Program-made: the position numbers and the translations under genes | Assembly (NCBI GenBank): GCA_030158285.1 | Contig: JAOATF010000017.1 | Span: 5,373 to 69,372 of the forward strand | Direction of reading: 5' to 3' | DNA from: Hyphomonadaceae bacterium | GTDB lineage: Bacteria; Pseudomonadota; Alphaproteobacteria; Caulobacterales; Hyphomonadaceae | Length of the DNA: 64,000 bases | Part shown: piece after piece, positions 1 through 64,000 of the stretch | Position numbering within the stretch: the stretch's first letter is position 1 | How the letters are laid out: each line of letters begins with the position of its first letter | Notes under the pieces: generated by a model | Told to the model about the DNA's origin: nothing | Seen by the model: the letters and a program-made list of their open reading frames with translations, nothing else | Database searches by the model: none

Positions 1-2
1 CT

Positions 3-3000
3 GCCGATGCGGCGGCGGCGGCTGCTCAGGCCGCTGCTGCGGGGGCTGTTGCGGATGATGCTGCTGCGGTTGCTGCGGCGGCTGCGGCGGTTGCGGCTGC
101 GGCGGGTGAAGCGGCGGCGCTGGCGGCGCTTGCCGCAGCCCAGGGCGAGCTCAACGTGCTGGTCACCGAGGGAACGGCGCCCGGCGTCGATCCGGTCGGG
201 GCGGACCCGACGCTCGAGGCGCTGGGTCAGGGCATGGTCACGCGCGGCCCGAACTACCTGAAGTTCACGGGTGAGAACCATGTGGTCCTGGGCGGTTCGT
301 CCGGCAACGACACGCTGCTCGGCGGCAACGGCATCGATGCCCTGTGGGGCGATGATGGCGACGACCGGCTCGATGCGGGCATGGAAGTCGACCTTGTGTT
401 CGGTGGTGGCGGCAACGACGTGATCACCGACCAGGGCGGCGGCGACGGCGACTTCCTGAAGGGCGAGGAGGGCGATGACGTGATCGCCAACGGCTCCGGC
501 ATCGACATCATGATGGGCGGCTCGGGCAAGGACGCCATCTTTGGCGGCGTCGACAGTGTCGAAGTGTTCGCGGGCGAGGGCGACGACTTCGTGCTCGGCG
601 GCAATGCTGCGGACGTTATCCTCGGCTTCGAGGGCGATGACTGGATCGAAGGCGGACCCGGGTTCGACGGCATTGATGGCGACATGTCCGAACTGAACTT
701 CGACAGCAGGATCATCGGACACGACGTGCTGTTTGCCGGATCGGACGAACAGGATTTCGAAGGCGAATCCGGCGACGACATCATGGTCCAGGGCGAGAGC
801 GTGATCCGCAATGGTGGCCAGATGGGCTTCGATTGGTCGAGCTATCAGGGCTTCTCCAGATCGGCAGACGCCGACCTTGGAATCCCGATCTTCACGACGG
901 AGGCGGCGGACATCCTCCGCAACCGCTTCGACAAGGTGGAAGCCCTGTCTGGCTCGACTTTCGATGACGTCCTGTTTGGCGACAACCGCGTGTATGATCC
1001 GAACGCCAACGCTTTCGGCAACATCGAAGCCAATGTCGGCCTGGCCTTCTTCCGCGACGAGATCGACGCTGCAGGCATCGCCCGCATCGCCGGCCTCAAT
1101 CAGGTGATCAAGGCCGAGCAGATGTTCGCCGGGGTCTACGGAGCTGACTTCAGCAACGACATCAAGCAGATCTTCTCCGGCGGCAACGTGCTGCTGGGCG
1201 GCGATGGCAATGACGTTATGGCCGGCAAGGGAGGCAACGACATCCTCGATGGCGATCGCTTCCTGAACGTCCGCATCCGCATCTCGGCTGCGGGCCAGGA
1301 CAACCAGATCGCCACGATCAACTCGCTGCAACACGTGTTCACGGCGCAGGATGCGGGTGATCCGTCGTGGGTCGGCAAGTCGCTGTTCGAACTGATGGTC
1401 GCTCGCACGATCGTGCCGAGCCAGCTCCATATCGTGCGCGAGGTGCTTGACAGCGGCGTGCCGGGCGAGCTGCCGGGCGCCGATCTCGATACGGCCGTCT
1501 TCTGGGACGTGATCGACAATTATACGTTCAGCACGAACGCAGACCGGTCGGTTGTCGTGACTCATGTCACGGTCACCAATGGCGGCGTGCTGCCTCCTGG
1601 CTTCAAAGTTGGGCTGTCCGATGGCATCGACACGCTGCGTAACATCGAGCAACTCCGCTTCGGGGATGGTCTGGGCGGCTTCCAGACGTTCGGCATCGGG
1701 CAGATCGTTCCGTTCGCTGCGACCGGCAACGCCGTGATCAACGACACGACGCCTCTCCAGGGGCAGACATTGTCGGTGAACACGTCGTCGATCGCGGATC
1801 TCAACGGACTTGGGCCGTTCTCGTACCAGTGGCAGCGCTCGGCCAACAATGGCAACACGTGGCAGACCATCGGCACGGCCTCAACGCTCACGCTGCCGGA
1901 TGCGGCGGGCACCAACCTCGGTCAGTTCTTCGGCGACCTGATCCGCGTTGTCGTGACGTTCACGGACGGCATTGGCGATATCGAGACCCTTACGTCGGCT
2001 GTAACTTCGCCGATCGGCCTCAACTACACGGCTGTGGCCAGCGGCGCCGGTGTCAACATCGCGGGTCGTGGCGGCGATGATGTCATCGTCGGCAGCAACC
2101 AGGCTGATACCATCCTCGGTATGGCCGGCGCTGACACGCTGACGGGCCTCAACGGCGCCGACCAGCTGACCGGCGGCGGCGGCAACGACATCCTGTTCGG
2201 CGGCAACGGCGCTGACACGCTCAATGGCGGCGCTGACGACGACATCCTGTCGGGCGGCAACGGCGACGACATCCTGGGCGGCGGCGGCGGCGCCAATGAC
2301 CGTGCCGACTTCACCAGCGGCGTCCTCAACTACACGTTCACCACCAACGGCAACGACATCATCGTGAACAACACGGTCGGGACCGATGGAACGGACACCG
2401 TTCGCAACGTTGAAATCCTCCGCTTCGGCGCGGTGGACTATGCGGTTGTGCTCGGAACGGCCGGCGCCAACGCCAACCTCAACGGGGCGGCGGGCGCGGC
2501 GGGCAACCAGGCCGTCTTCGGTCTTGGCGGCGCCGACAGCCTGTTTGGCGGCGCGAACAGCGACATCCTCGTGGGTGGCGGCGGCAACGACACGGTCAGC
2601 GGCGGCGATGGGGATGACTTCATCTACCAGACCGGCGGTGATGATGGTCGCGACTTCGTCGACGGCGGCGCGGGCGTCGATACCTACACGCTGATGGGCG
2701 TGGCGGGCGCGGAAACCTTCCGCATCTACACCAGGGCAGCGTGGCTGGCGGTGGCCGGCAACGTGGCAGGCTCGTTGAACGCCGACACCGAGATCGTGAT
2801 CACGCGTGGCGGCGTCAACGCTGCGGCGATCATTGCGGAACTCGACAATATCGAGGAAATCCGGGTCGACTCGCTCAACACCACGGCCAATAACGGCAAC
2901 AGCACCACGCTGCCGGATGGCGGGGCGACGGGCACGGGCGACAATGTCATCGTCATCGGTGACTTCACCGGCACCAGCCTCGACTACAACACCATCCGCG

Positions 3001-3560
3001 TGCAGGGCACGAGCGCCAACGACACGATCGACATCACGGGGCTCACATCGGCCCACCGCGTGGTGTTCGACTCGAACGGCGGCCTCGACACGATCCTTGG
3101 CAACGTGCGGACCCAGGACATCTTCACGGGCGACGGTCTCAACGACCAGCGTGCCGCGTCGATTGCCCAGGCCGGCACGGGCATTGCGCCGACGGTTGGC
3201 GGAACGGACGTATCGACCTTCGGCGCGTCCGATGGCATGGACGTCCTGGTCTCCGGCCTCGGCCGGCAGGCGATGCGTGCGATGCTTGCGGATCATTGGG
3301 GTGTCAGCCGCAACGGCCCGCATCGTGTCGACCTCAGCGGCATCGACGGTTCGGACCTGACGGCGTTCCTGCTCCGCACGGATCCGGGATCGTCGAGCCA
3401 TGACCTCGGCTGGACCAATGTGGACCAGGGCCAAGACATCCAGCCGCTCGACATGGTCAACCCGGTCGATGTGCAGGCGTTTGCGCACGACAGCCTGGAG
3501 AATGTGGCGATCGACCACCGTCTCCTGACGCCATCGCTGTTCGACATCGTGCCGTTCTGA
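3..3560 (+). CDS. RTX / hemolysin-type calcium-binding repeat exoprotein (5' end lies outside the window)
   Basis: Frame 3 is open from the first bases (Ala-rich ADAAAAAAQAAAAGAV...), so the listed Met at 156 is probably internal. There are many GGxGxD nonapeptide repeats (LLGGNGIDALWGDDGDDRL, GGSGKDAIFGG, LTGGGGNDILFGGNGADTLNGGADDDILSGGNGDDILGGGGG, GGGGNDTVSGGDGDD). Stop at 3558-3560. Confidence 0.9.
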   Translation, partial: ADAAAAAAQAAAAGAVADDAAAVAAAAAAVAAAAGEAAALAALAAAQGELNVLVTEGTAPGVDPVGADPTLEALGQGMVTRGPNYLKFTGENHVVLGGSSGNDTLLGGNGIDALWGDDGDDRLDAGMEVDLVFGGGGNDVITDQGGGDGDFLKGEEGDDVIANGSGIDIMMGGSGKDAIFGGVDSVEVFAGEGDDFVLGGNAADVILGFEGDDWIEGGPGFDGIDGDMSELNFDSRIIGHDVLFAGSDEQDFEGESGDDIMVQGESVIRNGGQMGFDWSSYQGFSRSADADLGIPIFTTEAADILRNRFDKVEALSGSTFDDVLFGDNRVYDPNANAFGNIEANVGLAFFRDEIDAAGIARIAGLNQVIKAEQMFAGVYGADFSNDIKQIFSGGNVLLGGDGNDVMAGKGGNDILDGDRFLNVRIRISAAGQDNQIATINSLQHVFTAQDAGDPSWVGKSLFELMVARTIVPSQLHIVREVLDSGVPGELPGADLDTAVFWDVIDNYTFSTNADRSVVVTHVTVTNGGVLPPGFKVGLSDGIDTLRNIEQLRFGDGLGGFQTFGIGQIVPFAATGNAVINDTTPLQGQTLSVNTSSIADLNGLGPFSYQWQRSANNGNTWQTIGTASTLTLPDAAGTNLGQFFGDLIRVVVTFTDGIGDIETLTSAVTSPIGLNYTAVASGAGVNIAGRGGDDVIVGSNQADTILGMAGADTLTGLNGADQLTGGGGNDILFGGNGADTLNGGADDDILSGGNGDDILGGGGGANDRADFTSGVLNYTFTTNGNDIIVNNTVGTDGTDTVRNVEILRFGAVDYAVVLGTAGANANLNGAAGAAGNQAVFGLGGADSLFGGANSDILVGGGGNDTVSGGDGDDFIYQTGGDDGRDFVDGGAGVDTYTLMGVAGAETFRIYTRAAWLAVAGNVAGSLNADTEIVITRGGVNAAAIIAELDNIEEIRVDSLNTTANNGNSTTLPDGGATGTGDNVIVIGDFTGTSLDYNTIRVQGTSANDTIDITGLTSAHRVVFDSNGGLDTILGNVRTQDIFTGDGLNDQRAASIAQAGTGIAPTVGGTDVSTFGASDGMDVLVSGLGRQAMRAMLADHWGVSRNGPHRVDLSGIDGSDLTAFLLRTDPGSSSHDLGWTNVDQGQDIQPLDMVNPVDVQAFAHDSLENVAIDHRLLTPSLFDIVPF

Positions 3561-3704
3561 CGACGCACAGGCGCCGGGCCCGACGCGATCGGGTCTGGCG
3601 CCTGCCACGGGACGAAGACTTCAAAGGACCCGCCGGCGACCCGGTGTCGCCCGGGGTCCTGACGCCGGACCGTGACAGATGATCGACCAGTCATCCGTCA
3701 TGTG

Positions 3705-3765
3705 GGAGCGGCGCTGACGGGATCACCCCCAACAAACCCCCGTCAGCGCCGCTCCATCTTTTTAT
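3705..3765 (+). terminator. Rho-independent terminator downstream of the RTX gene
   Basis: Perfect 17-bp stem: GGAGCGGCGCTGACGGG (3705-3721) pairs with CCCGTCAGCGCCGCTCC (3739-3755). The loop is 17 nt and is followed by ATCTTTTTA. No T-tract on the opposite strand. Confidence 0.85.
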
Positions 3766-3944
3766 GGGGCCGCCAGGTCCACCTGTTCCCTTGTTCCAAC
3801 CGCGCAAGCGGGACCAGACCGCCGGCTCATGCCGCCGGGTAGCCGCGTTTGGGGCGAATCCGGGCTTCAAACAATCGTGGAAAGGGTCTGGAAGGCGTAT
3901 TAGCGTAACCAGAAAGCCAGTCTGACGGCCGGCGTGGGGCCGGC

Positions 3945-4796
3945 GTGGACACACGAGCAGGCTGGACGACAGGATTGCCGGTGCAAACGTTCTCGATCGT
4001 GACGGTCTGCTTCAACGACGCGGAGGCGCTGGCGCCGACGATCCGCAGCATAGTGGGACAGTCGTTTTCCGACTTCCAGTATGTGATCCAGGACGGCGGC
4101 TCGTCCGACGACACGGCCGGGGTGGTGAAGAGCTTTGGCGATTGGGTGGACGTTTTTACCAGCGAGCCGGATGGCGGCATCTATCCGGCGATGAACCGCG
4201 CGGTTCAACGGTGCACGGGGACCTACACGCTGTTCATCAACGCGGCCGACATGCTGGCGGGGCCAGACGTGCTGGCCGACCTGGCCGGGCAGCTGGCCGC
4301 GGGTGATGACATCGTGACGGGGCAGTCGATCGCGGTGGAGACAGGCAGGCCGCATCCGTTCCGCGCGCCGGACATGTTCTGGGGCGGCATGACGTTCGAC
4401 CACCAGGCGGCGGTGGTGCGGACGGACCTGCTGAAGCAGTTTCCCTATGACGAGGCGCTGCGCATTTCTGCCGACTTCGATTTCTTCTGCCGCATGCGGC
4501 TGCGGGGCGCGAGCTTCCGGTCGATCCCGCTGGCGATCTGCAGGAAGCCCTATGCGATGGGCGCGTCGGCAAGCTTCATCGTGCGGTTCCGCGAACGCTA
4601 TGGCGTTGCGATGCGGCACTTCGGCGATGCGTATCCGGTCGAGGAGACACTGACGCGCGAACTGGTGCAGCACATGGTGAAGACGTTCGACGCGGCGCAC
4701 CTCAAGGCGCACATGGAGACGCTGAAGGTCGACGCGCTGCTGAAGCTGCATGACGAGCTGGAAAGCCTGACAGCAGTACGGCAGAAGCGGGCGTGA
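3945..4796 (+). CDS. Glycosyltransferase family 2
   Basis: N-terminal GT-A signature FSIVTVCFNDAEALAPTIRSIVGQSFSDFQYVIQDGGSSDDT, then EPDGGIYPAMNRA. GTG start at 3945; an alternative GTG lies near 3981. Confidence 0.8.
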   Translation: MDTRAGWTTGLPVQTFSIVTVCFNDAEALAPTIRSIVGQSFSDFQYVIQDGGSSDDTAGVVKSFGDWVDVFTSEPDGGIYPAMNRAVQRCTGTYTLFINAADMLAGPDVLADLAGQLAAGDDIVTGQSIAVETGRPHPFRAPDMFWGGMTFDHQAAVVRTDLLKQFPYDEALRISADFDFFCRMRLRGASFRSIPLAICRKPYAMGASASFIVRFRERYGVAMRHFGDAYPVEETLTRELVQHMVKTFDAAHLKAHMETLKVDALLKLHDELESLTAVRQKRA

Positions 4797-5674
4797 CGGG
4801 AATGGCTAGCGCACGCACGCTGCTGGTGATTGGCAAGTCTGGGCAGCTGGCGTCGGCGTTGCAGGCGCGCGAGGGGGGCGTGGCGTGCCTCGGGCGTAAG
4901 GACGTTGATGTACTGTCGCTGGACAGCCTGCGGGTGGCGCTGGCCGTGCATGAGCCGCGCGCGGTGATCAACGCGGCGGCGTACACGGCGGTGGATCAGG
5001 CGGAGAGTGAGCGCGAGCAGGCGATGGCGCTGAATGTGGTCGCGCCACGCAATCTCGCGCGGGTGTGCGCGGATGCGGGCGTGCCGCTGGTTCATGTGTC
5101 GACCGACTATGTGTTCGATGGCGAGGATGCGCCCTATGCCGAGGATGCACCGGTGCATCCGCTGAATGTCTATGGCGAGACCAAGGCGCGCGGCGAGCAG
5201 GCGGCGATGGCGCAGGGCGGGCGTGTGTCGATCGTGCGGGCGTCGTGGGTGTTCTCGGAGCGGGGCAGCAATTTCGTGACCACCATGCTGAGGTTGGCGA
5301 AGGACCGCGCGGAGATTGATGTCGTGTCGGATGTGGCGGGACGGCCGACGAGCGCGCATGCGCTGGCGGAGGCGTGTCTTGGGGTTGCCAGCGCCATGGT
5401 GGCGGACAAAGCCACGGGCGGCGTGTTTCACTTTGCCAACGATGGCGAGGCGACGTGGTCCGTGCTGGCCGAGGCGGTGATGGACGAGGCGCGGGTGCGT
5501 GGCTGGAAGGCGGCGCGGATCAAGCCGATCCTGGCGGCGCAGTATCCGGTGAAGGCGCGGCGGCCGCGCGACAGCCGGATGGCGACGGACAGGATCGAAC
5601 GGTTGCTCGGGAAAGCGCCGCCGCACTGGCGCGTGGCTCTGGGCGACGTTCTGGATCGGATTGAGCGCGCCTGA
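4793..5674 (+). CDS. rmlD: dTDP-4-dehydrorhamnose reductase
   Basis: LLVIGKSGQLA, VINAAAYTAVDQAESE, HVSTDYVFDG, YGETKARGE. The GTG start overlaps the preceding TGA (GTGA); alternative ATG at 4802. Confidence 0.88.
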   Translation: MTGMASARTLLVIGKSGQLASALQAREGGVACLGRKDVDVLSLDSLRVALAVHEPRAVINAAAYTAVDQAESEREQAMALNVVAPRNLARVCADAGVPLVHVSTDYVFDGEDAPYAEDAPVHPLNVYGETKARGEQAAMAQGGRVSIVRASWVFSERGSNFVTTMLRLAKDRAEIDVVSDVAGRPTSAHALAEACLGVASAMVADKATGGVFHFANDGEATWSVLAEAVMDEARVRGWKAARIKPILAAQYPVKARRPRDSRMATDRIERLLGKAPPHWRVALGDVLDRIERA

Positions 5675-5751
5675 CGCCTCTCCATGTTGACCATGTCTCA
5701 TGTTGACCATCTGGCCAGCATCCCCGAAGACGTAAGCCGATCAGGGAGAGC

Positions 5752-6816
5752 ATGATGCGCGCAATCGTGACGGGAGGAGCCGGCTTCATCGGTTCCGCGC
5801 TTTGCCGCCGGCTTGCCCGCACGCCCGGCTGGCAGGTGCTCAACCTCGACAAGCTGACGTATGCCGCGAACCTTGCGTCTCTGGATGGAGTAGAGGTTGC
5901 TGCCGGCTACAGCTTCCTGCAGGGCGATATCTGCGACCGGGCGCTGGTAGACCAGACATTCGCAGCGTTTTGCCCGGACGTGATCTTCCACCTTGCCGCC
6001 GAGAGCCATGTCGACCGGTCGATCACCGGCTCTGCACCGTTCGTCCAGACCAATGTGGTAGGGACGCATACGCTGCTGGAGGCGGCGCTGGCGTATTGGG
6101 GCGGGCTGAAAGGGGAGGAACGCGAGCGGTTCCGCTTCCTCCATGTCTCGACCGATGAGGTCTACGGTTCGCTGGGCGCCGAGGGGCTGTTCTCCGAGGA
6201 GACCAGCTATGATCCGCGCTCGCCCTATTCGGCCAGCAAGGCGGCGTCTGACTTCATGGCGTCGGCCTGGCATCACACCTACGGGCTGCCGGTGCTGATC
6301 TCGAACTGCTCGAACAATTACGGGCCGTTCCAGTTTCCCGAGAAGCTGATCCCGGTGGTGATCCTGAATGCGCTCGAGGGCAAACCCATCCCGGTCTATG
6401 GCGATGGTCTCAACGTGCGCGACTGGCTCCATGTCGATGATCATGTGGAGGCGCTGGCGCTGATCGCAGTGAAGGGACGGTTGGGCGAGACCTACAATGT
6501 CGGCGGCCGCAATGAGCGGACGAACCTGCAGGTGGTGCGCACGATCTGCGGCCTGCTCGATGAGTTCAGGCCGCGCGCGGACGGGACGCCGCATACCGAT
6601 CTTATCACCTATGTTACTGACCGGCCTGGCCACGACCGGCGCTATGCGATCGATGCGACCAAGCTGGAGACAGAGCTTGGCTGGCGTGCGCAGCATTCAT
6701 TTGAAACTGGCATGCGCGAGACGGTACGCTGGTATCTGGATCGCGCTGACTGGTGGCGGCCAATACGCGAGGGTCGCTTTGCGGGTGAACGACTGGGGTT
6801 GAGACCGTCTACATAG
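5752..6816 (+). CDS. rmlB: dTDP-glucose 4,6-dehydratase
   Basis: VTGGAGFIGS, HLAAESHVDRS, YSASKAASD, NCSNNYGPFQFPEKLIP, YGDGLNVRDWLHVDDH. Confidence 0.93.
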   Translation: MMRAIVTGGAGFIGSALCRRLARTPGWQVLNLDKLTYAANLASLDGVEVAAGYSFLQGDICDRALVDQTFAAFCPDVIFHLAAESHVDRSITGSAPFVQTNVVGTHTLLEAALAYWGGLKGEERERFRFLHVSTDEVYGSLGAEGLFSEETSYDPRSPYSASKAASDFMASAWHHTYGLPVLISNCSNNYGPFQFPEKLIPVVILNALEGKPIPVYGDGLNVRDWLHVDDHVEALALIAVKGRLGETYNVGGRNERTNLQVVRTICGLLDEFRPRADGTPHTDLITYVTDRPGHDRRYAIDATKLETELGWRAQHSFETGMRETVRWYLDRADWWRPIREGRFAGERLGLRPST

Positions 6817-7086
6817 CGGGATTTGCCGGCGCGCTGACAATTTCCGCGTTTGACCTGAGTCGCCAGTTCAGGGTTTCCCAGCTGAACCGCGCATGTTCGG
6901 TGCGGTGGCGCTGCGGCGTGTTTCTGGTGCTACGGCGATTGTCGTCCGGCCAGATAGTCAGTTGCCCGGTGCAAGGTTCATGGACGAACCAGCAAGCCCG
7001 CTATACGGTCAAGCTCTCAATTGGGGTGGGGTGTGCCCCATATCGCAAGAGTGGCGTTGCATTTCGGACGCGGGTGGGAGTGCGCT

Positions 7087-8880
7087 ATGCGGATACGAGG
7101 GACAGATTGGGCTGTATTGGCGGGGTTCGTTGTTGGCTTCCACATACTGGGAACAGCCTTGGTTCGGTACTTTTACAGCTATCATATCGCCCACTACGAC
7201 AGCGTCGGCGGATTGATTCAGGCGCTGGAGACTTTGCAGGTCTACCACAACCAGGGGTACGCGGCGGGCGTCGCCGAGGCGTGGAACAAGGCGCCGCTTT
7301 CAATTTCGCAGAACATGTTTTCTGCGCTCCTTGCGCCATACGTGGACCCCAGCCCTCAGGGAATCCAGCTCTACAATACGCTCGCATGCAGCGTTGCGGC
7401 TGTCGGGATGCTGGTCCTGCTTCGCCGCTTTGAAGCGGGCGCGTTGGCCATCGGGCTGGGCCTGGTCTCCATCCTGCTGGGCGATGCTCTCTACTGGTGG
7501 GACCTGGGCGCATTCGACTTCAGGCGCGACTTCGGCATGTATGCGTTCATGTGCGGCGCGCTGTTTCTTGGGACAACTTACTTTGTCGGCGCACTCAGGA
7601 TGCGTGGCGAGATCCTGCTGGGTCTGGCATTCGGCATTGCGATGGGCCTGACGCTTGTCTGCCGAGACAGCGCGCCCTTGCTGATGATGGGTGTCGTTGT
7701 CGCGCCATTGACCGCGCTCTGGGTTTTTGTCGCTGTTCGGGATGGATGGATTACGCAGATCAGGAAGCTGGCCTGGCCCCTGATCGGGTTCTCGCCCTTC
7801 GCGATCGTGTTCTTTCTCAAGCTTGGGGATCTGCTGGCGCGTATCGCGAATCCGCTGACCATGTACGGCATCAGCCCCAATGGATCGGATAGCCTGGTCG
7901 GCAATGCGCGGCGCGTGCCAGACGTTGTCCTGGGGCTGTTCGGCTATCCCTTCAACAAGGCGCCACTGATTTCAACCGTGTTGGTTTTGCTGACGCTGCT
8001 CACTTTGGGATTTTTGTGCTGGCGGGCGATGCGCAGCAAAGCCCAGGAGGCTCCCTCATCCGAAAGCCAGCAAGGTATGCAAGTACAAGAACCGGGCGGA
8101 GATCAGCACGTGGTCGCGCGGCGGGCCGTTGTGTTTCTGCTGGCGACAGCCGTCTGGGTTCCGATTTTCTTGCATCTGTTCTTTTCGCTGGTCCTGAAGT
8201 GGGCGTCGGATCAGCCGCCAATCGTCGCGATGGCGCCGTATCTGCTCGTGCTGGTCGGTGTTACTGCAGCCATTGCTGCCGGCATCATCTATTCGAGGAA
8301 CCAGATTCCCCACGGAGCAGGCAGGTTCATCGTCTCAGCGCTGATCCTGGCCATGATCGTGGCCGCCCCGGCGCGCGCGCTCACGCGAATGCCCGTCTAT
8401 CCGCCCGGCACGTATACCCAGCATCTTCAGTATACGCGCCTGACAAATGCCCAGGGCGGGGCAGCCGTGATTGCCACACTGACCGACAACACTGGCCTCA
8501 TGCGGGCGCCCGCCATTCAGCTCATGTCGTTGCAACTCGGATTGCCGCAGCCTGAAATCCTGAAATTTCGAACTGACGATGGGGGCACGCTGGATCTCCA
8601 GATCGGTATCCCTCCCGAGCCGGAAGTGCGGGAATCGCTTCTTGCCGCAATGGACAGGGCCATTCGCTGCAAGGCCGACTTTATCGTCGTCGACAAGGAT
8701 CCCGCAGCCTACACGAAGCCCGAGAAGCGATTGCTCCTGTACGGATTTGGCGACAAGCTGGCGTCCGGACTGCTGGCAGACTTGGGTGACAAGGTCATGC
8801 GCAGCCTGGATCAGAACGGCCAGATTGTCCTGATCGACAACAGAATGCGAAGCGGTTGTGCGGCCGACGGAGGTCAGTAG
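7087..8880 (+). CDS. Polytopic inner-membrane protein with a soluble C-terminal domain. Possible GT-C-type (ArnT/PMT-like) glycosyltransferase, function unproven.
   Basis: About a dozen hydrophobic helices run through the first ~440 aa, followed by a ~170-aa hydrophilic tail. GGGAG lies 7 nt upstream of ATG 7087; the ORF is open from 7021. I could assign no catalytic motif with certainty. The functional guess comes from architecture and neighbours only. Confidence 0.45.
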   Translation: MRIRGTDWAVLAGFVVGFHILGTALVRYFYSYHIAHYDSVGGLIQALETLQVYHNQGYAAGVAEAWNKAPLSISQNMFSALLAPYVDPSPQGIQLYNTLACSVAAVGMLVLLRRFEAGALAIGLGLVSILLGDALYWWDLGAFDFRRDFGMYAFMCGALFLGTTYFVGALRMRGEILLGLAFGIAMGLTLVCRDSAPLLMMGVVVAPLTALWVFVAVRDGWITQIRKLAWPLIGFSPFAIVFFLKLGDLLARIANPLTMYGISPNGSDSLVGNARRVPDVVLGLFGYPFNKAPLISTVLVLLTLLTLGFLCWRAMRSKAQEAPSSESQQGMQVQEPGGDQHVVARRAVVFLLATAVWVPIFLHLFFSLVLKWASDQPPIVAMAPYLLVLVGVTAAIAAGIIYSRNQIPHGAGRFIVSALILAMIVAAPARALTRMPVYPPGTYTQHLQYTRLTNAQGGAAVIATLTDNTGLMRAPAIQLMSLQLGLPQPEILKFRTDDGGTLDLQIGIPPEPEVRESLLAAMDRAIRCKADFIVVDKDPAAYTKPEKRLLLYGFGDKLASGLLADLGDKVMRSLDQNGQIVLIDNRMRSGCAADGGQ

Positions 8881-8977
8881 CCTTGTTGCTGGAAGGGCTT
8901 GTCGAACGTCTGCTTGAGTCTGGGGATGACACCCGATCCGGCGACCTCGAGACAAGCGGAAAGTTTGGGATGGGCAA

Positions 8978-9628
8978 ATGAAGTTTCCTGCTGGTTTTAC
9001 CCCCGGTGCGCGTACCATGATCGCCGCAATGCTGGCCTGCATGGCGGCAGCTTGTGATCCGCCGGAGTCCATGAGGGACGAACTGATGGGGCGTATTCCG
9101 AACGCCTCGTCTGGAGAGGCGGCAAACTCGTCCGAAAATGCCACGTCTGACGGCGCGCTTCCGGCGCAGCCGGCCTTTGCATGGCAGGCTGTGAAGCCGA
9201 GTACGATCATCAACGCTGGTCCTCCCGCCGTCCTTGAATTGTCCTCCGGTTACGCGTTCATTTTCTATCCGTCGTTCGCCGTTTCCAGCGGCGACAACGT
9301 CACTTTCAGATTTCGGGCTTCAGGGCGGCAGGGGAAACTGCGATCTGTGCTGATGCGACATTGCGGCGCCGGCTCGGAAGCGGACTCAGATTCACAGGTG
9401 CTGGACATTGGAGAGACAGCAGCAGACTACACGCTGAAGCATGTCTTTGCCGAAGCGCATCCTTGTCTCCGCGTGACGTTCCAGGCGATTGGACCGCCCA
9501 ATTCGATCACGATTCATTCGTGGCGTCTGTCAGTTGCACCGAAGGCCACTACCACGCCGGCAGCGGATGCCACGGCGACTGCGCAACCTGCCGCTTCAGA
9601 TGGAAGCAAGCCGTCTCCTGCCAACTAG
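8978..9628 (+). CDS. Small secreted protein or lipoprotein, paralogue family member 1 (MRHC motif)
   Basis: Signal-like N-terminus MIAAMLACMAAAC. Its core aligns with the 26703-27239 product: SGDNVTFRF..LRSVLMRHC..ADYTLKHVFAEAHPCLRVTF versus AGDDIVVKG..VRLVMMRHC..ADFEISHTFAASYGCIRLSV. T/A/P-rich tail. Confidence 0.6.
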   Translation: MKFPAGFTPGARTMIAAMLACMAAACDPPESMRDELMGRIPNASSGEAANSSENATSDGALPAQPAFAWQAVKPSTIINAGPPAVLELSSGYAFIFYPSFAVSSGDNVTFRFRASGRQGKLRSVLMRHCGAGSEADSDSQVLDIGETAADYTLKHVFAEAHPCLRVTFQAIGPPNSITIHSWRLSVAPKATTTPAADATATAQPAASDGSKPSPAN

Positions 9629-9730
9629 CAGCGAGAACGAGCTCTTGGCCATGATGAACAACGCGGGTATTTCGCAGGCGTTTCGGAAGGCGTATCCGGC
9701 TGATCAGACGTATTCACGAGGCGCAGATTC

Positions 9731-10864
9731 ATGATTCCGTTCAACAGGCCAAGTCTCGTCGGGAACGAACTCGACTATATTCGTGAGGCTGTTGAGCTCG
9801 GCCATCTCTCGGGCGATGGCCAGTTCTCGAAACGGTGCCATGCCTGGCTTGAAGCGGCTGTGGGCGGACAGGCTCTGCTTACGCATTCCTGCACTGCCGC
9901 CCTGGAGATGGCCGCAATACTGGCGGACCTTCAACCGGGCGACGAAGTGATCATGCCGTCCTACACGTTCGTTTCGACTGCAAATGCCGTCGCCCTGCGC
10001 GGGGCAATTCCGGTGTTTGTGGATATACGACCGGACACGTTGAACATCGACGAGACCCTGATCGAGAGCGCGATCACGAATCGAACCCGTGCGATAATCG
10101 CGGTTCACTACGCGGGCGTGTGCGCCGAAATGGATGCGATTTCCGAGATCGCAAAACGGCACGGGCTGTTCGTGATCGAGGATGCAGCGCAGGCCTTGAT
10201 GTCGACCTACAAGGGACGGCCCGCGGGTTCGCTTTCCGATGCCGCTGCCTTCAGTTTTCACGAAACCAAGAACCTCCTGTCCGGTGAAGGCGGGGCGCTG
10301 GTCGTGCAGAATGAAAAACTCATGGAACGCGCCGAGATAATTCGGGAGAAGGGCACCAACCGGCGCCAGTTCTTCAGGGGCGCTGTGGACAAGTACACCT
10401 GGGTCGATATCGGCTCCTCGTTTCTCCCGAGCGAGCTGGTGGCGGCGTTCCTGCTGGCGCAGCTGGAAAACGGGAATGTCATCACACAAAAGCGGATCGA
10501 CATTTGCCAGACGTATCGTGCCGCTTTTGTAGATGCTGCAAAATCGGGTCGCATCGCCTTACCGGTAGTTCCTCAGCATTGCGGCTTCAACGGCCACATG
10601 TTTTACGTGCTGTTTCCCGGCATCGAAGGCCGGACGAAGTTCATGAACGCCATGAAGGCTGCTGGCGTGATGACACCGTTTCACTATGTGCCGCTGCATT
10701 CATCGCCAGCAGGGCGGCGTTTTGGCAGACATCATGGTGAACTCAAGACAACAGATTCGGTGAGCGAGCGGTTGGTGCGTTTCCCGGTCTTCTTTGACCT
10801 TGGCGACAATCAGGACCGGGTGATTGCGGCGGCCTTGCGCGCGCTTGATGAGATCGGGGTCTAG
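9731..10864 (+). CDS. wecE: dTDP-4-amino-4,6-dideoxygalactose (TDP-4-keto-6-deoxyglucose) transaminase, DegT/DnrJ/EryC1 family
   Basis: The N-terminus MIPFNRPSLVGNELDYIREAVELGHLSGDGQFSKRCHAWLE closely resembles E. coli WecE as I recall it. PLP-aminotransferase core: SCTAALEMA, FVIEDAAQA, SFHETKN. Confidence 0.85.
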   Translation: MIPFNRPSLVGNELDYIREAVELGHLSGDGQFSKRCHAWLEAAVGGQALLTHSCTAALEMAAILADLQPGDEVIMPSYTFVSTANAVALRGAIPVFVDIRPDTLNIDETLIESAITNRTRAIIAVHYAGVCAEMDAISEIAKRHGLFVIEDAAQALMSTYKGRPAGSLSDAAAFSFHETKNLLSGEGGALVVQNEKLMERAEIIREKGTNRRQFFRGAVDKYTWVDIGSSFLPSELVAAFLLAQLENGNVITQKRIDICQTYRAAFVDAAKSGRIALPVVPQHCGFNGHMFYVLFPGIEGRTKFMNAMKAAGVMTPFHYVPLHSSPAGRRFGRHHGELKTTDSVSERLVRFPVFFDLGDNQDRVIAAALRALDEIGV

Positions 10865-10870
10865 GCTCAG

Positions 10871-11314
10871 TTGGCTGTAGAGCAAGCACAGGCGCGCCGG
10901 GACCATGCACGATCATTCGTGCGTTACCTGATCGTCGGCGTGGTGAACAATCTTGCGCTCTATCTGGTGATGCTGGCGCTGCTCGCCGCCGGACTCGTCG
11001 CCTGGCAAGCCACGCTGCTTGTCTATCCGACGGGAGTGGCCGTCTCCTACGTCCTCAACAAGATCTGGAGTTTTAGCCGGCGACGGCGTCGTCGCGGTCA
11101 GTTCTTGGCTTATCTAGCGGTGTATGGAAGCGCCTATCCACTTGCGATAGGGTCTGCCTGGGCCGTGGAGCATATGGGCGCTGGAGGCGCCCTGGCCGCT
11201 CTTGCCGGAATCGTTGTTCCAACGGCATTCATTTTTCTGGGGCTGTCGTTCTGGGTGTTCAGGCATGAGGAAGCGGAACAGCCTTCGGAAGACCTCACTC
11301 CAACCCGCCAATGA
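10871..11314 (+). CDS. GtrA-family small membrane protein (polyprenyl-phosphate-sugar translocase-like)
   Basis: FVRYLIVGVVNNLALYLVMLALL plus three more hydrophobic helices; typical GtrA size and layout. Start uncertain (TTG 10871 or in-frame GTG near 10919). The stop overlaps the next start (ATGA). Confidence 0.75.
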   Translation: MAVEQAQARRDHARSFVRYLIVGVVNNLALYLVMLALLAAGLVAWQATLLVYPTGVAVSYVLNKIWSFSRRRRRRGQFLAYLAVYGSAYPLAIGSAWAVEHMGAGGALAALAGIVVPTAFIFLGLSFWVFRHEEAEQPSEDLTPTRQ

Positions 11315-12264
11315 TCTCGACGCGAGTAGCCATGCAGCCTGTAATATCCGTGATCTCACCCTGCTACGGCTCGCCCAAGGCCTTGGCGGAGCTGTATCAA
11401 CGAACCGCCGCGACGATGGCCAAGATCGGCGTGCCCTTCGAGATGATCCTGGTTGATGACCGATGCCCGATGGACTCGTGGTCGGTGATCCGGACATTGG
11501 CGGCAGAGCACGACAATGTCGTCGCGATCAGGCTCTCGCGGAATTTTGGACAACATCCCGCGATATATGCTGGCCTGGCGCAGGCCAAAGGCGAGTGGAT
11601 TGTGGTGATGGACTGCGACCTTCAGGATCAGCCTGAAGAAATCGAAGCCATGTATCGGCATGCCCTGACCGGATTCGATGCGGTGCGCGCGCGCCGGTCA
11701 AGGCGCAAGGACAACTTCATTCGCCGGTTCCTCTCGAACCGGTTCTACGCTGTGCTGACATTTCTGACGGGTGTGAAGCACAGCGCCGAGGTCGCCAATT
11801 TCGGGGTCTATCATCGCAAGGTGATCGACGGGATCATGTCGTGGAGCGAGGACCACCGCTATTTTCCGGCCGCTGTGCAGTGGATCGGGTTCAATATCAG
11901 CGATCTCAGCGTCGAACACGCCAATCGCAAGTACGGTCGATCATCCTACAATTTTCGACGGCTCATGCGGCTGGCGCTTTCGGTCATAGTATCCTTTTCA
12001 GACAAGCCGCTGCGCATGATGGTCCAGGCTGGCGTTGTCGTGGCCTTGCTGTCCTTCGTCATTTCGGTGGCCTATCTCGGCGTTGCACTCGCAGGAGGCT
12101 TTGTGGTTCCCGGGTGGGCCTCGATCATGATTTCGCTGTGGTTCATTTCTGGCTGCATGATCTTCGCAATCGGCTTCGTTGGCATCTATGTCGGGCAGGT
12201 CATGCGCGAGGCGAAGGGAAGGCCGAATTATATTGTCGATGTCGTCTTGAACGCCAGGGAATAG
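11311..12264 (+). CDS. Polyprenyl-phosphate sugar transferase, GT2 (ArnC / GtrB / DPM1-like)
   Basis: ISVISPCYGS, ILVDDRCPMDS, RLSRNFGQHPAIYAGLAQAKGEWIVVMDCDLQDQPEEI. Two C-terminal TM helices and GQVMREAKGRPNYIV, colinear with E. coli ArnC as I recall it. Confidence 0.85.
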   Translation: MISTRVAMQPVISVISPCYGSPKALAELYQRTAATMAKIGVPFEMILVDDRCPMDSWSVIRTLAAEHDNVVAIRLSRNFGQHPAIYAGLAQAKGEWIVVMDCDLQDQPEEIEAMYRHALTGFDAVRARRSRRKDNFIRRFLSNRFYAVLTFLTGVKHSAEVANFGVYHRKVIDGIMSWSEDHRYFPAAVQWIGFNISDLSVEHANRKYGRSSYNFRRLMRLALSVIVSFSDKPLRMMVQAGVVVALLSFVISVAYLGVALAGGFVVPGWASIMISLWFISGCMIFAIGFVGIYVGQVMREAKGRPNYIVDVVLNARE

Positions 12265-12288
12265 CGAAGTCTTCGCGGGAGCCGGCAG

Positions 12289-13008
12289 ATGCAGTTCACC
12301 TTTTCTGATATTGAAACGCAGCGTTTCGGCGTTCGTGCGGCTCGGTGCGACGATTTTCGGGCAGGCGACTGGCATGAGCTTGCGGCCCGAATTGCGGAGC
12401 ATGATTGCCGGCTGGTGACCGTCCGGTGCGATGCCGCCGAGCTATCCGCAGCCCAGACAATTGTCGCGCATGGCGGCAACCTGATGGACACCGTTGTGAC
12501 GATGGAAGCCGTACAGCTGGATACTGCGGTTTCCCGGTTGCCGGCCGCCGATGGACTGGTGCGCGTGGGAGGAGAGGGCGATGCAGAGGTGATTGACCTG
12601 TTGGCGCGAGAAGCGTTCAGCGACTATGTCAATCACTACCGGGCCGACCCCAGGCTGGATGAGCAGGCGGTTACCGATGCGATGGCCGAATGGACTGTCT
12701 CGTTTGCAAGGCCAACCTCGCATCAAGCCATCCTGCTTGGTCATGACGCCAGCGCGGTGCAGGCTTTTGCGGCCATGAAAGTATCCGGCGACACGGCCGA
12801 GGGCGTGCTGCATGGCGTTTCAAGACAAGGGCGTGGACGTGGCTGGTACAAGGGGCTGCTGATCGCAGGGATGCGCTGGGGAGAGGAAAGAGACTGCAAG
12901 CGAATGACCGTGACAACGCAGCTTCACAACCTGACAACACAACGCACAATGGCCGGGCTGGGGATGCGCATCTGTGGGGCCCGATATACGTTTCACCTAT
13001 GGCTTTGA
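12289..13008 (+). CDS. wecD: GNAT acyltransferase, WecD-like (dTDP-fucosamine N-acetyltransferase)
   Basis: FSDIETQRFGVRAARC at the N-terminus and KRMTVTTQLHNLTTQRTMAGLGMRICGARYTFHLWL at the C-terminus parallel E. coli WecD (WENAFFGV...; [34 protein letters not shown]). Sits in the same block as wecE. Confidence 0.6.
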   Translation: MQFTFSDIETQRFGVRAARCDDFRAGDWHELAARIAEHDCRLVTVRCDAAELSAAQTIVAHGGNLMDTVVTMEAVQLDTAVSRLPAADGLVRVGGEGDAEVIDLLAREAFSDYVNHYRADPRLDEQAVTDAMAEWTVSFARPTSHQAILLGHDASAVQAFAAMKVSGDTAEGVLHGVSRQGRGRGWYKGLLIAGMRWGEERDCKRMTVTTQLHNLTTQRTMAGLGMRICGARYTFHLWL

Positions 13009-13125
13009 GCGGCGGCCACATCGCCCTGCTTGCGTGTCCTGAGAGCCCTGCTATCGCAGCCTGTGGCATGCGTACGTCGTCGAGCAACCAGTCTGGGCTG
13101 ACACAGGGTTAAATCCGGAGACATC

Positions 13126-14007
13126 ATGACGAACTGGAAAGGCATTATTCTGGCGGGTGGAACGGGTTCACGCCTCTTTCCGCTGACGATCGCCGTGAAC
13201 AAGCACTTGCTGCCGGTGTATGACAAACCGATGATCTACTATCCGCTGTGCACCCTGATGCTTTCAGGCATCCGTGACATCGCGATTGTGTCGACACCTG
13301 ATGCGATCCCTGCGATCGAACAGCTGCTCGGCGACGGAAAGCGCTGGGGGCTCTCCTTCGAGTACCTGATTCAGGACCAGCCACGCGGGATCGCAGACGC
13401 GTTCCGGGTGGCTGAAGATTTTATTGGTGATGCAAACACCGGCCTGATCCTTGGCGATAACATTATCCACGGCAGCGGCCTGCAGGACAAACTCGCCGGT
13501 TGCCTGCGCCGGGCAACAGGGGCTTCGATCTTCGGCTATGAGGTTTCAGATCCATCCGCCTTCGGCGTCGTTACCCTGGATGGCGAGGGAAAAGCCGTTT
13601 CAATCGTCGAGAAGCCCAAGCAATCCAAATCCCGTCTCGCGGTTCCGGGCCTCTATTTCTTCGACGCCGAAGCCGGCAGAATTGCGAAGGGACTGAAGCC
13701 CTCGGCCCGCGGCGAACTGGAAGTGACCGATGTGTTGGGTGACTACATGCGCCGCAACAAGCTTCATGTTGAGCGCTTCGGACGCGGGACAGCGTGGCTT
13801 GATGGCGGCACACCCGAAGCGCTTTATGAAGCCACCCAGTTTGTGAAGGTGGTCGAAGACCGTTCCGGATTGAAGATTGCCTGTCCCGAGGAAATCGCCT
13901 GGCGGCTTGGCTATATCGACCTATCCGAATTTCGTGAGCTGGCGCGGAAAGCATCAACGACAGCCTATAATTCGTATCTGCAGGCTCTTGCGGAAAGCGA
14001 AAGCTAG
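13126..14007 (+). CDS. rmlA: Glucose-1-phosphate thymidylyltransferase
   Basis: KGIILAGGTGSRLFPLT, KHLLPVYDKPMIYYPL, QDQPRGIADAF, EVTDV. GGAGA RBS upstream. Confidence 0.93.
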   Translation: MTNWKGIILAGGTGSRLFPLTIAVNKHLLPVYDKPMIYYPLCTLMLSGIRDIAIVSTPDAIPAIEQLLGDGKRWGLSFEYLIQDQPRGIADAFRVAEDFIGDANTGLILGDNIIHGSGLQDKLAGCLRRATGASIFGYEVSDPSAFGVVTLDGEGKAVSIVEKPKQSKSRLAVPGLYFFDAEAGRIAKGLKPSARGELEVTDVLGDYMRRNKLHVERFGRGTAWLDGGTPEALYEATQFVKVVEDRSGLKIACPEEIAWRLGYIDLSEFRELARKASTTAYNSYLQALAESES

Positions 14008-14138
14008 ACTGGGTCTGCGGTGTCCGCGGGAGGTCAGCCCGCTCGCCATGTCGCATGGAGATTTTGCGCAGTGCCGATGCAACTTGGCTGTATATAGACA
14101 GCAGCGAGCGCTGGTTCAGGTGCGCCGTGGAGGCCGTG

Positions 14139-14690
14139 ATGGATGTTCGCCGGACAAAGCTCGCGGGCGTGCTGGTGATTGTTCCAGCCCGCTTCGAGGA
14201 TGCGCGGGGGTTCTTCGCGCCAGTGTTCCAGCAGCGCGTGCTGGAGGCGGCAGGCGTGACGCATGGCTGGGTGCAAGAGAACCAGTCGCTGTCCCGGCGC
14301 AAGGGGACGGTGCGTGGCCTGCATTTCCAGCGGCCGCCTTTTACGCAGGCCAAGCTGGTACGCGTGGTGCGTGGGGCGGCGTTGGATGTATGTGTCGACT
14401 TGCGGCGGACATCGCCGACCTACGCCCAGCATACCACCGTTGAACTCACGGCAGAAAATCTCACGCAGGTCTATATCCCTCCCGGATTTGCACATGGTTT
14501 TTGCGCCCTCTCCGACGATGTCGAAGTGCTCTACAAGGTCTCCGCTGACTGGTCTCCCGCGCACGAGGGCGGAGTGATGTGGAACGACGCGGCGCTCGGG
14601 ATAGACTGGCCGGTGACTGCCGATGAGGCCGTGTTGTCAGACAAGGATCGGGTGTTGCCGCCCCTGGCTGAGCTTGGTCCGATCTTCTAG
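14139..14690 (+). CDS. rmlC: dTDP-4-dehydrorhamnose 3,5-epimerase
   Basis: [54 protein letters not shown]. The ORF is open from 14055, but [10 protein letters not shown] at 14139 gives the normal length. Confidence 0.88.
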
Positions 14691-15658
14691 GCCACGCTGA
14701 GGCGGGCGTCGCCGGCTTTGAGGTGGTCGACGAACCAGCTGTAAGCGTCGCGCAGGCCGGTTTGCAGGTCGTATTTCGGACGCCAGCCCATGGCGATCAG
14801 CTTCGAGGCATCCATCAGCTTGCGCGGCGTGCCGTCGGGCTTGCTTGGGTCGGTGACGATGCGGCCCTTGAAGCCCACGACATCACAGACCAGCTGCGCG
14901 AGTTCGAGGATGGTGACGTCTTCGCCCGAGCCGACATTGATGTGCTCATAGCCGGAATAGGTTTTCAGCAGGTGGACCATCGCGTCGGCGGCGTCGTCAA
15001 CGTGGAGGAATTCGCGGCGCGGCGAGCCTGAGCCCCAGATCAGCAGGCTGTCGGCTCTGGCTTCGCGGGCATCGTGCGCCTTGCGGAGCAGGGCGGGGAT
15101 GACGTGGCTTTTTTCCAGATCGTAGTTGTCGCCGGGGCCATAAAGATTCGTCGGCATGGCGGAGATGTAGTCGACGCCGTGCTGGCGGCGATAGGCTTCG
15201 CACATCTTGAGGCCGGCGATCTTGGCGATGGCGTACCATTCATTGGTGGATTCAAGTGGGCCGGTGAGCAGCGCGTTTTCCGGGATCGGCTGCGGCGCGA
15301 ATTTCGGATAGATGCAGGAAGAGCCGAGGAAGAGGAGCTTTTCCACACCGGCGCGGAATGAGCCTTCGATGACGGCGTTCTGAATCGCGAGATTTTCGTA
15401 GAGAAAGTCCGCCGGATAAGTGTCGTTGGCGAGAATGCCGCCGACTTTTGCGGCGGCCAGCACGACGGCGTGCGGCTTGCGGTCAGCTAGCCAGGCGCGC
15501 ACGCCCACCTGATCGCGCAGGTCGACCTCGGTGCGGTTGACGGTCAGGATCTCGCAATCCTCGCTGGCAAGGCGCCGCGCGATGGCCGAGCCGACCATGC
15601 CGCGATGGCCGGCGATGAAGACGCGCTTTCCGGCGAGAGAGTACGAGGTGGCGCTCAT
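14687..15658 (-). CDS. fcl: GDP-L-fucose synthase (GDP-4-keto-6-deoxymannose 3,5-epimerase/4-reductase)
   Basis: [55 protein letters not shown]. Start taken at MSATSYS (15658); the ORF is open to 15718. Confidence 0.9.
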
Positions 15659-15690
15659 GGGTCTTTCCTCGAAGGGCAAAGCGTCCGGGC

Positions 15691-16764
15691 CTAGTGGCGG
15701 CCCGGATCCTTGCGCCACATTTCGCGTTCGGTGCGGGCCACGTCGCTGGCGACCATTTCCGAGACGAGCTGGCGGAATGGTGTCTTGTGCGTCCAGCCAA
15801 GTTTCTTTTTCGCTTTCGACGGATCGCCGTGCAGCAGGTCCACTTCGGTCGGGCGGTAGTAGCGCGGATCGATCTTCACCAGTTCCTCGCCGGTCTTCTT
15901 GTCGTAGCCGACTTCTTCGGCGTCCTTGCCCTTCCAGTCGATCGTGCGGCCGACCTCGGCGAAGGCGAGTTCGACGAACTCACGCACCGAGTGAACCTCG
16001 CCGGTGGCGAGCACATAGTCGTCGCCTTCGGGCTGCTGCAGCATCATCCACATGCCTTCGACGAAGTCCTTCGCGTGGCCCCAGTCGCGCTTGGCGTCGA
16101 TGTTGCCGAGATAGAGTGTTTTCTGCAGGCCCTTCTCGATCGCGGCGACGGCGCGCGTGATCTTGCGGGTGACGAAGGTCTCGCCGCGGGTCGGGCCTTC
16201 ATGGTTGAACAGGATACCGTTCGAGGCGTGCATGCCATAGGCCTCGCGGTAGTTCACCGTGATCCAGAAGGCGTAGAGCTTGGCGGCGGCATAGGGGCTG
16301 CGCGGGTAGAAGGGCGTGGTTTCCTTCTGCGGAATTTCCTGCACCTTGCCGTACAGCTCAGAGGTCGACGCCTGGTAGAAGCGCGTGGTCTTCTCCATGC
16401 CGAGGATGCGGATCGCTTCGAGCAGGCGCAGGGCGCCGGTGGCGTCGGCGTTGGAGGTGTATTCCGGCGTCTCGAAGGAGACCTGCACGTGGCTCTGGGC
16501 GGCGAGGTTGTAGATCTCGTCCGGCTTCGTTTCCTTGACGAGACGGATCAGGTTGGTCGAATCCGTCATGTCGCCATAGTGCAGGAAGAATTTCGTCTTG
16601 CCCTCGTGCGGGTCGACATAGAGATCGTCCACGCGCTCGGTGTTGAAGGACGATGACCGGCGCTTCACGCCATGGACCGTGTAGCCCTTTTCGAGCAGCA
16701 GGCGGGACAGGTAGCCCCCGTCCTGTCCGGTGACACCGGTGATCAGCGCGGTCTTTTTCGTCAT
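15691..16764 (-). CDS. gmd: GDP-mannose 4,6-dehydratase
   Basis: [76 protein letters not shown]. Confidence 0.94.
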
Positions 16765-17238
16765 ACCCAGAATGCCTGTCCTTGCTTTCGCTGCCGCGCG
16801 CCGGGTTCTGCGAACCGGTGCGGGGCATTGAGGTCCCCGATGTCGTGCCGGCAGAAATGACCCGAAAACGAGCCCTTCATACCGTGATCCCCTCGTCCCA
16901 CGGGCAGGCTGAGGCCGCCAGTGGAGTGCTGCATTTCGCAGAGCCGAAGCTGGAAATCCAGCAGAAAATGGGCCGCTTTGACTATCTGTAAGGCAGCGCG
17001 ATCCGCGACCGAAATGCCGCCCAACGGGGCCGGTGGGCCGGTGCGCCCCGCAATCGTTTCCGGACGGGCAATGGAACTTAAAATGCTCCGCGGGGGTGAA
17101 TTAAGTCCGTGTTCGCTGTCGGACCCTATATCTAGACTGTTGGCCCAGGGCGGAGGTTTCGTCCCGGGCCTGGAAAGTCAGTACGCGCCTACCCGGCCCC
17201 GGCAGGGGCAAAGTGCGCGGTGGTGGAGCCTGGACTGC

Positions 17239-19704
17239 ATGAGGGTGCTGGTCAGCGGCATCGGGCGATCCGGTACAACGATGATGTACCAGCAGATCGG
17301 CCTCATGATGCGCGACGCTTTCGAGGCGCCGCGCTACCGCTATGAGCCGTATCTGTGGAACCTCAATCCCAGCAACACCAAACTTGCGAGCTATGGTCCG
17401 GAGAGCCTGTCGGCGCGGGGCATGCAGGTGCACCAGAACGCGCCGCTGTTTCTTGACGGCGCCCACCCGGTTCACGACGCTTTCCTGTGGTCGCTGTATG
17501 GCGGCGCGGCGACCTTGCCCGGCGATCCGGAAATTCCCGATGCGTGGCTCGCCAAGATCATTCGCGGCAGCGGGCGGCTGGAGTCTTACCTGCAGGCTTT
17601 CCCCGACCTCAAGGTCGTGATCTGCCTCCGCAATCCGCTGGACACGTTGAACTCCAGCCTCGGGATGTTCTCATTCACGGGCGAGGAGTTCCACGCCAGC
17701 GATCGGCCGCGCCTGCTCGCCGAGACGGCCAAGCGCCTGCCGCATCTGGACCTGCCGCCGGCGGAGACGGCATCGCACCTTGCCGTGTCGACGATCTGGT
17801 GGCGCGCCTTCACCGAATGGTCGATGCGGGTGGCGCGGAAATATCCCGAGCGCTGCTTCCTCTATCGCCACGAGCTGATGGCCAGCCACGAAGACGATGT
17901 GATCGGGAAGCTGGTGAGCTTTCTCGGCTTCTCGTCGGCGGACGTCTTCAGGATGGGGCTCAGCGAGCCGGCCGGCCGGAAGACGACGGCGACCTACCTG
18001 CTCGCGGCAGATATTGGCGAGCTTTATCCGCACCTGCGGTACTATTTCGAGGATTGCCTGTCCCAGCACATGCCGGCGCAGGAGCTGCAGCAACTCGAAG
18101 ACAGGCTGTTGAAGCGCTATGCGGGCGGACGGTTCAGTCCGCAGCTGGCGGGCGACCGGCTTGGCCGGCGGTCAACCTTGCGTCTGCGCGAGGATATTCT
18201 CGGCGGCCACGATGTCGCCCTGAAGCATGTCGAACCGAAGCTGGAGGACGACAAGCGGGTTCCGCTGCGTGCGCGTATCGAGGCGCATGTTGCGGCAAGC
18301 GGTGCTGACGTTGCGGCTCTCAAGATGTATGCGCGGCCGCCGCTGGTTGGAACGACACGCAAGACGTTCGGCTGCTGCATCACCAGCTACAACAACCGGT
18401 ACACCATCCGCGACGCCATCTATTCCGCGCTGGACCAGACCCGGCCGTTTGATCGCATCGTGGTGGTCGACGATGCCTCGCGTGACGGGACGCCTGTGAT
18501 CCTCAAGGATCTCGAAGGGCGCTATTCGTCGCTGTCGATCATCTACCGCACGCACAATGGCGGGGTATCCACCGCGCGGCACCAGGGCATCAGGGCGCTG
18601 GGCACGGACTACATCACCCATCTCGATGGTGACGATTGCTTCTGGCCGACCAAGAACCGCGATGAGGCGGAAGTCGTCCTGGACGATCCGGACGCGGTCG
18701 CGTTCTCGCGCTATCTCATGGACGAAGGACCGGATTCGCTGCAGGTGCTGGACCCTTCCATCTATGTTGGCGAGTCGGCAGGCCTGTTCAGAAGGCTGCT
18801 TGCGCGTACGCCGGCCATCCCGCGCGACATGACGATGCCGGCGAAGGCCTATCGGGCGACCGGCGGATACAATGCGCGCCTTGGTCTTTACGAAGACTGG
18901 GATTTCAAGCTTCGCCTCACCCAGGTGTCTGGCGCCTGGAAGGTTTCGGACGCGCACGCAGGCACGGTCTACAATCGCCGCCGCATCGGCCTTTCGAGTG
19001 CGGACGCCGCCTCGCACAGGCGCGCGATCACACACATTTTCCTGGAAGCGGCGCTCCGCATGCCGGGGCAGGAAGGTCTTGCAGACCTCTATGCGCAGGC
19101 CACGCGTGGTTTCGACGATGCCATGACCACGGCGATGTACAGCATCCTGCTGGCTTGCGATGCGGGCGCGGCGTCTCTGGGCGATCTCAAGCCGCTGCTC
19201 AGCAGGCAGGGCGTGGCCAAGGCCCATGAAGACTTCGGCCTTTCCGTGAAGGCCATGGACCGCAGCCGGCGCGGCTCGAACAAGACGATCGCGTGGATGC
19301 CGGTTGAAGGGTTCGGAAACAACCAGGCGCCCTATCCGCCGATCCGCCGATCGGAATTCTACTGGCAGCTTGAACCCAGCGCCCGTCTTGCGCTCAGGCT
19401 TTTTGAGCCCGTGCAGGGCTTGTCCATTGAGCTCTTCAGTCCCGTAAGGGACAACGAGATCACGCTCGAGCTAACCGACAAGTCCGCGGTGGTGTTTCGC
19501 GGCGACTTCAGTATCGGCAGGTCCGAACGCGCGGGCGAAACACTGCGGCCGATCATCTTCCCGATCAATGTCCCGCTGAAGTCGGGTAATTATGGGCTGA
19601 CGTTGAAGACCAAGTACTTTGTCGAGAAGGCCGCGGCCGGTCCAAGCGTTCCCGCGCGCAACCTGCACGTCATCGTCAGCGATGTCCTGACCGCGGACAG
19701 CTGA
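17239..19704 (+). CDS. Multidomain protein: N-terminal sulfotransferase domain, central GT2 domain, uncharacterised C-terminal domain
   Basis: PAPS-binding 5'-PSB-like VLVSGIGRSGTTMMY and 3'-PB-like VICLRNPLDTLNSS. GT-A motifs FGCCITSYNNRYTIRDAIYSALDQT, VVVDDASRDGT, HLDGDDCFWP. The last ~200 aa carry no motif I recognise. The ORF is open from 16921; ATG 17239 places the P-loop at the N-terminus. Confidence 0.7.
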   Translation: MRVLVSGIGRSGTTMMYQQIGLMMRDAFEAPRYRYEPYLWNLNPSNTKLASYGPESLSARGMQVHQNAPLFLDGAHPVHDAFLWSLYGGAATLPGDPEIPDAWLAKIIRGSGRLESYLQAFPDLKVVICLRNPLDTLNSSLGMFSFTGEEFHASDRPRLLAETAKRLPHLDLPPAETASHLAVSTIWWRAFTEWSMRVARKYPERCFLYRHELMASHEDDVIGKLVSFLGFSSADVFRMGLSEPAGRKTTATYLLAADIGELYPHLRYYFEDCLSQHMPAQELQQLEDRLLKRYAGGRFSPQLAGDRLGRRSTLRLREDILGGHDVALKHVEPKLEDDKRVPLRARIEAHVAASGADVAALKMYARPPLVGTTRKTFGCCITSYNNRYTIRDAIYSALDQTRPFDRIVVVDDASRDGTPVILKDLEGRYSSLSIIYRTHNGGVSTARHQGIRALGTDYITHLDGDDCFWPTKNRDEAEVVLDDPDAVAFSRYLMDEGPDSLQVLDPSIYVGESAGLFRRLLARTPAIPRDMTMPAKAYRATGGYNARLGLYEDWDFKLRLTQVSGAWKVSDAHAGTVYNRRRIGLSSADAASHRRAITHIFLEAALRMPGQEGLADLYAQATRGFDDAMTTAMYSILLACDAGAASLGDLKPLLSRQGVAKAHEDFGLSVKAMDRSRRGSNKTIAWMPVEGFGNNQAPYPPIRRSEFYWQLEPSARLALRLFEPVQGLSIELFSPVRDNEITLELTDKSAVVFRGDFSIGRSERAGETLRPIIFPINVPLKSGNYGLTLKTKYFVEKAAAGPSVPARNLHVIVSDVLTADS

Positions 19705-19753
19705 GCCTCTGCCTGGGAACTCTGCAGGTCAAAGGATCGCTTGTCAGGAACCG

Positions 19754-21178
19754 CTACGTCTGAGGCGGGGGCAATCCTGCGACAGGTCGACTGACATCCG
19801 ACAGCGGCGTGATCGCATCGTCGGCCTCCTGGTCCTGCTCCGAAGAAGCGGCGAGCCGCCCAGGGGGCTCGGGTTGCAGCTGGCCGACCGTCATCCGGAT
19901 ATCCGTCAGCGCACCTTCCAGGTCGCGCATGAACGTTCCCATTGCCATTTGCCAAGCTGCGACTGGCTGGTTGGCAATTGATGCTCCGGCGCCGTGGTTT
20001 CTGGCCACGCCAAGCATTTCAGGCGCATTGCTCTGCGTTTCTGCAATTGCCCGGAGCTCCTGCACGGCATCTGCTCGCGCTGCCTCGACTGTGTCGAGCT
20101 TGCTGGTGAGTTCCTGTATCTGACGTCTCGCGTCCTTGACCTGCCGCTCTCGCTCCTCAAGGCGGCTCTTCAGTGCGGCTGCCCTGTCATTGGCGATCTG
20201 CAACTTCGAAATGAGGGAATCGCGTTGCTCGGTGGCCGCATCCTGTTGGGAGTCGAGATTGGAACGAAGCATCGTGTTGTGCTCATCGGCAACCAGGACC
20301 CTTCCCTCAAGTTCACGTATCTGGTCGTCCTTCCTTGCCAGCAGCATCGCCATGCCGGGCGCGAGCTCAGGCATAGGCAGCTCCGCGCCGGCATTGGCCA
20401 GTGCTGCCTCGTGCCGCCGAAGATCGAGTTGTTGCCGAAGCGTCTCGATGGTGGCGAAGGTCTCATCGACGTAGGCGAACCGGTTGCCGCGTACGCCGCA
20501 GTCAGCATTGACGCCTCGCTTCAGTCGATCTCTCGCTGCTTCATAGATTTCGAATTCAAGTGGCCACTGCTTTTCGAAGCGCGATCGGTCCGCAGCCGTG
20601 AGCGAGAGCAGCTGGGGATCTCGCGTTCCGATGCGGACTGCCGGAACCTCGATCCTTGGTTTTCCAACAACGTCCGCCAGAAGATCGAGCGAGCGCTGCA
20701 TGTCGGCCGTATCGCCAACAACCGAGAAGGAATCCAGCGCCAGCTGAACATGCTCGGCGCTCGAAATGCCCAAGGCCATGCTGTGCTGGAATGGATGACC
20801 CTGTTCGAGGAATGACGTCAGCCCTCCAACCACATCCTTATCAACATCCTTGAGGTGGTAGTATGCCGACACCGCATGTTCGAACGGATCTCTGAGGATC
20901 GTAAAGAGACAATGCTCCGAGGGCGTGCGCAGGCCCTTGACGAGATCAAGCAGGGCCAGCGGATGCCCAGTCAGGCGGCATGCGAAATGGCCCGCTACGC
21001 CCAATTCCCTGTCGGCGAGATCGATCGAACCCACTTTGTCCGAAAACTCAGTGTCCCGCATCAGATCCGGGTACCACGTTTCCAACACGCGCTTGCAGCT
21101 TGTGCCCGCAGTTTTGGGAATATGGTAGTAAATCAGCAATGTTCGTTTTCTCCCCCAAGCTGTTGCGCCGACGTTCAT
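19754..21178 (-). CDS. Sulfotransferase (family-2-like) fused to a C-terminal coiled-coil region
   Basis: LLIYYHIPKTAGTSCKRVLE (5'-PSB) and TILRDPFEHAVSAYYH (3'-PB). These are followed by ~170 aa of heptad-like, Pro-poor sequence (DDQIRELEGRVLVADEHNTMLRSNLDSQQDAATEQRDSLISKLQIANDRAAALKSRLEERERQVKDARRQIQELTSKLDTVEAARADAVQELRAI). The ORF is open to 21262. Confidence 0.7.
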   Translation of the reverse strand: MNVGATAWGRKRTLLIYYHIPKTAGTSCKRVLETWYPDLMRDTEFSDKVGSIDLADRELGVAGHFACRLTGHPLALLDLVKGLRTPSEHCLFTILRDPFEHAVSAYYHLKDVDKDVVGGLTSFLEQGHPFQHSMALGISSAEHVQLALDSFSVVGDTADMQRSLDLLADVVGKPRIEVPAVRIGTRDPQLLSLTAADRSRFEKQWPLEFEIYEAARDRLKRGVNADCGVRGNRFAYVDETFATIETLRQQLDLRRHEAALANAGAELPMPELAPGMAMLLARKDDQIRELEGRVLVADEHNTMLRSNLDSQQDAATEQRDSLISKLQIANDRAAALKSRLEERERQVKDARRQIQELTSKLDTVEAARADAVQELRAIAETQSNAPEMLGVARNHGAGASIANQPVAAWQMAMGTFMRDLEGALTDIRMTVGQLQPEPPGRLAASSEQDQEADDAITPLSDVSRPVAGLPPPQT

Positions 21179-21398
21179 CGTCACGCGCTGCAAACGGCTC
21201 CCCGGTGCAGGAAACCTGCTTCCTGGACCAGCGCATCGGCATGGAGGCCGAAGCACAGGCAACTCTCAGGCTCACCGTTCAAGCGAACTTCGTGCCAGAT
21301 GTGTCCGTTTGGTAGCAAGTGTTGCTGAGCAAGTCGAACACTCCAAGTCACAACGTTGCGACCGCGGTGTTTCGAGGCAACGGCAGTCTAGTCGCCAC

Positions 21399-21905
21399 CT
21401 AGGTGATCGTGATGATCGGCTGGTCTGCGCTGAATTCAGCGACAGTTTCACCGACGTTCTTCATCTCGATACGGAGCGAACGGTGCGCGAACGCGAACTT
21501 TCCACCGACACGTACGAGAGTTTTATTGCCGTCTAGCTTGAAGAAGGCCTTGAAGCTCTCTTCGGGATCTGTGCCGTCGCCATTGCGGATCAGAAGCACG
21601 CGCAAGTTGGATCGCTTGCCTTCAGCAGGTGTAATGATGATTTCGGAAATTGCAGTCTGCGCGGGCTGCACGGCGGCTAGCGGGAGAATACCGATGATCG
21701 ACTCGCCAGGTTGAAGGACGACATCTTGCGGCGGCGTGGGAAGTTGGCTCCCGCGTTTCGAGACCACGCTTGTCGGCGTGGCAGGGGAGGGGGCCCAGCC
21801 ATACCAGGCACGCGGCGGTGGAGTTTGCGCGGTTGCCGCCTGCGGGGCGCCTGCCGCGCTCGACTTCCTGGAGCCCGACTTGGCGCCCTTGCGCGAAAAC
21901 AGCAT
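21399..21905 (-). CDS. Hypothetical protein, distant member 3 of the small-protein paralogue family
   Basis: The C-terminal half (SNLRVLLIRNGDGTDPEES..LVRVGGKFAFAHRSLRIEM) resembles the (V/L)R(L/S)V(M/L)MRHC..H.FA...C.R core of the other two, but lacks both Cys and any lipobox. GGTGAG lies upstream of ATG 21905. Confidence 0.4.
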   Translation of the reverse strand: MLFSRKGAKSGSRKSSAAGAPQAATAQTPPPRAWYGWAPSPATPTSVVSKRGSQLPTPPQDVVLQPGESIIGILPLAAVQPAQTAISEIIITPAEGKRSNLRVLLIRNGDGTDPEESFKAFFKLDGNKTLVRVGGKFAFAHRSLRIEMKNVGETVAEFSADQPIITIT

Positions 21906-22406
21906 CTCACCACCCCGGTAGCAGCGCCGATCCGTGCTGCATTGGAAACCATGCCTGGCTCCAACTTTACACAAGGACTTGATGGATGTTCAACCCGAGA
22001 GCACTGCCCCGGGCTCGCGCGGCGCCTTGGGACGCGCTTCCGGGCATGAATTGCGCAAGCGACATGCAGGCAAGCAGCAGATTTGCGCCTGCCGGGGGCG
22101 GTTCACGCAGGGTGTCTCGTGCAAATGTTCCGCCCGCCGGGGCGCCCGAGCTGTTCTCCAGGCTGTCCCCCGGGGCGTCCGAAGTGGACCCGGCGCGCTC
22201 GCCGGGGTATGCCTTGCTTGAGCTGTCGCTGGCCGTTTCAACCAGAACGCGAAGCAGCGATTGCAAATTCGCATGATCACGCAGACGGGGCGCCGGCATT
22301 GGTTTTTGGCAACAGATCAGCCGCGACGCCTGACACGAGGCCCAAGCCGGAACAGTTCCTGCCGGACCTGGAGGCGCAGCCGGTTCGTCCCGCAGGCGGG
22401 ACGACT

Positions 22407-23243
22407 GTGGCGCAAGTCTCGCGCTACCCGCAGCTGTGCGCGCGGCCGGTTGTCAGCGTGGTGCTCGGCAGTTTCAATCGCGCGAGCCTGCTGAAGCCGG
22501 CGATTGAATCGGTGCGGCGCGAGCTGGCGGGCATCGATGGCGAGATACTGGTTGTCGACGGCGGATCGACGGATGGATCGATCGACTGGCTGCTCGGCCA
22601 GGACGATGTGATCACGATCGTGCAGCGCAACCGCGTCACGATCGATGGCGTTGCGATGCGCAGGCGCTCGTGGGGCGGGTTCATGAACATCGCTTTCCGG
22701 GCGGCCGCCGGACAGTTCATCCTGATGATTTCGGACGACTGTCTCCTGCTACCCGGGACGATCAGCGCGGCTGTGAAGCGGATCGAACAGGCCAATGCGG
22801 CCGGCCTCCGCGTCGGCGGTTGCGCCTTCTATTTCCGCAACTGGCCTGATGAACGGTCCTACTACGTGCAGCGGACGCTGGGCGGGAACCTTATGGTAAA
22901 CCATGGCATATACGTTCGCGAGGCGCTCGACGCCGTCGGGTATGCGGACGAAGACCAGTATGTGTTCTACAAGGCCGACACGGATCTTTCGCTGAAGATC
23001 TGGCAGGCGGGGTTCCACATCATCGATTCACCCGGGTCGATCTGTGAACACTTTGTTGATCCGGGTGAGGCGGCGCGGGTCTCCAACAACGCCGTCATGG
23101 ACTTCGACAGGAGCGTCATGCGCCAACGCTGGCCGGCGCTTGTGTCCAAGGCCTGCGTGGCGAAGATGGGGAAGATTTTCCTGGACAAGGCGCCAGGGAA
23201 CGAGGCGCTGGAAACGTGGGGACCACAGCCGGCGAAGGCCTGA
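22407..23243 (+). CDS. Glycosyltransferase family 2
   Basis: PVVSVVLGSFNRASLLKPAIESVRRE, ILVVDGGSTDGS, ILMISDDC. The ORF is open from 22083. GTG 22407 has GGCGGG 6 nt upstream and gives a normal GT-A N-terminus, but the start remains uncertain. Confidence 0.7.
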   Translation: MAQVSRYPQLCARPVVSVVLGSFNRASLLKPAIESVRRELAGIDGEILVVDGGSTDGSIDWLLGQDDVITIVQRNRVTIDGVAMRRRSWGGFMNIAFRAAAGQFILMISDDCLLLPGTISAAVKRIEQANAAGLRVGGCAFYFRNWPDERSYYVQRTLGGNLMVNHGIYVREALDAVGYADEDQYVFYKADTDLSLKIWQAGFHIIDSPGSICEHFVDPGEAARVSNNAVMDFDRSVMRQRWPALVSKACVAKMGKIFLDKAPGNEALETWGPQPAKA

Positions 23244-23270
23244 CTGCAGCGGCCCGGTACTGAAGACGAA

Positions 23271-24662
23271 ATGACTGCCATCGGCGATCGATGGGGAGTG
23301 AAGATGACAGAGCGGCCGCAACTGAGTGTCGTGGATGGCGGGAAAGAGAGCCCGACGCCGTCGACGACGCCGTCATCGCCACTGGAAGCACGTCTGGCAG
23401 CCGATCTGCGCGCCCAGCGCGAGCTCAACACAGGTCTGACACTGGACCTTGGCGCCGCCCGTGCGGCGGTCGCGCTTGCGGCGCGCCGCCAGGAAGACCT
23501 GCTTACCCAGCTGCAGCTGGAGCGCGAGGCGCGCCGGCAGATGAAGCTGCAATTCCGTGAGAGCGTCGCCGAGGCGCGAGCGCTGACTGACAGGTTGCGG
23601 CTTGCCGAGGAAGCGGGGCAGGCAATCGTGCAAGACAAGCTGCAACTGGCGGCGCGGGCCGAGGCTGCGGAAACGCTGGGCGCGGGCCTTGCCCAGAAAC
23701 TGCTCGAGGCCGAGGGGCTGCTGAGGACATCCAGCGAGACGATCGAACATCTCAAGGGGCTGATCAGGAAGCGCGACGAGCAGATGATTGCCCTGCGCGC
23801 GGAACTCGGCGAGCAGGCGGCAAAGCAGGAAGCGCTCGGCCAACAGATCGCGCTGGTGCTGGTGGAGAGCGAAAAGGCCACCACGAAAGCGCGGGCGGTT
23901 ATCGCCGCAAGCGCTGATCTGACGGCGCAGGTGCGCGCCTTCGTTCTGGAGTTGTCGGAAACGCTGAACGTGAAGGATGCCCCGGCGCTGGATGAGGCGC
24001 AGACCTCCTTCGCGCCGAGTTTCGCTGCGATCACAGCCCAGGCTGCGCACCTGTATGACGCCTGCGCCGTGGCTCAGGCCGACATCGCCGCGTTGCGCGC
24101 CGAGAAGGGCGCGATCAGCGCGCAGCTGGCAGATATGACTGCGCGATGCGCCGACATGACGACCAAGGCGGAGAACCGGTTCAACCGTCTTGCTCGCGAT
24201 GCGAAGGATCTGGCCGAGCTGCGTGACGCGCTGTCGGCGCGCCATGCGCTTGTCGGCAAGCTTGAAGCCTCGCTCAAGGAACGCGATCAAGCGCTCAAGG
24301 CTGTCGTGCAGGATGGCAAGCGCCTGCAGGAAGAGCGCGACGCCGAGACGGAACGGGCGTTGCACCTGAGCAAGAAGGTCGCGAAGAAGGATGATCTGCT
24401 CATGGCGGCGGCCGCTGAGGCGCGGCAACGCGAGGCCGGGCTGCGCCAGGACATTGCCCGGGCGAGCGCGGTTTCCGGCGAGCTGTCGAAGAAGATCGAA
24501 GCGGTTGGGGCTGAGAACGCGCGGTTGGCGCAGGCCGAGCAGGCGCTGAGCGCTGAGCTGGCCGGGCTGAACACGCTTCTGGACGAGCGGCGGAACACCA
24601 TTCGCCAGCTGCAGCAGGAACTCGCCCTGATCAGGCTGGGCCGCAAGAAGCCGAACGCGTAG
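23271..24662 (+). CDS. Coiled-coil protein with no recognisable enzyme domain
   Basis: About 430 aa are almost entirely A/L/E/R/Q/K-rich and Pro-poor (LQLEREARRQMKLQFRESVAEARALTDRLRLAEEAGQAIVQDKLQLAARAEAAE...). No TM segment. Alternative start ATG 23304 has a GGGGAG RBS. Confidence 0.6.
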   Translation: MTAIGDRWGVKMTERPQLSVVDGGKESPTPSTTPSSPLEARLAADLRAQRELNTGLTLDLGAARAAVALAARRQEDLLTQLQLEREARRQMKLQFRESVAEARALTDRLRLAEEAGQAIVQDKLQLAARAEAAETLGAGLAQKLLEAEGLLRTSSETIEHLKGLIRKRDEQMIALRAELGEQAAKQEALGQQIALVLVESEKATTKARAVIAASADLTAQVRAFVLELSETLNVKDAPALDEAQTSFAPSFAAITAQAAHLYDACAVAQADIAALRAEKGAISAQLADMTARCADMTTKAENRFNRLARDAKDLAELRDALSARHALVGKLEASLKERDQALKAVVQDGKRLQEERDAETERALHLSKKVAKKDDLLMAAAAEARQREAGLRQDIARASAVSGELSKKIEAVGAENARLAQAEQALSAELAGLNTLLDERRNTIRQLQQELALIRLGRKKPNA

Positions 24663-24676
24663 GCGGACGCTGCCTT

Positions 24677-26590
24677 CTATCTGCGGAGCGCGGCCGTCAC
24701 CTTGCCGGCGATCGAGACGGCATCGAGGCCGACGCGCGCCAGAACTTCATCGTTCGCACCCGAGGGCGGGACGCCTTCGATGCCGATGCCGAGGAAGCCG
24801 CGCTGCTTGAGCGCACCCGCTTCGGCAAGCGCTGTGCAGACGCGATCGCCCTGGCCCAGCACGCGATAGTGGTTGTCGATCACCGCCACCAGCTTCGCAG
24901 ATCCGACAGCTTCACCCAGCCACTTGCCATCGACGGTGTTGAGGAAGGGCAGGTTGATGACGCTGGCCGAAACGCCGCGCTGGGCGAGCACGTCGGCTGC
25001 CTGCATCGCGAGGCTCATGCCCAGCAGGCCCGCGCTGACCAGCGCGATGTCGCCGCCTACCTTTGCGACATAGCCTTGGCCAACTTTCGGCGACCACCCG
25101 GCGGGTGGCGTGTGACGCGCGGCGAACGGGATCGAGACAAGGCGGAGATAGCTCGCGCCCCTATGCGTGTTGAGACACCAGTCGAACAGCGGCGCGACTT
25201 CATCCGGATGCGAGGGCTCGACCATCACGAAGTTGGGGATTGAGCCGAGCGCGGAAATCTCGCGCACCGACTGGTGCGAGTGTCCGGGGCCCGCAGGCAG
25301 CACGCCGGAGAGACCGCCGACATAGACGATCCGCGTGTCTTCGGTGGCGTTGTTGTAGATCTGTTCGTTCGGGCGCGTGGACAGGAAGCAGGAGAACGAG
25401 TGCACGACAGGCAGCAGGCCATTGAGCGCCATGCCGCCGGCCTGGCTCACCATGTCCATCTCGGCGATGCCGCATTCGATGAAGCGGTCGGGGTGGGCAT
25501 CGCGGAATGGTTCGAGGCCCATGTCCAGCACAAGGTCCGCATCCAGCGCGATGATACGGTCATTGTGGCCGGCCTGATCGAGCAGGGCGGCGGTGTAGGC
25601 AGGAAACAGCCGGACGGTTTCGCCGGCCGCCGGGGCTGTGGGACGTTCCACCGTTTCGAAGGTGACGCGGGCGACCTTGATGGCGTCGGCGCCGGTATTG
25701 ATGTGCGAGATCAGTTCCTGCGCTGCGCGGGTGTAGTCCTCGGCCTTGGGTGCGCCGGAGTGGAACTGGAAGCGCTCGACGTCGCTGTCGATCGCCACGC
25801 CCTGCATGAAGGACACGCCCTTGCCCTTGACCGTGTTGGCGATGATGACGCTCGGGCGCTTGTCGGCTTCGGCGGACTTCAGCGCCTTCGCGAGAGCGGG
25901 AATGTCGTGTCCGTCGATCGATTGCACGTGCCAGCCGAAGGCCGCGAACTTTGCGTCGAGATCGCCGAGGCTGGAGGTGCGTTCCACCGAATAGTCGGAC
26001 TGGATCTTGTTGTGGTCGACGATGACGGTGATCTCGCCATAGCCGTGGTTGGCAGCCGAGATCAGCGATTCCCAGATCTGGCCTTCCTGCAATTCGCCAT
26101 CGCCGGTCATCACATGGATGCGGGACTGGATGCCCTTGCGACGGTTGGCAAAGGCCATGCCTTTTGCCTTGGAGATGCCCATGCCCAGTGAGCCGGTGTT
26201 GGCGACCATGCCGGGCACGTGCACATCCGGGTGGCCTGGCAGGCCGTCGAGCTTGCGCAGGCGATGGATCTTGTCGAACGGCAGCTTTCCCTGCGCAGTG
26301 AGGATCGCGTAGAGGCCGGGCGCATCATGGCCCTTCGAGGAGAAGTACACGTCCTCGCCCGTCATGCCTTCGAGATAGAGCCACGCCACGACATCCATGC
26401 TGGAAAAGCTGGACCCGATATGGCCCGAGCCGGCATTGGCGATCATGTAGAGCGTATTGAGGCGAGCCATGTCGGCATAAAGCGCCGCGCGCGCAGCAGG
26501 CTCAGCGTTCGACGCAGCCACCCGCTCAAACTCTGCCTTGCCCGCGAAATACAGCGTGCCGGAGACGGCTTCGGTAACCAGATCGCCCAT
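24677..26590 (-). CDS. Fused (N+C) transketolase-family thiamine-diphosphate enzyme
   Basis: GSGHIGSSFSSMDVVAWLY, GHDAPGLYAIL, GSLGMGISKAKGMA, MTGDGELQEGQIWES (ThDP motif). Pyrimidine-binding half: FIECGIAEMDMVSQAGGMAL. GGAG lies 9 nt upstream of ATG 26590; the ORF is open to 26635. Confidence 0.85.
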   Translation of the reverse strand: MGDLVTEAVSGTLYFAGKAEFERVAASNAEPAARAALYADMARLNTLYMIANAGSGHIGSSFSSMDVVAWLYLEGMTGEDVYFSSKGHDAPGLYAILTAQGKLPFDKIHRLRKLDGLPGHPDVHVPGMVANTGSLGMGISKAKGMAFANRRKGIQSRIHVMTGDGELQEGQIWESLISAANHGYGEITVIVDHNKIQSDYSVERTSSLGDLDAKFAAFGWHVQSIDGHDIPALAKALKSAEADKRPSVIIANTVKGKGVSFMQGVAIDSDVERFQFHSGAPKAEDYTRAAQELISHINTGADAIKVARVTFETVERPTAPAAGETVRLFPAYTAALLDQAGHNDRIIALDADLVLDMGLEPFRDAHPDRFIECGIAEMDMVSQAGGMALNGLLPVVHSFSCFLSTRPNEQIYNNATEDTRIVYVGGLSGVLPAGPGHSHQSVREISALGSIPNFVMVEPSHPDEVAPLFDWCLNTHRGASYLRLVSIPFAARHTPPAGWSPKVGQGYVAKVGGDIALVSAGLLGMSLAMQAADVLAQRGVSASVINLPFLNTVDGKWLGEAVGSAKLVAVIDNHYRVLGQGDRVCTALAEAGALKQRGFLGIGIEGVPPSGANDEVLARVGLDAVSIAGKVTAALRR

Positions 26591-26702
26591 TTCCAAGTCT
26601 CCGAATACGCGCCATGCCCTAAGCTGAGCTAGCACGTATTCCGCAGGAGTACGCGTACATGCCAGCTTGGGCTACGGAGATCGACGATCCCCAAGCGAGT
26701 TG

Positions 26703-27239
26703 TCAGGGCTTCGGCTTCTTGATGAACTCAAGATCCGACAGCTCCACATCAACAGGAGCCTTGTCCCCCGGAACGACCGAAAGACGAATGCAGCCATACG
26801 AAGCTGCAAAGGTATGCGAAATTTCAAAGTCTGCTGGCGCGCCCGTACCGACGACATCCGATGTGGCCAGGTCCTCGCCATTCACCTGATCGCAGTGGCG
26901 CATCATTACCAAGCGAACGGGTCGACCGGTCGGAGCTGTCAGCTTGCCCTTAACGACGATATCGTCGCCGGCAGCAACCGGCGCCTTCTCCACAATAACA
27001 GCCAGGTAAGATTTCCCGCCGATCGATGCAGCGCCCGCGGCGCCTTGGCCCGTTGTCGAACCCTCTCCGGTTAGTTGCCAACGGTTCGTGCCGCCCAGCG
27101 ACGTGGGCTGGGCTGCTACGGGAGCCGGCGCCTCTGTGGGAGCAGCGGGGCTTGGTGCGGTCTCGCCGCCACATCCAGCAAGCCCCAAGCTCAGCATAGC
27201 GCCGACACCGGCCAACGCGGCAAGATGCAGATTCTTCAT
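26703..27239 (-). CDS. Lipoprotein, paralogue family member 2 (MRHC motif)
   Basis: Classical lipobox: MKNLHLAALAGVGAMLSLGLAGCGG. A/P-rich linker. The core aligns with the 8978-9628 product, including both conserved Cys. Confidence 0.7.
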   Translation of the reverse strand: MKNLHLAALAGVGAMLSLGLAGCGGETAPSPAAPTEAPAPVAAQPTSLGGTNRWQLTGEGSTTGQGAAGAASIGGKSYLAVIVEKAPVAAGDDIVVKGKLTAPTGRPVRLVMMRHCDQVNGEDLATSDVVGTGAPADFEISHTFAASYGCIRLSVVPGDKAPVDVELSDLEFIKKPKP

Positions 27240-27367
27240 GGATAATCCCCGAGGCACAGGCCGAACTCCCGCTGATCCAGCGGCTTATACTCGAACTCCC
27301 AGAAAAGGCACAACCTTACAACTGTGCCGGGAGCACAGCTGGTGATATTTGGTCACCGGATAGGCGC

Positions 27368-28141
27368 CTAACGTCCTGATCCTGTGATGGCTGGCCTGTC
27401 CACGTCCGGCAAAGTCGCCGAGCTATCGCGTACCATCATTTCCAGCAGGCGCCAGTCGTTGGGTGAGTTCACGTCCAGCCCTTCATCGTCGTGGGTGAGG
27501 AAGGGCGTCAGGACGTCGCCCGCGATCGAGCCCTTGTCGAAGGCGACGCGGGTCCAGGCGATTTCGAGGCTGGCGTTCTGGACGTAGACCTTGGGCAGGG
27601 CGGCATACTGCATCGAATGCCAGGGGGCAGGGGCGCCCTCGGGTTGCATCGGCATCAGGGGATGCATCCGTTCGCCGCGGACGACCCACATCTTGCCGGG
27701 ATGCTGGGCGCAGGGCTCGACGGCGCGCAGGCTGTCGACGCCGTCCTGCCTTACGAACTGCCGCCAGGCGCGCTGTATCGTCTCCGGTTTGCGGCAGGGG
27801 CTGGTGGGACGGAGGATGGAGAAAGCATCGGTTGCCGAGCCATTATCCTTCAGCCAACCGAGCGCGTGCTGGATCCATTCGATGTCGGGAGATTTGTCGC
27901 CGGCGATTTCGGCTGGGCGCAGGAAGGGGATCTCCGCGCCATAGTGCGCGGCGATGGCGGCATACTTGTCAGAGTCAGTGGATACGATGATCCGGGAGAA
28001 CACGCCCGACTGGCGCGCCGCGCAGATCGTGTAGGCAATCAGCGGATGGCCGTTGAGCAGCGCAATATTCTTGTCCGGCACGCGCTTCGAGCCGGAGCGG
28101 GCCGGGATCAGGCAGACGCAGGTGGGATGTTTCGTGCTCAC
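27368..28141 (-). CDS. Cytidylyltransferase, acylneuraminate/CMP-ulosonate synthetase family (CTP_transf_3-like)
   Basis: CLIPARSGSKRVPDKNIALLNGHPLIAYTI, IIVSTDS, FSILRPTSPCR. GTG 28141 overlaps the ALDH stop (GTGA). The long Arg-rich upstream extension of the ORF is implausible as coding. Confidence 0.8.
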   Translation of the reverse strand: MSTKHPTCVCLIPARSGSKRVPDKNIALLNGHPLIAYTICAARQSGVFSRIIVSTDSDKYAAIAAHYGAEIPFLRPAEIAGDKSPDIEWIQHALGWLKDNGSATDAFSILRPTSPCRKPETIQRAWRQFVRQDGVDSLRAVEPCAQHPGKMWVVRGERMHPLMPMQPEGAPAPWHSMQYAALPKVYVQNASLEIAWTRVAFDKGSIAGDVLTPFLTHDDEGLDVNSPNDWRLLEMMVRDSSATLPDVDRPAITGSGR

Positions 28142-29607
28142 AGCCGGTCGGGCTCCGTGATGAGGTAGATGTCTTTCAGATCCGAATAGACGTCGAGCGC
28201 TTCGGTGCCCGGTTCGCGTGTGCCGTTGCCCGAGGCGCGCAGGCCGCCGAAGGGCATATGCGGCTCGGAACCGAACGTTCCAGCGTTGACGACCGCAACG
28301 CCGGTGCGGATGTCGCGGGCGAAGGTCCACGCACGATCAAACGACCGTGTGTGGATGCAGGCGGTGAGGCCGTAGGGCGAGTCATTCGCCATGGCGACGG
28401 CTTCGGCGTAGGTCTCGACACGATAGACATTGCCGACAGGACCGAAGAGTTCGGTGCAGGAGATGGTGTCGCTGTTCGTTGCGCCGTCGATGATCGTGGG
28501 CTCGATGTAGAAGCCGCCTTCCAACCCCGCAGCGCTCGCGCGGTGGCCGCCGCAATGGACACGGGCGCCTTCTGTCCTCGCCTGCTCGATGGCGGTGAGA
28601 ATGTTGGTGAGCTGACGCTCGTTGATGACGGGCCCGAGCGCGCAATCATCGCCGACGCCGAGTTTCAGCGCCTTGGTCTTGTCGATGAACTTCGCAAGGA
28701 ACGCGTCATAAACGGAGGACATCACGATGAAGCGGCTGCCGGCGGCGCAGCGTTGTCCTGCATTGGAGAAGGCGGAGGCGACGGCCCATGTGGCCGCCTT
28801 GTCGAGGTCGGCATCGTCGCACACGATGAAGGCGTTCTTGCCGCCGAGCTCCAGCGACACCTTGGTGAGGCGGCGGCCGGCCTGTTCTGCAATCATGCGG
28901 CCGACGCGCGTCGAACCGGTGAACGAGATCACGTCGACATCAGGATGGGCGGTCAGCGCGCCGCCGACTTCGGCGCCGAGACCCTGCACAACGTTCAGCA
29001 CGCCGGCGGGAACGCCAGCCTGGATCAGCGCGCGCGCCATCCAGTCGGCCGATATGGGCGTGTCCTCCGCGGGCTTGAGAACGACAGCGTTGCCGCAGAT
29101 GAGGGCGGGGAAGACCTTCCATGCGAAGTTGGGCGCCGGCGTGTTGGCGGCCGTGATGAGGGCGGCGACACCACAGGGCTGCCGGACTGTCATCGCGGAC
29201 TTGTTGGGCGCGCCCGAAGGCATGGTGCGGCCAAACAGGCGCTGGCCTTCGCCGGCAAAGAAGCGGCCGCACTGGATCGCGCCGGCAGTTTCACCCTTTG
29301 CGTCCTTGAGGGGCTTGCCGGCTTCCCGCGCCACGATTGCGGAGAGTTCATCAGCGCGGGATTCGATGAGGTTGCAGGCCTGATGCAGGATGCGCCCGCG
29401 CTCGACGGGAGGGACAGCCGCCCAAGCCTGCCACGCAGCCCTGGCGGCCAACACAGCGGCGGTGACCTCTGCTTCGCTGGCAAGATGCAGTTGTGCGATC
29501 GTCTCGCCACTGTGCGGGTCAAGTATGGGCGTCTTGCGTACCGACGAGTCTAGCGCCTTGCCACCGATCAGGGAGCGGACATTCGCAGGGTCAAAATTAT
29601 CTAGCAT
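28138..29607 (-). CDS. NAD(P)-dependent aldehyde dehydrogenase
   Basis: VVLKPAEDTP, FTGSTRVG, SLELGGKNAFIV, NAGQRCAAGSR (catalytic Cys), EPHMPFGG. Confidence 0.88.
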   Translation of the reverse strand: MLDNFDPANVRSLIGGKALDSSVRKTPILDPHSGETIAQLHLASEAEVTAAVLAARAAWQAWAAVPPVERGRILHQACNLIESRADELSAIVAREAGKPLKDAKGETAGAIQCGRFFAGEGQRLFGRTMPSGAPNKSAMTVRQPCGVAALITAANTPAPNFAWKVFPALICGNAVVLKPAEDTPISADWMARALIQAGVPAGVLNVVQGLGAEVGGALTAHPDVDVISFTGSTRVGRMIAEQAGRRLTKVSLELGGKNAFIVCDDADLDKAATWAVASAFSNAGQRCAAGSRFIVMSSVYDAFLAKFIDKTKALKLGVGDDCALGPVINERQLTNILTAIEQARTEGARVHCGGHRASAAGLEGGFYIEPTIIDGATNSDTISCTELFGPVGNVYRVETYAEAVAMANDSPYGLTACIHTRSFDRAWTFARDIRTGVAVVNAGTFGSEPHMPFGGLRASGNGTREPGTEALDVYSDLKDIYLITEPDRL

Positions 29608-29615
29608 CAGCCTCT

Positions 29616-30449
29616 CTACAATGCCAGGAAGCCGCCGTCGACGCGGAGGTCGGCGCCGGTCATGTAGGAGGAGGCGTCGGACATGAGGAAGACCATGGGG
29701 CCTGCATAGTCGCTGGCTTCAGCCATGCCGTGGAGGGCGTCCTTGCCGGCGCGGCGCAGGGGGATCTTCTTCTGGTAGTTCTGCAGGAAGAGGGGGTCCT
29801 GGTTGTTGAACACGCCGGCGAAGGTGACGGAGTTGGCGCGCACGCCCTTGGGTCCCCAGTAGGCCGCGATGTAGCGCGTCAGGTTGTAGAGCGCCGACTT
29901 GGACGCGGAGTAGGCGACGGGCTTGAAAAAGACTTCGCCGCGATCACGCCTGTACTGGTAGAGACCCTGATCCGGTGACACCGACCCATAGATCGAGGCG
30001 ACGTTCACGATCGAGCCGCGCCCCGCGTCCGCCATCGGTTTGCCGAAGACCTGGCAGCACTGAAAGACGCCCTTGGCGTTGACGTCCATCACCTTGTCCC
30101 ACGAGCTTTCGGGATAGTCCTCGAACGGGCCTGTCTCGGCGGCGGAGGAATCCGGCGGGCTGTCGAGCGCGGCGTTGTTGATGAGACCGTGCGGCGCGCC
30201 GAACAGCTTTTCGATTTCCGCGCGGGCGGCTTCCAGTGAGGCGCGCTGGGTGACGTCCGCCTGCACGACGGCGATCTTGCTGGCCGCGTCGCCAAATTTT
30301 GCGCGGGTCACGGCGTCATCGGGGCGGGGCTCGATGACGGCGACGTTGGCGCCGGCGTCGATCAGGGCGAGCGTCACGACGCGGCCGATCTGGCCGTATC
30401 CGCCTGTAACGATGATGCAGCGGCCATCGAGGGAGAAGAGATTGCTCAT
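29616..30449 (-). CDS. Short-chain dehydrogenase/reductase (SDR)
   Basis: CIIVTGGYGQIG (TGxxGxxG), LINNAAL, YSASKSAL (YxxxK). Confidence 0.88.
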   Translation of the reverse strand: MSNLFSLDGRCIIVTGGYGQIGRVVTLALIDAGANVAVIEPRPDDAVTRAKFGDAASKIAVVQADVTQRASLEAARAEIEKLFGAPHGLINNAALDSPPDSSAAETGPFEDYPESSWDKVMDVNAKGVFQCCQVFGKPMADAGRGSIVNVASIYGSVSPDQGLYQYRRDRGEVFFKPVAYSASKSALYNLTRYIAAYWGPKGVRANSVTFAGVFNNQDPLFLQNYQKKIPLRRAGKDALHGMAEASDYAGPMVFLMSDASSYMTGADLRVDGGFLAL

Positions 30450-30473
30450 GGTTGGCTCCAGCTGCTGCGCATG

Positions 30474-30992
30474 TCAGGTCCCGGCGCGTTCGCGCACGCT
30501 GGCGATGGCATCGCACAATTCCCGCACGGCGCCGTCCCCGCCCTTGCGCCGCGTGCGGAAGGCGCCGAGGCTATCGAGGTCTTCATGAGCGTCCGCAACG
30601 ATGACTGGCAAGCCGACCAGTTTCAGAAGCTCGAGGTCATTCACATCATTGCCGATGAAGGCGGCTTCATCCATCGACAGGCCGCGCGCCTTCACGATCT
30701 CGCGGAAGGCGATGACCTTGTCCCGGCAATTCTGCACGCATTCGATCTTCAATTTTTCCGCACGGCGGCTGACGACGGGGTTGGCTTCGGTCGACAGGAT
30801 GAAGCAGTGCACGCCAGCCGCCGCGGCGCGGCGCAGGCCGTAACCTTCAAGGCGGGAACAGCGTACGGCCTCGCGGCCATCCTCGAACACGTAGACCGTG
30901 TTGTCGGTCATCACGCCGTCGAAATCGATGCCGAGCAGGCGGATGCGCGCCGCGCGTTTCGTGAATTCTGGATGGTCTGGAGAAACCTGCAT
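30474..30992 (-). CDS. HAD-IIIA phosphatase, KdsC / ulosonate-phosphate phosphatase family
   Basis: LLGIDFDGVMTDNTVY, RLEGYGLRRAAAAGVHCFILSTE, RAEKLKIE, FIGNDVNDLELLKLVGLPVIVADA. Typical ~170-aa length. Confidence 0.8.
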   Translation of the reverse strand: MQVSPDHPEFTKRAARIRLLGIDFDGVMTDNTVYVFEDGREAVRCSRLEGYGLRRAAAAGVHCFILSTEANPVVSRRAEKLKIECVQNCRDKVIAFREIVKARGLSMDEAAFIGNDVNDLELLKLVGLPVIVADAHEDLDSLGAFRTRRKGGDGAVRELCDAIASVRERAGT

Positions 30993-31012
30993 CGTCCCCG
31001 CCTGGCGTAGCG

Positions 31013-32755
31013 CTAGCCGCCGTATTCGAACGTTGAACCGTTGAGCACACCTTCGCAGATCACGTCCAGCCCCGCATCGCGTCCGGGCATGGCGAGGCTG
31101 GCCGCATTCTCCCGCAGCGACATCAGGCTTTCGCCGCCCTGTTCGGCAAGTGCAGCGACGGGAATGCAGCGCCGGAAGAAGAAATGATAGGCATAGCGCC
31201 GGGCGCGCGCGACAGCGGCGGGAGCGAGGGGCGTAAACGTGTCAGGGTCGGAGAGCAGGGCCCGATAGTCGGCCGGCGAGCTGGCATCATGGGTGAAGCC
31301 TTTCCCGCGCACCCAAGCGTCCCCGGCGACCACGACAGGCATGCCGCGCGCCGAGAGTTCCATGCCCATCTTGGTGTTGAAGATCATGGCGCCGCGGCAC
31401 GCGGCGGCGATCGAATAGGAATTGAGGCTGCTTTCCGGGGGAACGAGCCGGACATTTTCCGGCAAGGTGGGGAAGGCGGTGTTGATGGCGAGGTCGAGCC
31501 TGTCCTGCGCGCGGGGATTGCTGAGCACTTCGCCCGGGTGGCAGCGGATGATCAGCTGGCGGTCGGGGTGGGCCGCGAACCAGCGCACCGTGTCGATGGC
31601 CCAGTCGCGCATGTCGCCATAGGCCGACGAGCGATAGTGCAGGCGTGCATCCCACGCCACGTTCGCGAACAGGGCATAGGCAGGGCGAGCGGGATCGAGA
31701 TGCAGCGAGGCGAGCGCCTTGTCGCGCGAGATGCCTTCGGCGCGCTGGAAGGCGATCCAGTCGGAAGCGCCGGTCACGCGCTGGGCGAGATACTGGTCGA
31801 GCTCCTGATCCTCGGCCGCTCCGAGCGGGCGGTTCCACGCGCTCTCGGGCTCCTCGATCATCGCGCGGTGATAGGTGTCGCCGTGCTGGAAGATCAGGCG
31901 CCCGGTGCGATAGGCGGGATGCCACGTCACAAGCCGGATGCCGCGCCGCTTCACTTGCTCGGCGAGCAGGCCCTGCGGAACATAGATGCCGTGGTGGGCG
32001 ATCACGGCGTCGTACGTGTTTGTGTCGAGTAGCCGTGCTGCGGCGGCGGAGGCCTGATGCGCGGCTTCGAGATAGCGGCGATAGACGGCGGTCGAAGTCT
32101 CGTCGTCGGGAAGGGCAGCCTTGCCGAAGAAGCGCAGGGCGCCGGCCAACGCGTGCTCCTCTCGCGCCGACTTCGGTGGGTTTCCAGTGCCGTGCCGTAC
32201 GGCCTCGGCAGCGAAGGCGCTGGCCGCTTCAAGATCCTCAGGCCGCAGGAAATCCGACAGGCGCAGGGTCGAGATGCCGGTTCCGGCATAGAGACGTTCA
32301 CCGGCTGACTGGCAGACAGAGCAGAAATCGGTGGAGGGGCCAACGCGTGCGAAGCGCGGGACGCTGGGCGCCAGCGTGTGCTCGGCGATCATGCAGGCGC
32401 TGAGCGCCGCATCGCATTGCAGGATGTCGACCTGGGCGCCGCGGAATGTCAGCGCGACGGCAAGCAGGCTGTCCACGGTATTGGCGGTAAAGTGCAGGCC
32501 GACGTGGGTTGCGATCAGGACACGGCGCGTCTTCGGCGCTGCGATCGCTGATTGCCACTCTGCCGTCGCAGCGGAGAGGAGCGTTCGCCAGTCCGGATAG
32601 ACGCCGGGGCGCCGCGTCAGGTTGCGCAGGCGCTCCCGGCGGACCGGCGCATAGAGATCCGACTGGCGGACCGTCTTCGCGAGAGTGGCAAGAAGCCGGT
32701 TCAAGGCATGGCCGTGACTGGAGCCCTCAGGCCTCTCCGACCGCTTGTCGGGCAT
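31013..32755 (-). CDS. Putative glycosyltransferase, paralogue A. Tentatively KpsS/KpsC (Capsule_synth, beta-ulosonic-acid transferase)-like.
   Basis: Clear paralogue of 39538-41223: RVLIATHVGLHF.../KVLVCTNTGMHG...; NVAWDARLHY/NVVWDAQLHY; IIRCHPGE/VVRIHPAE; IFNTKMGMELSARGMPVVVAG/IYGTKMGTELAPLGIPVIVAG. The RxHP motif and the preceding xxWDAxL resemble the HP and QxxxKD-region motifs reported for beta-Kdo transferases. The family assignment was not verified by search. Confidence 0.45.
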   Translation of the reverse strand: MPDKRSERPEGSSHGHALNRLLATLAKTVRQSDLYAPVRRERLRNLTRRPGVYPDWRTLLSAATAEWQSAIAAPKTRRVLIATHVGLHFTANTVDSLLAVALTFRGAQVDILQCDAALSACMIAEHTLAPSVPRFARVGPSTDFCSVCQSAGERLYAGTGISTLRLSDFLRPEDLEAASAFAAEAVRHGTGNPPKSAREEHALAGALRFFGKAALPDDETSTAVYRRYLEAAHQASAAAARLLDTNTYDAVIAHHGIYVPQGLLAEQVKRRGIRLVTWHPAYRTGRLIFQHGDTYHRAMIEEPESAWNRPLGAAEDQELDQYLAQRVTGASDWIAFQRAEGISRDKALASLHLDPARPAYALFANVAWDARLHYRSSAYGDMRDWAIDTVRWFAAHPDRQLIIRCHPGEVLSNPRAQDRLDLAINTAFPTLPENVRLVPPESSLNSYSIAAACRGAMIFNTKMGMELSARGMPVVVAGDAWVRGKGFTHDASSPADYRALLSDPDTFTPLAPAAVARARRYAYHFFFRRCIPVAALAEQGGESLMSLRENAASLAMPGRDAGLDVICEGVLNGSTFEYGG

Positions 32756-33818
32756 CGCGCTCGGTCGCGCCCACCGTCTCGAACTTGATCGTTTCATCTT
32801 CCGTCAGCGGCGTGAGCAGCTTCTTGCCGATGAAGAAATCGAGGAAGTAGGGCGGGGTGCCATCGCCCGGCGACTTGAAGGCGATGTCCTTCGCGGTGAG
32901 GACATGGCCGGCCGGCAGGGCGGTCTGCGCCACAAGCTTCTTGCCCATCTTGATGAGCGGGTCGCGCTCGGACGGGTAGCTGGTCTTCACGCCATCACCC
33001 AGGGCGATCTTCGCGCGCTGGAGGTCGCGCACGAGACGACGCATGCCGTTCGGCTCGAGCGAGAAAGCCTGGTCCGTGCCCTTCCAGGCGCGGTTGAGCG
33101 TGAAGTGTTTTTCAAGCGCCCGCGCGCCGCACATGTAGCCGACGAGGGCCATGGCAATGCCGCTGTCATGCGAGGAGAAGCCGATCACCGCTTCCGGGAA
33201 TTCCTTCCGGAACGTCTCGATGACGCGGATGTTGAGCTCTTCGAATTTCGGCGGATAGCCGGAGGTGCACTGCATGATGCAGAGCTGCTTGTTGATCGGA
33301 TAGACCGCCTCGAACATGCGGCGGACATCCTTCAGCGTGCCGCCGCCCGTGGAGATGAACATCGGCTTGCCGAACGAGGCGATGTACTTGATCAGCGGAA
33401 TGGTCTGCAGGTCGCCCGAGGCGATCTTGTAGGCCGGCATGTCGATGCTCTCGAGCAGGTCGGCCGAGGCATAGTCCCACGCTGTCGAGAACATCGTGAT
33501 GCCGATCTTCTTCGAATAGTCGCGCAGCTCGATGTATTGTTCGCGGCTGAACTCCAGCTTCTCGCGGTGTTCGCCATAGGTAGGGGCGTAGGCGTTCTCG
33601 GAATTGTAGACTTCCGCGTACTTGTCCTTGGTGTAGAGCGTCGAATTCTGGCGCTTCTGCAGTTTCACTGAATGCGCGCCGCAGGACTTGGCGGCGTCGA
33701 ACAGCTGCTTGCACTTCTCGACATCGCCCTCATGGTTCTGACCAATCTCGGCGATGACGTACATGTCGCTGTCGTCGTCGATCGTGATTCCATCGACAAC
33801 CATTTTTGGGCCACTCAT
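32727..33818 (-). CDS. NeuB-family ulosonic-acid (sialic/Kdn-type) synthase with C-terminal SAF domain
   Basis: YVIAEIGQNHEGDVEKCKQLFDAAKSCGAHSVKLQKR, AYKIASGDL, MFISTGGGT, GFSSHD. SAF-like LVAQTALPAGHVLTAKDIAFKSPGDG. AGGTGA RBS upstream of ATG 33818. Confidence 0.85.
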   Translation of the reverse strand: MSGPKMVVDGITIDDDSDMYVIAEIGQNHEGDVEKCKQLFDAAKSCGAHSVKLQKRQNSTLYTKDKYAEVYNSENAYAPTYGEHREKLEFSREQYIELRDYSKKIGITMFSTAWDYASADLLESIDMPAYKIASGDLQTIPLIKYIASFGKPMFISTGGGTLKDVRRMFEAVYPINKQLCIMQCTSGYPPKFEELNIRVIETFRKEFPEAVIGFSSHDSGIAMALVGYMCGARALEKHFTLNRAWKGTDQAFSLEPNGMRRLVRDLQRAKIALGDGVKTSYPSERDPLIKMGKKLVAQTALPAGHVLTAKDIAFKSPGDGTPPYFLDFFIGKKLLTPLTEDETIKFETVGATERDARQAVGEA

Positions 33819-34019
33819 ACCGCTTCACCTACTAGCTGCCTCGACCGGGGGGAGGCGACGCGCGGGGGCGCCCCCACGCCGTAACGGAAAACGGATACAC
33901 ACAAACCGATTCAGGCTCAACCGTGAGAGGCGAGAACCGGGGGGCGTCTCTGCGCAGGCGAATCAGTGGACGGGCGCGAATTGAAGGCATCGGCAGCCTG
34001 CGGGATCGCTGACTATCCA

Positions 34020-34037
34020 CATGAATGCTTATTCATG
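34020..34037. promoter_or_regulatory. AT-rich perfect palindrome (candidate operator or weak hairpin)
   Basis: CATGAAT-GCTT-ATTCATG. It lies ~40 nt downstream of the GT2 stop (34076) and ~200 nt upstream of the neuB-like start (33818), on the minus-strand transcription axis. Confidence 0.25.
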
Positions 34038-34075
34038 CGCGGGTCGTTTGCCGGCGATTGTCGCGGAACCCAGGC

Positions 34076-35095
34076 TCAGGCGGTTTGCGGGCCGCCGACG
34101 CCGGATTTCTTGCGCGTGGCGGGGGTCAGCGAGGCCGGTGGCGCGCCGGCCTGAACGGCTGGCACTTCGGTGTCCGCCATGAGCTTCCATTCGCCACGGA
34201 AACGCTGCCGGAGATGATACTCCTTGCTCAGCGTCGCCAGCGGATCGAGCATGCTGATGTATTTCGACATGACCGTATTGTAGTAGTCGCGCGGTATGTT
34301 TCCGAGGATCGGCTTGGACGAGTCCATCGAGAATTCGAACCGCCTGGAGAGTGTGGCTCGGGCAAATTCCCACGCACGCCTCTTGAGCGGGTTGTTCTGC
34401 TGCTTCCCGCTCAACTGGGAATACAGCGCTTCGTAGCGCTGCTTGCCACGCTCCTGCTTGATGGCGAGCGCTTTGTACTCCGGGCTCGTCGTGTCTTCCG
34501 CCCAGTTGCGGAAATGGTGGATGGCGACCTGCCGCGTGTAGACAATGTCAAACCCGAGAAACAGGACCTTGGCTGTGAGATCCGGGTCGATGCCATAGTC
34601 GCGGAAGCCTTCGCTGAACCCGCCCACGGCCTGCATCACCTCGGTCGGAAGCATGCCCTGGTTCACATTGAGAATGCCGATCGACGACACGCCGCCAATA
34701 TAGGGCGACTTGACGAACGGACCCTCCTGGTCACGCACCTTCAGGCCAACCATGCCGATGCGGCGGTTCTTCTTGAGGATCGAGACACCGACGTCGAGTC
34801 CGTTGTTGACGATCTCGTTGTCGTCGCTGACCCAGCACACATAGGGCGTGTCCACCGACATGAAGACGTCATTGTAGGCGCGGGCCTGGCCCAGCAACTT
34901 GCCAACGAAGACGGGACGCACGGACGGGCTGGCGACCGACTTGAGATATTCGACCGTGCCATCCGTCGAACCGGCATCGGTAATGTAAAGGACGTGCGGA
35001 ACCTTCGTTTCGCGCGCGACCGATTCAACGAGCCGCTGCAACTGGTCTCGCCGGTTGTAGGTCCCGGCGACGATGGACAGGACAGGTCTGGTCAT
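34076..35095 (-). CDS. Glycosyltransferase family 2
   Basis: PVLSIVAGTYNRRDQLQRLVESVARET, YITDAGSTDGT, WVSDDNEI. The ATG overlaps the upstream stop (ATGA). Confidence 0.8.
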   Translation of the reverse strand: MTRPVLSIVAGTYNRRDQLQRLVESVARETKVPHVLYITDAGSTDGTVEYLKSVASPSVRPVFVGKLLGQARAYNDVFMSVDTPYVCWVSDDNEIVNNGLDVGVSILKKNRRIGMVGLKVRDQEGPFVKSPYIGGVSSIGILNVNQGMLPTEVMQAVGGFSEGFRDYGIDPDLTAKVLFLGFDIVYTRQVAIHHFRNWAEDTTSPEYKALAIKQERGKQRYEALYSQLSGKQQNNPLKRRAWEFARATLSRRFEFSMDSSKPILGNIPRDYYNTVMSKYISMLDPLATLSKEYHLRQRFRGEWKLMADTEVPAVQAGAPPASLTPATRKKSGVGGPQTA

Positions 35096-36096
35096 CTTGC
35101 CACCTCCCCTGGGGCCGGACCGGATTGCTCGCTGCGGAACCACGCAACATACGCCGAAAGACCTTCATCGAGGCTAACGGCGGGCTCAAAACCGAGTTCA
35201 TTTTGGGCGCGCGTCGTCGAAGCTGTCAAATGCCTGGGATCGCCAGCGCGGTGTTTACCGTTGAAGTGCAACTCCTTTGACACGCCTGCCTGCTTAAGCA
35301 GCGCGCCGGCGAGTTCCCGTATCGAGACAGGTTGCCCGCTCGCGCCATTGTAGATGCGCGACTTGCCCGGAACGATCGACGTGCTGGCCAGCAGGATCAG
35401 TCGCGCCGCATCGTTGACGTGCAGAAAATCCCGAGTTTCCTGGCCATCGCCCCAGAGTTCCAGCGTCCCGGCAGGCTGGCCCGACCGGCGCAGGATGTCC
35501 CAGAGGATCTGTTTCCTGAGGCCATTCCCGAACAGAGAGAAGAAGCGGACAACCGCCACGCCGACGCCCGACATGCGGGACTCAGCGAGAACAAGTTCCT
35601 CGCACACCCGCTTGTGTGCGCCATAGGGCGACATGGGCAGGCAGGGGTCGTCTTCGCTCAGTGAGCCCGATCCGACATCGCCATAGACCGCAGCGGACGA
35701 CACAAGCGTGAGGCGTGGGCGAGGCATCTGATGGCGGGCGAAGTCCAGGATTTCCGCCGTGCTGCCGACCGAAAGATCGAAGTCGCTGCGGGGGCTTTCC
35801 CATGATTGCCCCACCGACGATCCGCCCGCGGCGTGGACGATCAGGTCCGGAGTTCCATGCGCCTCGCTTGCGGCTGTCAGAAGCTCGCGCGTGACCAATC
35901 CTTCATGATGATGAGCCCCCTCGCGCAGGCCGATGGGCGCGCCGATCCCGACGCTGACCACCCGCCAGCGGCGCTCGAGAAACGCATCGCAGATCCGGCT
36001 GCCGAGGAACCCGCCGCCGCCGGCGACGATCACGCTCTGGCCAGAGCCGGACATGGCGCCGGATCTGGGGCTGGAACTGGCGCCGTCCTGGCTCAT
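35092..36096 (-). CDS. NAD-dependent sugar epimerase/dehydratase (extended SDR)
   Basis: VIVAGGGGFLGSRICDAF, YGAHKRVCE (YxxxK), WGDGQETRDFLHVND. GGGAGG lies 4 nt upstream of ATG 36096. Confidence 0.8.
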   Translation of the reverse strand: MSQDGASSSPRSGAMSGSGQSVIVAGGGGFLGSRICDAFLERRWRVVSVGIGAPIGLREGAHHHEGLVTRELLTAASEAHGTPDLIVHAAGGSSVGQSWESPRSDFDLSVGSTAEILDFARHQMPRPRLTLVSSAAVYGDVGSGSLSEDDPCLPMSPYGAHKRVCEELVLAESRMSGVGVAVVRFFSLFGNGLRKQILWDILRRSGQPAGTLELWGDGQETRDFLHVNDAARLILLASTSIVPGKSRIYNGASGQPVSIRELAGALLKQAGVSKELHFNGKHRAGDPRHLTASTTRAQNELGFEPAVSLDEGLSAYVAWFRSEQSGPAPGEVAR

Positions 36097-36230
36097 CTGT
36101 CCTCCCGCGCGACCGCCCTCCGTCCGGGAAAGGCAGCAGCAGACATGCACTGCCATTTGTCTTGCGGGGATTAAAAGTCAACTCAAGGACCGCAGGGCGC
36201 CCCGTCGCCCGCGCACCGCCGCGCTGCTCG

Positions 36231-37757
36231 TCATTTCGTCGGCAGCTTGCGCCTGACGAATTCCCGGGCCCGCGATAGCGCCTTCATGACCATATGGCGG
36301 CCCTGCACGGAAGGCTGCCTGGCCGCCCGTCTTGCCAGCGAAATGCCAGCCCAGATGCCGACGCTTCCGGCTTCCTCCGGCTGGCACTCCATGAAGCGGC
36401 GGCGCTGCTCCGGCGTGGCCTTTGCGAGGGTCGCCAGCACAATGGCGTTGATCGCTTCGTCAGCGTACGGGTTTGCCTCGTCGCAGAGACGTCCGGCGAG
36501 CCGTGCAAGGCTTTCGGGCGAGGTCCGCAGCACGCCACGGACAGTCGCAAGATAGCGGTCATAGTCGGCCTTGCCGAACGGTCGCACGCTGCCACCTGCG
36601 AGCGCCTCGTCGCGGAGGCGAGGCAGCTGCCGGGCAAGGATCGCAACGGATTCGTGCTGCATCGGATCGAAGCGGGCAGCGCAGTCATGTGCGATGCCCA
36701 TGAACACGCGGGCGCAGGTCGCGACATAGCCGCGATGCCGTGTTTCGACGATTGCCATGTCACGTGGTTGGGGGACGCGGTTTGCGAACTCACGCAACCG
36801 CGCAACGAGTTCGCCCGGGTCGCGCGGATCGAAGAACGAGCACCCGGGAGGGGATTGTTCCCGATGGACCGGAATGTCGGACAGGATCGATGGAATGGCG
36901 AGGGCGCGTGCTTCCTCGACGAAGGTGCTCCACCCCTCGAACAGGCTTGGCTGGATGATGCCTGCGGCGCCCATCATGAGGTCCACCTGATCGGCCCGGT
37001 CGATCCGGCCTGTCAGCGTCACGCGGCTTGCGACGTTGGGTTGCGACAGTATCTCCTGCACCTTGGCGCCGTAGTCGGGCCAGCGCTCGTCTTCCAGCGC
37101 TCCCGTCATCACCACGTGAACGTCCAGATCGGCGGCGCGGGCGAGGGCTTCGGCTACGACGAGGTGGTTCTTGTGCTTCCAGAACTGGTTACAGACGATC
37201 AGGTAGCCGTCAGGAATCCCCAGCCTGGCGCGGGTTGCGGCGAGTTGTGTGGGGGTGCGGTGATACTGCTCGTTCTCGATGACGGCCGGAAAGCGGAAGA
37301 CGCGCAGGGCCGCGCCCGGCTCGCGCCCGAGAATCCGGCGCGTATCGTCGATCGCCTGCTGGCTGGAGAAGATGCAGACAGCGGGCCCCTCAGCCAGCGT
37401 CCGGTATTGCAGGAACCGCCGCGCGCGCTCCTCGGGGGAGAACAACTCCGGATAATGTTCGCACTGCCAGTCGGGAATCCATCCGCCCCACGGCGCTTCA
37501 AAAGGGGCTTCGGCGATCTGTGTCGCGGGAAAAACGAAATCGAGGCGAAGTTCGCCGGCCCGATCAAACGCGTCGATCTCGTCAGCCAGGTGACGGTTCC
37601 TGTTCGCGATCTCCAAAGCTTCAGGCGTCGCCGTCAGGAAGACGACCACCGGTCTTTCCCCGGGCGGAAGTTCCCGCAGCATCCGCGCTATGTTGAGAAC
37701 GTAATTGACGCCCCCCAGCCATGACTGGTTGTAGAACAGCCGAAGTCCAATTCGCAT
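36231..37757 (-). CDS. Glycosyltransferase family 1 (GT-B) with extra N- and C-terminal regions
   Basis: GT-B C-terminal signature PSLFEGWSTFVEEARALAIPSILSDIPVHRE. About 150 aa of additional C-terminal sequence have unknown function. Start at MRIGLRLF (37757); the ORF is open to 37796. Confidence 0.7.
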   Translation of the reverse strand: MRIGLRLFYNQSWLGGVNYVLNIARMLRELPPGERPVVVFLTATPEALEIANRNRHLADEIDAFDRAGELRLDFVFPATQIAEAPFEAPWGGWIPDWQCEHYPELFSPEERARRFLQYRTLAEGPAVCIFSSQQAIDDTRRILGREPGAALRVFRFPAVIENEQYHRTPTQLAATRARLGIPDGYLIVCNQFWKHKNHLVVAEALARAADLDVHVVMTGALEDERWPDYGAKVQEILSQPNVASRVTLTGRIDRADQVDLMMGAAGIIQPSLFEGWSTFVEEARALAIPSILSDIPVHREQSPPGCSFFDPRDPGELVARLREFANRVPQPRDMAIVETRHRGYVATCARVFMGIAHDCAARFDPMQHESVAILARQLPRLRDEALAGGSVRPFGKADYDRYLATVRGVLRTSPESLARLAGRLCDEANPYADEAINAIVLATLAKATPEQRRRFMECQPEEAGSVGIWAGISLARRAARQPSVQGRHMVMKALSRAREFVRRKLPTK

Positions 37758-37831
37758 TGTCCGCTTGCCCGCGCCCCGTCTTCCCAGCAAAAACATTAGC
37801 CGTGATCTCGCGACATAGGCTAGGCCTCCAG

Positions 37832-37861
37832 AACAACACTACATCGAACAACACTACATCA
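37832..37861. repeat. Perfect tandem direct repeat, 2 x 15 bp (GAACAACACTACATC), in a divergent promoter region
   Basis: Copy 1 is 37832-37846 and copy 2 is 37847-37861, identical and abutting. AT-rich relative to the surroundings. It lies between the divergent GT1 (start 37757) and the acetyltransferase (start 37948). Confidence 0.9.
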
Positions 37862-37947
37862 AAGTTGGTTAGCCTCGCACTTGATATGACGCGAGCTACT
37901 TATTAGTCACTGTGGGCCGCATGCGGGTCATGTGCGTGGGGAACGAG

Positions 37948-38652
37948 ATGAGCCGGCCGGTCAGTCCAGGGGATCATGCCTTCGCGAACGGCCCGGTGTT
38001 TTCGCGCGTCACCACAAAGGCTGAAGCTGTCGCGGCGCTATCCGGGCCTCACGGTCACAGCGATCAGGATGCGGACGATCTGCTGGCCGTGTGGCGCCAG
38101 TTCGATGAGGGCGCTGTCCTTGGCGACGGGGTCAAGCTCGGGCTTGGCGCGCGGCTGATCAATCTGGGCCCTCGTGAAAATGTCGTAATGGACGGCGCGT
38201 GCGCTATTCGCGGCATCCTTCGCGCCGAGGCGGGGGGCACGCTGCGCATCGGCAGGTTTGTCTATGTTGGCGATGGCGCAATCGTTTCGTCCCGGAGTTC
38301 CATCTCCATCGGTGAATCGACGCTGCTGGCGCACGGGGTCCAGATCTTCGACAACAATTCGCATCCGACGGCGACGTTCGAGCGGGTGATTCAGTTCCGC
38401 CGCATGCTTGGCGACAAGCGGCTGGCGGCCCCGCTCAACATCGATGCGGCGCCGGTCAACATTGCTCCGCGCTGCTGGATCGGCCTTAACAGCCTGGTCC
38501 TGAAGGGTGTATCGATTGGCGAGGATACGATCGTGGCCGCAGCTTCCGTGGTCTCGCGGTCTCTGGAGGCGGGCGTCGTCGCTGCTGGAAATCCCGCGCA
38601 GGTTGTCAGGGTGTTGACGGCCGAGGAACGGGCAATGCCAGCTGGCGCATGA
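37948..38652 (+). CDS. Left-handed beta-helix (hexapeptide-repeat) O-acetyltransferase
   Basis: Hexapeptide repeats IGRFVYVGDGAIVSS..ISIGESTLLAHGVQIFDNNSHP..IAPRCWIGLNSLVLKGVSIGEDTIVAAASVV..AAGNPA. GGGGA RBS upstream. Confidence 0.85.
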   Translation: MSRPVSPGDHAFANGPVFSRVTTKAEAVAALSGPHGHSDQDADDLLAVWRQFDEGAVLGDGVKLGLGARLINLGPRENVVMDGACAIRGILRAEAGGTLRIGRFVYVGDGAIVSSRSSISIGESTLLAHGVQIFDNNSHPTATFERVIQFRRMLGDKRLAAPLNIDAAPVNIAPRCWIGLNSLVLKGVSIGEDTIVAAASVVSRSLEAGVVAAGNPAQVVRVLTAEERAMPAGA

Positions 38653-38689
38653 CGCCGCGCGGGCTTGGGTAATTTATGAGGTTGAGCGA

Positions 38690-39529
38690 ATGAGCACGAA
38701 AGCTGAGCGGTTTGGTCCGCTGCCGAGCACCGCGGTCCTTCCCGAGCCGGTCTACACGACGAACGCCCGCCGCTCGTCCTTCGTGTGCTCGCCGCCTGTG
38801 AAGCAGGGCGACACGGAATGGTATCCGCCCGTGATGATCGGCGCCGCCGCCATCGGCGGAGCGATCGCGCGTGATTGCGAAGTCTACATTCACCGCGCGC
38901 TCGATATCATGTCGCGGCTCGAGCCGGATGCCTACCTGCAGTACCTCAACGGCTATTATCGCGAAGGGTTGCGCCGCTTTGGACGCGACTGGGGCTATGC
39001 AGACATCGTCACGGCCGTTCTTGGCCTGTCGGAACGCCTGAAGCCGGAAAGCTATCTCGAGATTGGCGTGCGCCGCGGACGGAGCGTGTGTTCCGTGGCC
39101 AGCATCCGTCCCGACATCGACATCGCGATGTTCGACATGTGGGTCACCAACTATGCCGGCATGGACAATCCCGGTGAGACCCACGTCCGCGCGGAGCTCG
39201 ACAAGTTCGGCCACAAGGGCAAGCGCGAGTTCATCAATGGCAACTCGCACGTCACGTTGAAGAAGTACTTCGCGGACAATCCCAACGCCTATTTCGACAT
39301 GATCACCGTCGATGGCGACCATTCCAACCTGGGCGCCGCCGAGGATATTGCCGACGTGCTGCCGCGCCTGTCGATCGGCGGATGCGTGGTGTTCGACGAT
39401 ACCTGCAACCCCAACGTGGCGGGACTGAGCGAAGTCTGGCGCCGGATGGTCGGCGACAATCCGCGTTTTGCCGCCTACACGTATTCCGATGTCGGGTACG
39501 GCATCGGATTCGCAATCCGCAAATACTGA
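38690..39529 (+). CDS. Class I SAM-dependent methyltransferase (Methyltransf_24/CmcI-like)
   Basis: YLEIGVRRGRSV (motif I-like), FDMITVDGDHSNLGAAEDI, LSIGGCVVFDD. Paralogous to the C-terminal domain of the 43651-47439 product. Confidence 0.75.
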   Translation: MSTKAERFGPLPSTAVLPEPVYTTNARRSSFVCSPPVKQGDTEWYPPVMIGAAAIGGAIARDCEVYIHRALDIMSRLEPDAYLQYLNGYYREGLRRFGRDWGYADIVTAVLGLSERLKPESYLEIGVRRGRSVCSVASIRPDIDIAMFDMWVTNYAGMDNPGETHVRAELDKFGHKGKREFINGNSHVTLKKYFADNPNAYFDMITVDGDHSNLGAAEDIADVLPRLSIGGCVVFDDTCNPNVAGLSEVWRRMVGDNPRFAAYTYSDVGYGIGFAIRKY

Positions 39530-39537
39530 TCGCGGCG

Positions 39538-41223
39538 ATGTCGACGCTGACAGCGCCGCCGGCTTTTCCAGGCGCCAAGGCGCCTTTTGCGCCGGAAAAA
39601 AATTTCCCGAACTGGCCAGACCTTGTGGCCGCGTCCGGTGATGTCTGGAAGCAGGCGATCGCGCGCGCGCGTGGACCCAAGGTCCTGGTCTGCACCAATA
39701 CCGGCATGCACGGCGCCGTATCGACTTTCGACACGGTGCTTTCGGTCGGGCTCACCCTCGCGGGCGCACGGACATCGCGCGTGTTCTGCGATGGCATCAT
39801 GCCCGCCTGTCTGATGTCCACGTTTGGCGATGCGACACCGCCTGACATGATTGCTGACAGAGGGCTTGTCGCGCGGCTGTGCAAGGCGTGCCTCAACCGC
39901 GGCACGAACTCGGCCCGGCCTGTGGGCTTGCCCGAGCACAGGCTCTCGAGCTTCCTGAAGCGCGAGGATTACAAGGAAGCCGAGGCGCTTGCGGGGCGAA
40001 TTCCCGTTGCCGAAATCCGGTCATGGACGCTCGATGGCATCGCCGTTGGCGAGCATGCTTACGCCGGCGCGCTGCGCTACTTCGCGACGGGCGATCTGGT
40101 GGGGCAGGTGCGTGGCAAGGACGTCCTGCGGCGCTACCTCGAAGGCGCGATCCTCACGGCGCGCGCCTATGACAGGTTGATCGCCGCCGAACGGCCGGAC
40201 GTGGCTGTGCTCCATCATGGCATCTACAGTCCGCAGGGTGTGGCCGCCGAAGTGTGCCGAAAGCACGGCGTCCGGGTGGTGACCTGGGTCGTGGCCTACC
40301 GCAAGAACTGCTTCATTCTCAGCCACGACGACACCTATCACCACACGCTGATGACCGAGCCCGTCGAACAGTGGGAAGGTCTTGCCCTGTCCGAAGCGCA
40401 GACTTCGCTGGTCCACAGCTATCTCGCGAGCCGTGCGTCGGGCGGGCGCGACTGGATATATTTCCACAAGGATGCCGGACAGGATTTCGAGGCGCTTGCC
40501 TCAGCCAAAGGCATCGACCGCTCGAAGCCGGTGGTGAGCGCCTTCACGAACGTGGTGTGGGACGCCCAGCTTCACTATCCCGCCAACGTCTATTCCGGGA
40601 TGATCGAATGGCTGGTTGAAACCGTCCGGCATTTTGCGGCGCGCCCGGACATCGAGTTCGTCGTGCGAATCCATCCTGCTGAAACGCGCGGCGCGATCAA
40701 GTCACGGCAGCTCGCGGTCGATGAGATCGCAAAGGCATTTCCGAACCTGCCGCGCAACATCCACGTCATCGGGCCGGAAGAGGAGGCAAACTCCTATGCG
40801 CTGGCGAAGGCGAGCAATGCCACGATCATCTACGGCACAAAGATGGGCACGGAGCTCGCGCCGCTCGGCATTCCGGTCATCGTCGCCGGTGAAGCGTGGA
40901 TCAAGAACAAGGGCGTGACCCGCGACCCACGCGATCGCGCCGACTACCTGGCGCTACTGGACCAGCTGCCGATCGCTTCAGGCGCCTGGGCGCCGGATGT
41001 CGCGCGCGCGGAGAAGTATGCTTACCACTTCTTCTTCCGGCGCATGATCCCGCTGCCGTTCCTGGAGCCGAATGGCACCGGCGCCATGTTCGATCTCAAG
41101 GTCGACGCCTTGCAGGACCTGTCACCGGGGCGCTGGCCCGGGTTCGATGCGATCACGAACGGGATCCTGAATGGAGCACCGTTCGTCTATCGCGCCGAGG
41201 ATTTCGGCGTACACGACGCCTAG
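39538..41223 (+). CDS. Putative glycosyltransferase, paralogue B. Tentatively KpsS/KpsC (Capsule_synth)-like.
   Basis: See 31013-32755. Both share a Cys cluster (FCDGIMPAC...LCKACLNRG versus QCDAALSAC...FCSVCQSAG). Start taken at MSTLTAPP (39538); the ORF is open from 39382, overlapping the methyltransferase. Confidence 0.45.
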   Translation: MSTLTAPPAFPGAKAPFAPEKNFPNWPDLVAASGDVWKQAIARARGPKVLVCTNTGMHGAVSTFDTVLSVGLTLAGARTSRVFCDGIMPACLMSTFGDATPPDMIADRGLVARLCKACLNRGTNSARPVGLPEHRLSSFLKREDYKEAEALAGRIPVAEIRSWTLDGIAVGEHAYAGALRYFATGDLVGQVRGKDVLRRYLEGAILTARAYDRLIAAERPDVAVLHHGIYSPQGVAAEVCRKHGVRVVTWVVAYRKNCFILSHDDTYHHTLMTEPVEQWEGLALSEAQTSLVHSYLASRASGGRDWIYFHKDAGQDFEALASAKGIDRSKPVVSAFTNVVWDAQLHYPANVYSGMIEWLVETVRHFAARPDIEFVVRIHPAETRGAIKSRQLAVDEIAKAFPNLPRNIHVIGPEEEANSYALAKASNATIIYGTKMGTELAPLGIPVIVAGEAWIKNKGVTRDPRDRADYLALLDQLPIASGAWAPDVARAEKYAYHFFFRRMIPLPFLEPNGTGAMFDLKVDALQDLSPGRWPGFDAITNGILNGAPFVYRAEDFGVHDA

Positions 41224-41957
41224 GTCGACATCGGGGGCGCGGAATAGCCCGAGTGTTTCCAGACCGGATGATCATCGCGCACGAAGAACATGTGAAACTG
41301 CCACAGCACGTTGTCGCCCGGCCGGTGCAGGGGGTCGCATATGTCGATGCAGCGGAAGCCAAGCGACTTCATGTGAAGTGACATTTCGTCGAACGTCAGG
41401 TTCTTGCCGCCGACAAACTTCAGCTTGAAGTTGTAGACCTCCATCATGATCAGGGACGTGTTTTTCAGCGTTTCCGTGCATCCGGCCAGGATGTCGAGCT
41501 CGACGCCGTGCGTGTCGAACTTCAGGAAGTAAGGGCCGGGCAGGTCGAACTCGCGGACCAGGGTGTCGATCTTTTTTATGGGCGTGGCCTGAGAGTCCGC
41601 CGCCTTGTTCCCGGAATCGAGAAATCCGCCGACGTCGTTGCCCTTTCTGAAAAAGCCCTCGCCATCTTCCGGCCCTGCGGCGCAGACCGTCCCCTTGATG
41701 CGCGGGTTCTTGCGGGTGAGGTCGTTCCACACAGGCACGAAGCGCGAGTCGAGATCGATCAGCAGAGCGTGCATGCCCGGCCAGAACTGTTCGAAGAATG
41801 GTGCGTCGTCACCACGGCCGGAGCCAATCGCGACAAGACTCCCGACAGCAAGCAGCCCTTTCAAGCGCTGCATCGAAGCATTGACGGTCGCGATGTTGTC
41901 GCTGTTCGGCGGAGGAGGGACCGCGTTCTTTCTCGCTTTGGACCACGGCCAAGACAT
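41220..41957 (-). CDS. FkbM-family methyltransferase
   Basis: VAIGSGRGDDAPFF, ALLIDLDSRF, YFLKFDTHGVELDILAGC: layout typical of Methyltransf_21. Start taken at MSWPWSK (41957); the upstream part of the ORF is Arg/Ser-rich and implausible as coding. Confidence 0.7.
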   Translation of the reverse strand: MSWPWSKARKNAVPPPPNSDNIATVNASMQRLKGLLAVGSLVAIGSGRGDDAPFFEQFWPGMHALLIDLDSRFVPVWNDLTRKNPRIKGTVCAAGPEDGEGFFRKGNDVGGFLDSGNKAADSQATPIKKIDTLVREFDLPGPYFLKFDTHGVELDILAGCTETLKNTSLIMMEVYNFKLKFVGGKNLTFDEMSLHMKSLGFRCIDICDPLHRPGDNVLWQFHMFFVRDDHPVWKHSGYSAPPMST

Positions 41958-42036
41958 CGTCAAAGCATCCGCCTCTATGCGCCGGCCGCAGTTCTCACTC
42001 GCGCGCGTTTGGGACACCCAAGCGCCTGATCGAAAA

Positions 42037-43251
42037 CTATTGTCCCGGCAATGATCCCAAAACGCCCGAGGTGAGCTCTTCGCGCTCCCACACCGCCGAC
42101 TGTCGAACGAGCGCAGTCGCCCCGCGGTGCGCCAAGTCTTGTCGCAAGACGAGTGATTTAGCCAGTGCCTGAAGCTTGGCGACCGCATCATCCATTGAAG
42201 GTTCGGCCCAGCGCTGGCCGCTGCCATAGACGCCGGTTGGGTCGCCGACCGGCACAAGCCGAAAATCGATCAGCAGCGGGGACAGGTCCGCCATGAATTC
42301 CATGTTGCCGGACCAGCCTGTCGCAAGGGCAGGCGTGCCGACGAGGAATGCTTCGGCCAGCGCCAGTCCAAAACCCTCCGAGCGGTGGGGGGAAAGGAAC
42401 AGGTCTACCGATGCGATCAGCGAGAGCATATCGCTCTGGTCGAGCGGCTCCGTCAGCACCTTGACATCAAGGCGGCCTGACAGGCGCTCGCGCAGGTGCG
42501 CCAGCTGGCCGGAATCCGAAGCGAGCGTTTTCAATACCAGGGTCGCCTTGCTTCCCGGCTCCATGGCGCGCCGGACGATCTCCACCGCGCCATCGAGATT
42601 CTTGCGGGTCGTGCTGGAGCGGAAGTCAGACATGACCAGGATGGAAAGTCCGTCAGCCGGGAGGCCCCATCTCGCCTTGTCCGACGCCGGCCTGGCCGTG
42701 CCGATGTCGACGGGGTGGGGCATGATCTTCACGGGCGGGCGTACGCCACCGGCAATCAAGGCGTCGGCGATGAAGCGGCTTGGCGCCCAGATCTCGTGAA
42801 ACAGGTCCGCCGCGCGCCTCCAGCGATCGGGGACAACTGGCAGCTCCCATGCCCAGTAACCAATGCGCAATTTGTGCTTCCATGTATGCGCAGGCGTACG
42901 CGCGAGTACGCGCACGGCCTCGTCCGGGTTGCAGTGAAGGATCAAGGCGCCGCCTTCGCCGTGCTCGGACAGCGGCGCATGATTGCCGGCCAGCAAGTCG
43001 CGGACGTGTACGGATCGGGGCGCCAGTCCGGCTCGCTCAAGCGCCAGCAGAGTGAGATCGCCCGCCCGACCGAGGCCGGTTGGTTCGGTGAAGAAGCCGG
43101 AAACCATGAGCGGTCCGGGTGAGGGAATCACCGGCGCTGAACCAGCCTTGCGCCTGGCGACCAGCACCGCCCATTCGCTCAGCCCGCCGTACACAGCGCC
43201 GAACGCCTTTCGCCGCAACCCTTGCTGAAAGGTGATAGGCAGACGATGCAA
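42037..43251 (-). CDS. Glycosyltransferase family 1 (GT-B)
   Basis: LFLSPHRSEGFGLALAEAFLVGTPALATGWSGNMEF (E-x7-E-type signature). Confidence 0.8.
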   Translation of the reverse strand: MHRLPITFQQGLRRKAFGAVYGGLSEWAVLVARRKAGSAPVIPSPGPLMVSGFFTEPTGLGRAGDLTLLALERAGLAPRSVHVRDLLAGNHAPLSEHGEGGALILHCNPDEAVRVLARTPAHTWKHKLRIGYWAWELPVVPDRWRRAADLFHEIWAPSRFIADALIAGGVRPPVKIMPHPVDIGTARPASDKARWGLPADGLSILVMSDFRSSTTRKNLDGAVEIVRRAMEPGSKATLVLKTLASDSGQLAHLRERLSGRLDVKVLTEPLDQSDMLSLIASVDLFLSPHRSEGFGLALAEAFLVGTPALATGWSGNMEFMADLSPLLIDFRLVPVGDPTGVYGSGQRWAEPSMDDAVAKLQALAKSLVLRQDLAHRGATALVRQSAVWEREELTSGVLGSLPGQ

Positions 43252-43469
43252 ACCGTGAACTCCGGCGAGTGGAACCTGAAATCGAGGCGAGTCTAGGACG
43301 GTTGGTCCATCGTCCGGCTTGTCCTAGGTCCGAAAGCCCACATCGGCCAATTCCTCAACGTCCGATTCATCCACTGCGCCAGCTCGGCTTCTTGGGGCAA
43401 CGCCGAACGGTATATCGCCTAGACGGCGAATGTACCGCGTCATCTTCCCTAACGATAGTATTCTCGTTT

Positions 43470-43494
43470 TTGATGTTTTGCGGCGCGCTATACT
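43470..43494 (+). promoter_or_regulatory. Candidate sigma-70-type promoter for the giant coiled-coil gene
   Basis: TTGATGT-N10-GCTATACT sits in the only AT-rich patch of the 400-bp divergent intergenic region. It partly matches the Caulobacter-type TTGACGS-N10-14-GCTANAWC consensus (two mismatches in the -10 box) and lies ~155 nt upstream of 43651. Confidence 0.25.
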
Positions 43495-43650
43495 TGAGAG
43501 ATTCTTAGGGCAGCTTCGCTACGTCTTGGGTTGCCAGCAGTGTAAGTGGGACTGCTGTGGGAGAGTTTTGCTTCGTGCGTTGCGTTGAGCGTAGATATCT
43601 GGGGCGCGGAGACCGGACAGCCTATGCGGACCGGCTGACGACGATCTGCC

Positions 43651-46600
43651 ATGCGACGCCGGGCGCTTTTGCCGGGGTGCGCGAGCATGGTTGAGCCTCG
43701 CGCAGGACAAGAGCCAGGCGTTGCAGGCGGCAAGCCGATTGCGACCATGGGGTCGCGCGCCGGCGGCCTGTTGCGCTGGATTGTTTCACATGTCGCGCGC
43801 CGCCGCGCGGCCCAGCTGACGCTGGCTGTGCTGGTGATGTTCGTTGCAGCTGTCGTCGTTGCAGTGCTGGGGCCGTGGTCCGGAGAGCAGCGGATCATCT
43901 TTGCGACTGCCGCTGGATTCGTTTTCTTCGGCGGACTGGTTTTCTACCTCGCCTTTCGCTCCTGGGATCTTGCCACGCGGCTGTCGCACGATGCCGCCAA
44001 GGCGAGAGAAATGCTCGCGTCCTTGCAAACGGCTCTGGCTCTGCAGGATCAAAGGTCCGCAACGAGCATCGCGCAGAACGAGAAGCTGGACCATGAGCTG
44101 GGCCTGTTGTGGACCGAGCATGCCGGCGTTGTGGAAAGCTTGAGGGCGACGACGCGGCGGTCGCTGCAGACAAGCGCGCGCCTTGACAAGGCTGCGACCA
44201 CGCTGGGGCTGCTCGATACCCGGGCCAGCGGCATTGATCACGTCAGGGCCCGGGTCGCGGCGCTTGCGCACCGTCAGGCATCGCTGACGGGCGCTCAGGC
44301 AACGCTTGCAGGTCGCGTGGAAGCGGTCACGAAGAATGCGGAGCTTGCGTCCGTGGCGCTTCGCGACATCCGCGGTCAGCAATCCGGTTATGTTCAGGGT
44401 CTGGGCGCTACCAACGCCCAGCTGCTCGATGTCGCCTCCAGGTTTGAAGCCCTTGCGACGATGCTTGAGCAGTGCAGGGGGCAAGTCGCGCAACAGTCTG
44501 TCGGCCAGGCAGCGTTGACAGACGCCGTTGCCGAGCTGCGTGCGATGGCTGGAGCCCTGACAAGCAGGAACGCCAGGAGCGATGCCGCTATCGAGGCGTG
44601 GAGCGCGAAACTCACAGCTGCAACGCGAGAGCAAACCGCCCTGGGCGCAGGTGTCGCCAGGCTGCAGGTCCAGCTGGGCGACATGACGAACCTTCAAGGC
44701 GCGTCGATTTCCGGCTTGACCGAAGTTGTCTCCCGCGTTGCCTCGATCGAGGGCGCCTTTGAACAGGCGCGCGTCTCGGCCGCCGAGCAGTTTGGCGAGG
44801 TCAGTCGGCGAGCCATCTCCATCGAAACGCTGACGCTGTCGGTCCAGGACCGGCTGCTGTCCGACATCGACCGCGCTGTTTCGCTGCTCAACGCGCGAGA
44901 TGCCGCAATCGCGGACGCCTCTGCAATTCTCGATCAGCGGCTTTCGCGCGTCGAGACCGGCATTTCCATTGTCGCCGAACAAGGCGAACTCCCGCTCGTG
45001 CGCATCGGAGAACTCGAAGACCGATTGACGCAAGTGACCGTGTCCAACTTGACCGCGCTTGATGACCTCTCGGCCCATGTCACGTCGCTGAAGGAGCTGG
45101 CGCGTTCCGAGGCGGGGCGCGTCGTCGAGTTGTCGGCGGTCCTGAAAGCGCTTGGCGACTCCGTCTCGGGGTCTTTGCGGGCCTTGGGCGGACAGACAAC
45201 GTCCTTGGAGCAAGGGCTCCAGACCTTATTCCGGCAGATGGACGCGTCTGTGGCAGCATCAGGCCAATCGATGGGCGAGATGGCCGGAAAGCTGGCCACG
45301 CTGGAGCAGGCCTTTGGACATGAATCCGCGCGTGTCGGTGGACTTGTGCAGGCCGTTGTCGAGCTCCGCCAGGGCGTGGAGTCGGCCGGCGCCGACAACG
45401 TCGCCGCAGTCGGCATGATCAACGCGGACATTGCCGCGCTGCTGCAACGGGTCTCAACCTCGTCCGAGGCCCACGCCGCCCACCAGCAGGAGCTGACGCA
45501 ACGGCTGGACCGCCTGCAGGCAAGCAGCCATGCTGAGGGCGAGGCGGCGATCAGACAACTTCGTGACGAGCTGTCCGCCGTCGGGCGCCGGCATCTGGAA
45601 GCTGCGGCTGCGCACGGGGCAGGCCTTGCTGCGCTGGAGGAGCAATCCAGGGATCACATCCTGTCTCTCGAACATGTTCATCGCGCGATCGCGTTCAGCC
45701 AGGATCGCACGGAGATGATTTCGGAACAGATCGGTGAGCTGCAGGGGGCGATCGAAAGCGCCGCTGTGTCGGGAGACGAGGTGTTCGAAGGCCTTGGACA
45801 GCGCATCGACGATCTCAAGCAGCAGCTTGCAGACTCCGTGTCCACCGCCCGCGACGAGCGGGAAGGTGTGGCGGGGCAGCTGGGCGCCCTTCGCAGCCTG
45901 GTCGAGGATACGACGTCTGCGGGGAACGAGGCGGTTCAAGGGGTCAGCCGGCGGATTGACGATCTTGTTCCGAAGGTCGCCGAAAGCGTCACGCTCTCCC
46001 GGCATGTGCAGGAGAAACTGTCCGCGCAGCTGGCCGAACTCCGTGAGGGGACAGGGGCCGAGAAGCGCCGGATCGATGACCTGAAAACCGAACTCGCAAC
46101 TCTGGCCGATCGCCTTGCAGCCGCCGGCGCCACTGTGGAAACGCTTGCTGCTGCCTGGCCAGCGCAGATTGAACAGCTCAAGGCCAGCCTTCCGGATGGC
46201 GCCAAGGCGGCCAAGGCTGCGGCATTGCTGGATACGCTCGAGAAATCGGCTCGTGCGAGCGAGGCCGAAATCGACGTGGTGAAGAAGGGGCTGTCCGAGC
46301 TTTCGCGCAATTTCGGTGCGACCGCGACGTCGTCGCGGCAGGTGATCGAGCAGTTGTCCGATCAGTTCACGTCGCTGCGCGAGGCGATGACGGGAGAGTT
46401 CGGGCGCGTCGGCGGCCTGACATCGCGCCTTGCGTCACTCGAAGGCGCCTTTGAAGGTGCAAGCCGCACGTCCGACCAGGAACTCGCACGCGCCCGGGAC
46501 GGTCTCGAGGATCTGTCCAGCCGGCTTTCGGAAGCGGCTTCAAGCATCGAAGCGCGCCTGTCGGAGCTGACATCAAAGGTATTTGCTGCGGCCGACCTCG

Positions 46601-47439
46601 CCGAGGAAACGGATCGCCGGCAAGTGCTCGATGGCGCGAACTGGTACGAGCCGAACAACCGGAAACTGCGGCACGATCACGTCGAGCGCATCGAGGCTGA
46701 ATGGACGCGCAAGCTGTCGCTGGACATCTCGCGTTCGACCATCGGCTACATGACCACGCACATTGCCACGCTCGAACGCGAGCTGGACGGCAGGCTGCGG
46801 GCCTCGATCGAGGACACGCTGTTGCGGACGCTGGTCGCCAGATCGGTCAAGGGGGCCAGGCTCCGCGTGCTTGAACTGGGCGCTTCCTTTGGCGTTGAAA
46901 CCGCGGTGATGCATGACCAGCTGAAGGATCACTTCGCCGACGTCGGCTTCACCATCCTCGATCCGCTCGATGCCGTGGCGCACGATGTACGCTCGGACCG
47001 CCAGACCGGGCTGCCGGTAAGCGAGCGCATCGTCCGCCGCAACCTTGCGCGCGTCGGGCTGCAGGACAAGCAGGCGACCCTGATCAAGCAGTCGGCCACC
47101 GATCTTGAAGCGGTCGAACAGGCATCCGCCGGCGCCTACGATGTGCTCATCATCGATGCGGATCATTCCTATGCCGGCGTGAAGGCCTGCTTCGAGAACT
47201 ACGGCCGCATGGTCCGGCTTGGCGGCTATATCATCTTCGCCGAGTACGGGTCGCCGGAATGGCCGGATGTCCAGGCTTTCGTTGATGCCGAAGTCGGGAC
47301 GGCCAGCCATGTGTCGCCGGTCGGGACCAGCTGGCGCACGGCCGTCTATCGCGTCGTGAAGGTCGAGAAGGCGCCGCCGGCGCGTGCTGCCGCGCCGGCC
47401 GCCGCAAAGCCGGCCGCGGCGCGACGCCGCAAGAAGTAG
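43651..47439 (+). CDS. Giant membrane-anchored coiled-coil protein with a C-terminal class I SAM-methyltransferase domain
   Basis: Basic N-terminus followed by two hydrophobic helices (LTLAVLVMFVAAVVVAVLGPW; IIFATAAGFVFFGGLVFYLAF). Then ~880 aa of Pro-poor A/L/E/R/Q/S-rich sequence with recurring motifs (RIDDL x3, RVGGL x2, IEGAFE/LEGAFE). The last ~230 aa carry VLELGASFGVE, VLIIDADHSYAGV, GGYIIFAEY. K/R/A/P tail. Possible starts at 43651, 43687 and 43747. Confidence 0.75.
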   Translation: MRRRALLPGCASMVEPRAGQEPGVAGGKPIATMGSRAGGLLRWIVSHVARRRAAQLTLAVLVMFVAAVVVAVLGPWSGEQRIIFATAAGFVFFGGLVFYLAFRSWDLATRLSHDAAKAREMLASLQTALALQDQRSATSIAQNEKLDHELGLLWTEHAGVVESLRATTRRSLQTSARLDKAATTLGLLDTRASGIDHVRARVAALAHRQASLTGAQATLAGRVEAVTKNAELASVALRDIRGQQSGYVQGLGATNAQLLDVASRFEALATMLEQCRGQVAQQSVGQAALTDAVAELRAMAGALTSRNARSDAAIEAWSAKLTAATREQTALGAGVARLQVQLGDMTNLQGASISGLTEVVSRVASIEGAFEQARVSAAEQFGEVSRRAISIETLTLSVQDRLLSDIDRAVSLLNARDAAIADASAILDQRLSRVETGISIVAEQGELPLVRIGELEDRLTQVTVSNLTALDDLSAHVTSLKELARSEAGRVVELSAVLKALGDSVSGSLRALGGQTTSLEQGLQTLFRQMDASVAASGQSMGEMAGKLATLEQAFGHESARVGGLVQAVVELRQGVESAGADNVAAVGMINADIAALLQRVSTSSEAHAAHQQELTQRLDRLQASSHAEGEAAIRQLRDELSAVGRRHLEAAAAHGAGLAALEEQSRDHILSLEHVHRAIAFSQDRTEMISEQIGELQGAIESAAVSGDEVFEGLGQRIDDLKQQLADSVSTARDEREGVAGQLGALRSLVEDTTSAGNEAVQGVSRRIDDLVPKVAESVTLSRHVQEKLSAQLAELREGTGAEKRRIDDLKTELATLADRLAAAGATVETLAAAWPAQIEQLKASLPDGAKAAKAAALLDTLEKSARASEAEIDVVKKGLSELSRNFGATATSSRQVIEQLSDQFTSLREAMTGEFGRVGGLTSRLASLEGAFEGASRTSDQELARARDGLEDLSSRLSEAASSIEARLSELTSKVFAAADLAEETDRRQVLDGANWYEPNNRKLRHDHVERIEAEWTRKLSLDISRSTIGYMTTHIATLERELDGRLRASIEDTLLRTLVARSVKGARLRVLELGASFGVETAVMHDQLKDHFADVGFTILDPLDAVAHDVRSDRQTGLPVSERIVRRNLARVGLQDKQATLIKQSATDLEAVEQASAGAYDVLIIDADHSYAGVKACFENYGRMVRLGGYIIFAEYGSPEWPDVQAFVDAEVGTASHVSPVGTSWRTAVYRVVKVEKAPPARAAAPAAAKPAAARRRKK

Positions 47440-47599
47440 ATCGGCGGGATTGGACGCGGCGTCTGGTCGAGACACACAGCGCCCGGTCGCATCCAGAGCT
47501 AAACCTTTGACATTTCAACAGCCTGACCGCGCGACATCACGCGTGCGCGTCGTTTCGTTAGGCGATTGTGGAGGTTCTGCTGATTAGGGTGGCCTGAAA

Positions 47600-48553
47600 T
47601 TGGACGGGCAGGCTATCGTGAAGTATGACTGCCCATCGTCAGCTGACGCGCCGCAGCCTGCCGCTACAGAGAGACCGCCTTTGACGAGTCAGAGTACCCA
47701 GAATGGCCTCCGGGTTGTTTCGACTGCGGCCCGGGCGGCGGCGGATATCGCCAAAAATCCATCTGAACCCATGCCCGCGGGCCATGCGCTGGTCGGGCGG
47801 CGGGCGCCGCTGGCGATCCAGGTCAAGGACTGCGTTCTCAAATATCCCATCGGCGCCCATGCGCGCGGTAGTCTCAAATCGGCTGTGATGGGCCTGTTCG
47901 GCCATCGCGAGCGTACGCCGACCGCGCAATACGTCGATGCGCTCCGGGGCATCAATCTCCAGATCCAGCAGGGTGAGCGCGTTGCGCTGATCGGCCATAA
48001 CGGTTCGGGCAAGTCGACGCTGCTGCGCGCGATGGCGGGCGTCTATCCGCTTGCCTCCGGCGATATCCACGTGTCCGGACGGATCGGTACGCTGCTGGAG
48101 CTTGGCGTCGGCTTCGAGGACGAGGCCACCGGGCGCGAGAATATCTACTATCGCGGAATGGCGATGGGCTATTCGCGCAAGCTTCTGGCGAAGCACGAGC
48201 GGGAGATCGTGGAGTTCTGCGGTCTCGGCGATTTCATCGACCTGCCGGTGCGCACCTATTCCGCCGGCATGTATGTTCGGCTCGCCTTTGCGATCTCGAC
48301 CCAGTTCTCGCCCGAAGTGCTTCTGGTCGATGAGGTCTTCGGGGCGGGCGACGCCGTCTTCGCCGAGCGCGCGGTGCAGCGCATGATGCGCATCGTGAAC
48401 GACGCCGGCATTTTCGTTCTCGCCACGCACGACGTGAATCTGGTCAGCCGCGTGTGCAGCCGGGCTGTCTGGCTGTCCTCGGGCCACATCCTGGCCGATG
48501 GGCCCGTCGAGACCGTGATTCCGGAATTCACTGCGCGAATGTCTGGACGCTGA
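47600..48553 (+). CDS. wzt: Polysaccharide-export ABC transporter ATP-binding protein (Wzt/KpsT/TagH-type), no C-terminal carbohydrate-binding domain
   Basis: Walker A GHNGSGKSTLL, signature YSAGMYVRLAFA, Walker B VLLVDEVFGAGD. The protein ends ~20 aa after the H-loop region. Start uncertain (TTG 47600 or ATG 47771). Confidence 0.85.
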   Translation: MDGQAIVKYDCPSSADAPQPAATERPPLTSQSTQNGLRVVSTAARAAADIAKNPSEPMPAGHALVGRRAPLAIQVKDCVLKYPIGAHARGSLKSAVMGLFGHRERTPTAQYVDALRGINLQIQQGERVALIGHNGSGKSTLLRAMAGVYPLASGDIHVSGRIGTLLELGVGFEDEATGRENIYYRGMAMGYSRKLLAKHEREIVEFCGLGDFIDLPVRTYSAGMYVRLAFAISTQFSPEVLLVDEVFGAGDAVFAERAVQRMMRIVNDAGIFVLATHDVNLVSRVCSRAVWLSSGHILADGPVETVIPEFTARMSGR

Positions 48554-48582
48554 GACGACCCGTAGCCTATGAGGCGGACAAG

Positions 48583-49410
48583 ATGTCCTACGTGAATGTC
48601 CAGGATCGCAGGCTGCCGTTCGCGCTTCGATACGCTGCGGACTTCCTGTCCTATCGTCATCTCTGCTGGAACCTCGTGGGGTCGGCCCTCCGGGCGCGCT
48701 TTCGCCGGACGCAGCTTGGCATTCTCTGGGCAACGCTTCAGCCGCTCGCCTTTTCCCTGATGATCGCCACCGTCTGGGCCGGGCTGCGCAACAAGGAATC
48801 CGTGTGGGAGTTTGCCGCTTACGTCTTCACGGGCACGGTGGCCTTCGAACTCTTCAGCACGTCGGTCCAGAACGGGCAGGACGCCCTGATGTCCGCGTCA
48901 GGCTTCATTCGCCAGGCGCGCATCCCTTTCCTCATCTTCCAGCTGAGGGTGGTGCTGACATCGCTCGTGATGTTCATGTGCGCGCTGGTTGGCGTCCTGC
49001 TGGTGACGGCAATCGTCACCCATGGCGCAAACCTTGGGCCGGCGCTCATGCTGGTCCCGGTCTTCATGGGGATAGCAGCGCTGTTCATGCTGCCCATCGT
49101 CATCATCATGTCGATCGTCGGCGCGCTCTATCGCGACGTGAAATACATCTCCATGCTCGGGGAGCGCGCCCTGTTCCTGGTGTCGCCGGTCATGCTTCCG
49201 CGCGACGTCCTCGAGCAACCCCATCTGCAGATCCTCGAAGTCCTGAACCCGCTCGTCCCGTTTCTGGATCTGTTTCGCGATCCCGTCCTCTACGGCAACT
49301 TCTGGGAAGCGCGGGACGTGATTGCGATGTTCGTCTGGATCGCGGCGCTCTGGGCTCTGGCGATCTTTGCGTCCATGTCGGTAGGCCGCAAGATCGTGTT
49401 CGCCATCTGA
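48583..49410 (+). CDS. wzm: ABC-2-type polysaccharide-export permease
   Basis: Six hydrophobic helices; N-terminal YRHLCWNLVGSALRARFRRTQLGILWATLQPL is typical of ABC2_membrane permeases. GAGGCGG RBS upstream of ATG 48583. Confidence 0.85.
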   Translation: MSYVNVQDRRLPFALRYAADFLSYRHLCWNLVGSALRARFRRTQLGILWATLQPLAFSLMIATVWAGLRNKESVWEFAAYVFTGTVAFELFSTSVQNGQDALMSASGFIRQARIPFLIFQLRVVLTSLVMFMCALVGVLLVTAIVTHGANLGPALMLVPVFMGIAALFMLPIVIIMSIVGALYRDVKYISMLGERALFLVSPVMLPRDVLEQPHLQILEVLNPLVPFLDLFRDPVLYGNFWEARDVIAMFVWIAALWALAIFASMSVGRKIVFAI

Positions 49411-49535
49411 CGCGGCTGTCGCCGCCGTCCGCGCCGGTGTTGCCGATCCTGCCCCCAGCAGCTAGAGGCGCTTGCGAGACCTGAGCATCGGCAGCATCCT
49501 CGGGGTGCTATCAGCGCAACCGACGGGGACCTGGC

Positions 49536-50762
49536 TTGTCTGTCTTTGTACTTGGCGCCCTGTTTGTGCTCTGGCCGCTGGTGTCGCTGGCGGGCGGCCT
49601 CGCTTTTTCGTCTCTCACGGGGCTCGCGGCGCTGCTCCTGCTGCCCTCCGTCGTCCGGACGCTTCGCCCGCGTCCTTACTTCCTCGCCCTCCTGGCGTTT
49701 TTCATCTTCGCTGGCGTCTCGATGCTGTGGTCGCCGCGCGAGCAGGTGCTGGTCAGCATCGACCTCGACAAGATGCAGTTCGCCATCCGCAGCGAGATGC
49801 TGCGCGTCGGCCTTCAGATCCTTGCGCTGGGTGGCCTGATCGCCGCCGCCATGCGAATGAGCGAACGCGACAAGGCGCGGCTGCAGGCGATTGCACAGGT
49901 CGCCCTGCTGGTTCAGCTGGGCATGCTGGTCGTGCTCACCGTGTTCGAGCTCCAGATCCTTGACATGCTGCGCCCGATTGTGCCGGACACGGGCGAGGGG
50001 GTTCAGAACATCTCGCGCAACTGCCTGATCATGGCGGTGGCTGCCCCGTCGCTGGCGATTGGTCTCGCGCGCGGAAAGCCGCCAGCGATTGCATGGGCGC
50101 TTGCCGCCGGCGTGATCGGCACAATCGTTGTGATCCTGGTGGTGCGAGGCGTCCACGCTGGCCTGCTGGCCATCGCGGCGGCGGGTGTCTGTGTCGCGCT
50201 CGTGCATGTCCTGCCCAGGCACGGGTTCAAGATCCTTGGCGCTCTGATCGCACTGATGGTGCTGACGGCGCCGCTGATATTCGGGTTCCTGTCGCAAGGC
50301 GCGGACTTTGCGACGGCTGACGATTCATCGTCCTACCGGGCCGCGATCTGGCAGCGTGTGATCGAGCTGATCAATCAGCATCCGATCCTCGGCAACGGCC
50401 TCGGCGCGCTGCGCACCGTGCGCGAGCCGATTGAATCCGGCGTCTTCGCCGGGCAGTTCACCGTCCCCAACCACGCCCACAACATGACGCTGCAACTCTG
50501 GGCCGAAGTCGGGGCGGTGGGGGCAGGGTTGATGGCGCTCGCCCTCGTGCTGGCGGGCTGGCGACTGGGCGATGCACGCCGGCTCGGCTCTGCCGGGCTC
50601 AGGGGCGCGGCGATTGCCGGCGCCATGACCGCCGTGGCCGGCGTTTCCTTCGATCTGTGGAACGACTGGTGGTGGGCCGTCGCTGGATTGATGGCGGTGC
50701 TGGCTGTGGCGACGCCCGCACGCAGCGCGCCGCAGGCGGGCGATGCGAATGCCGTCGTCTGA
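49536..50762 (+). CDS. O-antigen ligase / Wzy_C-family polytopic membrane protein
   Basis: About 10-12 TM helices. A periplasmic loop carries SSYRAAIWQRVIELINQHPILGNGLGA...HAHNMTLQLWAEVGAVG (H-x-N-x2-L-x3-E-x-G signature). TTG start. Confidence 0.7.
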   Translation: MSVFVLGALFVLWPLVSLAGGLAFSSLTGLAALLLLPSVVRTLRPRPYFLALLAFFIFAGVSMLWSPREQVLVSIDLDKMQFAIRSEMLRVGLQILALGGLIAAAMRMSERDKARLQAIAQVALLVQLGMLVVLTVFELQILDMLRPIVPDTGEGVQNISRNCLIMAVAAPSLAIGLARGKPPAIAWALAAGVIGTIVVILVVRGVHAGLLAIAAAGVCVALVHVLPRHGFKILGALIALMVLTAPLIFGFLSQGADFATADDSSSYRAAIWQRVIELINQHPILGNGLGALRTVREPIESGVFAGQFTVPNHAHNMTLQLWAEVGAVGAGLMALALVLAGWRLGDARRLGSAGLRGAAIAGAMTAVAGVSFDLWNDWWWAVAGLMAVLAVATPARSAPQAGDANAVV

Positions 50763-51807
50763 ACCGTCCCTCGAAGCGCGGACCGGCGCGCACGCGACGA
50801 ACAACTTCAACCTGCTGCGGCTTCTCTTTGCCCTGATGGTTGTCGTCTATCACGCCATCGTCCTGCCCGGCGCCGCCAACGGACAGCGGCTCGAAAGCTG
50901 GGCCAGTCTCGGTGCGGAACTTGGCGTACAGGGCTTCTTCGTGCTGTCGGGCTATCTCGTCTGGGCCAGCCTCGAGCGGTCCCCGTCGCTGGGTCTCTAT
51001 GCTGAAAAGCGCGTGCGGCGGCTGTTGCCGGCCTATGTCACCGTCATCCTTGTGTGCGCGATCGCAGCTGCGGCTCTGTCGCCCGCGTTGCGCGCCGATC
51101 TTGGCGCGCTCGGGCGGTATCTCGGCTGGAACCTGGCTTTCCTCAACTTCATGGCCCCGGGTCTTCCCGGCGTGTTCGAGGGCAATCGCTTCACCGAGAT
51201 CAACGGCGCGCTGTGGACGTTGAAGATCGAGGTGATGTTCTACCTCGTCCTGCCGATCCTCGCGGTCCTGCTCCGAGTCGCAGGCCGCCTCCGCTGGGGG
51301 GTGTTCGTGGCAATCTATGTCGGCGCCGAAGCCTGGCGCTTCACGCTGGAACAGGCCGGCCCAACGCAGGGCGGCTTGCTGGTCGAACTCTCGCGCCAGC
51401 TGCCCGGCCAGATGAGCTTCTTCATCACGGGCATGGCGCTGTGGTCATGGCGCGACCGGCTGAGATGGCCGCTGCTGGCCCCGCTCGGCATCGCACTGCT
51501 GGCCCTGTCGCTGGCCGTCCCGCAGGCCGATCCCGTGCGTGCGGCTGGCCTCGGTCTGGTCGCGGTCTGGATCGCCGTCGGTGTCCCGCGCCTGTTCGAT
51601 GCCGCCGCTTTCGGCGATCTCTCCTACGGCCTCTACATCGTGCACTTCCCGATTATCCAGTGCGTGATCGCGGCCGGGCTTTTTGCCTCGCCGGTTGTCG
51701 GCTTTGCCGTGGCGGGCGCAGCCAGCCTCGCTGCAGCGTTGTTGCTGTGGTGGCTGATCGAACGCCCCGCGCTGCGCGCGGACAGCGCCTATCGCTCCGG
51801 CGGCTGA
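50743..51807 (+). CDS. Acyltransferase family 3 (OafA/WecH-like O-acyltransferase)
   Basis: NNFNLLRLLFALMVVVYHA followed by ~10 TM helices. Overlaps the preceding gene by 20 nt. Confidence 0.85.
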   Translation: MRMPSSEPSLEARTGAHATNNFNLLRLLFALMVVVYHAIVLPGAANGQRLESWASLGAELGVQGFFVLSGYLVWASLERSPSLGLYAEKRVRRLLPAYVTVILVCAIAAAALSPALRADLGALGRYLGWNLAFLNFMAPGLPGVFEGNRFTEINGALWTLKIEVMFYLVLPILAVLLRVAGRLRWGVFVAIYVGAEAWRFTLEQAGPTQGGLLVELSRQLPGQMSFFITGMALWSWRDRLRWPLLAPLGIALLALSLAVPQADPVRAAGLGLVAVWIAVGVPRLFDAAAFGDLSYGLYIVHFPIIQCVIAAGLFASPVVGFAVAGAASLAAALLLWWLIERPALRADSAYRSGG

Positions 51808-51814
51808 ACGCCAC

Positions 51815-52225
51815 TCAGGCGTACGTATAGTATTTGTGCAGGAAATAGCTGGAGATCGCCGGCGCGCCGACGCCGAACAGGTGGGCGACCTCGAACATGT
51901 GCCACTCCCAGCCGATGGCCGGCAGCACCAGCCGCGCCATGATCGAGCTGACAGCCCAGGCCAGCGTCGCGCCGAAGATGTTCACCCAGATGAAGCGCAC
52001 CACGCGCTTGCCCTCGATGCCGCCGCCTCCGAACAGCATCTTCTGGAACAGGAAGAAGCCCACCACCATGCCGACCATGTAGGCCAGCACGACAGCCACC
52101 TCGAACGGCATCACGAAGTCGAGCAGGTAGCGCGCAACCAGGTTGGCCAGCGCGGCGATCCCGCCCACGCCAAGGAAGCGCAGGAATTCCCAGAACCCTC
52201 CGCCTGACTTGATCGCCGCCATCAT
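51815..52225 (-). CDS. GtrA-family small membrane protein (second copy)
   Basis: FLRFLGVGGIAALANLVARYLL plus three further helices; 136 aa. The ATG overlaps the upstream TGA (ATGA). Confidence 0.8.
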   Translation of the reverse strand: MMAAIKSGGGFWEFLRFLGVGGIAALANLVARYLLDFVMPFEVAVVLAYMVGMVVGFFLFQKMLFGGGGIEGKRVVRFIWVNIFGATLAWAVSSIMARLVLPAIGWEWHMFEVAHLFGVGAPAISSYFLHKYYTYA

Positions 52226-53781
52226 GGGGTCCCACCGGGAGGATGCAGTCCGAACAGCTGGTTGATGTTCAGGAGATTCGCCGAACCTTCCGGCAACATT
52301 GCCGCTGCGCCAAAAGCCAGCGCCAGCAGGCCACCGATTGCAAGGCTCTGCGGATCCTTGAACGCGAACACCACCGGATCATCGTCCAGCTGGCCGCGAT
52401 TGGCCAGCAGCCACACGCGCATCATCCACATTGTCAGCGCGATCGGGGCGATCCACAGCGCTTCCGGCGTCGAGAAAACGCCCGACGGAACGGCGTAATC
52501 CATGATGTAGAGCACCAGGATCAGCGGGGTGGCGGTGGCCGTCGCAAGGCCCAGCCCCAGCGTGATCGTTGCATCTTCCGCGCGATAGCCGCGATTGGCG
52601 ATGCGCCGCTCGCCGTTGGCGGTCCGCCGCAGCACCTCGGTATGTCGTTTCGCCAGCGACAGCGACACGAACAGGAACATCGAGAACACCATCAGCCAGT
52701 GGCTGAGCGCCACGCCCGCCAGCACCGCGCCCATGATCAGCCGCAGCGTGTAGAGGAAGCTGAGCGTCAGTGTATCGACGAGCGCTGCGCGCTTGAGCAG
52801 GAAGGAATAGGCCAGTGTGGTGACGAGATACGACAGCATCGTAACGCCGAACGCCGGCGACAGCAGGAAGCCGCCCGCCAATCCGCCCAGGATCAGCACG
52901 GGCGCGGCCACAAAACCCTGCCACAGCTTCAGCCGGCCAGACGCAAACGGCCGCCGCTTCTTCGAGGGGTGACCACGATCGGCCGCCAAGTCGACAAGAT
53001 CGTTGAGGATGTAGGTGCCCGACGCCATCATGCCGAGCAGAGGCAGGGCGATCAGCAAGGTCAGCAGTGTCGCCACATTGGCGATCTGCATCGCCATGAT
53101 CGCCGGCACGAAGATCAGGACGTTCTTCGACCACTGGTGCAACCGCAGCGCCTTGCGCCACGCGCCAATCCCGCGCTTCGGTCGCTGGAATTTCTGCGCC
53201 ACCTTGATGCCGGCGCGTTCGACGCCCACGGCGCTCACCGGCCCGCCTTCAACGACAGAGGCGGCCTTGGCCTTGCGCCAGACTTTCATGTCGGCGCGGC
53301 TGTCACCGATGTATTCGAAGCCCTGCGGCGCCGCCTTCTCGAGGAAGGCCGCCTTGGCATGGCCCTTGTTGTTGGTCTTGCCATCGCTGCCGACCGCGCG
53401 GTCGAACACACCGAAGCGCGCTGCAGCTTCTTCCACGATGCCCTGGTCGGACGCAGAGACCAGCCACACCTGCCGCCCCGCCGCGCGTTCGCGCCGGCAG
53501 TAGTCGACAACGTCGTCGTTCGCCGGCAGGCTCGCCATGTCGAGGTTCGCGCGCGACTGCACGCGCGCCTTCACCTTGGCCAGCGCAAACGGCAGCTGCA
53601 GCATCTGCCACAACGCCCACAACGGACGCCTGCGGAGATGCTCCGCCAGTCCCTCGAACAAGGTATCCGTCAGCAGCAGCGTGCCATCGAGATCGACAGC
53701 CAGAAGCGTCTTCTGGTCGCTGTCCGCAGTGCCCTGCGCCTGCGCGTCATTGGCGGCGCGCGCGATGAATGGCTGGCTCAC
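52222..53781 (-). CDS. Fusion of a HAD-superfamily phosphatase domain with a UbiA-family polyprenyl-phosphate phosphoribosyltransferase (DPPR-synthase-like) domain
   Basis: HAD motif I is LLAVDLDGTLLLTD, with later YIGDSRADM. The UbiA half carries YILNDLVDLAADRGHPSKKRRPFASGRL, which matches the NDxxDxxxD...HPxKxxRPxAxG signature I recall for mycobacterial Rv3806c, plus ~8 TM helices. Confidence 0.7.
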   Translation of the reverse strand: MSQPFIARAANDAQAQGTADSDQKTLLAVDLDGTLLLTDTLFEGLAEHLRRRPLWALWQMLQLPFALAKVKARVQSRANLDMASLPANDDVVDYCRRERAAGRQVWLVSASDQGIVEEAAARFGVFDRAVGSDGKTNNKGHAKAAFLEKAAPQGFEYIGDSRADMKVWRKAKAASVVEGGPVSAVGVERAGIKVAQKFQRPKRGIGAWRKALRLHQWSKNVLIFVPAIMAMQIANVATLLTLLIALPLLGMMASGTYILNDLVDLAADRGHPSKKRRPFASGRLKLWQGFVAAPVLILGGLAGGFLLSPAFGVTMLSYLVTTLAYSFLLKRAALVDTLTLSFLYTLRLIMGAVLAGVALSHWLMVFSMFLFVSLSLAKRHTEVLRRTANGERRIANRGYRAEDATITLGLGLATATATPLILVLYIMDYAVPSGVFSTPEALWIAPIALTMWMMRVWLLANRGQLDDDPVVFAFKDPQSLAIGGLLALAFGAAAMLPEGSANLLNINQLFGLHPPGGTP

Positions 53782-53926
53782 GGGCGGATTCCTGCAGAGT
53801 GTTAATGCGCCAGCCTACGCCCTAACGCTCAAGAATCAGTTGATCGTCAGGGTCCGTCTGCTTCCGCCGCGTCCTGCGTTGTTGCGCGCGGCGTGCCGAA
53901 CGTTAAAACCGCAGCACCAGCGTGAA

Positions 53927-55015
53927 ATGTGTGCGGCAGGGTTGGAGTGCGCGTTGCCATTAACGAAAATCATCCCGGTCATCATGTCCGGCGGCTCGGG
54001 AACCAGGCTCTGGCCGCTGTCCACCGCCGGGAAACCCAAGCAGTTCCACTTCCTGGGCGCCGACCGGACAATGATCGAGGAGACCGTCATGCGGTTCTCC
54101 GGCGAGCATGACGGCGTTCGTTTCCTGCCGCCTGTCATCATTGCCTCCGCCGCCCATGGCGATCTGGTGCGCGATGCCCTGGCTGCCTGCGGCATCGAAG
54201 CGGCGGCCGTGATCCTCGAACCCAAGGGCCGCAACACCGCCGCCACCGCGGCGCTGGCCGCCCTCATCGCGCAGGAGATCGATCCCGAGGCGCATGTCCT
54301 TCTCGCCCCCGCCGACCATCTCGTGACAAAGGCCGATGCCTTCGTCCGCACCATCCGCGCCGCCAGCTCCGTCCTGCCCGATCGCATCGTCACATTCGGC
54401 ATCAATCCGGCGGGCCCTGAAACAGGCTATGGCTACATCCTGCAGGGCGACCAGCTCGCCGATGGCGTTCACGCCATCGTCACGTTCAAGGAGAAGCCCG
54501 AGCTGCATGTCGCCGAGCAGTACCTGCGCGACGGCGGCTATAGCTGGAATTCCGGCGTCTTCCTGTTCTCGCCGCGCATGATGCTGGACGAATTCGGGAT
54601 CGCCGCCGCCGACATCCGCGATGGCGCCGCTCACGCCCTGTCGCGCGCCACACGCACCGGTCCGGTCATCCTGCTCGACGCCGAAGCCTTCGCCGCCGTG
54701 CGCAGCGAGGCCGTCGACCGCGCCGTGATGGAGCATACCCGCCGCGCCGCCGTTGCTCCCTGCGATATCGGCTGGGCCGATGTCGGCTCCTGGGCCGAGG
54801 TCTGGCGGCTCTCCGAAAAGGACGGGCAGGGCAATGCCGTTGCGGGCCCCGTCATCGTCCACGAGGGGGAAAACAACCTCGTCCGCACCGATGGGCCGCA
54901 TATCTCCATCGTCGGCCTGTCGGACCTGATCGTCATCGCCAGCGGCGATTCGATCCTGATCGCCCCACGCGAACGCGCGCAGGACGTCAAAAAAGTGATT
55001 CCGGGCGGTGGCTGA
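53927..55015 (+). CDS. manC: Mannose-1-phosphate guanylyltransferase (nucleotidyltransferase domain only, no cupin/PMI domain)
   Basis: IIPVIMSGGSGTRLWPLS, KQF, ILEPKGRNTAATAALAA, GYGYI, SWNSGVFLF, GWADVGSW. The ORF is open from 53537, but that part is antisense to the UbiA gene. Confidence 0.85.
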   Translation: MCAAGLECALPLTKIIPVIMSGGSGTRLWPLSTAGKPKQFHFLGADRTMIEETVMRFSGEHDGVRFLPPVIIASAAHGDLVRDALAACGIEAAAVILEPKGRNTAATAALAALIAQEIDPEAHVLLAPADHLVTKADAFVRTIRAASSVLPDRIVTFGINPAGPETGYGYILQGDQLADGVHAIVTFKEKPELHVAEQYLRDGGYSWNSGVFLFSPRMMLDEFGIAAADIRDGAAHALSRATRTGPVILLDAEAFAAVRSEAVDRAVMEHTRRAAVAPCDIGWADVGSWAEVWRLSEKDGQGNAVAGPVIVHEGENNLVRTDGPHISIVGLSDLIVIASGDSILIAPRERAQDVKKVIPGGG

Positions 55016-55076
55016 GGCGCTATAAGCGTCCCGCCGGGCTGCCCATTGAGCCAGGGGCCCCGAAGGAGACGCGCCG

Positions 55077-55730
55077 ATGCAGCTGTTCATTGATTCCGCC
55101 GACGTGGCCGAGCTGCGCGCAGCCGCCGCCAGCGGGCTGATCGACGGCGTCACCACCAACCCGTCGCTGATCGCCAAGTCCGGCCGCAACATGAAGGAAG
55201 CGATCGCCGAGATCTGCTCCATCATCCCCGGCCCGGTCAGCGCCGAAGCCGTCGCCACCGATGTGGAGGGCATGCTCAACGAAGGCCGCTACCTCGCGCG
55301 CATCGCCTCCAACGTCGTCGTGAAACTGCCGCTCACCGAGAACGGCCTGCGCGCCTGCCGCACGCTCTCCGACGAGGGCATCAAGGTCAACGTGACGCTG
55401 TGCTTCTCCGCCGTGCAGGCGATGCTGGCTGCGAAAGCCGGCGCCTATTTCATCTCGCCCTTCATCGGCCGCCTCGACGACAAGGGCGAGGATGGCATGG
55501 ATCTCATCCACGACATCCGTCAGGTCTACGACAATTACGGTTTCGGCACGAACGTCCTCGCCGCCTCGATCCGCACGCCCGAGCACGTGAAGCAGTGCGC
55601 GCTGGCCGGCGCTGACTGCGCTACGCTGCCGCCGAAAATCTTCGCGCAGCTCTACAAGCACGAGCTGACGGATTCGGGCGTTGCCGCCTTCCTCAAGGAC
55701 TGGGCCTCGACCGGCCAGTCGATCCTCTGA
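55077..55730 (+). CDS. tal: Short (type 3B) transaldolase / fructose-6-phosphate aldolase family
   Basis: [47 protein letters not shown]; 217 aa. Confidence 0.88.
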
Positions 55731-55734
55731 TCGC

Positions 55735-56790
55735 ATGACGGGGGACGCCGAAGGGATCGCACCGGACATCACAGTCGTCGTCGTCAACTACAATGGCGGC
55801 GACTATCTCCGCGGCTGCCTTGCCTCCTTGGCGCGCCAGACCTTCACCAATTTCGAGACCATCGTCATCGACAATGCCTCGAGCGATAACTCGCTCGAGC
55901 GCATCGTCGAGACGCCGACGCGCCTCACCATCCTGCGCCAGAAGACAAATCTTGGTTTCGCCGGCGGCAACAATGTCGGCGCGCGCGCGGGGCGGGGCAG
56001 GTGGCTTGCGCTACTCAACCCCGATGCCGAAGCCGCGCCTGACTGGCTCGACGCCATGTTGCGCGCCATCGCGGCGCGTCCCTCGCATCGCATGATCGCC
56101 TGCAAGCAGGTCAGCCTGCACGATCCGTCAAAGCTGGATGGCGCGGGCGACTGCTATCTCGCCTACGGCTATGCGTGGCGTGGCGGCTTTGGCCACGCGA
56201 TCGGGAATGCGCCGCCTGCAGGCGAATGCTTTGCGCCCTGTGGCGCCGCCGCGCTCTATCCGCGCGACGTCTTTCTCGACTCCGGCGGGTTCGATGAGCG
56301 GTATTTCTGCTATCACGAAGACGTCGACATCGCCTTCCGCCTGCGCATGCAGGGCGAACGCTGCCAGTATGTCGCCGATGCCGTCGTGCGCCATGCCGGC
56401 TCCGCCATCACAGGCCAAAGCAGCCGCTTTGCGGTGTTCCACGGCGTGCGCAACGGCGTGTGGACCTATGTGAAGAACATGCCCGGCTGGCTCTTGCTGC
56501 TGACCAGCCCGGTCTGGCTCGTGGGCTCGCTGATGCTGCTGGCGCGTGGCGCGCTGCGCGGTGTGTTCGTGCCGACATGGCAGGGTTTTATCGCCGCGTT
56601 TGCAGGACTGGGTCCAATGCTTGCCGCCCGCAAGCCGCTGAAGGCGCGCCGCAAGGTATCGCCTGCGCAGATCGCAGTGGCCTTTACCTGGAACCCGTTC
56701 CGCTATCTCGGGCGCAGCATCGATGTACGTCCGTTTCCACCCGATCAGTCGGTGATCCGCAACACTTCGGCGAACGCCAGGAACACGTGA
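55735..56790 (+). CDS. Glycosyltransferase family 2 (rhamnosyltransferase-like)
   Basis: ITVVVVNYNGGDYLRGCLASLARQTFTNFETIVIDNASSDNS, NLGFAGGNNVG, YHEDVDIAFR; C-terminal TM helices. Confidence 0.85.
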   Translation: MTGDAEGIAPDITVVVVNYNGGDYLRGCLASLARQTFTNFETIVIDNASSDNSLERIVETPTRLTILRQKTNLGFAGGNNVGARAGRGRWLALLNPDAEAAPDWLDAMLRAIAARPSHRMIACKQVSLHDPSKLDGAGDCYLAYGYAWRGGFGHAIGNAPPAGECFAPCGAAALYPRDVFLDSGGFDERYFCYHEDVDIAFRLRMQGERCQYVADAVVRHAGSAITGQSSRFAVFHGVRNGVWTYVKNMPGWLLLLTSPVWLVGSLMLLARGALRGVFVPTWQGFIAAFAGLGPMLAARKPLKARRKVSPAQIAVAFTWNPFRYLGRSIDVRPFPPDQSVIRNTSANARNT

Positions 56791-57878
56791 TAGAGCGTCG
56801 AGGCCGGCACGGTGCGCGCGGCCTCGCGTCCCTCGGCATCGAACGCGTCCATCCAGATCCCGGCGGGCTCGCGTGCCAGAAAGCGTTTCAGAAGCACGCC
56901 TGCAGCCGCATCAATCACCGGGCCGGGATCCACGCCGTCCAGCTCCCACAGCGCGATCGCGGCCTTGATGCGCTCGCAATTGGGCCAGGTGCGCGATCCG
57001 GCGTCGAGCACCACCCCGTCATCACGCACGCTGTTGTAGACCATGCCGGTCTCGGGATCGATGCCGTACGTCTCGGCAAATCGGATCGCGGCGCGTATCT
57101 CCGCGCTGACGTCCATGCCCAGCTGCTTGCGCGCCTGGTTGAGGATCCAGCACCACTCCATCAGGTGACCGGGTTCCACGATGCGGCCATCGTCGCCCGG
57201 TGCGCGCGACCAGTCGTCGGTGAAATATTCCGCCAGCGTGCCCGTCCTCACATCGAACAGTTTCGTGCGGAACAGCTCCACCAGCCGGCGCGCCGTCTCG
57301 GCAAAGCGCACCTCGCCCGTTGCCTCATGCGCGGCGAGGAAGGCTTCGGTGAGGTGCATGTGCGGATTCTGCTGCCGCCATCCCGTCGGCGGGAGCTCAT
57401 GCCAGAACCCCAGCCCGCCCGGATGGCGCATATGCGCGTCGAGATAGTCGACCGTCCGGTGCATCCAGGCGAGCGATGCCTCATCCCGCATCATCCTGTG
57501 CCGCCAGGCGAAGCCGAACAGGGCAAAGGCGTGGTCATAGAGATCGGGCGTTTGGTCCAGCACCTCGCCCGTGCGGGCCAGCATCCGGGCAAAACCCTTG
57601 TCCGGCCCTTGCCATGCGTGCGTGGCGAGGTAGGCCATGCCGGGCCTGGCCAGCTCGGCGCCCGCGGTCCAGCCCATCAATGCCGCGTGCGAAAACACAT
57701 AGACCTGCCGGCCGGCCACCCGCGTCCGCTTGAAGGCGACGCCAGCGTCCTGTCCGTCCAGCGTCAACTGTTCCAGATACCCGCCATTGTCCGGGTCCAG
57801 CCCATGCGTCGCCCAGAAAGGCAGCGCCTGGTCGAACATCCACGACCGGATCGATTCGCGTGTCCTGACGTCCGGCAT
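56745..57878 (-). CDS. AGE-family (N-acylglucosamine 2-epimerase / mannose-6-phosphate isomerase-like) enzyme
   Basis: (alpha/alpha)6-type repeats: WMFDQALPFWATHGLD, LYDHAFALFGFAW, GHLMEWCWIL. Converges on and overlaps the GT2 3' end by 46 nt. Confidence 0.7.
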   Translation of the reverse strand: MPDVRTRESIRSWMFDQALPFWATHGLDPDNGGYLEQLTLDGQDAGVAFKRTRVAGRQVYVFSHAALMGWTAGAELARPGMAYLATHAWQGPDKGFARMLARTGEVLDQTPDLYDHAFALFGFAWRHRMMRDEASLAWMHRTVDYLDAHMRHPGGLGFWHELPPTGWRQQNPHMHLTEAFLAAHEATGEVRFAETARRLVELFRTKLFDVRTGTLAEYFTDDWSRAPGDDGRIVEPGHLMEWCWILNQARKQLGMDVSAEIRAAIRFAETYGIDPETGMVYNSVRDDGVVLDAGSRTWPNCERIKAAIALWELDGVDPGPVIDAAAGVLLKRFLAREPAGIWMDAFDAEGREAARTVPASTLYHVFLAFAEVLRITD

Positions 57879-58062
57879 GGCGCTCCTGCATTACAACCCG
57901 GCGCAAGACCTAACAGATGGATCGCCAGCTCGAAATTCCCACAACGTGTAATGTGGTGGGTCACGCAAGGCTGTTCACAGGCGGATTGCCAGCCGGGCCG
58001 GTCTGCGCTCAAAGAGCCTCCAGCCTGTCAGATACGCGACAGGTTGCAGGGATAGCGAGCCA

Positions 58063-59052
58063 ATGGGCGCCGACAGGCCACAGCACGTCCTTCTCACCGG
58101 CGCGGCCGGTTTCATCGGCTTCCACGTGGCTGGCGCGCTGCTGGACGCCGGCATCGCCGTCACTGGCGTGGATAGCCTCAATGATTACTACCCTGTCACA
58201 CTCAAGACCGACCGCCTCGCCCGGCTGACCGGCCGGTCAGGTTTCCGCTTCCATCACCTCGACATCGCCGACCATGCCGCGCTGAAAGCCGCCGAAGGCG
58301 CGCTGCAGGCTGACGCCGTGATCCATCTCGCGGCGCAGGCAGGGGTCCGCTACTCGATCGACAATCCGTTCGCCTACGCGCAGTCGAACCTCGTGGGTCA
58401 CCTCTCGGTGCTCGAACTCGTGCGCCACAGCCCGGCCCGGCCGCGCCTCGTCTACGCCTCGTCATCCTCGGTCTATGGCGACACGGCGACCGCCCCCTAT
58501 TCGGAAAGCGAGCGTGTCGATCATCCGGTCTCGCTCTATGCGGCGACAAAACGCTCCAACGAGCTGATCAGCGAATCCTATTCCAAGCTCTATGGCCTCG
58601 ATCAGGTCGGCCTGCGCTTCTTCACCGTCTATGGCCCATGGGGCCGACCGGACATGGCCTACTGGACCTTCACGCGCGACATCATCGAAGGCCGCCCGAT
58701 CCGCGTCTTCAACAATGGCCAGCTCGAGCGCGACTTCACCTGGATCGACGACATCGTCGCCGGCGTCGTCGCCACCGCGCTGCGCGCGCCGGCCACGCCC
58801 CAGCCGCTGCATCGTGTCTACAATATCGGCAACAACCGCCCTGTCGAACTCGGCCGCTTCATTTCCGCCATCGAGGAGGCCGTCGGCCGCAAGGCGGAGA
58901 AGATCATGGCGCCGATGCAGCCGGGCGATGTGCGCGCCACCTGCGCCAATATCGACGCGCTGAAACGCGACTATGGCTTCTCGCCGTCAACGCGGCTGGA
59001 AGACGGCATTCCCCGCTTCGTACGCTGGTATCGCGACTATACCGGAACCTGA
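58063..59052 (+). CDS. NAD-dependent nucleotide-sugar epimerase (UDP-glucuronate 4-epimerase-like)
   Basis: VLLTGAAGFIGFHV, YASSSSVYG, YAATKRSNEL, RFFTVYGPWGRPDMA. Confidence 0.82.
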   Translation: MGADRPQHVLLTGAAGFIGFHVAGALLDAGIAVTGVDSLNDYYPVTLKTDRLARLTGRSGFRFHHLDIADHAALKAAEGALQADAVIHLAAQAGVRYSIDNPFAYAQSNLVGHLSVLELVRHSPARPRLVYASSSSVYGDTATAPYSESERVDHPVSLYAATKRSNELISESYSKLYGLDQVGLRFFTVYGPWGRPDMAYWTFTRDIIEGRPIRVFNNGQLERDFTWIDDIVAGVVATALRAPATPQPLHRVYNIGNNRPVELGRFISAIEEAVGRKAEKIMAPMQPGDVRATCANIDALKRDYGFSPSTRLEDGIPRFVRWYRDYTGT

Positions 59053-59058
59053 TCCGTT

Positions 59059-60117
59059 TCAGGCGCCCGCGTAGGGCGGCGTCCAGAAGCCGAACGCTGC
59101 GCTCTGCTGTGTCGGATTGCGCGTGGGATCGATCTTGATGCCCAGCACCTCGACATTCATGCTGCCCACCAGCGACGCGCCCTGCGCCACCAGCTTGTAG
59201 TTCGCGCCATCCGACACATAGGCGTACTGGGTCGCCGGCCCGTGCATCGGATCAAGTGGCAGCTCGGGCAGGAACGCCGGCGCCAGCCCGGGAATCCATC
59301 CCGCGCCGCGTTCGTTCGCGCCCACCAGCCCGTCCGCCTTCGGGAAGACGCCCGTTTTGGCATGGTGAGCCTTGATCGCGTCGTTGATGGTCACGAGATC
59401 CTGGATCCGCTTGCGGTTGATCGCCCGCGGGTCCGGCGGCGGCGCGCCAACGACGGCAGCCAGAGGCTGCGCCGCTGCGGGCGGCTGGGCAGACGCTTGC
59501 GGCTTCGCTGTCGGCGCAGGTGCGGCAGCAACAGGCTGCGGCGCCGGTGCAGGCCTTGGCGCCGGAGCGGGAGCCGGAGCAGCAGCAACGGGCGGCGGCG
59601 GTGCGGGCTTCGGTTGCGGCGGCGGCGCGGGCTGCGGTGCAACAGGCGGCGGAGCAGCGGCCTGAACAGGCGCCGGCTGCGGGGCCGGAGCAGGTTGCGG
59701 AGCAGGCGCAACAGGCGGCGCCGGTTTCGGCGCAGCGGTCATCAGGGGAGCCATCGGCTGAGGTGGGGGCGCGACGGGCGGTTGCACCGGCGGCGGTGCG
59801 GCCTTGGGAATTTCGGGGGCCTTGGCGGTCGGCTGGATCGTCTCGCGCGCCAGCGACGGCGATTTCACGACCGGCTTGTCACGCGACTTCTTTTTCTTTC
59901 CACCGGTCGCCAGCGCGATGATGATCAGCAGGAAGCCGAAGCCCGCCGCCCCGCCACCGGCATAGAGCGCCATCGGCGTCTTCAGGAATTCACGCGAGCC
60001 CGGCAGCTGGTCGAACTGCGGGAATGTCGACAGGTCGATCGGCGCATATTGCACACCGGCCACCGCGCCCCCGCCCAGCATCAGCAGGAGACCCAGAAAA
60101 ATGATCAGACCACGCAC
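59059..60117 (-). CDS. Membrane-anchored Pro/Ala-rich protein with a pseudopilin-like C-terminal domain
   Basis: Two N-terminal TM helices, a KKKK stop-transfer, then ~150 aa of low-complexity P/A/Q/V sequence (PAPAPQPAP...). The C-terminal ~110 aa carry LPLDPMHGPATQYAYVSDGANYKLVAQG, reminiscent of the GspG-type DPWGxxYxY...G motif. Confidence 0.55.
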   Translation of the reverse strand: MRGLIIFLGLLLMLGGGAVAGVQYAPIDLSTFPQFDQLPGSREFLKTPMALYAGGGAAGFGFLLIIIALATGGKKKKSRDKPVVKSPSLARETIQPTAKAPEIPKAAPPPVQPPVAPPPQPMAPLMTAAPKPAPPVAPAPQPAPAPQPAPVQAAAPPPVAPQPAPPPQPKPAPPPPVAAAPAPAPAPRPAPAPQPVAAAPAPTAKPQASAQPPAAAQPLAAVVGAPPPDPRAINRKRIQDLVTINDAIKAHHAKTGVFPKADGLVGANERGAGWIPGLAPAFLPELPLDPMHGPATQYAYVSDGANYKLVAQGASLVGSMNVEVLGIKIDPTRNPTQQSAAFGFWTPPYAGA

Positions 60118-60369
60118 GCAATACTCCCGTTCCCCGCATCCGAACCCTAGCGCGGCCTCCGTTGCGCCTCAACAGCAAGATGACGCGCATGCCTTTCGGG
60201 GCGAGCGCGCCTTTGCCGTCTCTCGCCGGGGGTGAGGCTAGGGCCATCACCTTGCCCCGGCCACCCTTGAAAGCAGTGCAGGGCGCCCGTGCCCGAGGCG
60301 CCTTGGGCCACCTTGAGGCAGGCGAGGGCGTATCGTGACTTTGCCCGCAATCTGGTCCAAACCCGGCGC

Positions 60370-61329
60370 ATGCCGGATCATGTTCACATCGAAACCGCAC
60401 GCCGCGTCCTGCAGCTTGAGGCCGACGCGCTGGGGCAGCTGTCGCGGGGTCTGGACCAGCGTTTCGTCAAGGCCGTCGAGACCATCCTCGCCGCCAAGGG
60501 CCGGGTGATCTGCACCGGCATCGGCAAGTCCGGCCACGTCGCCCGCAAGATCGCCGCCACCATGGCCTCCACCGGCACCCAGGCCTATTTCGTCCACGCC
60601 ACGGAAGCCTCCCATGGCGACCTCGGCATGATCGGGCAGGATGATGTGGTGCTGGCCCTGTCCAAGTCCGGCGAGACCAAAGAACTCGCCGACATGCTGA
60701 GCTACGCCAAACGCTACTCGATCCCGCTCCTCGGCATGACCGCCAAGGCAGATTCGACCCTTGGCCGCGCCGCTGACATCCTGCTGCAGGTCCCCGACGC
60801 GGCCGAAGCCTGCGCCGAGACCAACGCCCCCACCACCTCCACCACCCTCATGATCGCGCTGGGTGATGCTCTCGCTGTGGCTCTGCTGGAAAGCAAAGGC
60901 TTCAAGGCCGATCACTTCAAGGTCTTCCACCCGGGCGGAAAGCTCGGCGCGATGCTGCGCACCGCCGGCGATGTGATGCACAAGTCAACCGAGCTGCCGC
61001 TCGTCGCCGCCGGCACGCCCTTCATCGATGCGGTGAAGTCGATGACCGGCAAGGGCTTCGGCGTCCTCGGCGTCACCAGCCCCGATGGCGCGCTCGCCGG
61101 CCTCGTCACCGATGGCGACCTCCGCCGCTATCTCACCTCGGGCAAGACCGCGGCCGTCATCGACGACGTGATGACCAAATCTCCCCGCACAGCCGAGCCC
61201 GGCTCCCTCGCCGCCGACGTGCTGCGCACCCTGAACGAGCGCAAGATCACGCAGATCTTCGTGGTCGACGCCGGCAAGCCGGTCGGCCTCATTCACATGC
61301 ATGACTTGCTGAAGGCTGGATTGGCGTGA
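60370..61329 (+). CDS. kdsD: Arabinose-5-phosphate isomerase (SIS + tandem CBS), KdsD/KpsF
   Basis: GRVICTGIGKSGHVARKIAATMASTG, VLALSKSGET, then a CBS pair. The ORF is open from 60289. Confidence 0.88.
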   Translation: MPDHVHIETARRVLQLEADALGQLSRGLDQRFVKAVETILAAKGRVICTGIGKSGHVARKIAATMASTGTQAYFVHATEASHGDLGMIGQDDVVLALSKSGETKELADMLSYAKRYSIPLLGMTAKADSTLGRAADILLQVPDAAEACAETNAPTTSTTLMIALGDALAVALLESKGFKADHFKVFHPGGKLGAMLRTAGDVMHKSTELPLVAAGTPFIDAVKSMTGKGFGVLGVTSPDGALAGLVTDGDLRRYLTSGKTAAVIDDVMTKSPRTAEPGSLAADVLRTLNERKITQIFVVDAGKPVGLIHMHDLLKAGLA

Positions 61330-61339
61330 AATCCGTCCC

Positions 61340-62143
61340 ATGAAATCCGTCATCGTCATTCCCGCGCGCTACGCCTCCACGCGCTTCCCCGGCAAGCCGC
61401 TGCACCCGATCAACGGCGTCTCGATGCTTGCCCGCACCGTGGCGGCCGCACGCGCGGCAGGGCAGGCGACCGGCGCGCGCGTGCTTGTCGCCACGGATGA
61501 TGATCGCATCGCCGCCCACGCGCGTGAGATCGGCGCCGAACCGGTGATGACGCATCCCGATCTTCCTTCGGGAACAGACCGCTGCCGCGCCGCGATGGAA
61601 ATCGCCGCGCCCGAAGCCGATTTCATCGTCAACCTGCAGGGCGACGCCCCGTTCACGCCGCCCGCGCACGTCTCCGCCCTGATCGCCAACGCCACGCGCG
61701 CCGATGTGGTGACGCCCGTGATCAACCTCACCTGGGCCGCGCTCGATGCCCTCCGCGAGCACAAGCAATCGACGCCCTTCTCCGGCACCACCTGCATCCG
61801 CGGCGAAGACGGTCGCGCCATCTGGTTTTCGAAGAACATCCTCCCCGCCATCCGCAGCGAGGCGAAAATGCGCGCCGCTGGCCCGCTCTCGCCCGTCCTG
61901 CAGCACGTCGGTCTCTACGGCTACACCCGCGCAGCCCTGGAACGCATCGCCGCCCTGAAGCCCTCGAAATACGAAGAGCTCGAAGGCCTCGAACAACTCC
62001 GCTTCCTCGAGAACGGCCTCAGCGTTTATGCCGTCCCCGTCGCGGCCTCGGAGTTGCCGTCAGCGGGTATCGACACGCCGCAGGACGTTGCCAAGGCGGA
62101 AGCGGCGCTGCAGCGGCTGGGCGACCCGTTCAAATCTGTTTGA
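61340..62143 (+). CDS. kdsB: 3-deoxy-manno-octulosonate cytidylyltransferase (CMP-Kdo synthetase)
   Basis: VIVIPARYASTRFPGKPL, VNLQGDAPF, LEQLRFLENG. Confidence 0.92.
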   Translation: MKSVIVIPARYASTRFPGKPLHPINGVSMLARTVAAARAAGQATGARVLVATDDDRIAAHAREIGAEPVMTHPDLPSGTDRCRAAMEIAAPEADFIVNLQGDAPFTPPAHVSALIANATRADVVTPVINLTWAALDALREHKQSTPFSGTTCIRGEDGRAIWFSKNILPAIRSEAKMRAAGPLSPVLQHVGLYGYTRAALERIAALKPSKYEELEGLEQLRFLENGLSVYAVPVAASELPSAGIDTPQDVAKAEAALQRLGDPFKSV

Positions 62144-62303
62144 GCTGTCCGGCGCCGCAGACGACAAACATTCCGCAGCGTCCGTATGTAGTCTTACGAA
62201 GCTGACGACCCTCGAACGCGAATGACCTCGCCTTGTTTGCAGCCGGGGACATGCCTACGCTCAGCGCTGACATCATGCATTCAGCAGAAGGCTCAGCAGT
62301 CTG

Positions 62304-63641
62304 ATGGCGGATACCGCTTCACACCTGCCCTGGCATCTTCGCGGCAACTGGGCGCCACTTCTCGACGAGCGAACGGCTTCTAGCCTGCAGGTTGAGGGCG
62401 CGATCCCGCCTGAACTCAACGGCACCTACATCCGGACCGGCCCCAATCCAAAGTCCGGGCGATCGCCTCACTGGTTCCTCGGCGATGGAATGGTTCATGG
62501 CATTCGCCTCCGGAACGGCAAGGCCGAATGGCACCGTAATCGTTTCGTGCAGACGCCGAATATCACCGACCGGGTTGAGCGTCCGCCGAACGCGCCGCGC
62601 GAGCTTGGCCGAGGCACGGCCAACACGCATGTGGCCTTGCACGGAAAGCAGATCCTCTGCCTCAACGAAGCATCCTGGCCATGGCTGATCGACCAGGATC
62701 TCAACACCGTCGGCCTTCAGAATTATGGCGGCGCGCTTTCCTGTTCGATGACGGCGCATCCGAAAGTGTGCCCGGAGACCGGCGAGCTGCTGGCCTTCTC
62801 CTACTTCGGCTTCAAGCCGCCTTTCCTTCACTACATCCGCATAGGCGCGGATGGTCAGCTGAAGCAGCTTGAAGGCATCAACATCCCGAACATGGTGATG
62901 ATGCATGATTTCAGCATCACGCGGCATCATGTGATCTTCATGGACCTGCCGCTGGTGTTCAAGCCGGAACTGCTGGCCTCGGGCATGCCCTATAAGTTCG
63001 ATGCCTCAGCCGGCGCGCGCATCGGCGTCATGCCGCGCAACGGAACGGGCGCCGATGTGCGCTGGTTTCCGATCGACCCCTGCTATGTCTTCCACACCGT
63101 GAATTCATACGAGGACGGCAATCGCATCATCATGCACGTGTCGAAAATGGCGTCCGCTTTCGGCGCCGACTCGAACGACTACGCCAATGTTGCAAGGCTC
63201 TGGCGCTGGACCATCGATCTCGATGCAGGAACCGTTTCGCAGGATCAGATCGACGACAGCCCCGGTGATTTCGGGCGCGTCAATGAAAGTCGCGTGGGTC
63301 TCAAGGCCCGCTACGGCTATCTCATGTCACTCGCCGGCGAGGGTAATTCCGAGGAGCCGATCTATGGCCCGCAGCTCTTGAAGTATGACTTGCGCGATGG
63401 TTCGCGCGTTACCCATGAGCTTGGCCACAACGTGCGGGGCGGCGAGCCCGTCTTCGTGCCCGGCGGCGCCGGCGAGGACGAGGGCTGGGTCATGACGATC
63501 TGCCACGATGAAACCAGCGGGAGATCGAAATTCGTGATCGTTGATGCCCAGGACTTTGCCGCGCGGCCAGTTGCAACCATCCATCTGCCCGAGCGCGTTC
63601 CCTATGGCGCGCACGGTAGCTGGATACCGCTTCAGCAATAA
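62304..63641 (+). CDS. Carotenoid-oxygenase-family (apocarotenoid/stilbene-cleaving) dioxygenase
   Basis: GNWAPL, HWFLGDGMVHG, MMHDFSITRHHVIF, FHTVNSYEDG, YGAHGSWIP: the four-His iron-ligand pattern. Confidence 0.82.
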   Translation: MADTASHLPWHLRGNWAPLLDERTASSLQVEGAIPPELNGTYIRTGPNPKSGRSPHWFLGDGMVHGIRLRNGKAEWHRNRFVQTPNITDRVERPPNAPRELGRGTANTHVALHGKQILCLNEASWPWLIDQDLNTVGLQNYGGALSCSMTAHPKVCPETGELLAFSYFGFKPPFLHYIRIGADGQLKQLEGINIPNMVMMHDFSITRHHVIFMDLPLVFKPELLASGMPYKFDASAGARIGVMPRNGTGADVRWFPIDPCYVFHTVNSYEDGNRIIMHVSKMASAFGADSNDYANVARLWRWTIDLDAGTVSQDQIDDSPGDFGRVNESRVGLKARYGYLMSLAGEGNSEEPIYGPQLLKYDLRDGSRVTHELGHNVRGGEPVFVPGGAGEDEGWVMTICHDETSGRSKFVIVDAQDFAARPVATIHLPERVPYGAHGSWIPLQQ

Positions 63642-63656
63642 GGCCGGAACGCCGCC

Positions 63657-64000
63657 CTACTCGAACACCACCGTCCGCGCGCCGTTGAGAAAAATCCGCC
63701 CCTCGGTGTGCAGCTTCACCGCGCGCGCCAGCACACGCGCTTCCGTATCGCGGCCCTTCGCCGTCATGACATCCGGCTGGTCGACATGGTTGGTCGGCTC
63801 CACCGCCTGCGCGATGATCGGGCCCTCGTCGAGATCGCTGGTGACATAGTGCGCCGTCGCCCCGATCAGCTTCACGCCGCGATTGAACGCCTGCGTGTAT
63901 GGCTTCGCGCCCTTGAAGCCGGGCAGGAAGGAGTGGTGGATGTTGATGCACTTGCCTTCCAGCTTCGCGCTCAACTCCGTCGACAGGATCTGCATGTAGC
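63657..64000 (-). CDS. purU: Formyltetrahydrofolate deformylase (3' part; 5' end lies outside the window)
   Basis: [43 protein letters not shown]. The ORF runs off the right edge. Confidence 0.85.

What the first reader, a model, noticed from the sequence alone, without database searches (positions are those of the whole stretch)
43651..47439. Giant membrane-anchored coiled coil ending in a SAM-methyltransferase, directly upstream of wzt/wzm: candidate oversized, inverted WbdD-like ruler/terminator
Seen in sequence. This is a 1262-aa ORF with a basic N-terminus and two TM helices, which puts the C-terminus back in the cytoplasm. About 880 aa follow that are Pro-poor and A/L/E/R/Q/S-rich, with internally recurring motifs: RIDDL three times about 40-50 aa apart, RVGGL twice, and IEGAFE/LEGAFE. 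A ~230-aa class I methyltransferase domain comes next (VLELGASFGVE, LIIDADHSYAGV, GGYIIFAEY), then a K/R-rich tail. The next genes downstream are an ABC exporter pair and a WaaL-family protein.

Established knowledge. In ABC-transporter-dependent O-polysaccharide assembly, E. coli O9a WbdD (methyltransferase/kinase plus coiled coil) and Klebsiella O12 WbbB (beta-Kdo transferase plus coiled coil) terminate the chain. Their coiled coil acts as a ruler for chain length.

Inference. This protein could play the same role with three differences. The domain order is reversed (membrane anchor at the N-terminus, enzyme at the C-terminus). The anchor is transmembrane rather than an amphipathic helix. 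The coil is far longer: at ~0.15 nm per residue, 880 aa would span on the order of 100 nm if continuous. I do not know of a described terminator with this architecture.
Basis: partly seen in the sequence, partly recalled or inferred. Interest (0 to 1): 0.85.

Follow-up and report, generated by a model that had tools for sequence, protein, structure and literature searches.

The report
Giant membrane-anchored coiled-coil glycan methyltransferase
This gene encodes a very long helical rod anchored in the cell membrane and tipped with a sugar-methylating enzyme; it belongs to a widespread, apparently undescribed family that probably sets the length of surface polysaccharide chains, and this copy is an unusual extreme member.

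Summary
The ORF at 43651-47439 has a TM hairpin, about 885 proline-poor residues with strong heptad periodicity, a C-terminal Methyltransf_24 domain and a basic tail. It lies directly upstream of wzt, wzm and a ligase-like gene.

The C-terminal module defines a family: 949 cluster representatives at E<=1e-3 and 312 at E<=1e-30. The layout is fixed: TM hairpin, then a near proline-free spacer of 25-1012 aa (median 159; ours 887), then the methyltransferase at the C-terminus. About two thirds of members are fused behind GT2, FkbM or MptE-like modules.

The AlphaFold model (pLDDT 90) most resembles sugar O-methyltransferases such as MeT1, NovP, MycF and SpnH. Of 42 genomic loci, 23 have Wzt within 10 kb, and 17 of those carry a Wzt carbohydrate-binding module.

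This supports an inverted, TM-anchored version of the WbdD/WbbB ruler-terminator principle.

For this protein there are caveats:
- One of three predicted Mg ligands is lost (FAEY instead of FDDY).
- Its Wzt has no binding module.
- The coil is predicted as 15 helices with breaks, so a rigid rod of about 100 nm is unproven.
- All long-coil members carry a polybasic tail of unknown role.

Verdict: a new variant of a known kind.

The parts
43651..47439 (+). Whole ORF, 1262 aa from the first ATG. Alternative starts are Met13 at 43687 and Met33 at 43747 (the public gene call, 1230 aa).
43651..43800 (+). N-terminal cytoplasmic segment. It is Arg-rich just before TM1 (..HVARRRAAQ) and contains the family-conserved aromatic F/L-x-x-W motif (LLRW).
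   Evidence: topology by the positive-inside rule is an inference
43801..43959 (+). Transmembrane hairpin: TM1 at about aa 51-75, a short periplasmic loop (PWSGEQR), and TM2 at about aa 83-103 ending in a conserved Tyr. Both ends are inferred to be cytoplasmic.
   Evidence: Kyte-Doolittle; family median hairpin span 54 aa
43960..46617 (+). Spacer, aa 104-989, with 0.5% Pro and heptad periodicity. It is predicted about 94% helical in 15 helices of 20-131 residues. Its last ~130 residues (..EIDVVKKGLSELSR..REAMTGEFGRVGGL..) are the best-conserved part among close relatives.
46618..47358 (+). C-terminal methyltransferase module, aa 990-1236. It has a three-helix extension before the Rossmann fold (family-conserved N-R-x-L ... 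W ... GRL) followed by the Rossmann core. Motifs: motif I LELGASFG (1074-1081), DPLD (1104-1107), DADH (1169-1172), and FAEY (1196-1199) where the family has FDDY.
47359..47436 (+). Polybasic Pro/Ala-rich tail, KVEKAPPARAAAPAAAKPAAARRRKK (net +8).
47618..48553 (+). wzt: ABC ATPase of 311-317 aa with no C-terminal carbohydrate-binding module.
48583..49410 (+). wzm: ABC-2 permease.
49536..50762 (+). Wzy_C / O-antigen-ligase-family membrane protein.
42037..43251 (-). Divergently transcribed GT4 glycosyltransferase. It holds this position in all three close relatives' loci.
41220..42257 (-). FkbM-family methyltransferase (gene aa). In most fused relatives this enzyme class is fused upstream of the TM hairpin.
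38690..39529 (+). A second, stand-alone Methyltransf_24 protein (279 aa) in the same locus.

Best explanation
The protein is an extreme member of an uncharacterised family of membrane-tethered, spacer-mounted sugar O-methyltransferases. The family works in ABC-transporter-dependent (Wzm/Wzt) polysaccharide assembly.

Proposed mechanism (inferred):
1. A TM hairpin fixes the protein in the inner membrane with both ends in the cytoplasm.
2. A homo-oligomeric alpha-helical coiled-coil spacer holds the C-terminal SAM-dependent O-methyltransferase away from the membrane.
3. At the membrane, glycosyltransferases elongate the undecaprenyl-linked glycan.
4. Only chains long enough to reach the distal module are modified at their non-reducing end. 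That stops elongation and fixes chain length.

This is the WbdD/WbbB ruler-terminator principle with the domain order inverted and a true TM anchor. In this locus the 887-aa spacer predicts an unusually long product.

Shown: the architecture, the heptad signal, the fold class, the family and its genomic associations.
Inferred: terminal (rather than internal) methylation, oligomeric state, extension of the coil, and the effect on chain length.
For: 1. Architecture: TM hairpin, Pro-poor heptad spacer (z = 13.8) and a Methyltransf_24 domain above the gathering score.

2. Family:
- 949 representatives at E<=1e-3 and 312 at <=1e-30, with the module always flush with the C-terminus.
- In 125 of 152 proteins analysed, a TM hairpin (median span 54 aa) is followed by a spacer with median 0% Pro.
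- Spacer length runs from 25 to 1012 aa (median 159, 90th percentile 519).
- The catalytic module is conserved (62-73% identity among close relatives) while the spacer drifts (28-36%) and changes length (696-979 aa).

3. Fold: the AF2 model has pLDDT 90.4.
- Best PDB matches are MeT1 (E 4e-10, TM 0.6-0.7), then NovP, MycF, MycE, SpnH, SpnK and CalS11.
- MeT1 blocks one end of methylmannose oligosaccharides (PMC9883506).

4. Link to glycan polymerisation:
- 86 of the 125 proteins with a hairpin are fused behind large N-terminal regions.
- Of 24 scanned, FkbM occurs in 20, MptE-like in 17 and GT2 in 15.
- In P0050 the MptE-like+FkbM protein is the upstream neighbour.

5. Link to Wzm/Wzt:
- The order GT4 <- -> giant -> wzt -> wzm is conserved in three relatives at 38-46% identity.
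- 23 of 42 reference-genome loci have Wzt within 10 kb.
- 17 of these have a Wzt C-terminal CBM.
- 10 of 10 tested have an adjacent Wzm.
- A CBM on Wzt marks systems where export depends on a capped chain end (own knowledge of the E. coli O9a model; the role of terminators is in PMC11231755).

6. No terminator-like hairpin lies between the gene and wzt.

7. A clean 70-aa indel (two 35-aa repeats, 10 heptads) between P0002 and P0003 is in heptad phase.
Against: - No experimental data exist for any family member.
- In this protein and its three closest relatives, the family's FDDY is FAEY or FAAY. By alignment with MycF (D189/D216/D217), one of three Mg ligands is lost. It is conserved in 141 of 147 members.
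- The adjacent Wzt lacks a CBM, and none was found elsewhere in the window.
- AF2 on the whole cytoplasmic part is low-confidence (pLDDT 50). It breaks the spacer into 15 helices, so the effective span could be anywhere from about 20 to 120 nm.
- Length variation among close relatives is concentrated in the middle of the spacer. That pattern would also suit a folded-back hairpin.
- Some family members have spacers of only 25-40 aa, too short to measure anything.
- The locus has two other methyltransferases and a separate sulfotransferase-plus-coil candidate.
- Neighbouring enzymes match the fused domains only at class level.
Confidence: 0.5

Rival explanations
1. The protein is a scaffold-mounted modifying enzyme, not a ruler. 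The module O-methylates internal residues of the repeat unit, or an early lipid-linked intermediate. The TM hairpin and coil only recruit it and partner glycosyltransferases into the assembly complex. Chain length is set by coupling between polymerisation and export, as in CBM-less Wzt systems.
For: - Wzt here, and in all close and sister loci, has no CBM.
- The locus carries three methyltransferases.
- Family members with 25-40-aa spacers cannot act as rulers.
- The conserved last ~130 aa of the spacer could be a docking site.
Against: - An 887-aa Pro-free heptad spacer is costly for mere recruitment.
- Spacer length is the most variable trait in the family while the architecture is fixed.
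- 17 other family loci do have a CBM-bearing Wzt.
Confidence: 0.22
2. In the long-coil subfamily the methyltransferase module has become a pseudo-enzyme or binding module. The protein then acts as a very long membrane-anchored tether or scaffold. Its polybasic tail binds a polyanion: the acidic glycan, anionic lipid or nucleic acid.
For: - Six of nine proteins with spacers >= 650 aa have disrupted DD metal ligands (AE, AE, AE, AA+H->Q, GG, DG+GADR), against 5 of 138 others. This represents at least three lineages.
- All nine have tails of net +6 to +17, against 0 of 35 with spacers <100 aa.
- Wzt is CBM-less throughout this subfamily.
- The locus encodes NulO, Kdo and sulfate functions, so the glycan is probably acidic.
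Against: - The module remains the most conserved part of the protein (62-73% identity).
- SAM-motif residues, D1169, D1171 and H1172 are intact, and E1198 could still bind metal.
- P0005, P0006 and P0009 have long spacers with intact DD.
- The correlations are not corrected for phylogeny.
Confidence: 0.15
3. The real chain terminator for this Wzm/Wzt pair is the classically ordered sulfotransferase-like-plus-coiled-coil protein at 19754-21262 (-). The giant serves another glycan or another step.
For: - That protein has a PAPS-loop-like HIPKTAGTS motif and a weak Sulfotransfer_2 hit.
- It has a coil of about 110 aa, the size of known rulers.
- It lies next to a sulfotransferase-GT2 fusion.
- Only one wzm/wzt pair was found in the 64-kb window.
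Against: - It lies 26 kb from wzt/wzm, whereas the giant is immediately upstream and syntenic with wzt/wzm in three relatives.
- The sulfotransferase hit is below the gathering score.
- The two roles are not mutually exclusive.
Confidence: 0.08
4. The protein is unrelated to glycan assembly. It is a generic membrane-anchored coiled-coil protein (EzrA- or SMC-like) with a small-molecule or protein methyltransferase.
For: Weak SMC, Rad50 and EzrA profile hits over the spacer.
Against: - Those hits are far below the cut-offs and typical of any coiled coil.
- Synteny, fusions to GT2/FkbM, and the sugar-O-methyltransferase fold all point to glycans.
Confidence: 0.03

Closest known systems
WbdD (E. 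coli O9a/O8; Klebsiella pneumoniae O3/O5): chain-terminating methyltransferase(-kinase) on a coiled-coil ruler
   Same: - A SAM-dependent methyltransferase sits at the membrane-distal end of an alpha-helical coiled coil.
- The other end is at the inner membrane.
- It is encoded in a Wzm/Wzt O-polysaccharide locus.
- The polymerising glycosyltransferases act at the membrane (PMC11231755).
   Different: - The order is inverted: anchor at the N-terminus, enzyme at the C-terminus.
- The anchor is a TM hairpin instead of an amphipathic helix.
- The methyltransferase belongs to a different family (Methyltransf_24/TylF-like, metal-dependent type) and there is no kinase. Pfam shows no hit to other methyltransferase or kinase families.
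- The spacer is 887 aa. From my own recollection, WbdD's is roughly 130 aa.
- The partner Wzt has no CBM.
WbbB (K. pneumoniae O12) and ORF6 (K. pneumoniae O7): single polypeptides with terminator, coiled coil and polymerase GT modules
   Same: The fused relatives of this family (for example P0006, P0009, P0019) also put GT2 polymerase-type modules and a terminator-type module on one chain, separated by a coil (PMC11231755).
   Different: - In the described proteins the terminator is N-terminal and the GTs are C-terminal. Here the GTs, MptE-like and FkbM modules are N-terminal, then the TM hairpin, coil and methyltransferase.
- Our protein is the unfused form.
- No TM segment is described for WbbB or ORF6.
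MeT1 (Mycobacterium hassiacum) and TylF-family sugar O-methyltransferases (NovP, MycF, SpnH, CalS11)
   Same: - These are the best structural matches to the C-terminal module.
- They are weak but consistent sequence and profile matches.
- The family consensus IDGDH...FDDY aligns with the MycF Mg site.
- MeT1 caps one end of a polysaccharide (PMC9883506).
   Different: - They are small soluble enzymes with no TM segment or coil.
- Identity is 15-20%.
- Our protein has A1197/E1198 at the DD ligand positions.
- It has a family-specific three-helix N-terminal extension.
N-terminally anchored long helical membrane proteins such as EzrA
   Same: An N-terminal membrane anchor is followed by hundreds of helical residues with breaks. 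There is a weak EzrA profile hit.
   Different: - The score is far below the cut-off (14 vs 39.6 bits).
- EzrA has one TM segment, no enzyme domain and a cell-division context.
- It is relevant only as a reminder that segmented helices can form arches rather than rods.

Membership tests
Coiled-coil ruler/terminator proteins of ABC-transporter-dependent glycan assembly (functional class: WbdD, WbbB, ORF7-O4, ORF6-O7) | A chain-capping catalytic module at the membrane-distal end of the coil | tested here: inconclusive
   - A sugar-O-methyltransferase-fold module is at the end opposite the TM anchor.
- SAM motif residues are kept, but one predicted metal ligand is lost (A1197).
- Capping activity itself cannot be tested here.
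Coiled-coil ruler/terminator proteins of ABC-transporter-dependent glycan assembly | An extended coiled coil separating the terminator from the membrane and polymerase | tested here: inconclusive
   - The heptad periodicity is strong (z = 13.8), Pro is 0.5%, and the region is about 94% helical in AF2.
- However, AF2 gives 15 segments with breaks, at low confidence.
- Oligomeric state and extension are unknown.
Coiled-coil ruler/terminator proteins of ABC-transporter-dependent glycan assembly | Membrane association at the polymerase-proximal end | tested here: met
   Two hydrophobic segments form a hairpin at the N-terminus. This is by prediction only.
Coiled-coil ruler/terminator proteins of ABC-transporter-dependent glycan assembly | Encoded with wzm/wzt and glycosyltransferases | tested here: met
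Coiled-coil ruler/terminator proteins of ABC-transporter-dependent glycan assembly | A partner Wzt carrying a carbohydrate-binding module that reads the cap (E. coli O9a-type systems) | tested here: not met
   - Wzt is 311-317 aa and has no Wzt_C.
- A family-derived CBM HMM finds nothing in the window or in L002.
- The feature is met in 17 other family loci.
Coiled-coil ruler/terminator proteins of ABC-transporter-dependent glycan assembly | Coil length determines glycan modal length | not testable with these tools
   This needs genetics and LPS gels.
WbdD protein family (homology) | A WbdD-type N-terminal methyltransferase (+/- kinase) domain and a C-terminal amphipathic helix | tested here: not met
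   - The only methyltransferase families hit are Methyltransf_24, TylF and CmcI.
- There is no kinase hit.
- The domain order is reversed.
Pfam Methyltransf_24 (PF13578) | Score above the gathering threshold | tested here: met
   36.9 bits against 26.3, over aa 1074-1196.
TylF/MycF-type Mg-dependent sugar O-methyltransferases | Class I Rossmann fold similar to solved members | tested here: met
   Foldseek E 2e-7 to 1e-6 to NovP, MycF and SpnH. The Pfam TylF hit is E 1.4e-3, below the cut-off.
TylF/MycF-type Mg-dependent sugar O-methyltransferases | A complete Asp triad for Mg (MycF D189, D216, D217) | tested here: not met
   D1169 is present, A1197 replaces the second ligand, and E1198 replaces the third. 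The assignment of ligands in MycF is from my own knowledge.
The family defined here (TM hairpin - spacer - C-terminal MT24 module) | A C-terminal module with the pre-Rossmann extension, conserved E-x-G-x-x-F-G, DPL, DxDH and WP, flush with the C-terminus | tested here: met
   The protein is 52-73% identical to the closest representatives, with full-length module alignment.
The family defined here (TM hairpin - spacer - C-terminal MT24 module) | A TM hairpin upstream, joined by a Pro-poor spacer | tested here: met

The most novel reading that the evidence does not exclude
The long-coil subfamility reading: this protein, P0002-P0006, P0009, P0014 and P0050 may no longer be simple terminators. 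They share spacers of 650-1012 aa, a polybasic tail of net +6 to +17, a frequently degraded metal site and a CBM-less Wzt. This package would fit a roughly 100-nm membrane-anchored tether whose methyltransferase-like head and cationic tail capture the end of an acidic (nonulosonate-, Kdo- or sulfate-bearing) polymer, or another polyanion. That would be a cap-independent way to measure or hand over very long chains, or a scaffold function unrelated to methylation.
Probability: 0.15. Interest if true: 0.8.

Novelty: new variant of a known kind. Interest (0 to 1): 0.62.

Why it matters
Every experimentally defined ruler-terminator has the enzyme at the N-terminus and peripheral membrane association (PMC11231755). 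This family would show that the same physical principle evolved with the opposite polarity, an integral TM anchor and a different methyltransferase family.

- **A natural length series.** Spacers run from 25 to 1012 residues, and some members are in cultured bacteria (Hyphomonas chukchiensis, Stappia spp., Amphiplicatus). The ruler hypothesis could be tested by simple correlation with O-antigen modal length.
- **Annotation.** These proteins are currently unnamed or labelled 'FkbM family methyltransferase'. The result gives them an annotation.
- **A puzzle subgroup.** The giant subfamily (polybasic tail, altered metal site, no CBM on Wzt) raises the question of how very long chains are terminated and recognised without a cap reader.

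Tried and rejected
- **Full-length homology search.** It found only itself and one relative, because the coil dominates the word index. The C-terminal module alone opened up the family.
- **Exact-sequence look-up of the 1262-aa ORF.** It failed because the public call starts at Met33.
- **Heptad phase of indels.** I tested whether indels among the four close relatives preserve heptad phase. Only the 70-aa P0002/P0003 indel is clean. The others lie in poorly aligned stretches and show no mod-7 preference, so the test is inconclusive.
- **AF2 of aa 101-1262.** pLDDT was 50, so the tertiary arrangement is unusable and I used only the secondary structure. I did not run a fold search on it.
- **Specific orthology between our neighbouring genes and the fused giants.** Only class-level GT2/FkbM similarity was found.
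- **Detached CBM.** I looked in the window and in the ~1010-aa unknown protein next to Wzt in sister strains, using an HMM and hhalign. Nothing was found.
- **DNA tandem repeats and protein self-similarity in the coil.** None were found.
- **Promoter scan.** There was no sigma-70-like site upstream. This is uninformative for an alphaproteobacterium.
- **Literature.** I found no description of this architecture in the held library. Mann et al. 2019 (Glycobiology 29:822) and Hagelueken et al. 2015 could not be read, so prior mention there cannot be excluded.
- **P. aeruginosa CPA methyltransferases PA5457/PA5459.** They are small, without coil or anchor, and are not comparable.
- **SMC, Rad50 and EzrA hits.** I rejected these as generic coiled-coil noise.

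Full report
**1. Observation**

The ORF at 43651-47439 (+) is open for 1262 codons. A public gene call of the identical sequence starts at Met33, giving 1230 aa (P0001). Close relatives align best if the start is Met13.

- Two hydrophobic segments lie at aa ~51-102.
- The central 885 aa contain only four prolines and are A/L/S/E/R/Q-rich.
- RIDDL occurs three times (718, 768, 807), RVGGL twice and EGAFE twice.
- The methyltransferase motifs are at 1073, 1167 and 1191.
- The tail is basic.

The central region has a very strong 3.5-residue hydrophobic periodicity. Its z-score is 13.8 against composition-matched shuffles, and 6.7 to 11 in the closest relative, depending on the exact boundaries. 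The C-terminal domain has none. Heptad register is kept over runs of up to ~180 residues.

A 5-mer occurring three times is unlikely by chance (P ~ 0.016). There is no long internal duplication and no DNA tandem repeat.

Pfam gives one hit above its cut-off, Methyltransf_24 at aa 1074-1196, plus sub-threshold TylF and CmcI hits. The SMC, Rad50 and EzrA matches are far below their cut-offs and are generic coiled-coil noise.

**2. Surroundings**

The whole 64-kb window is a glycan-biosynthesis region of uniform G+C, about 64%.

The genes upstream of the giant are:
- a NeuB-type nonulosonate synthase
- GT2, GT1 and GT4 transferases
- a hexapeptide acyltransferase
- a stand-alone Methyltransf_24 protein
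- an FkbM methyltransferase
- two weakly Capsule_synth-like (KpsC/S-like) proteins

The genes downstream are:
- Wzt, Wzm and a Wzy_C/ligase-family protein
- an acyltransferase and GtrA
- a UbiA+HAD fusion and ManC
- further on, KpsF and KdsB

The left half of the window holds:
- an RTX-repeat protein
- dTDP-rhamnose-type and GDP-mannose-derived (perosamine- or fucose-type) sugar genes
- a CMP-sugar synthetase
- a sulfotransferase-GT2 fusion

Wzt is only 311-317 aa and has no C-terminal carbohydrate-binding module. No terminator-like hairpin separates the giant gene from wzt.

The organism is an uncultured alphaproteobacterium. A fructose-6-phosphate aldolase with about 100% BLASTP identity carries the label 'MAG: Novosphingobium sp.'. 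The named relatives, at 87-92% identity, are Hyphomonadaceae and Parvularculaceae MAGs.

**3. Relatives**

A full-length search of 5.8 billion proteins found only itself and one 44%-identical, 1337-aa metagenomic protein. That protein has the same gene order: a divergent GT4, the giant, wzt, then wzm.

An exhaustive HMMER search with aa 990-1262 alone changed the picture. It returned 949 cluster representatives at E<=1e-3 and 312 at <=1e-30. The module is always at the extreme C-terminus, and total lengths run from ~270 to 2775 aa.

I analysed 152 sequences:
- 125 show a TM hairpin (median span 54 aa) upstream of the module.
- A spacer with a median of 0% proline and a heptad signal joins the two.
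- Spacer length runs continuously from 25 to 1012 aa, with median 159 and 90th percentile 519.
- Ours, at 887 aa, is among the nine longest.
- 39 proteins are stand-alone like ours.
- 86 carry the hairpin-spacer-methyltransferase unit behind a large, proline-normal N-terminal region.

Among 24 of the fused proteins, FkbM occurs in 20, MptE-like/DUF115 in 17 and GT2 in 15. In P0050 (stand-alone, spacer 886 aa) an MptE-like+FkbM protein is the gene immediately upstream. Our own neighbours resemble the fused domains only at the level of enzyme class.

**4. Genomic association of the family**

A scan of GTDB species representatives found family members in several groups:
- Hyphomonadaceae (Hyphomonas, Henriciella, Litorimonas, Hellea), Stappia, Terricaulis and Amphiplicatus
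- Cyanobacteria, Chloroflexota, Desulfobacterota and Planctomycetota
- some Gammaproteobacteria

Of 42 loci with a true family member, 23 have a Wzt-like ATPase within the available 10-kb flanks, and many of the others are truncated contigs.
- In 17 loci, Wzt carries a C-terminal carbohydrate-binding module. Pfam Wzt_C matched in 10 of 10 tested: four above the gathering score and the rest at E<=3e-5. A family-derived HMM then found the remaining loci.
- In 10 of 10 tested, an ABC-2 permease is adjacent.
- In L031, wzm, wzt and a 2333-aa fused family member are contiguous.

The literature treats an extended coiled coil on a terminator protein as the marker of this assembly strategy. [quoted passage not shown] All of those have the enzyme N-terminal and the membrane or GT end C-terminal (PMC11231755).

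**5. The catalytic module**

The AF2 prediction, built on a 30-sequence alignment, is confident (pLDDT 90.4, pTM 0.87). It shows a Rossmann core preceded by three helices.

Foldseek against the PDB ranks M. hassiacum MeT1 first (E 4e-10, TM 0.58-0.71). After it come CsFAOMT2 (a caffeoyl-CoA-type O-methyltransferase) and then NovP, MycF, MycE, SpnK, CalS11 and SpnH. Nearly all of these are sugar O-methyltransferases. MeT1 methylates the free 1-OH of methylmannose oligosaccharides, so it blocks one chain end (PMC9883506).

Profile alignment puts the family's IDGDH...FDDY onto MycF's DGD...DDY. By my own knowledge of MycF, these are the Mg ligands D189, D216 and D217.

Across 147 family modules, the SAM-motif residues, the DxDH motif and the DD pair are each conserved in 137-147 members. 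Our protein keeps E1075, G1077, G1081, D1104, D1169, D1171 and H1172, but has A1197 and E1198 in place of DD. Its three closest relatives have AE, AE and AA.

Catalytic competence of this particular clade is nevertheless uncertain.

**6. The spacer**

AF2 on aa 101-1262 with four sequences is low-confidence (pLDDT 50.5). Its secondary structure has 15 helices of 20-131 residues covering ~94% of aa 102-984, separated by breaks of 4-12 residues.
- If all helices were collinear, the span would be about 120 nm (805 helical residues at ~0.15 nm each; my arithmetic).
- If they pack back on each other, it could be as little as ~20 nm.

Among the four close relatives the spacer is 28-36% identical, against 62-73% for the module, and varies from 696 to 979 aa. 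Most length change lies in the middle of the spacer. That fits a parallel coil that tolerates insertions, but also a hairpin with a variable apex.

The one clean indel is 70 aa (two 35-aa repeats, ten heptads) between P0002 and P0003. It is in heptad phase and has no compensating indel of similar size.

**7. A distinct long-coil subfamily**

The nine proteins with spacers >= 650 aa share three traits:
- All have a polybasic, Pro/Ala-rich tail of 21-46 aa with few or no acidic residues and net charge +6 to +17. None of the 35 proteins with spacers <100 aa has one. Spearman rho is 0.38, not corrected for phylogeny.
- Six of the nine have a disrupted DD pair, against 5 of 138 others. This represents at least three lineages.
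- Wherever context is known, Wzt is CBM-less: the window, L002, L064 and L066-L068.

Three related genomes carry fused giants in loci that also contain a CBM-less wzt and wzm. These are P0014 and P0009, whose inferred aldolase is 97-98% identical to ours, and P0006 at 88%. I inferred the link by matching contig lengths. The proteins are 2685-2775 aa, with spacers of 659-1012 aa. I have no tested explanation for this package.

**8. Mechanism and verdict**

The best-supported reading has two parts.
- The family consists of membrane-tethered, spacer-mounted sugar O-methyltransferases of Wzm/Wzt-dependent glycan assembly.
- They work like WbdD and WbbB: the polymerase acts at the membrane and a chain-end-modifying enzyme sits at a set distance from it.

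The differences are inverted polarity, a TM hairpin and a TylF-like methyltransferase. I found no description of this architecture in the accessible literature. The main bioinformatic survey (Mann et al. 2019) was not readable.

For the protein in this window the ruler-terminator role is plausible but not secure, at about 0.5. The reasons are the altered metal site, the missing CBM, the unknown geometry of the spacer, the polybasic tail, and a second terminator-like candidate in the window (sulfotransferase-like plus coil, 19754-21262).

Novelty: a new variant of a known kind. Interest is moderate to high. The natural 40-fold spacer series makes the ruler idea directly testable, and the giant subfamily may do something different.

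Noticed in passing
window 19754-21262 (-): A 502-aa protein with a sulfotransferase-like N-terminus (HIPKTAGTS loop; Pfam Sulfotransfer_2 E 5e-4, below the cut-off), a coiled coil of about 110 aa (aa ~300-415) and an acidic, Pro-rich tail. This is the classical terminator order, enzyme then coil. It is a second chain-terminator candidate in a window where I found only one wzm/wzt pair.
   Followed up: partly
window 16921-19704 (+): A 927-aa fusion of a sulfotransferase domain and a GT2 domain, next to the sulfotransferase-plus-coil gene. It suggests a sulfated glycan.
   Followed up: no
window 156-3560 (+): A 1134-aa RTX-repeat protein (HemolysinCabind, five matched stretches) at the edge of the glycan region. 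It is possibly an RsaA-like S-layer or secreted protein. Caulobacter-type S-layers are anchored on an O-antigen of defined length (own knowledge). The link to the giant ruler is untested.
   Followed up: no
family-wide; in the window aa 1237-1262 = 47359-47436: A polybasic Pro/Ala-rich C-terminal tail is present in all nine family members with spacers >= 650 aa and in none of the 35 with spacers < 100 aa. Its function is unknown. Candidates are binding to membrane, acidic glycan or nucleic acid.
   Followed up: partly
window aa 1197-1198 (47239-47244); P0002, P0003, P0004, P0014, P0050: The DD pair, predicted Mg ligands by alignment with MycF, is replaced (AE, AA, GG, DG) almost only in long-spacer members of the family.
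   Followed up: partly
L066 23785-26820; L067 23540-26569; L068 18295-21303: A conserved globular protein of about 1010 aa with no Pfam hit lies immediately upstream of wzt/wzm in three related genomes. I found no homologue in our window and no detectable relation to the Wzt CBM.
   Followed up: partly
L066 5496-9914 and 22994-23788: Large (1472 aa) and small (264 aa) proteins share an N-terminal 'GNGPSLRG ... GxDxxY' MptE-like/DUF115-type region. They are possibly nonulosonate or Kdo transferases. The Pfam hit is weak (E 1e-3) for the large one only.
   Followed up: no
window 31013-32797 (-) and 39382-41223 (+): Two paralogous proteins of about 560-610 aa have only weak Capsule_synth (KpsC/KpsS-like) matches. 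They are candidate Kdo or nonulosonate transferases, consistent with NeuB, a CMP-sugar synthetase, KpsF and KdsB elsewhere in the window.
   Followed up: no
window 51815-53781 (-): A GtrA-like small membrane protein lies next to a UbiA-prenyltransferase+HAD fusion. From its abstract alone, this resembles the 'three-component' systems for extracytoplasmic pentofuranose addition (PMC11127046). The neighbouring Wzy_C-family protein might therefore not be a simple WaaL ligase.
   Followed up: no
window 42037-43251 (-) and its counterparts in L002 and L064: The divergently transcribed GT4 scores best against Pfam 'GT4-conflict' (PF20706, 52 bits), a family described from conflict systems. It is probably just a GT4 subfamily, but it is conserved next to the giant in all close relatives.
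   Followed up: no
window 43651 / 43687 / 43747: There are three in-frame ATG candidates for the start. The public call uses the third. Relatives have ~20 extra N-terminal residues, which fit the second.
   Followed up: partly
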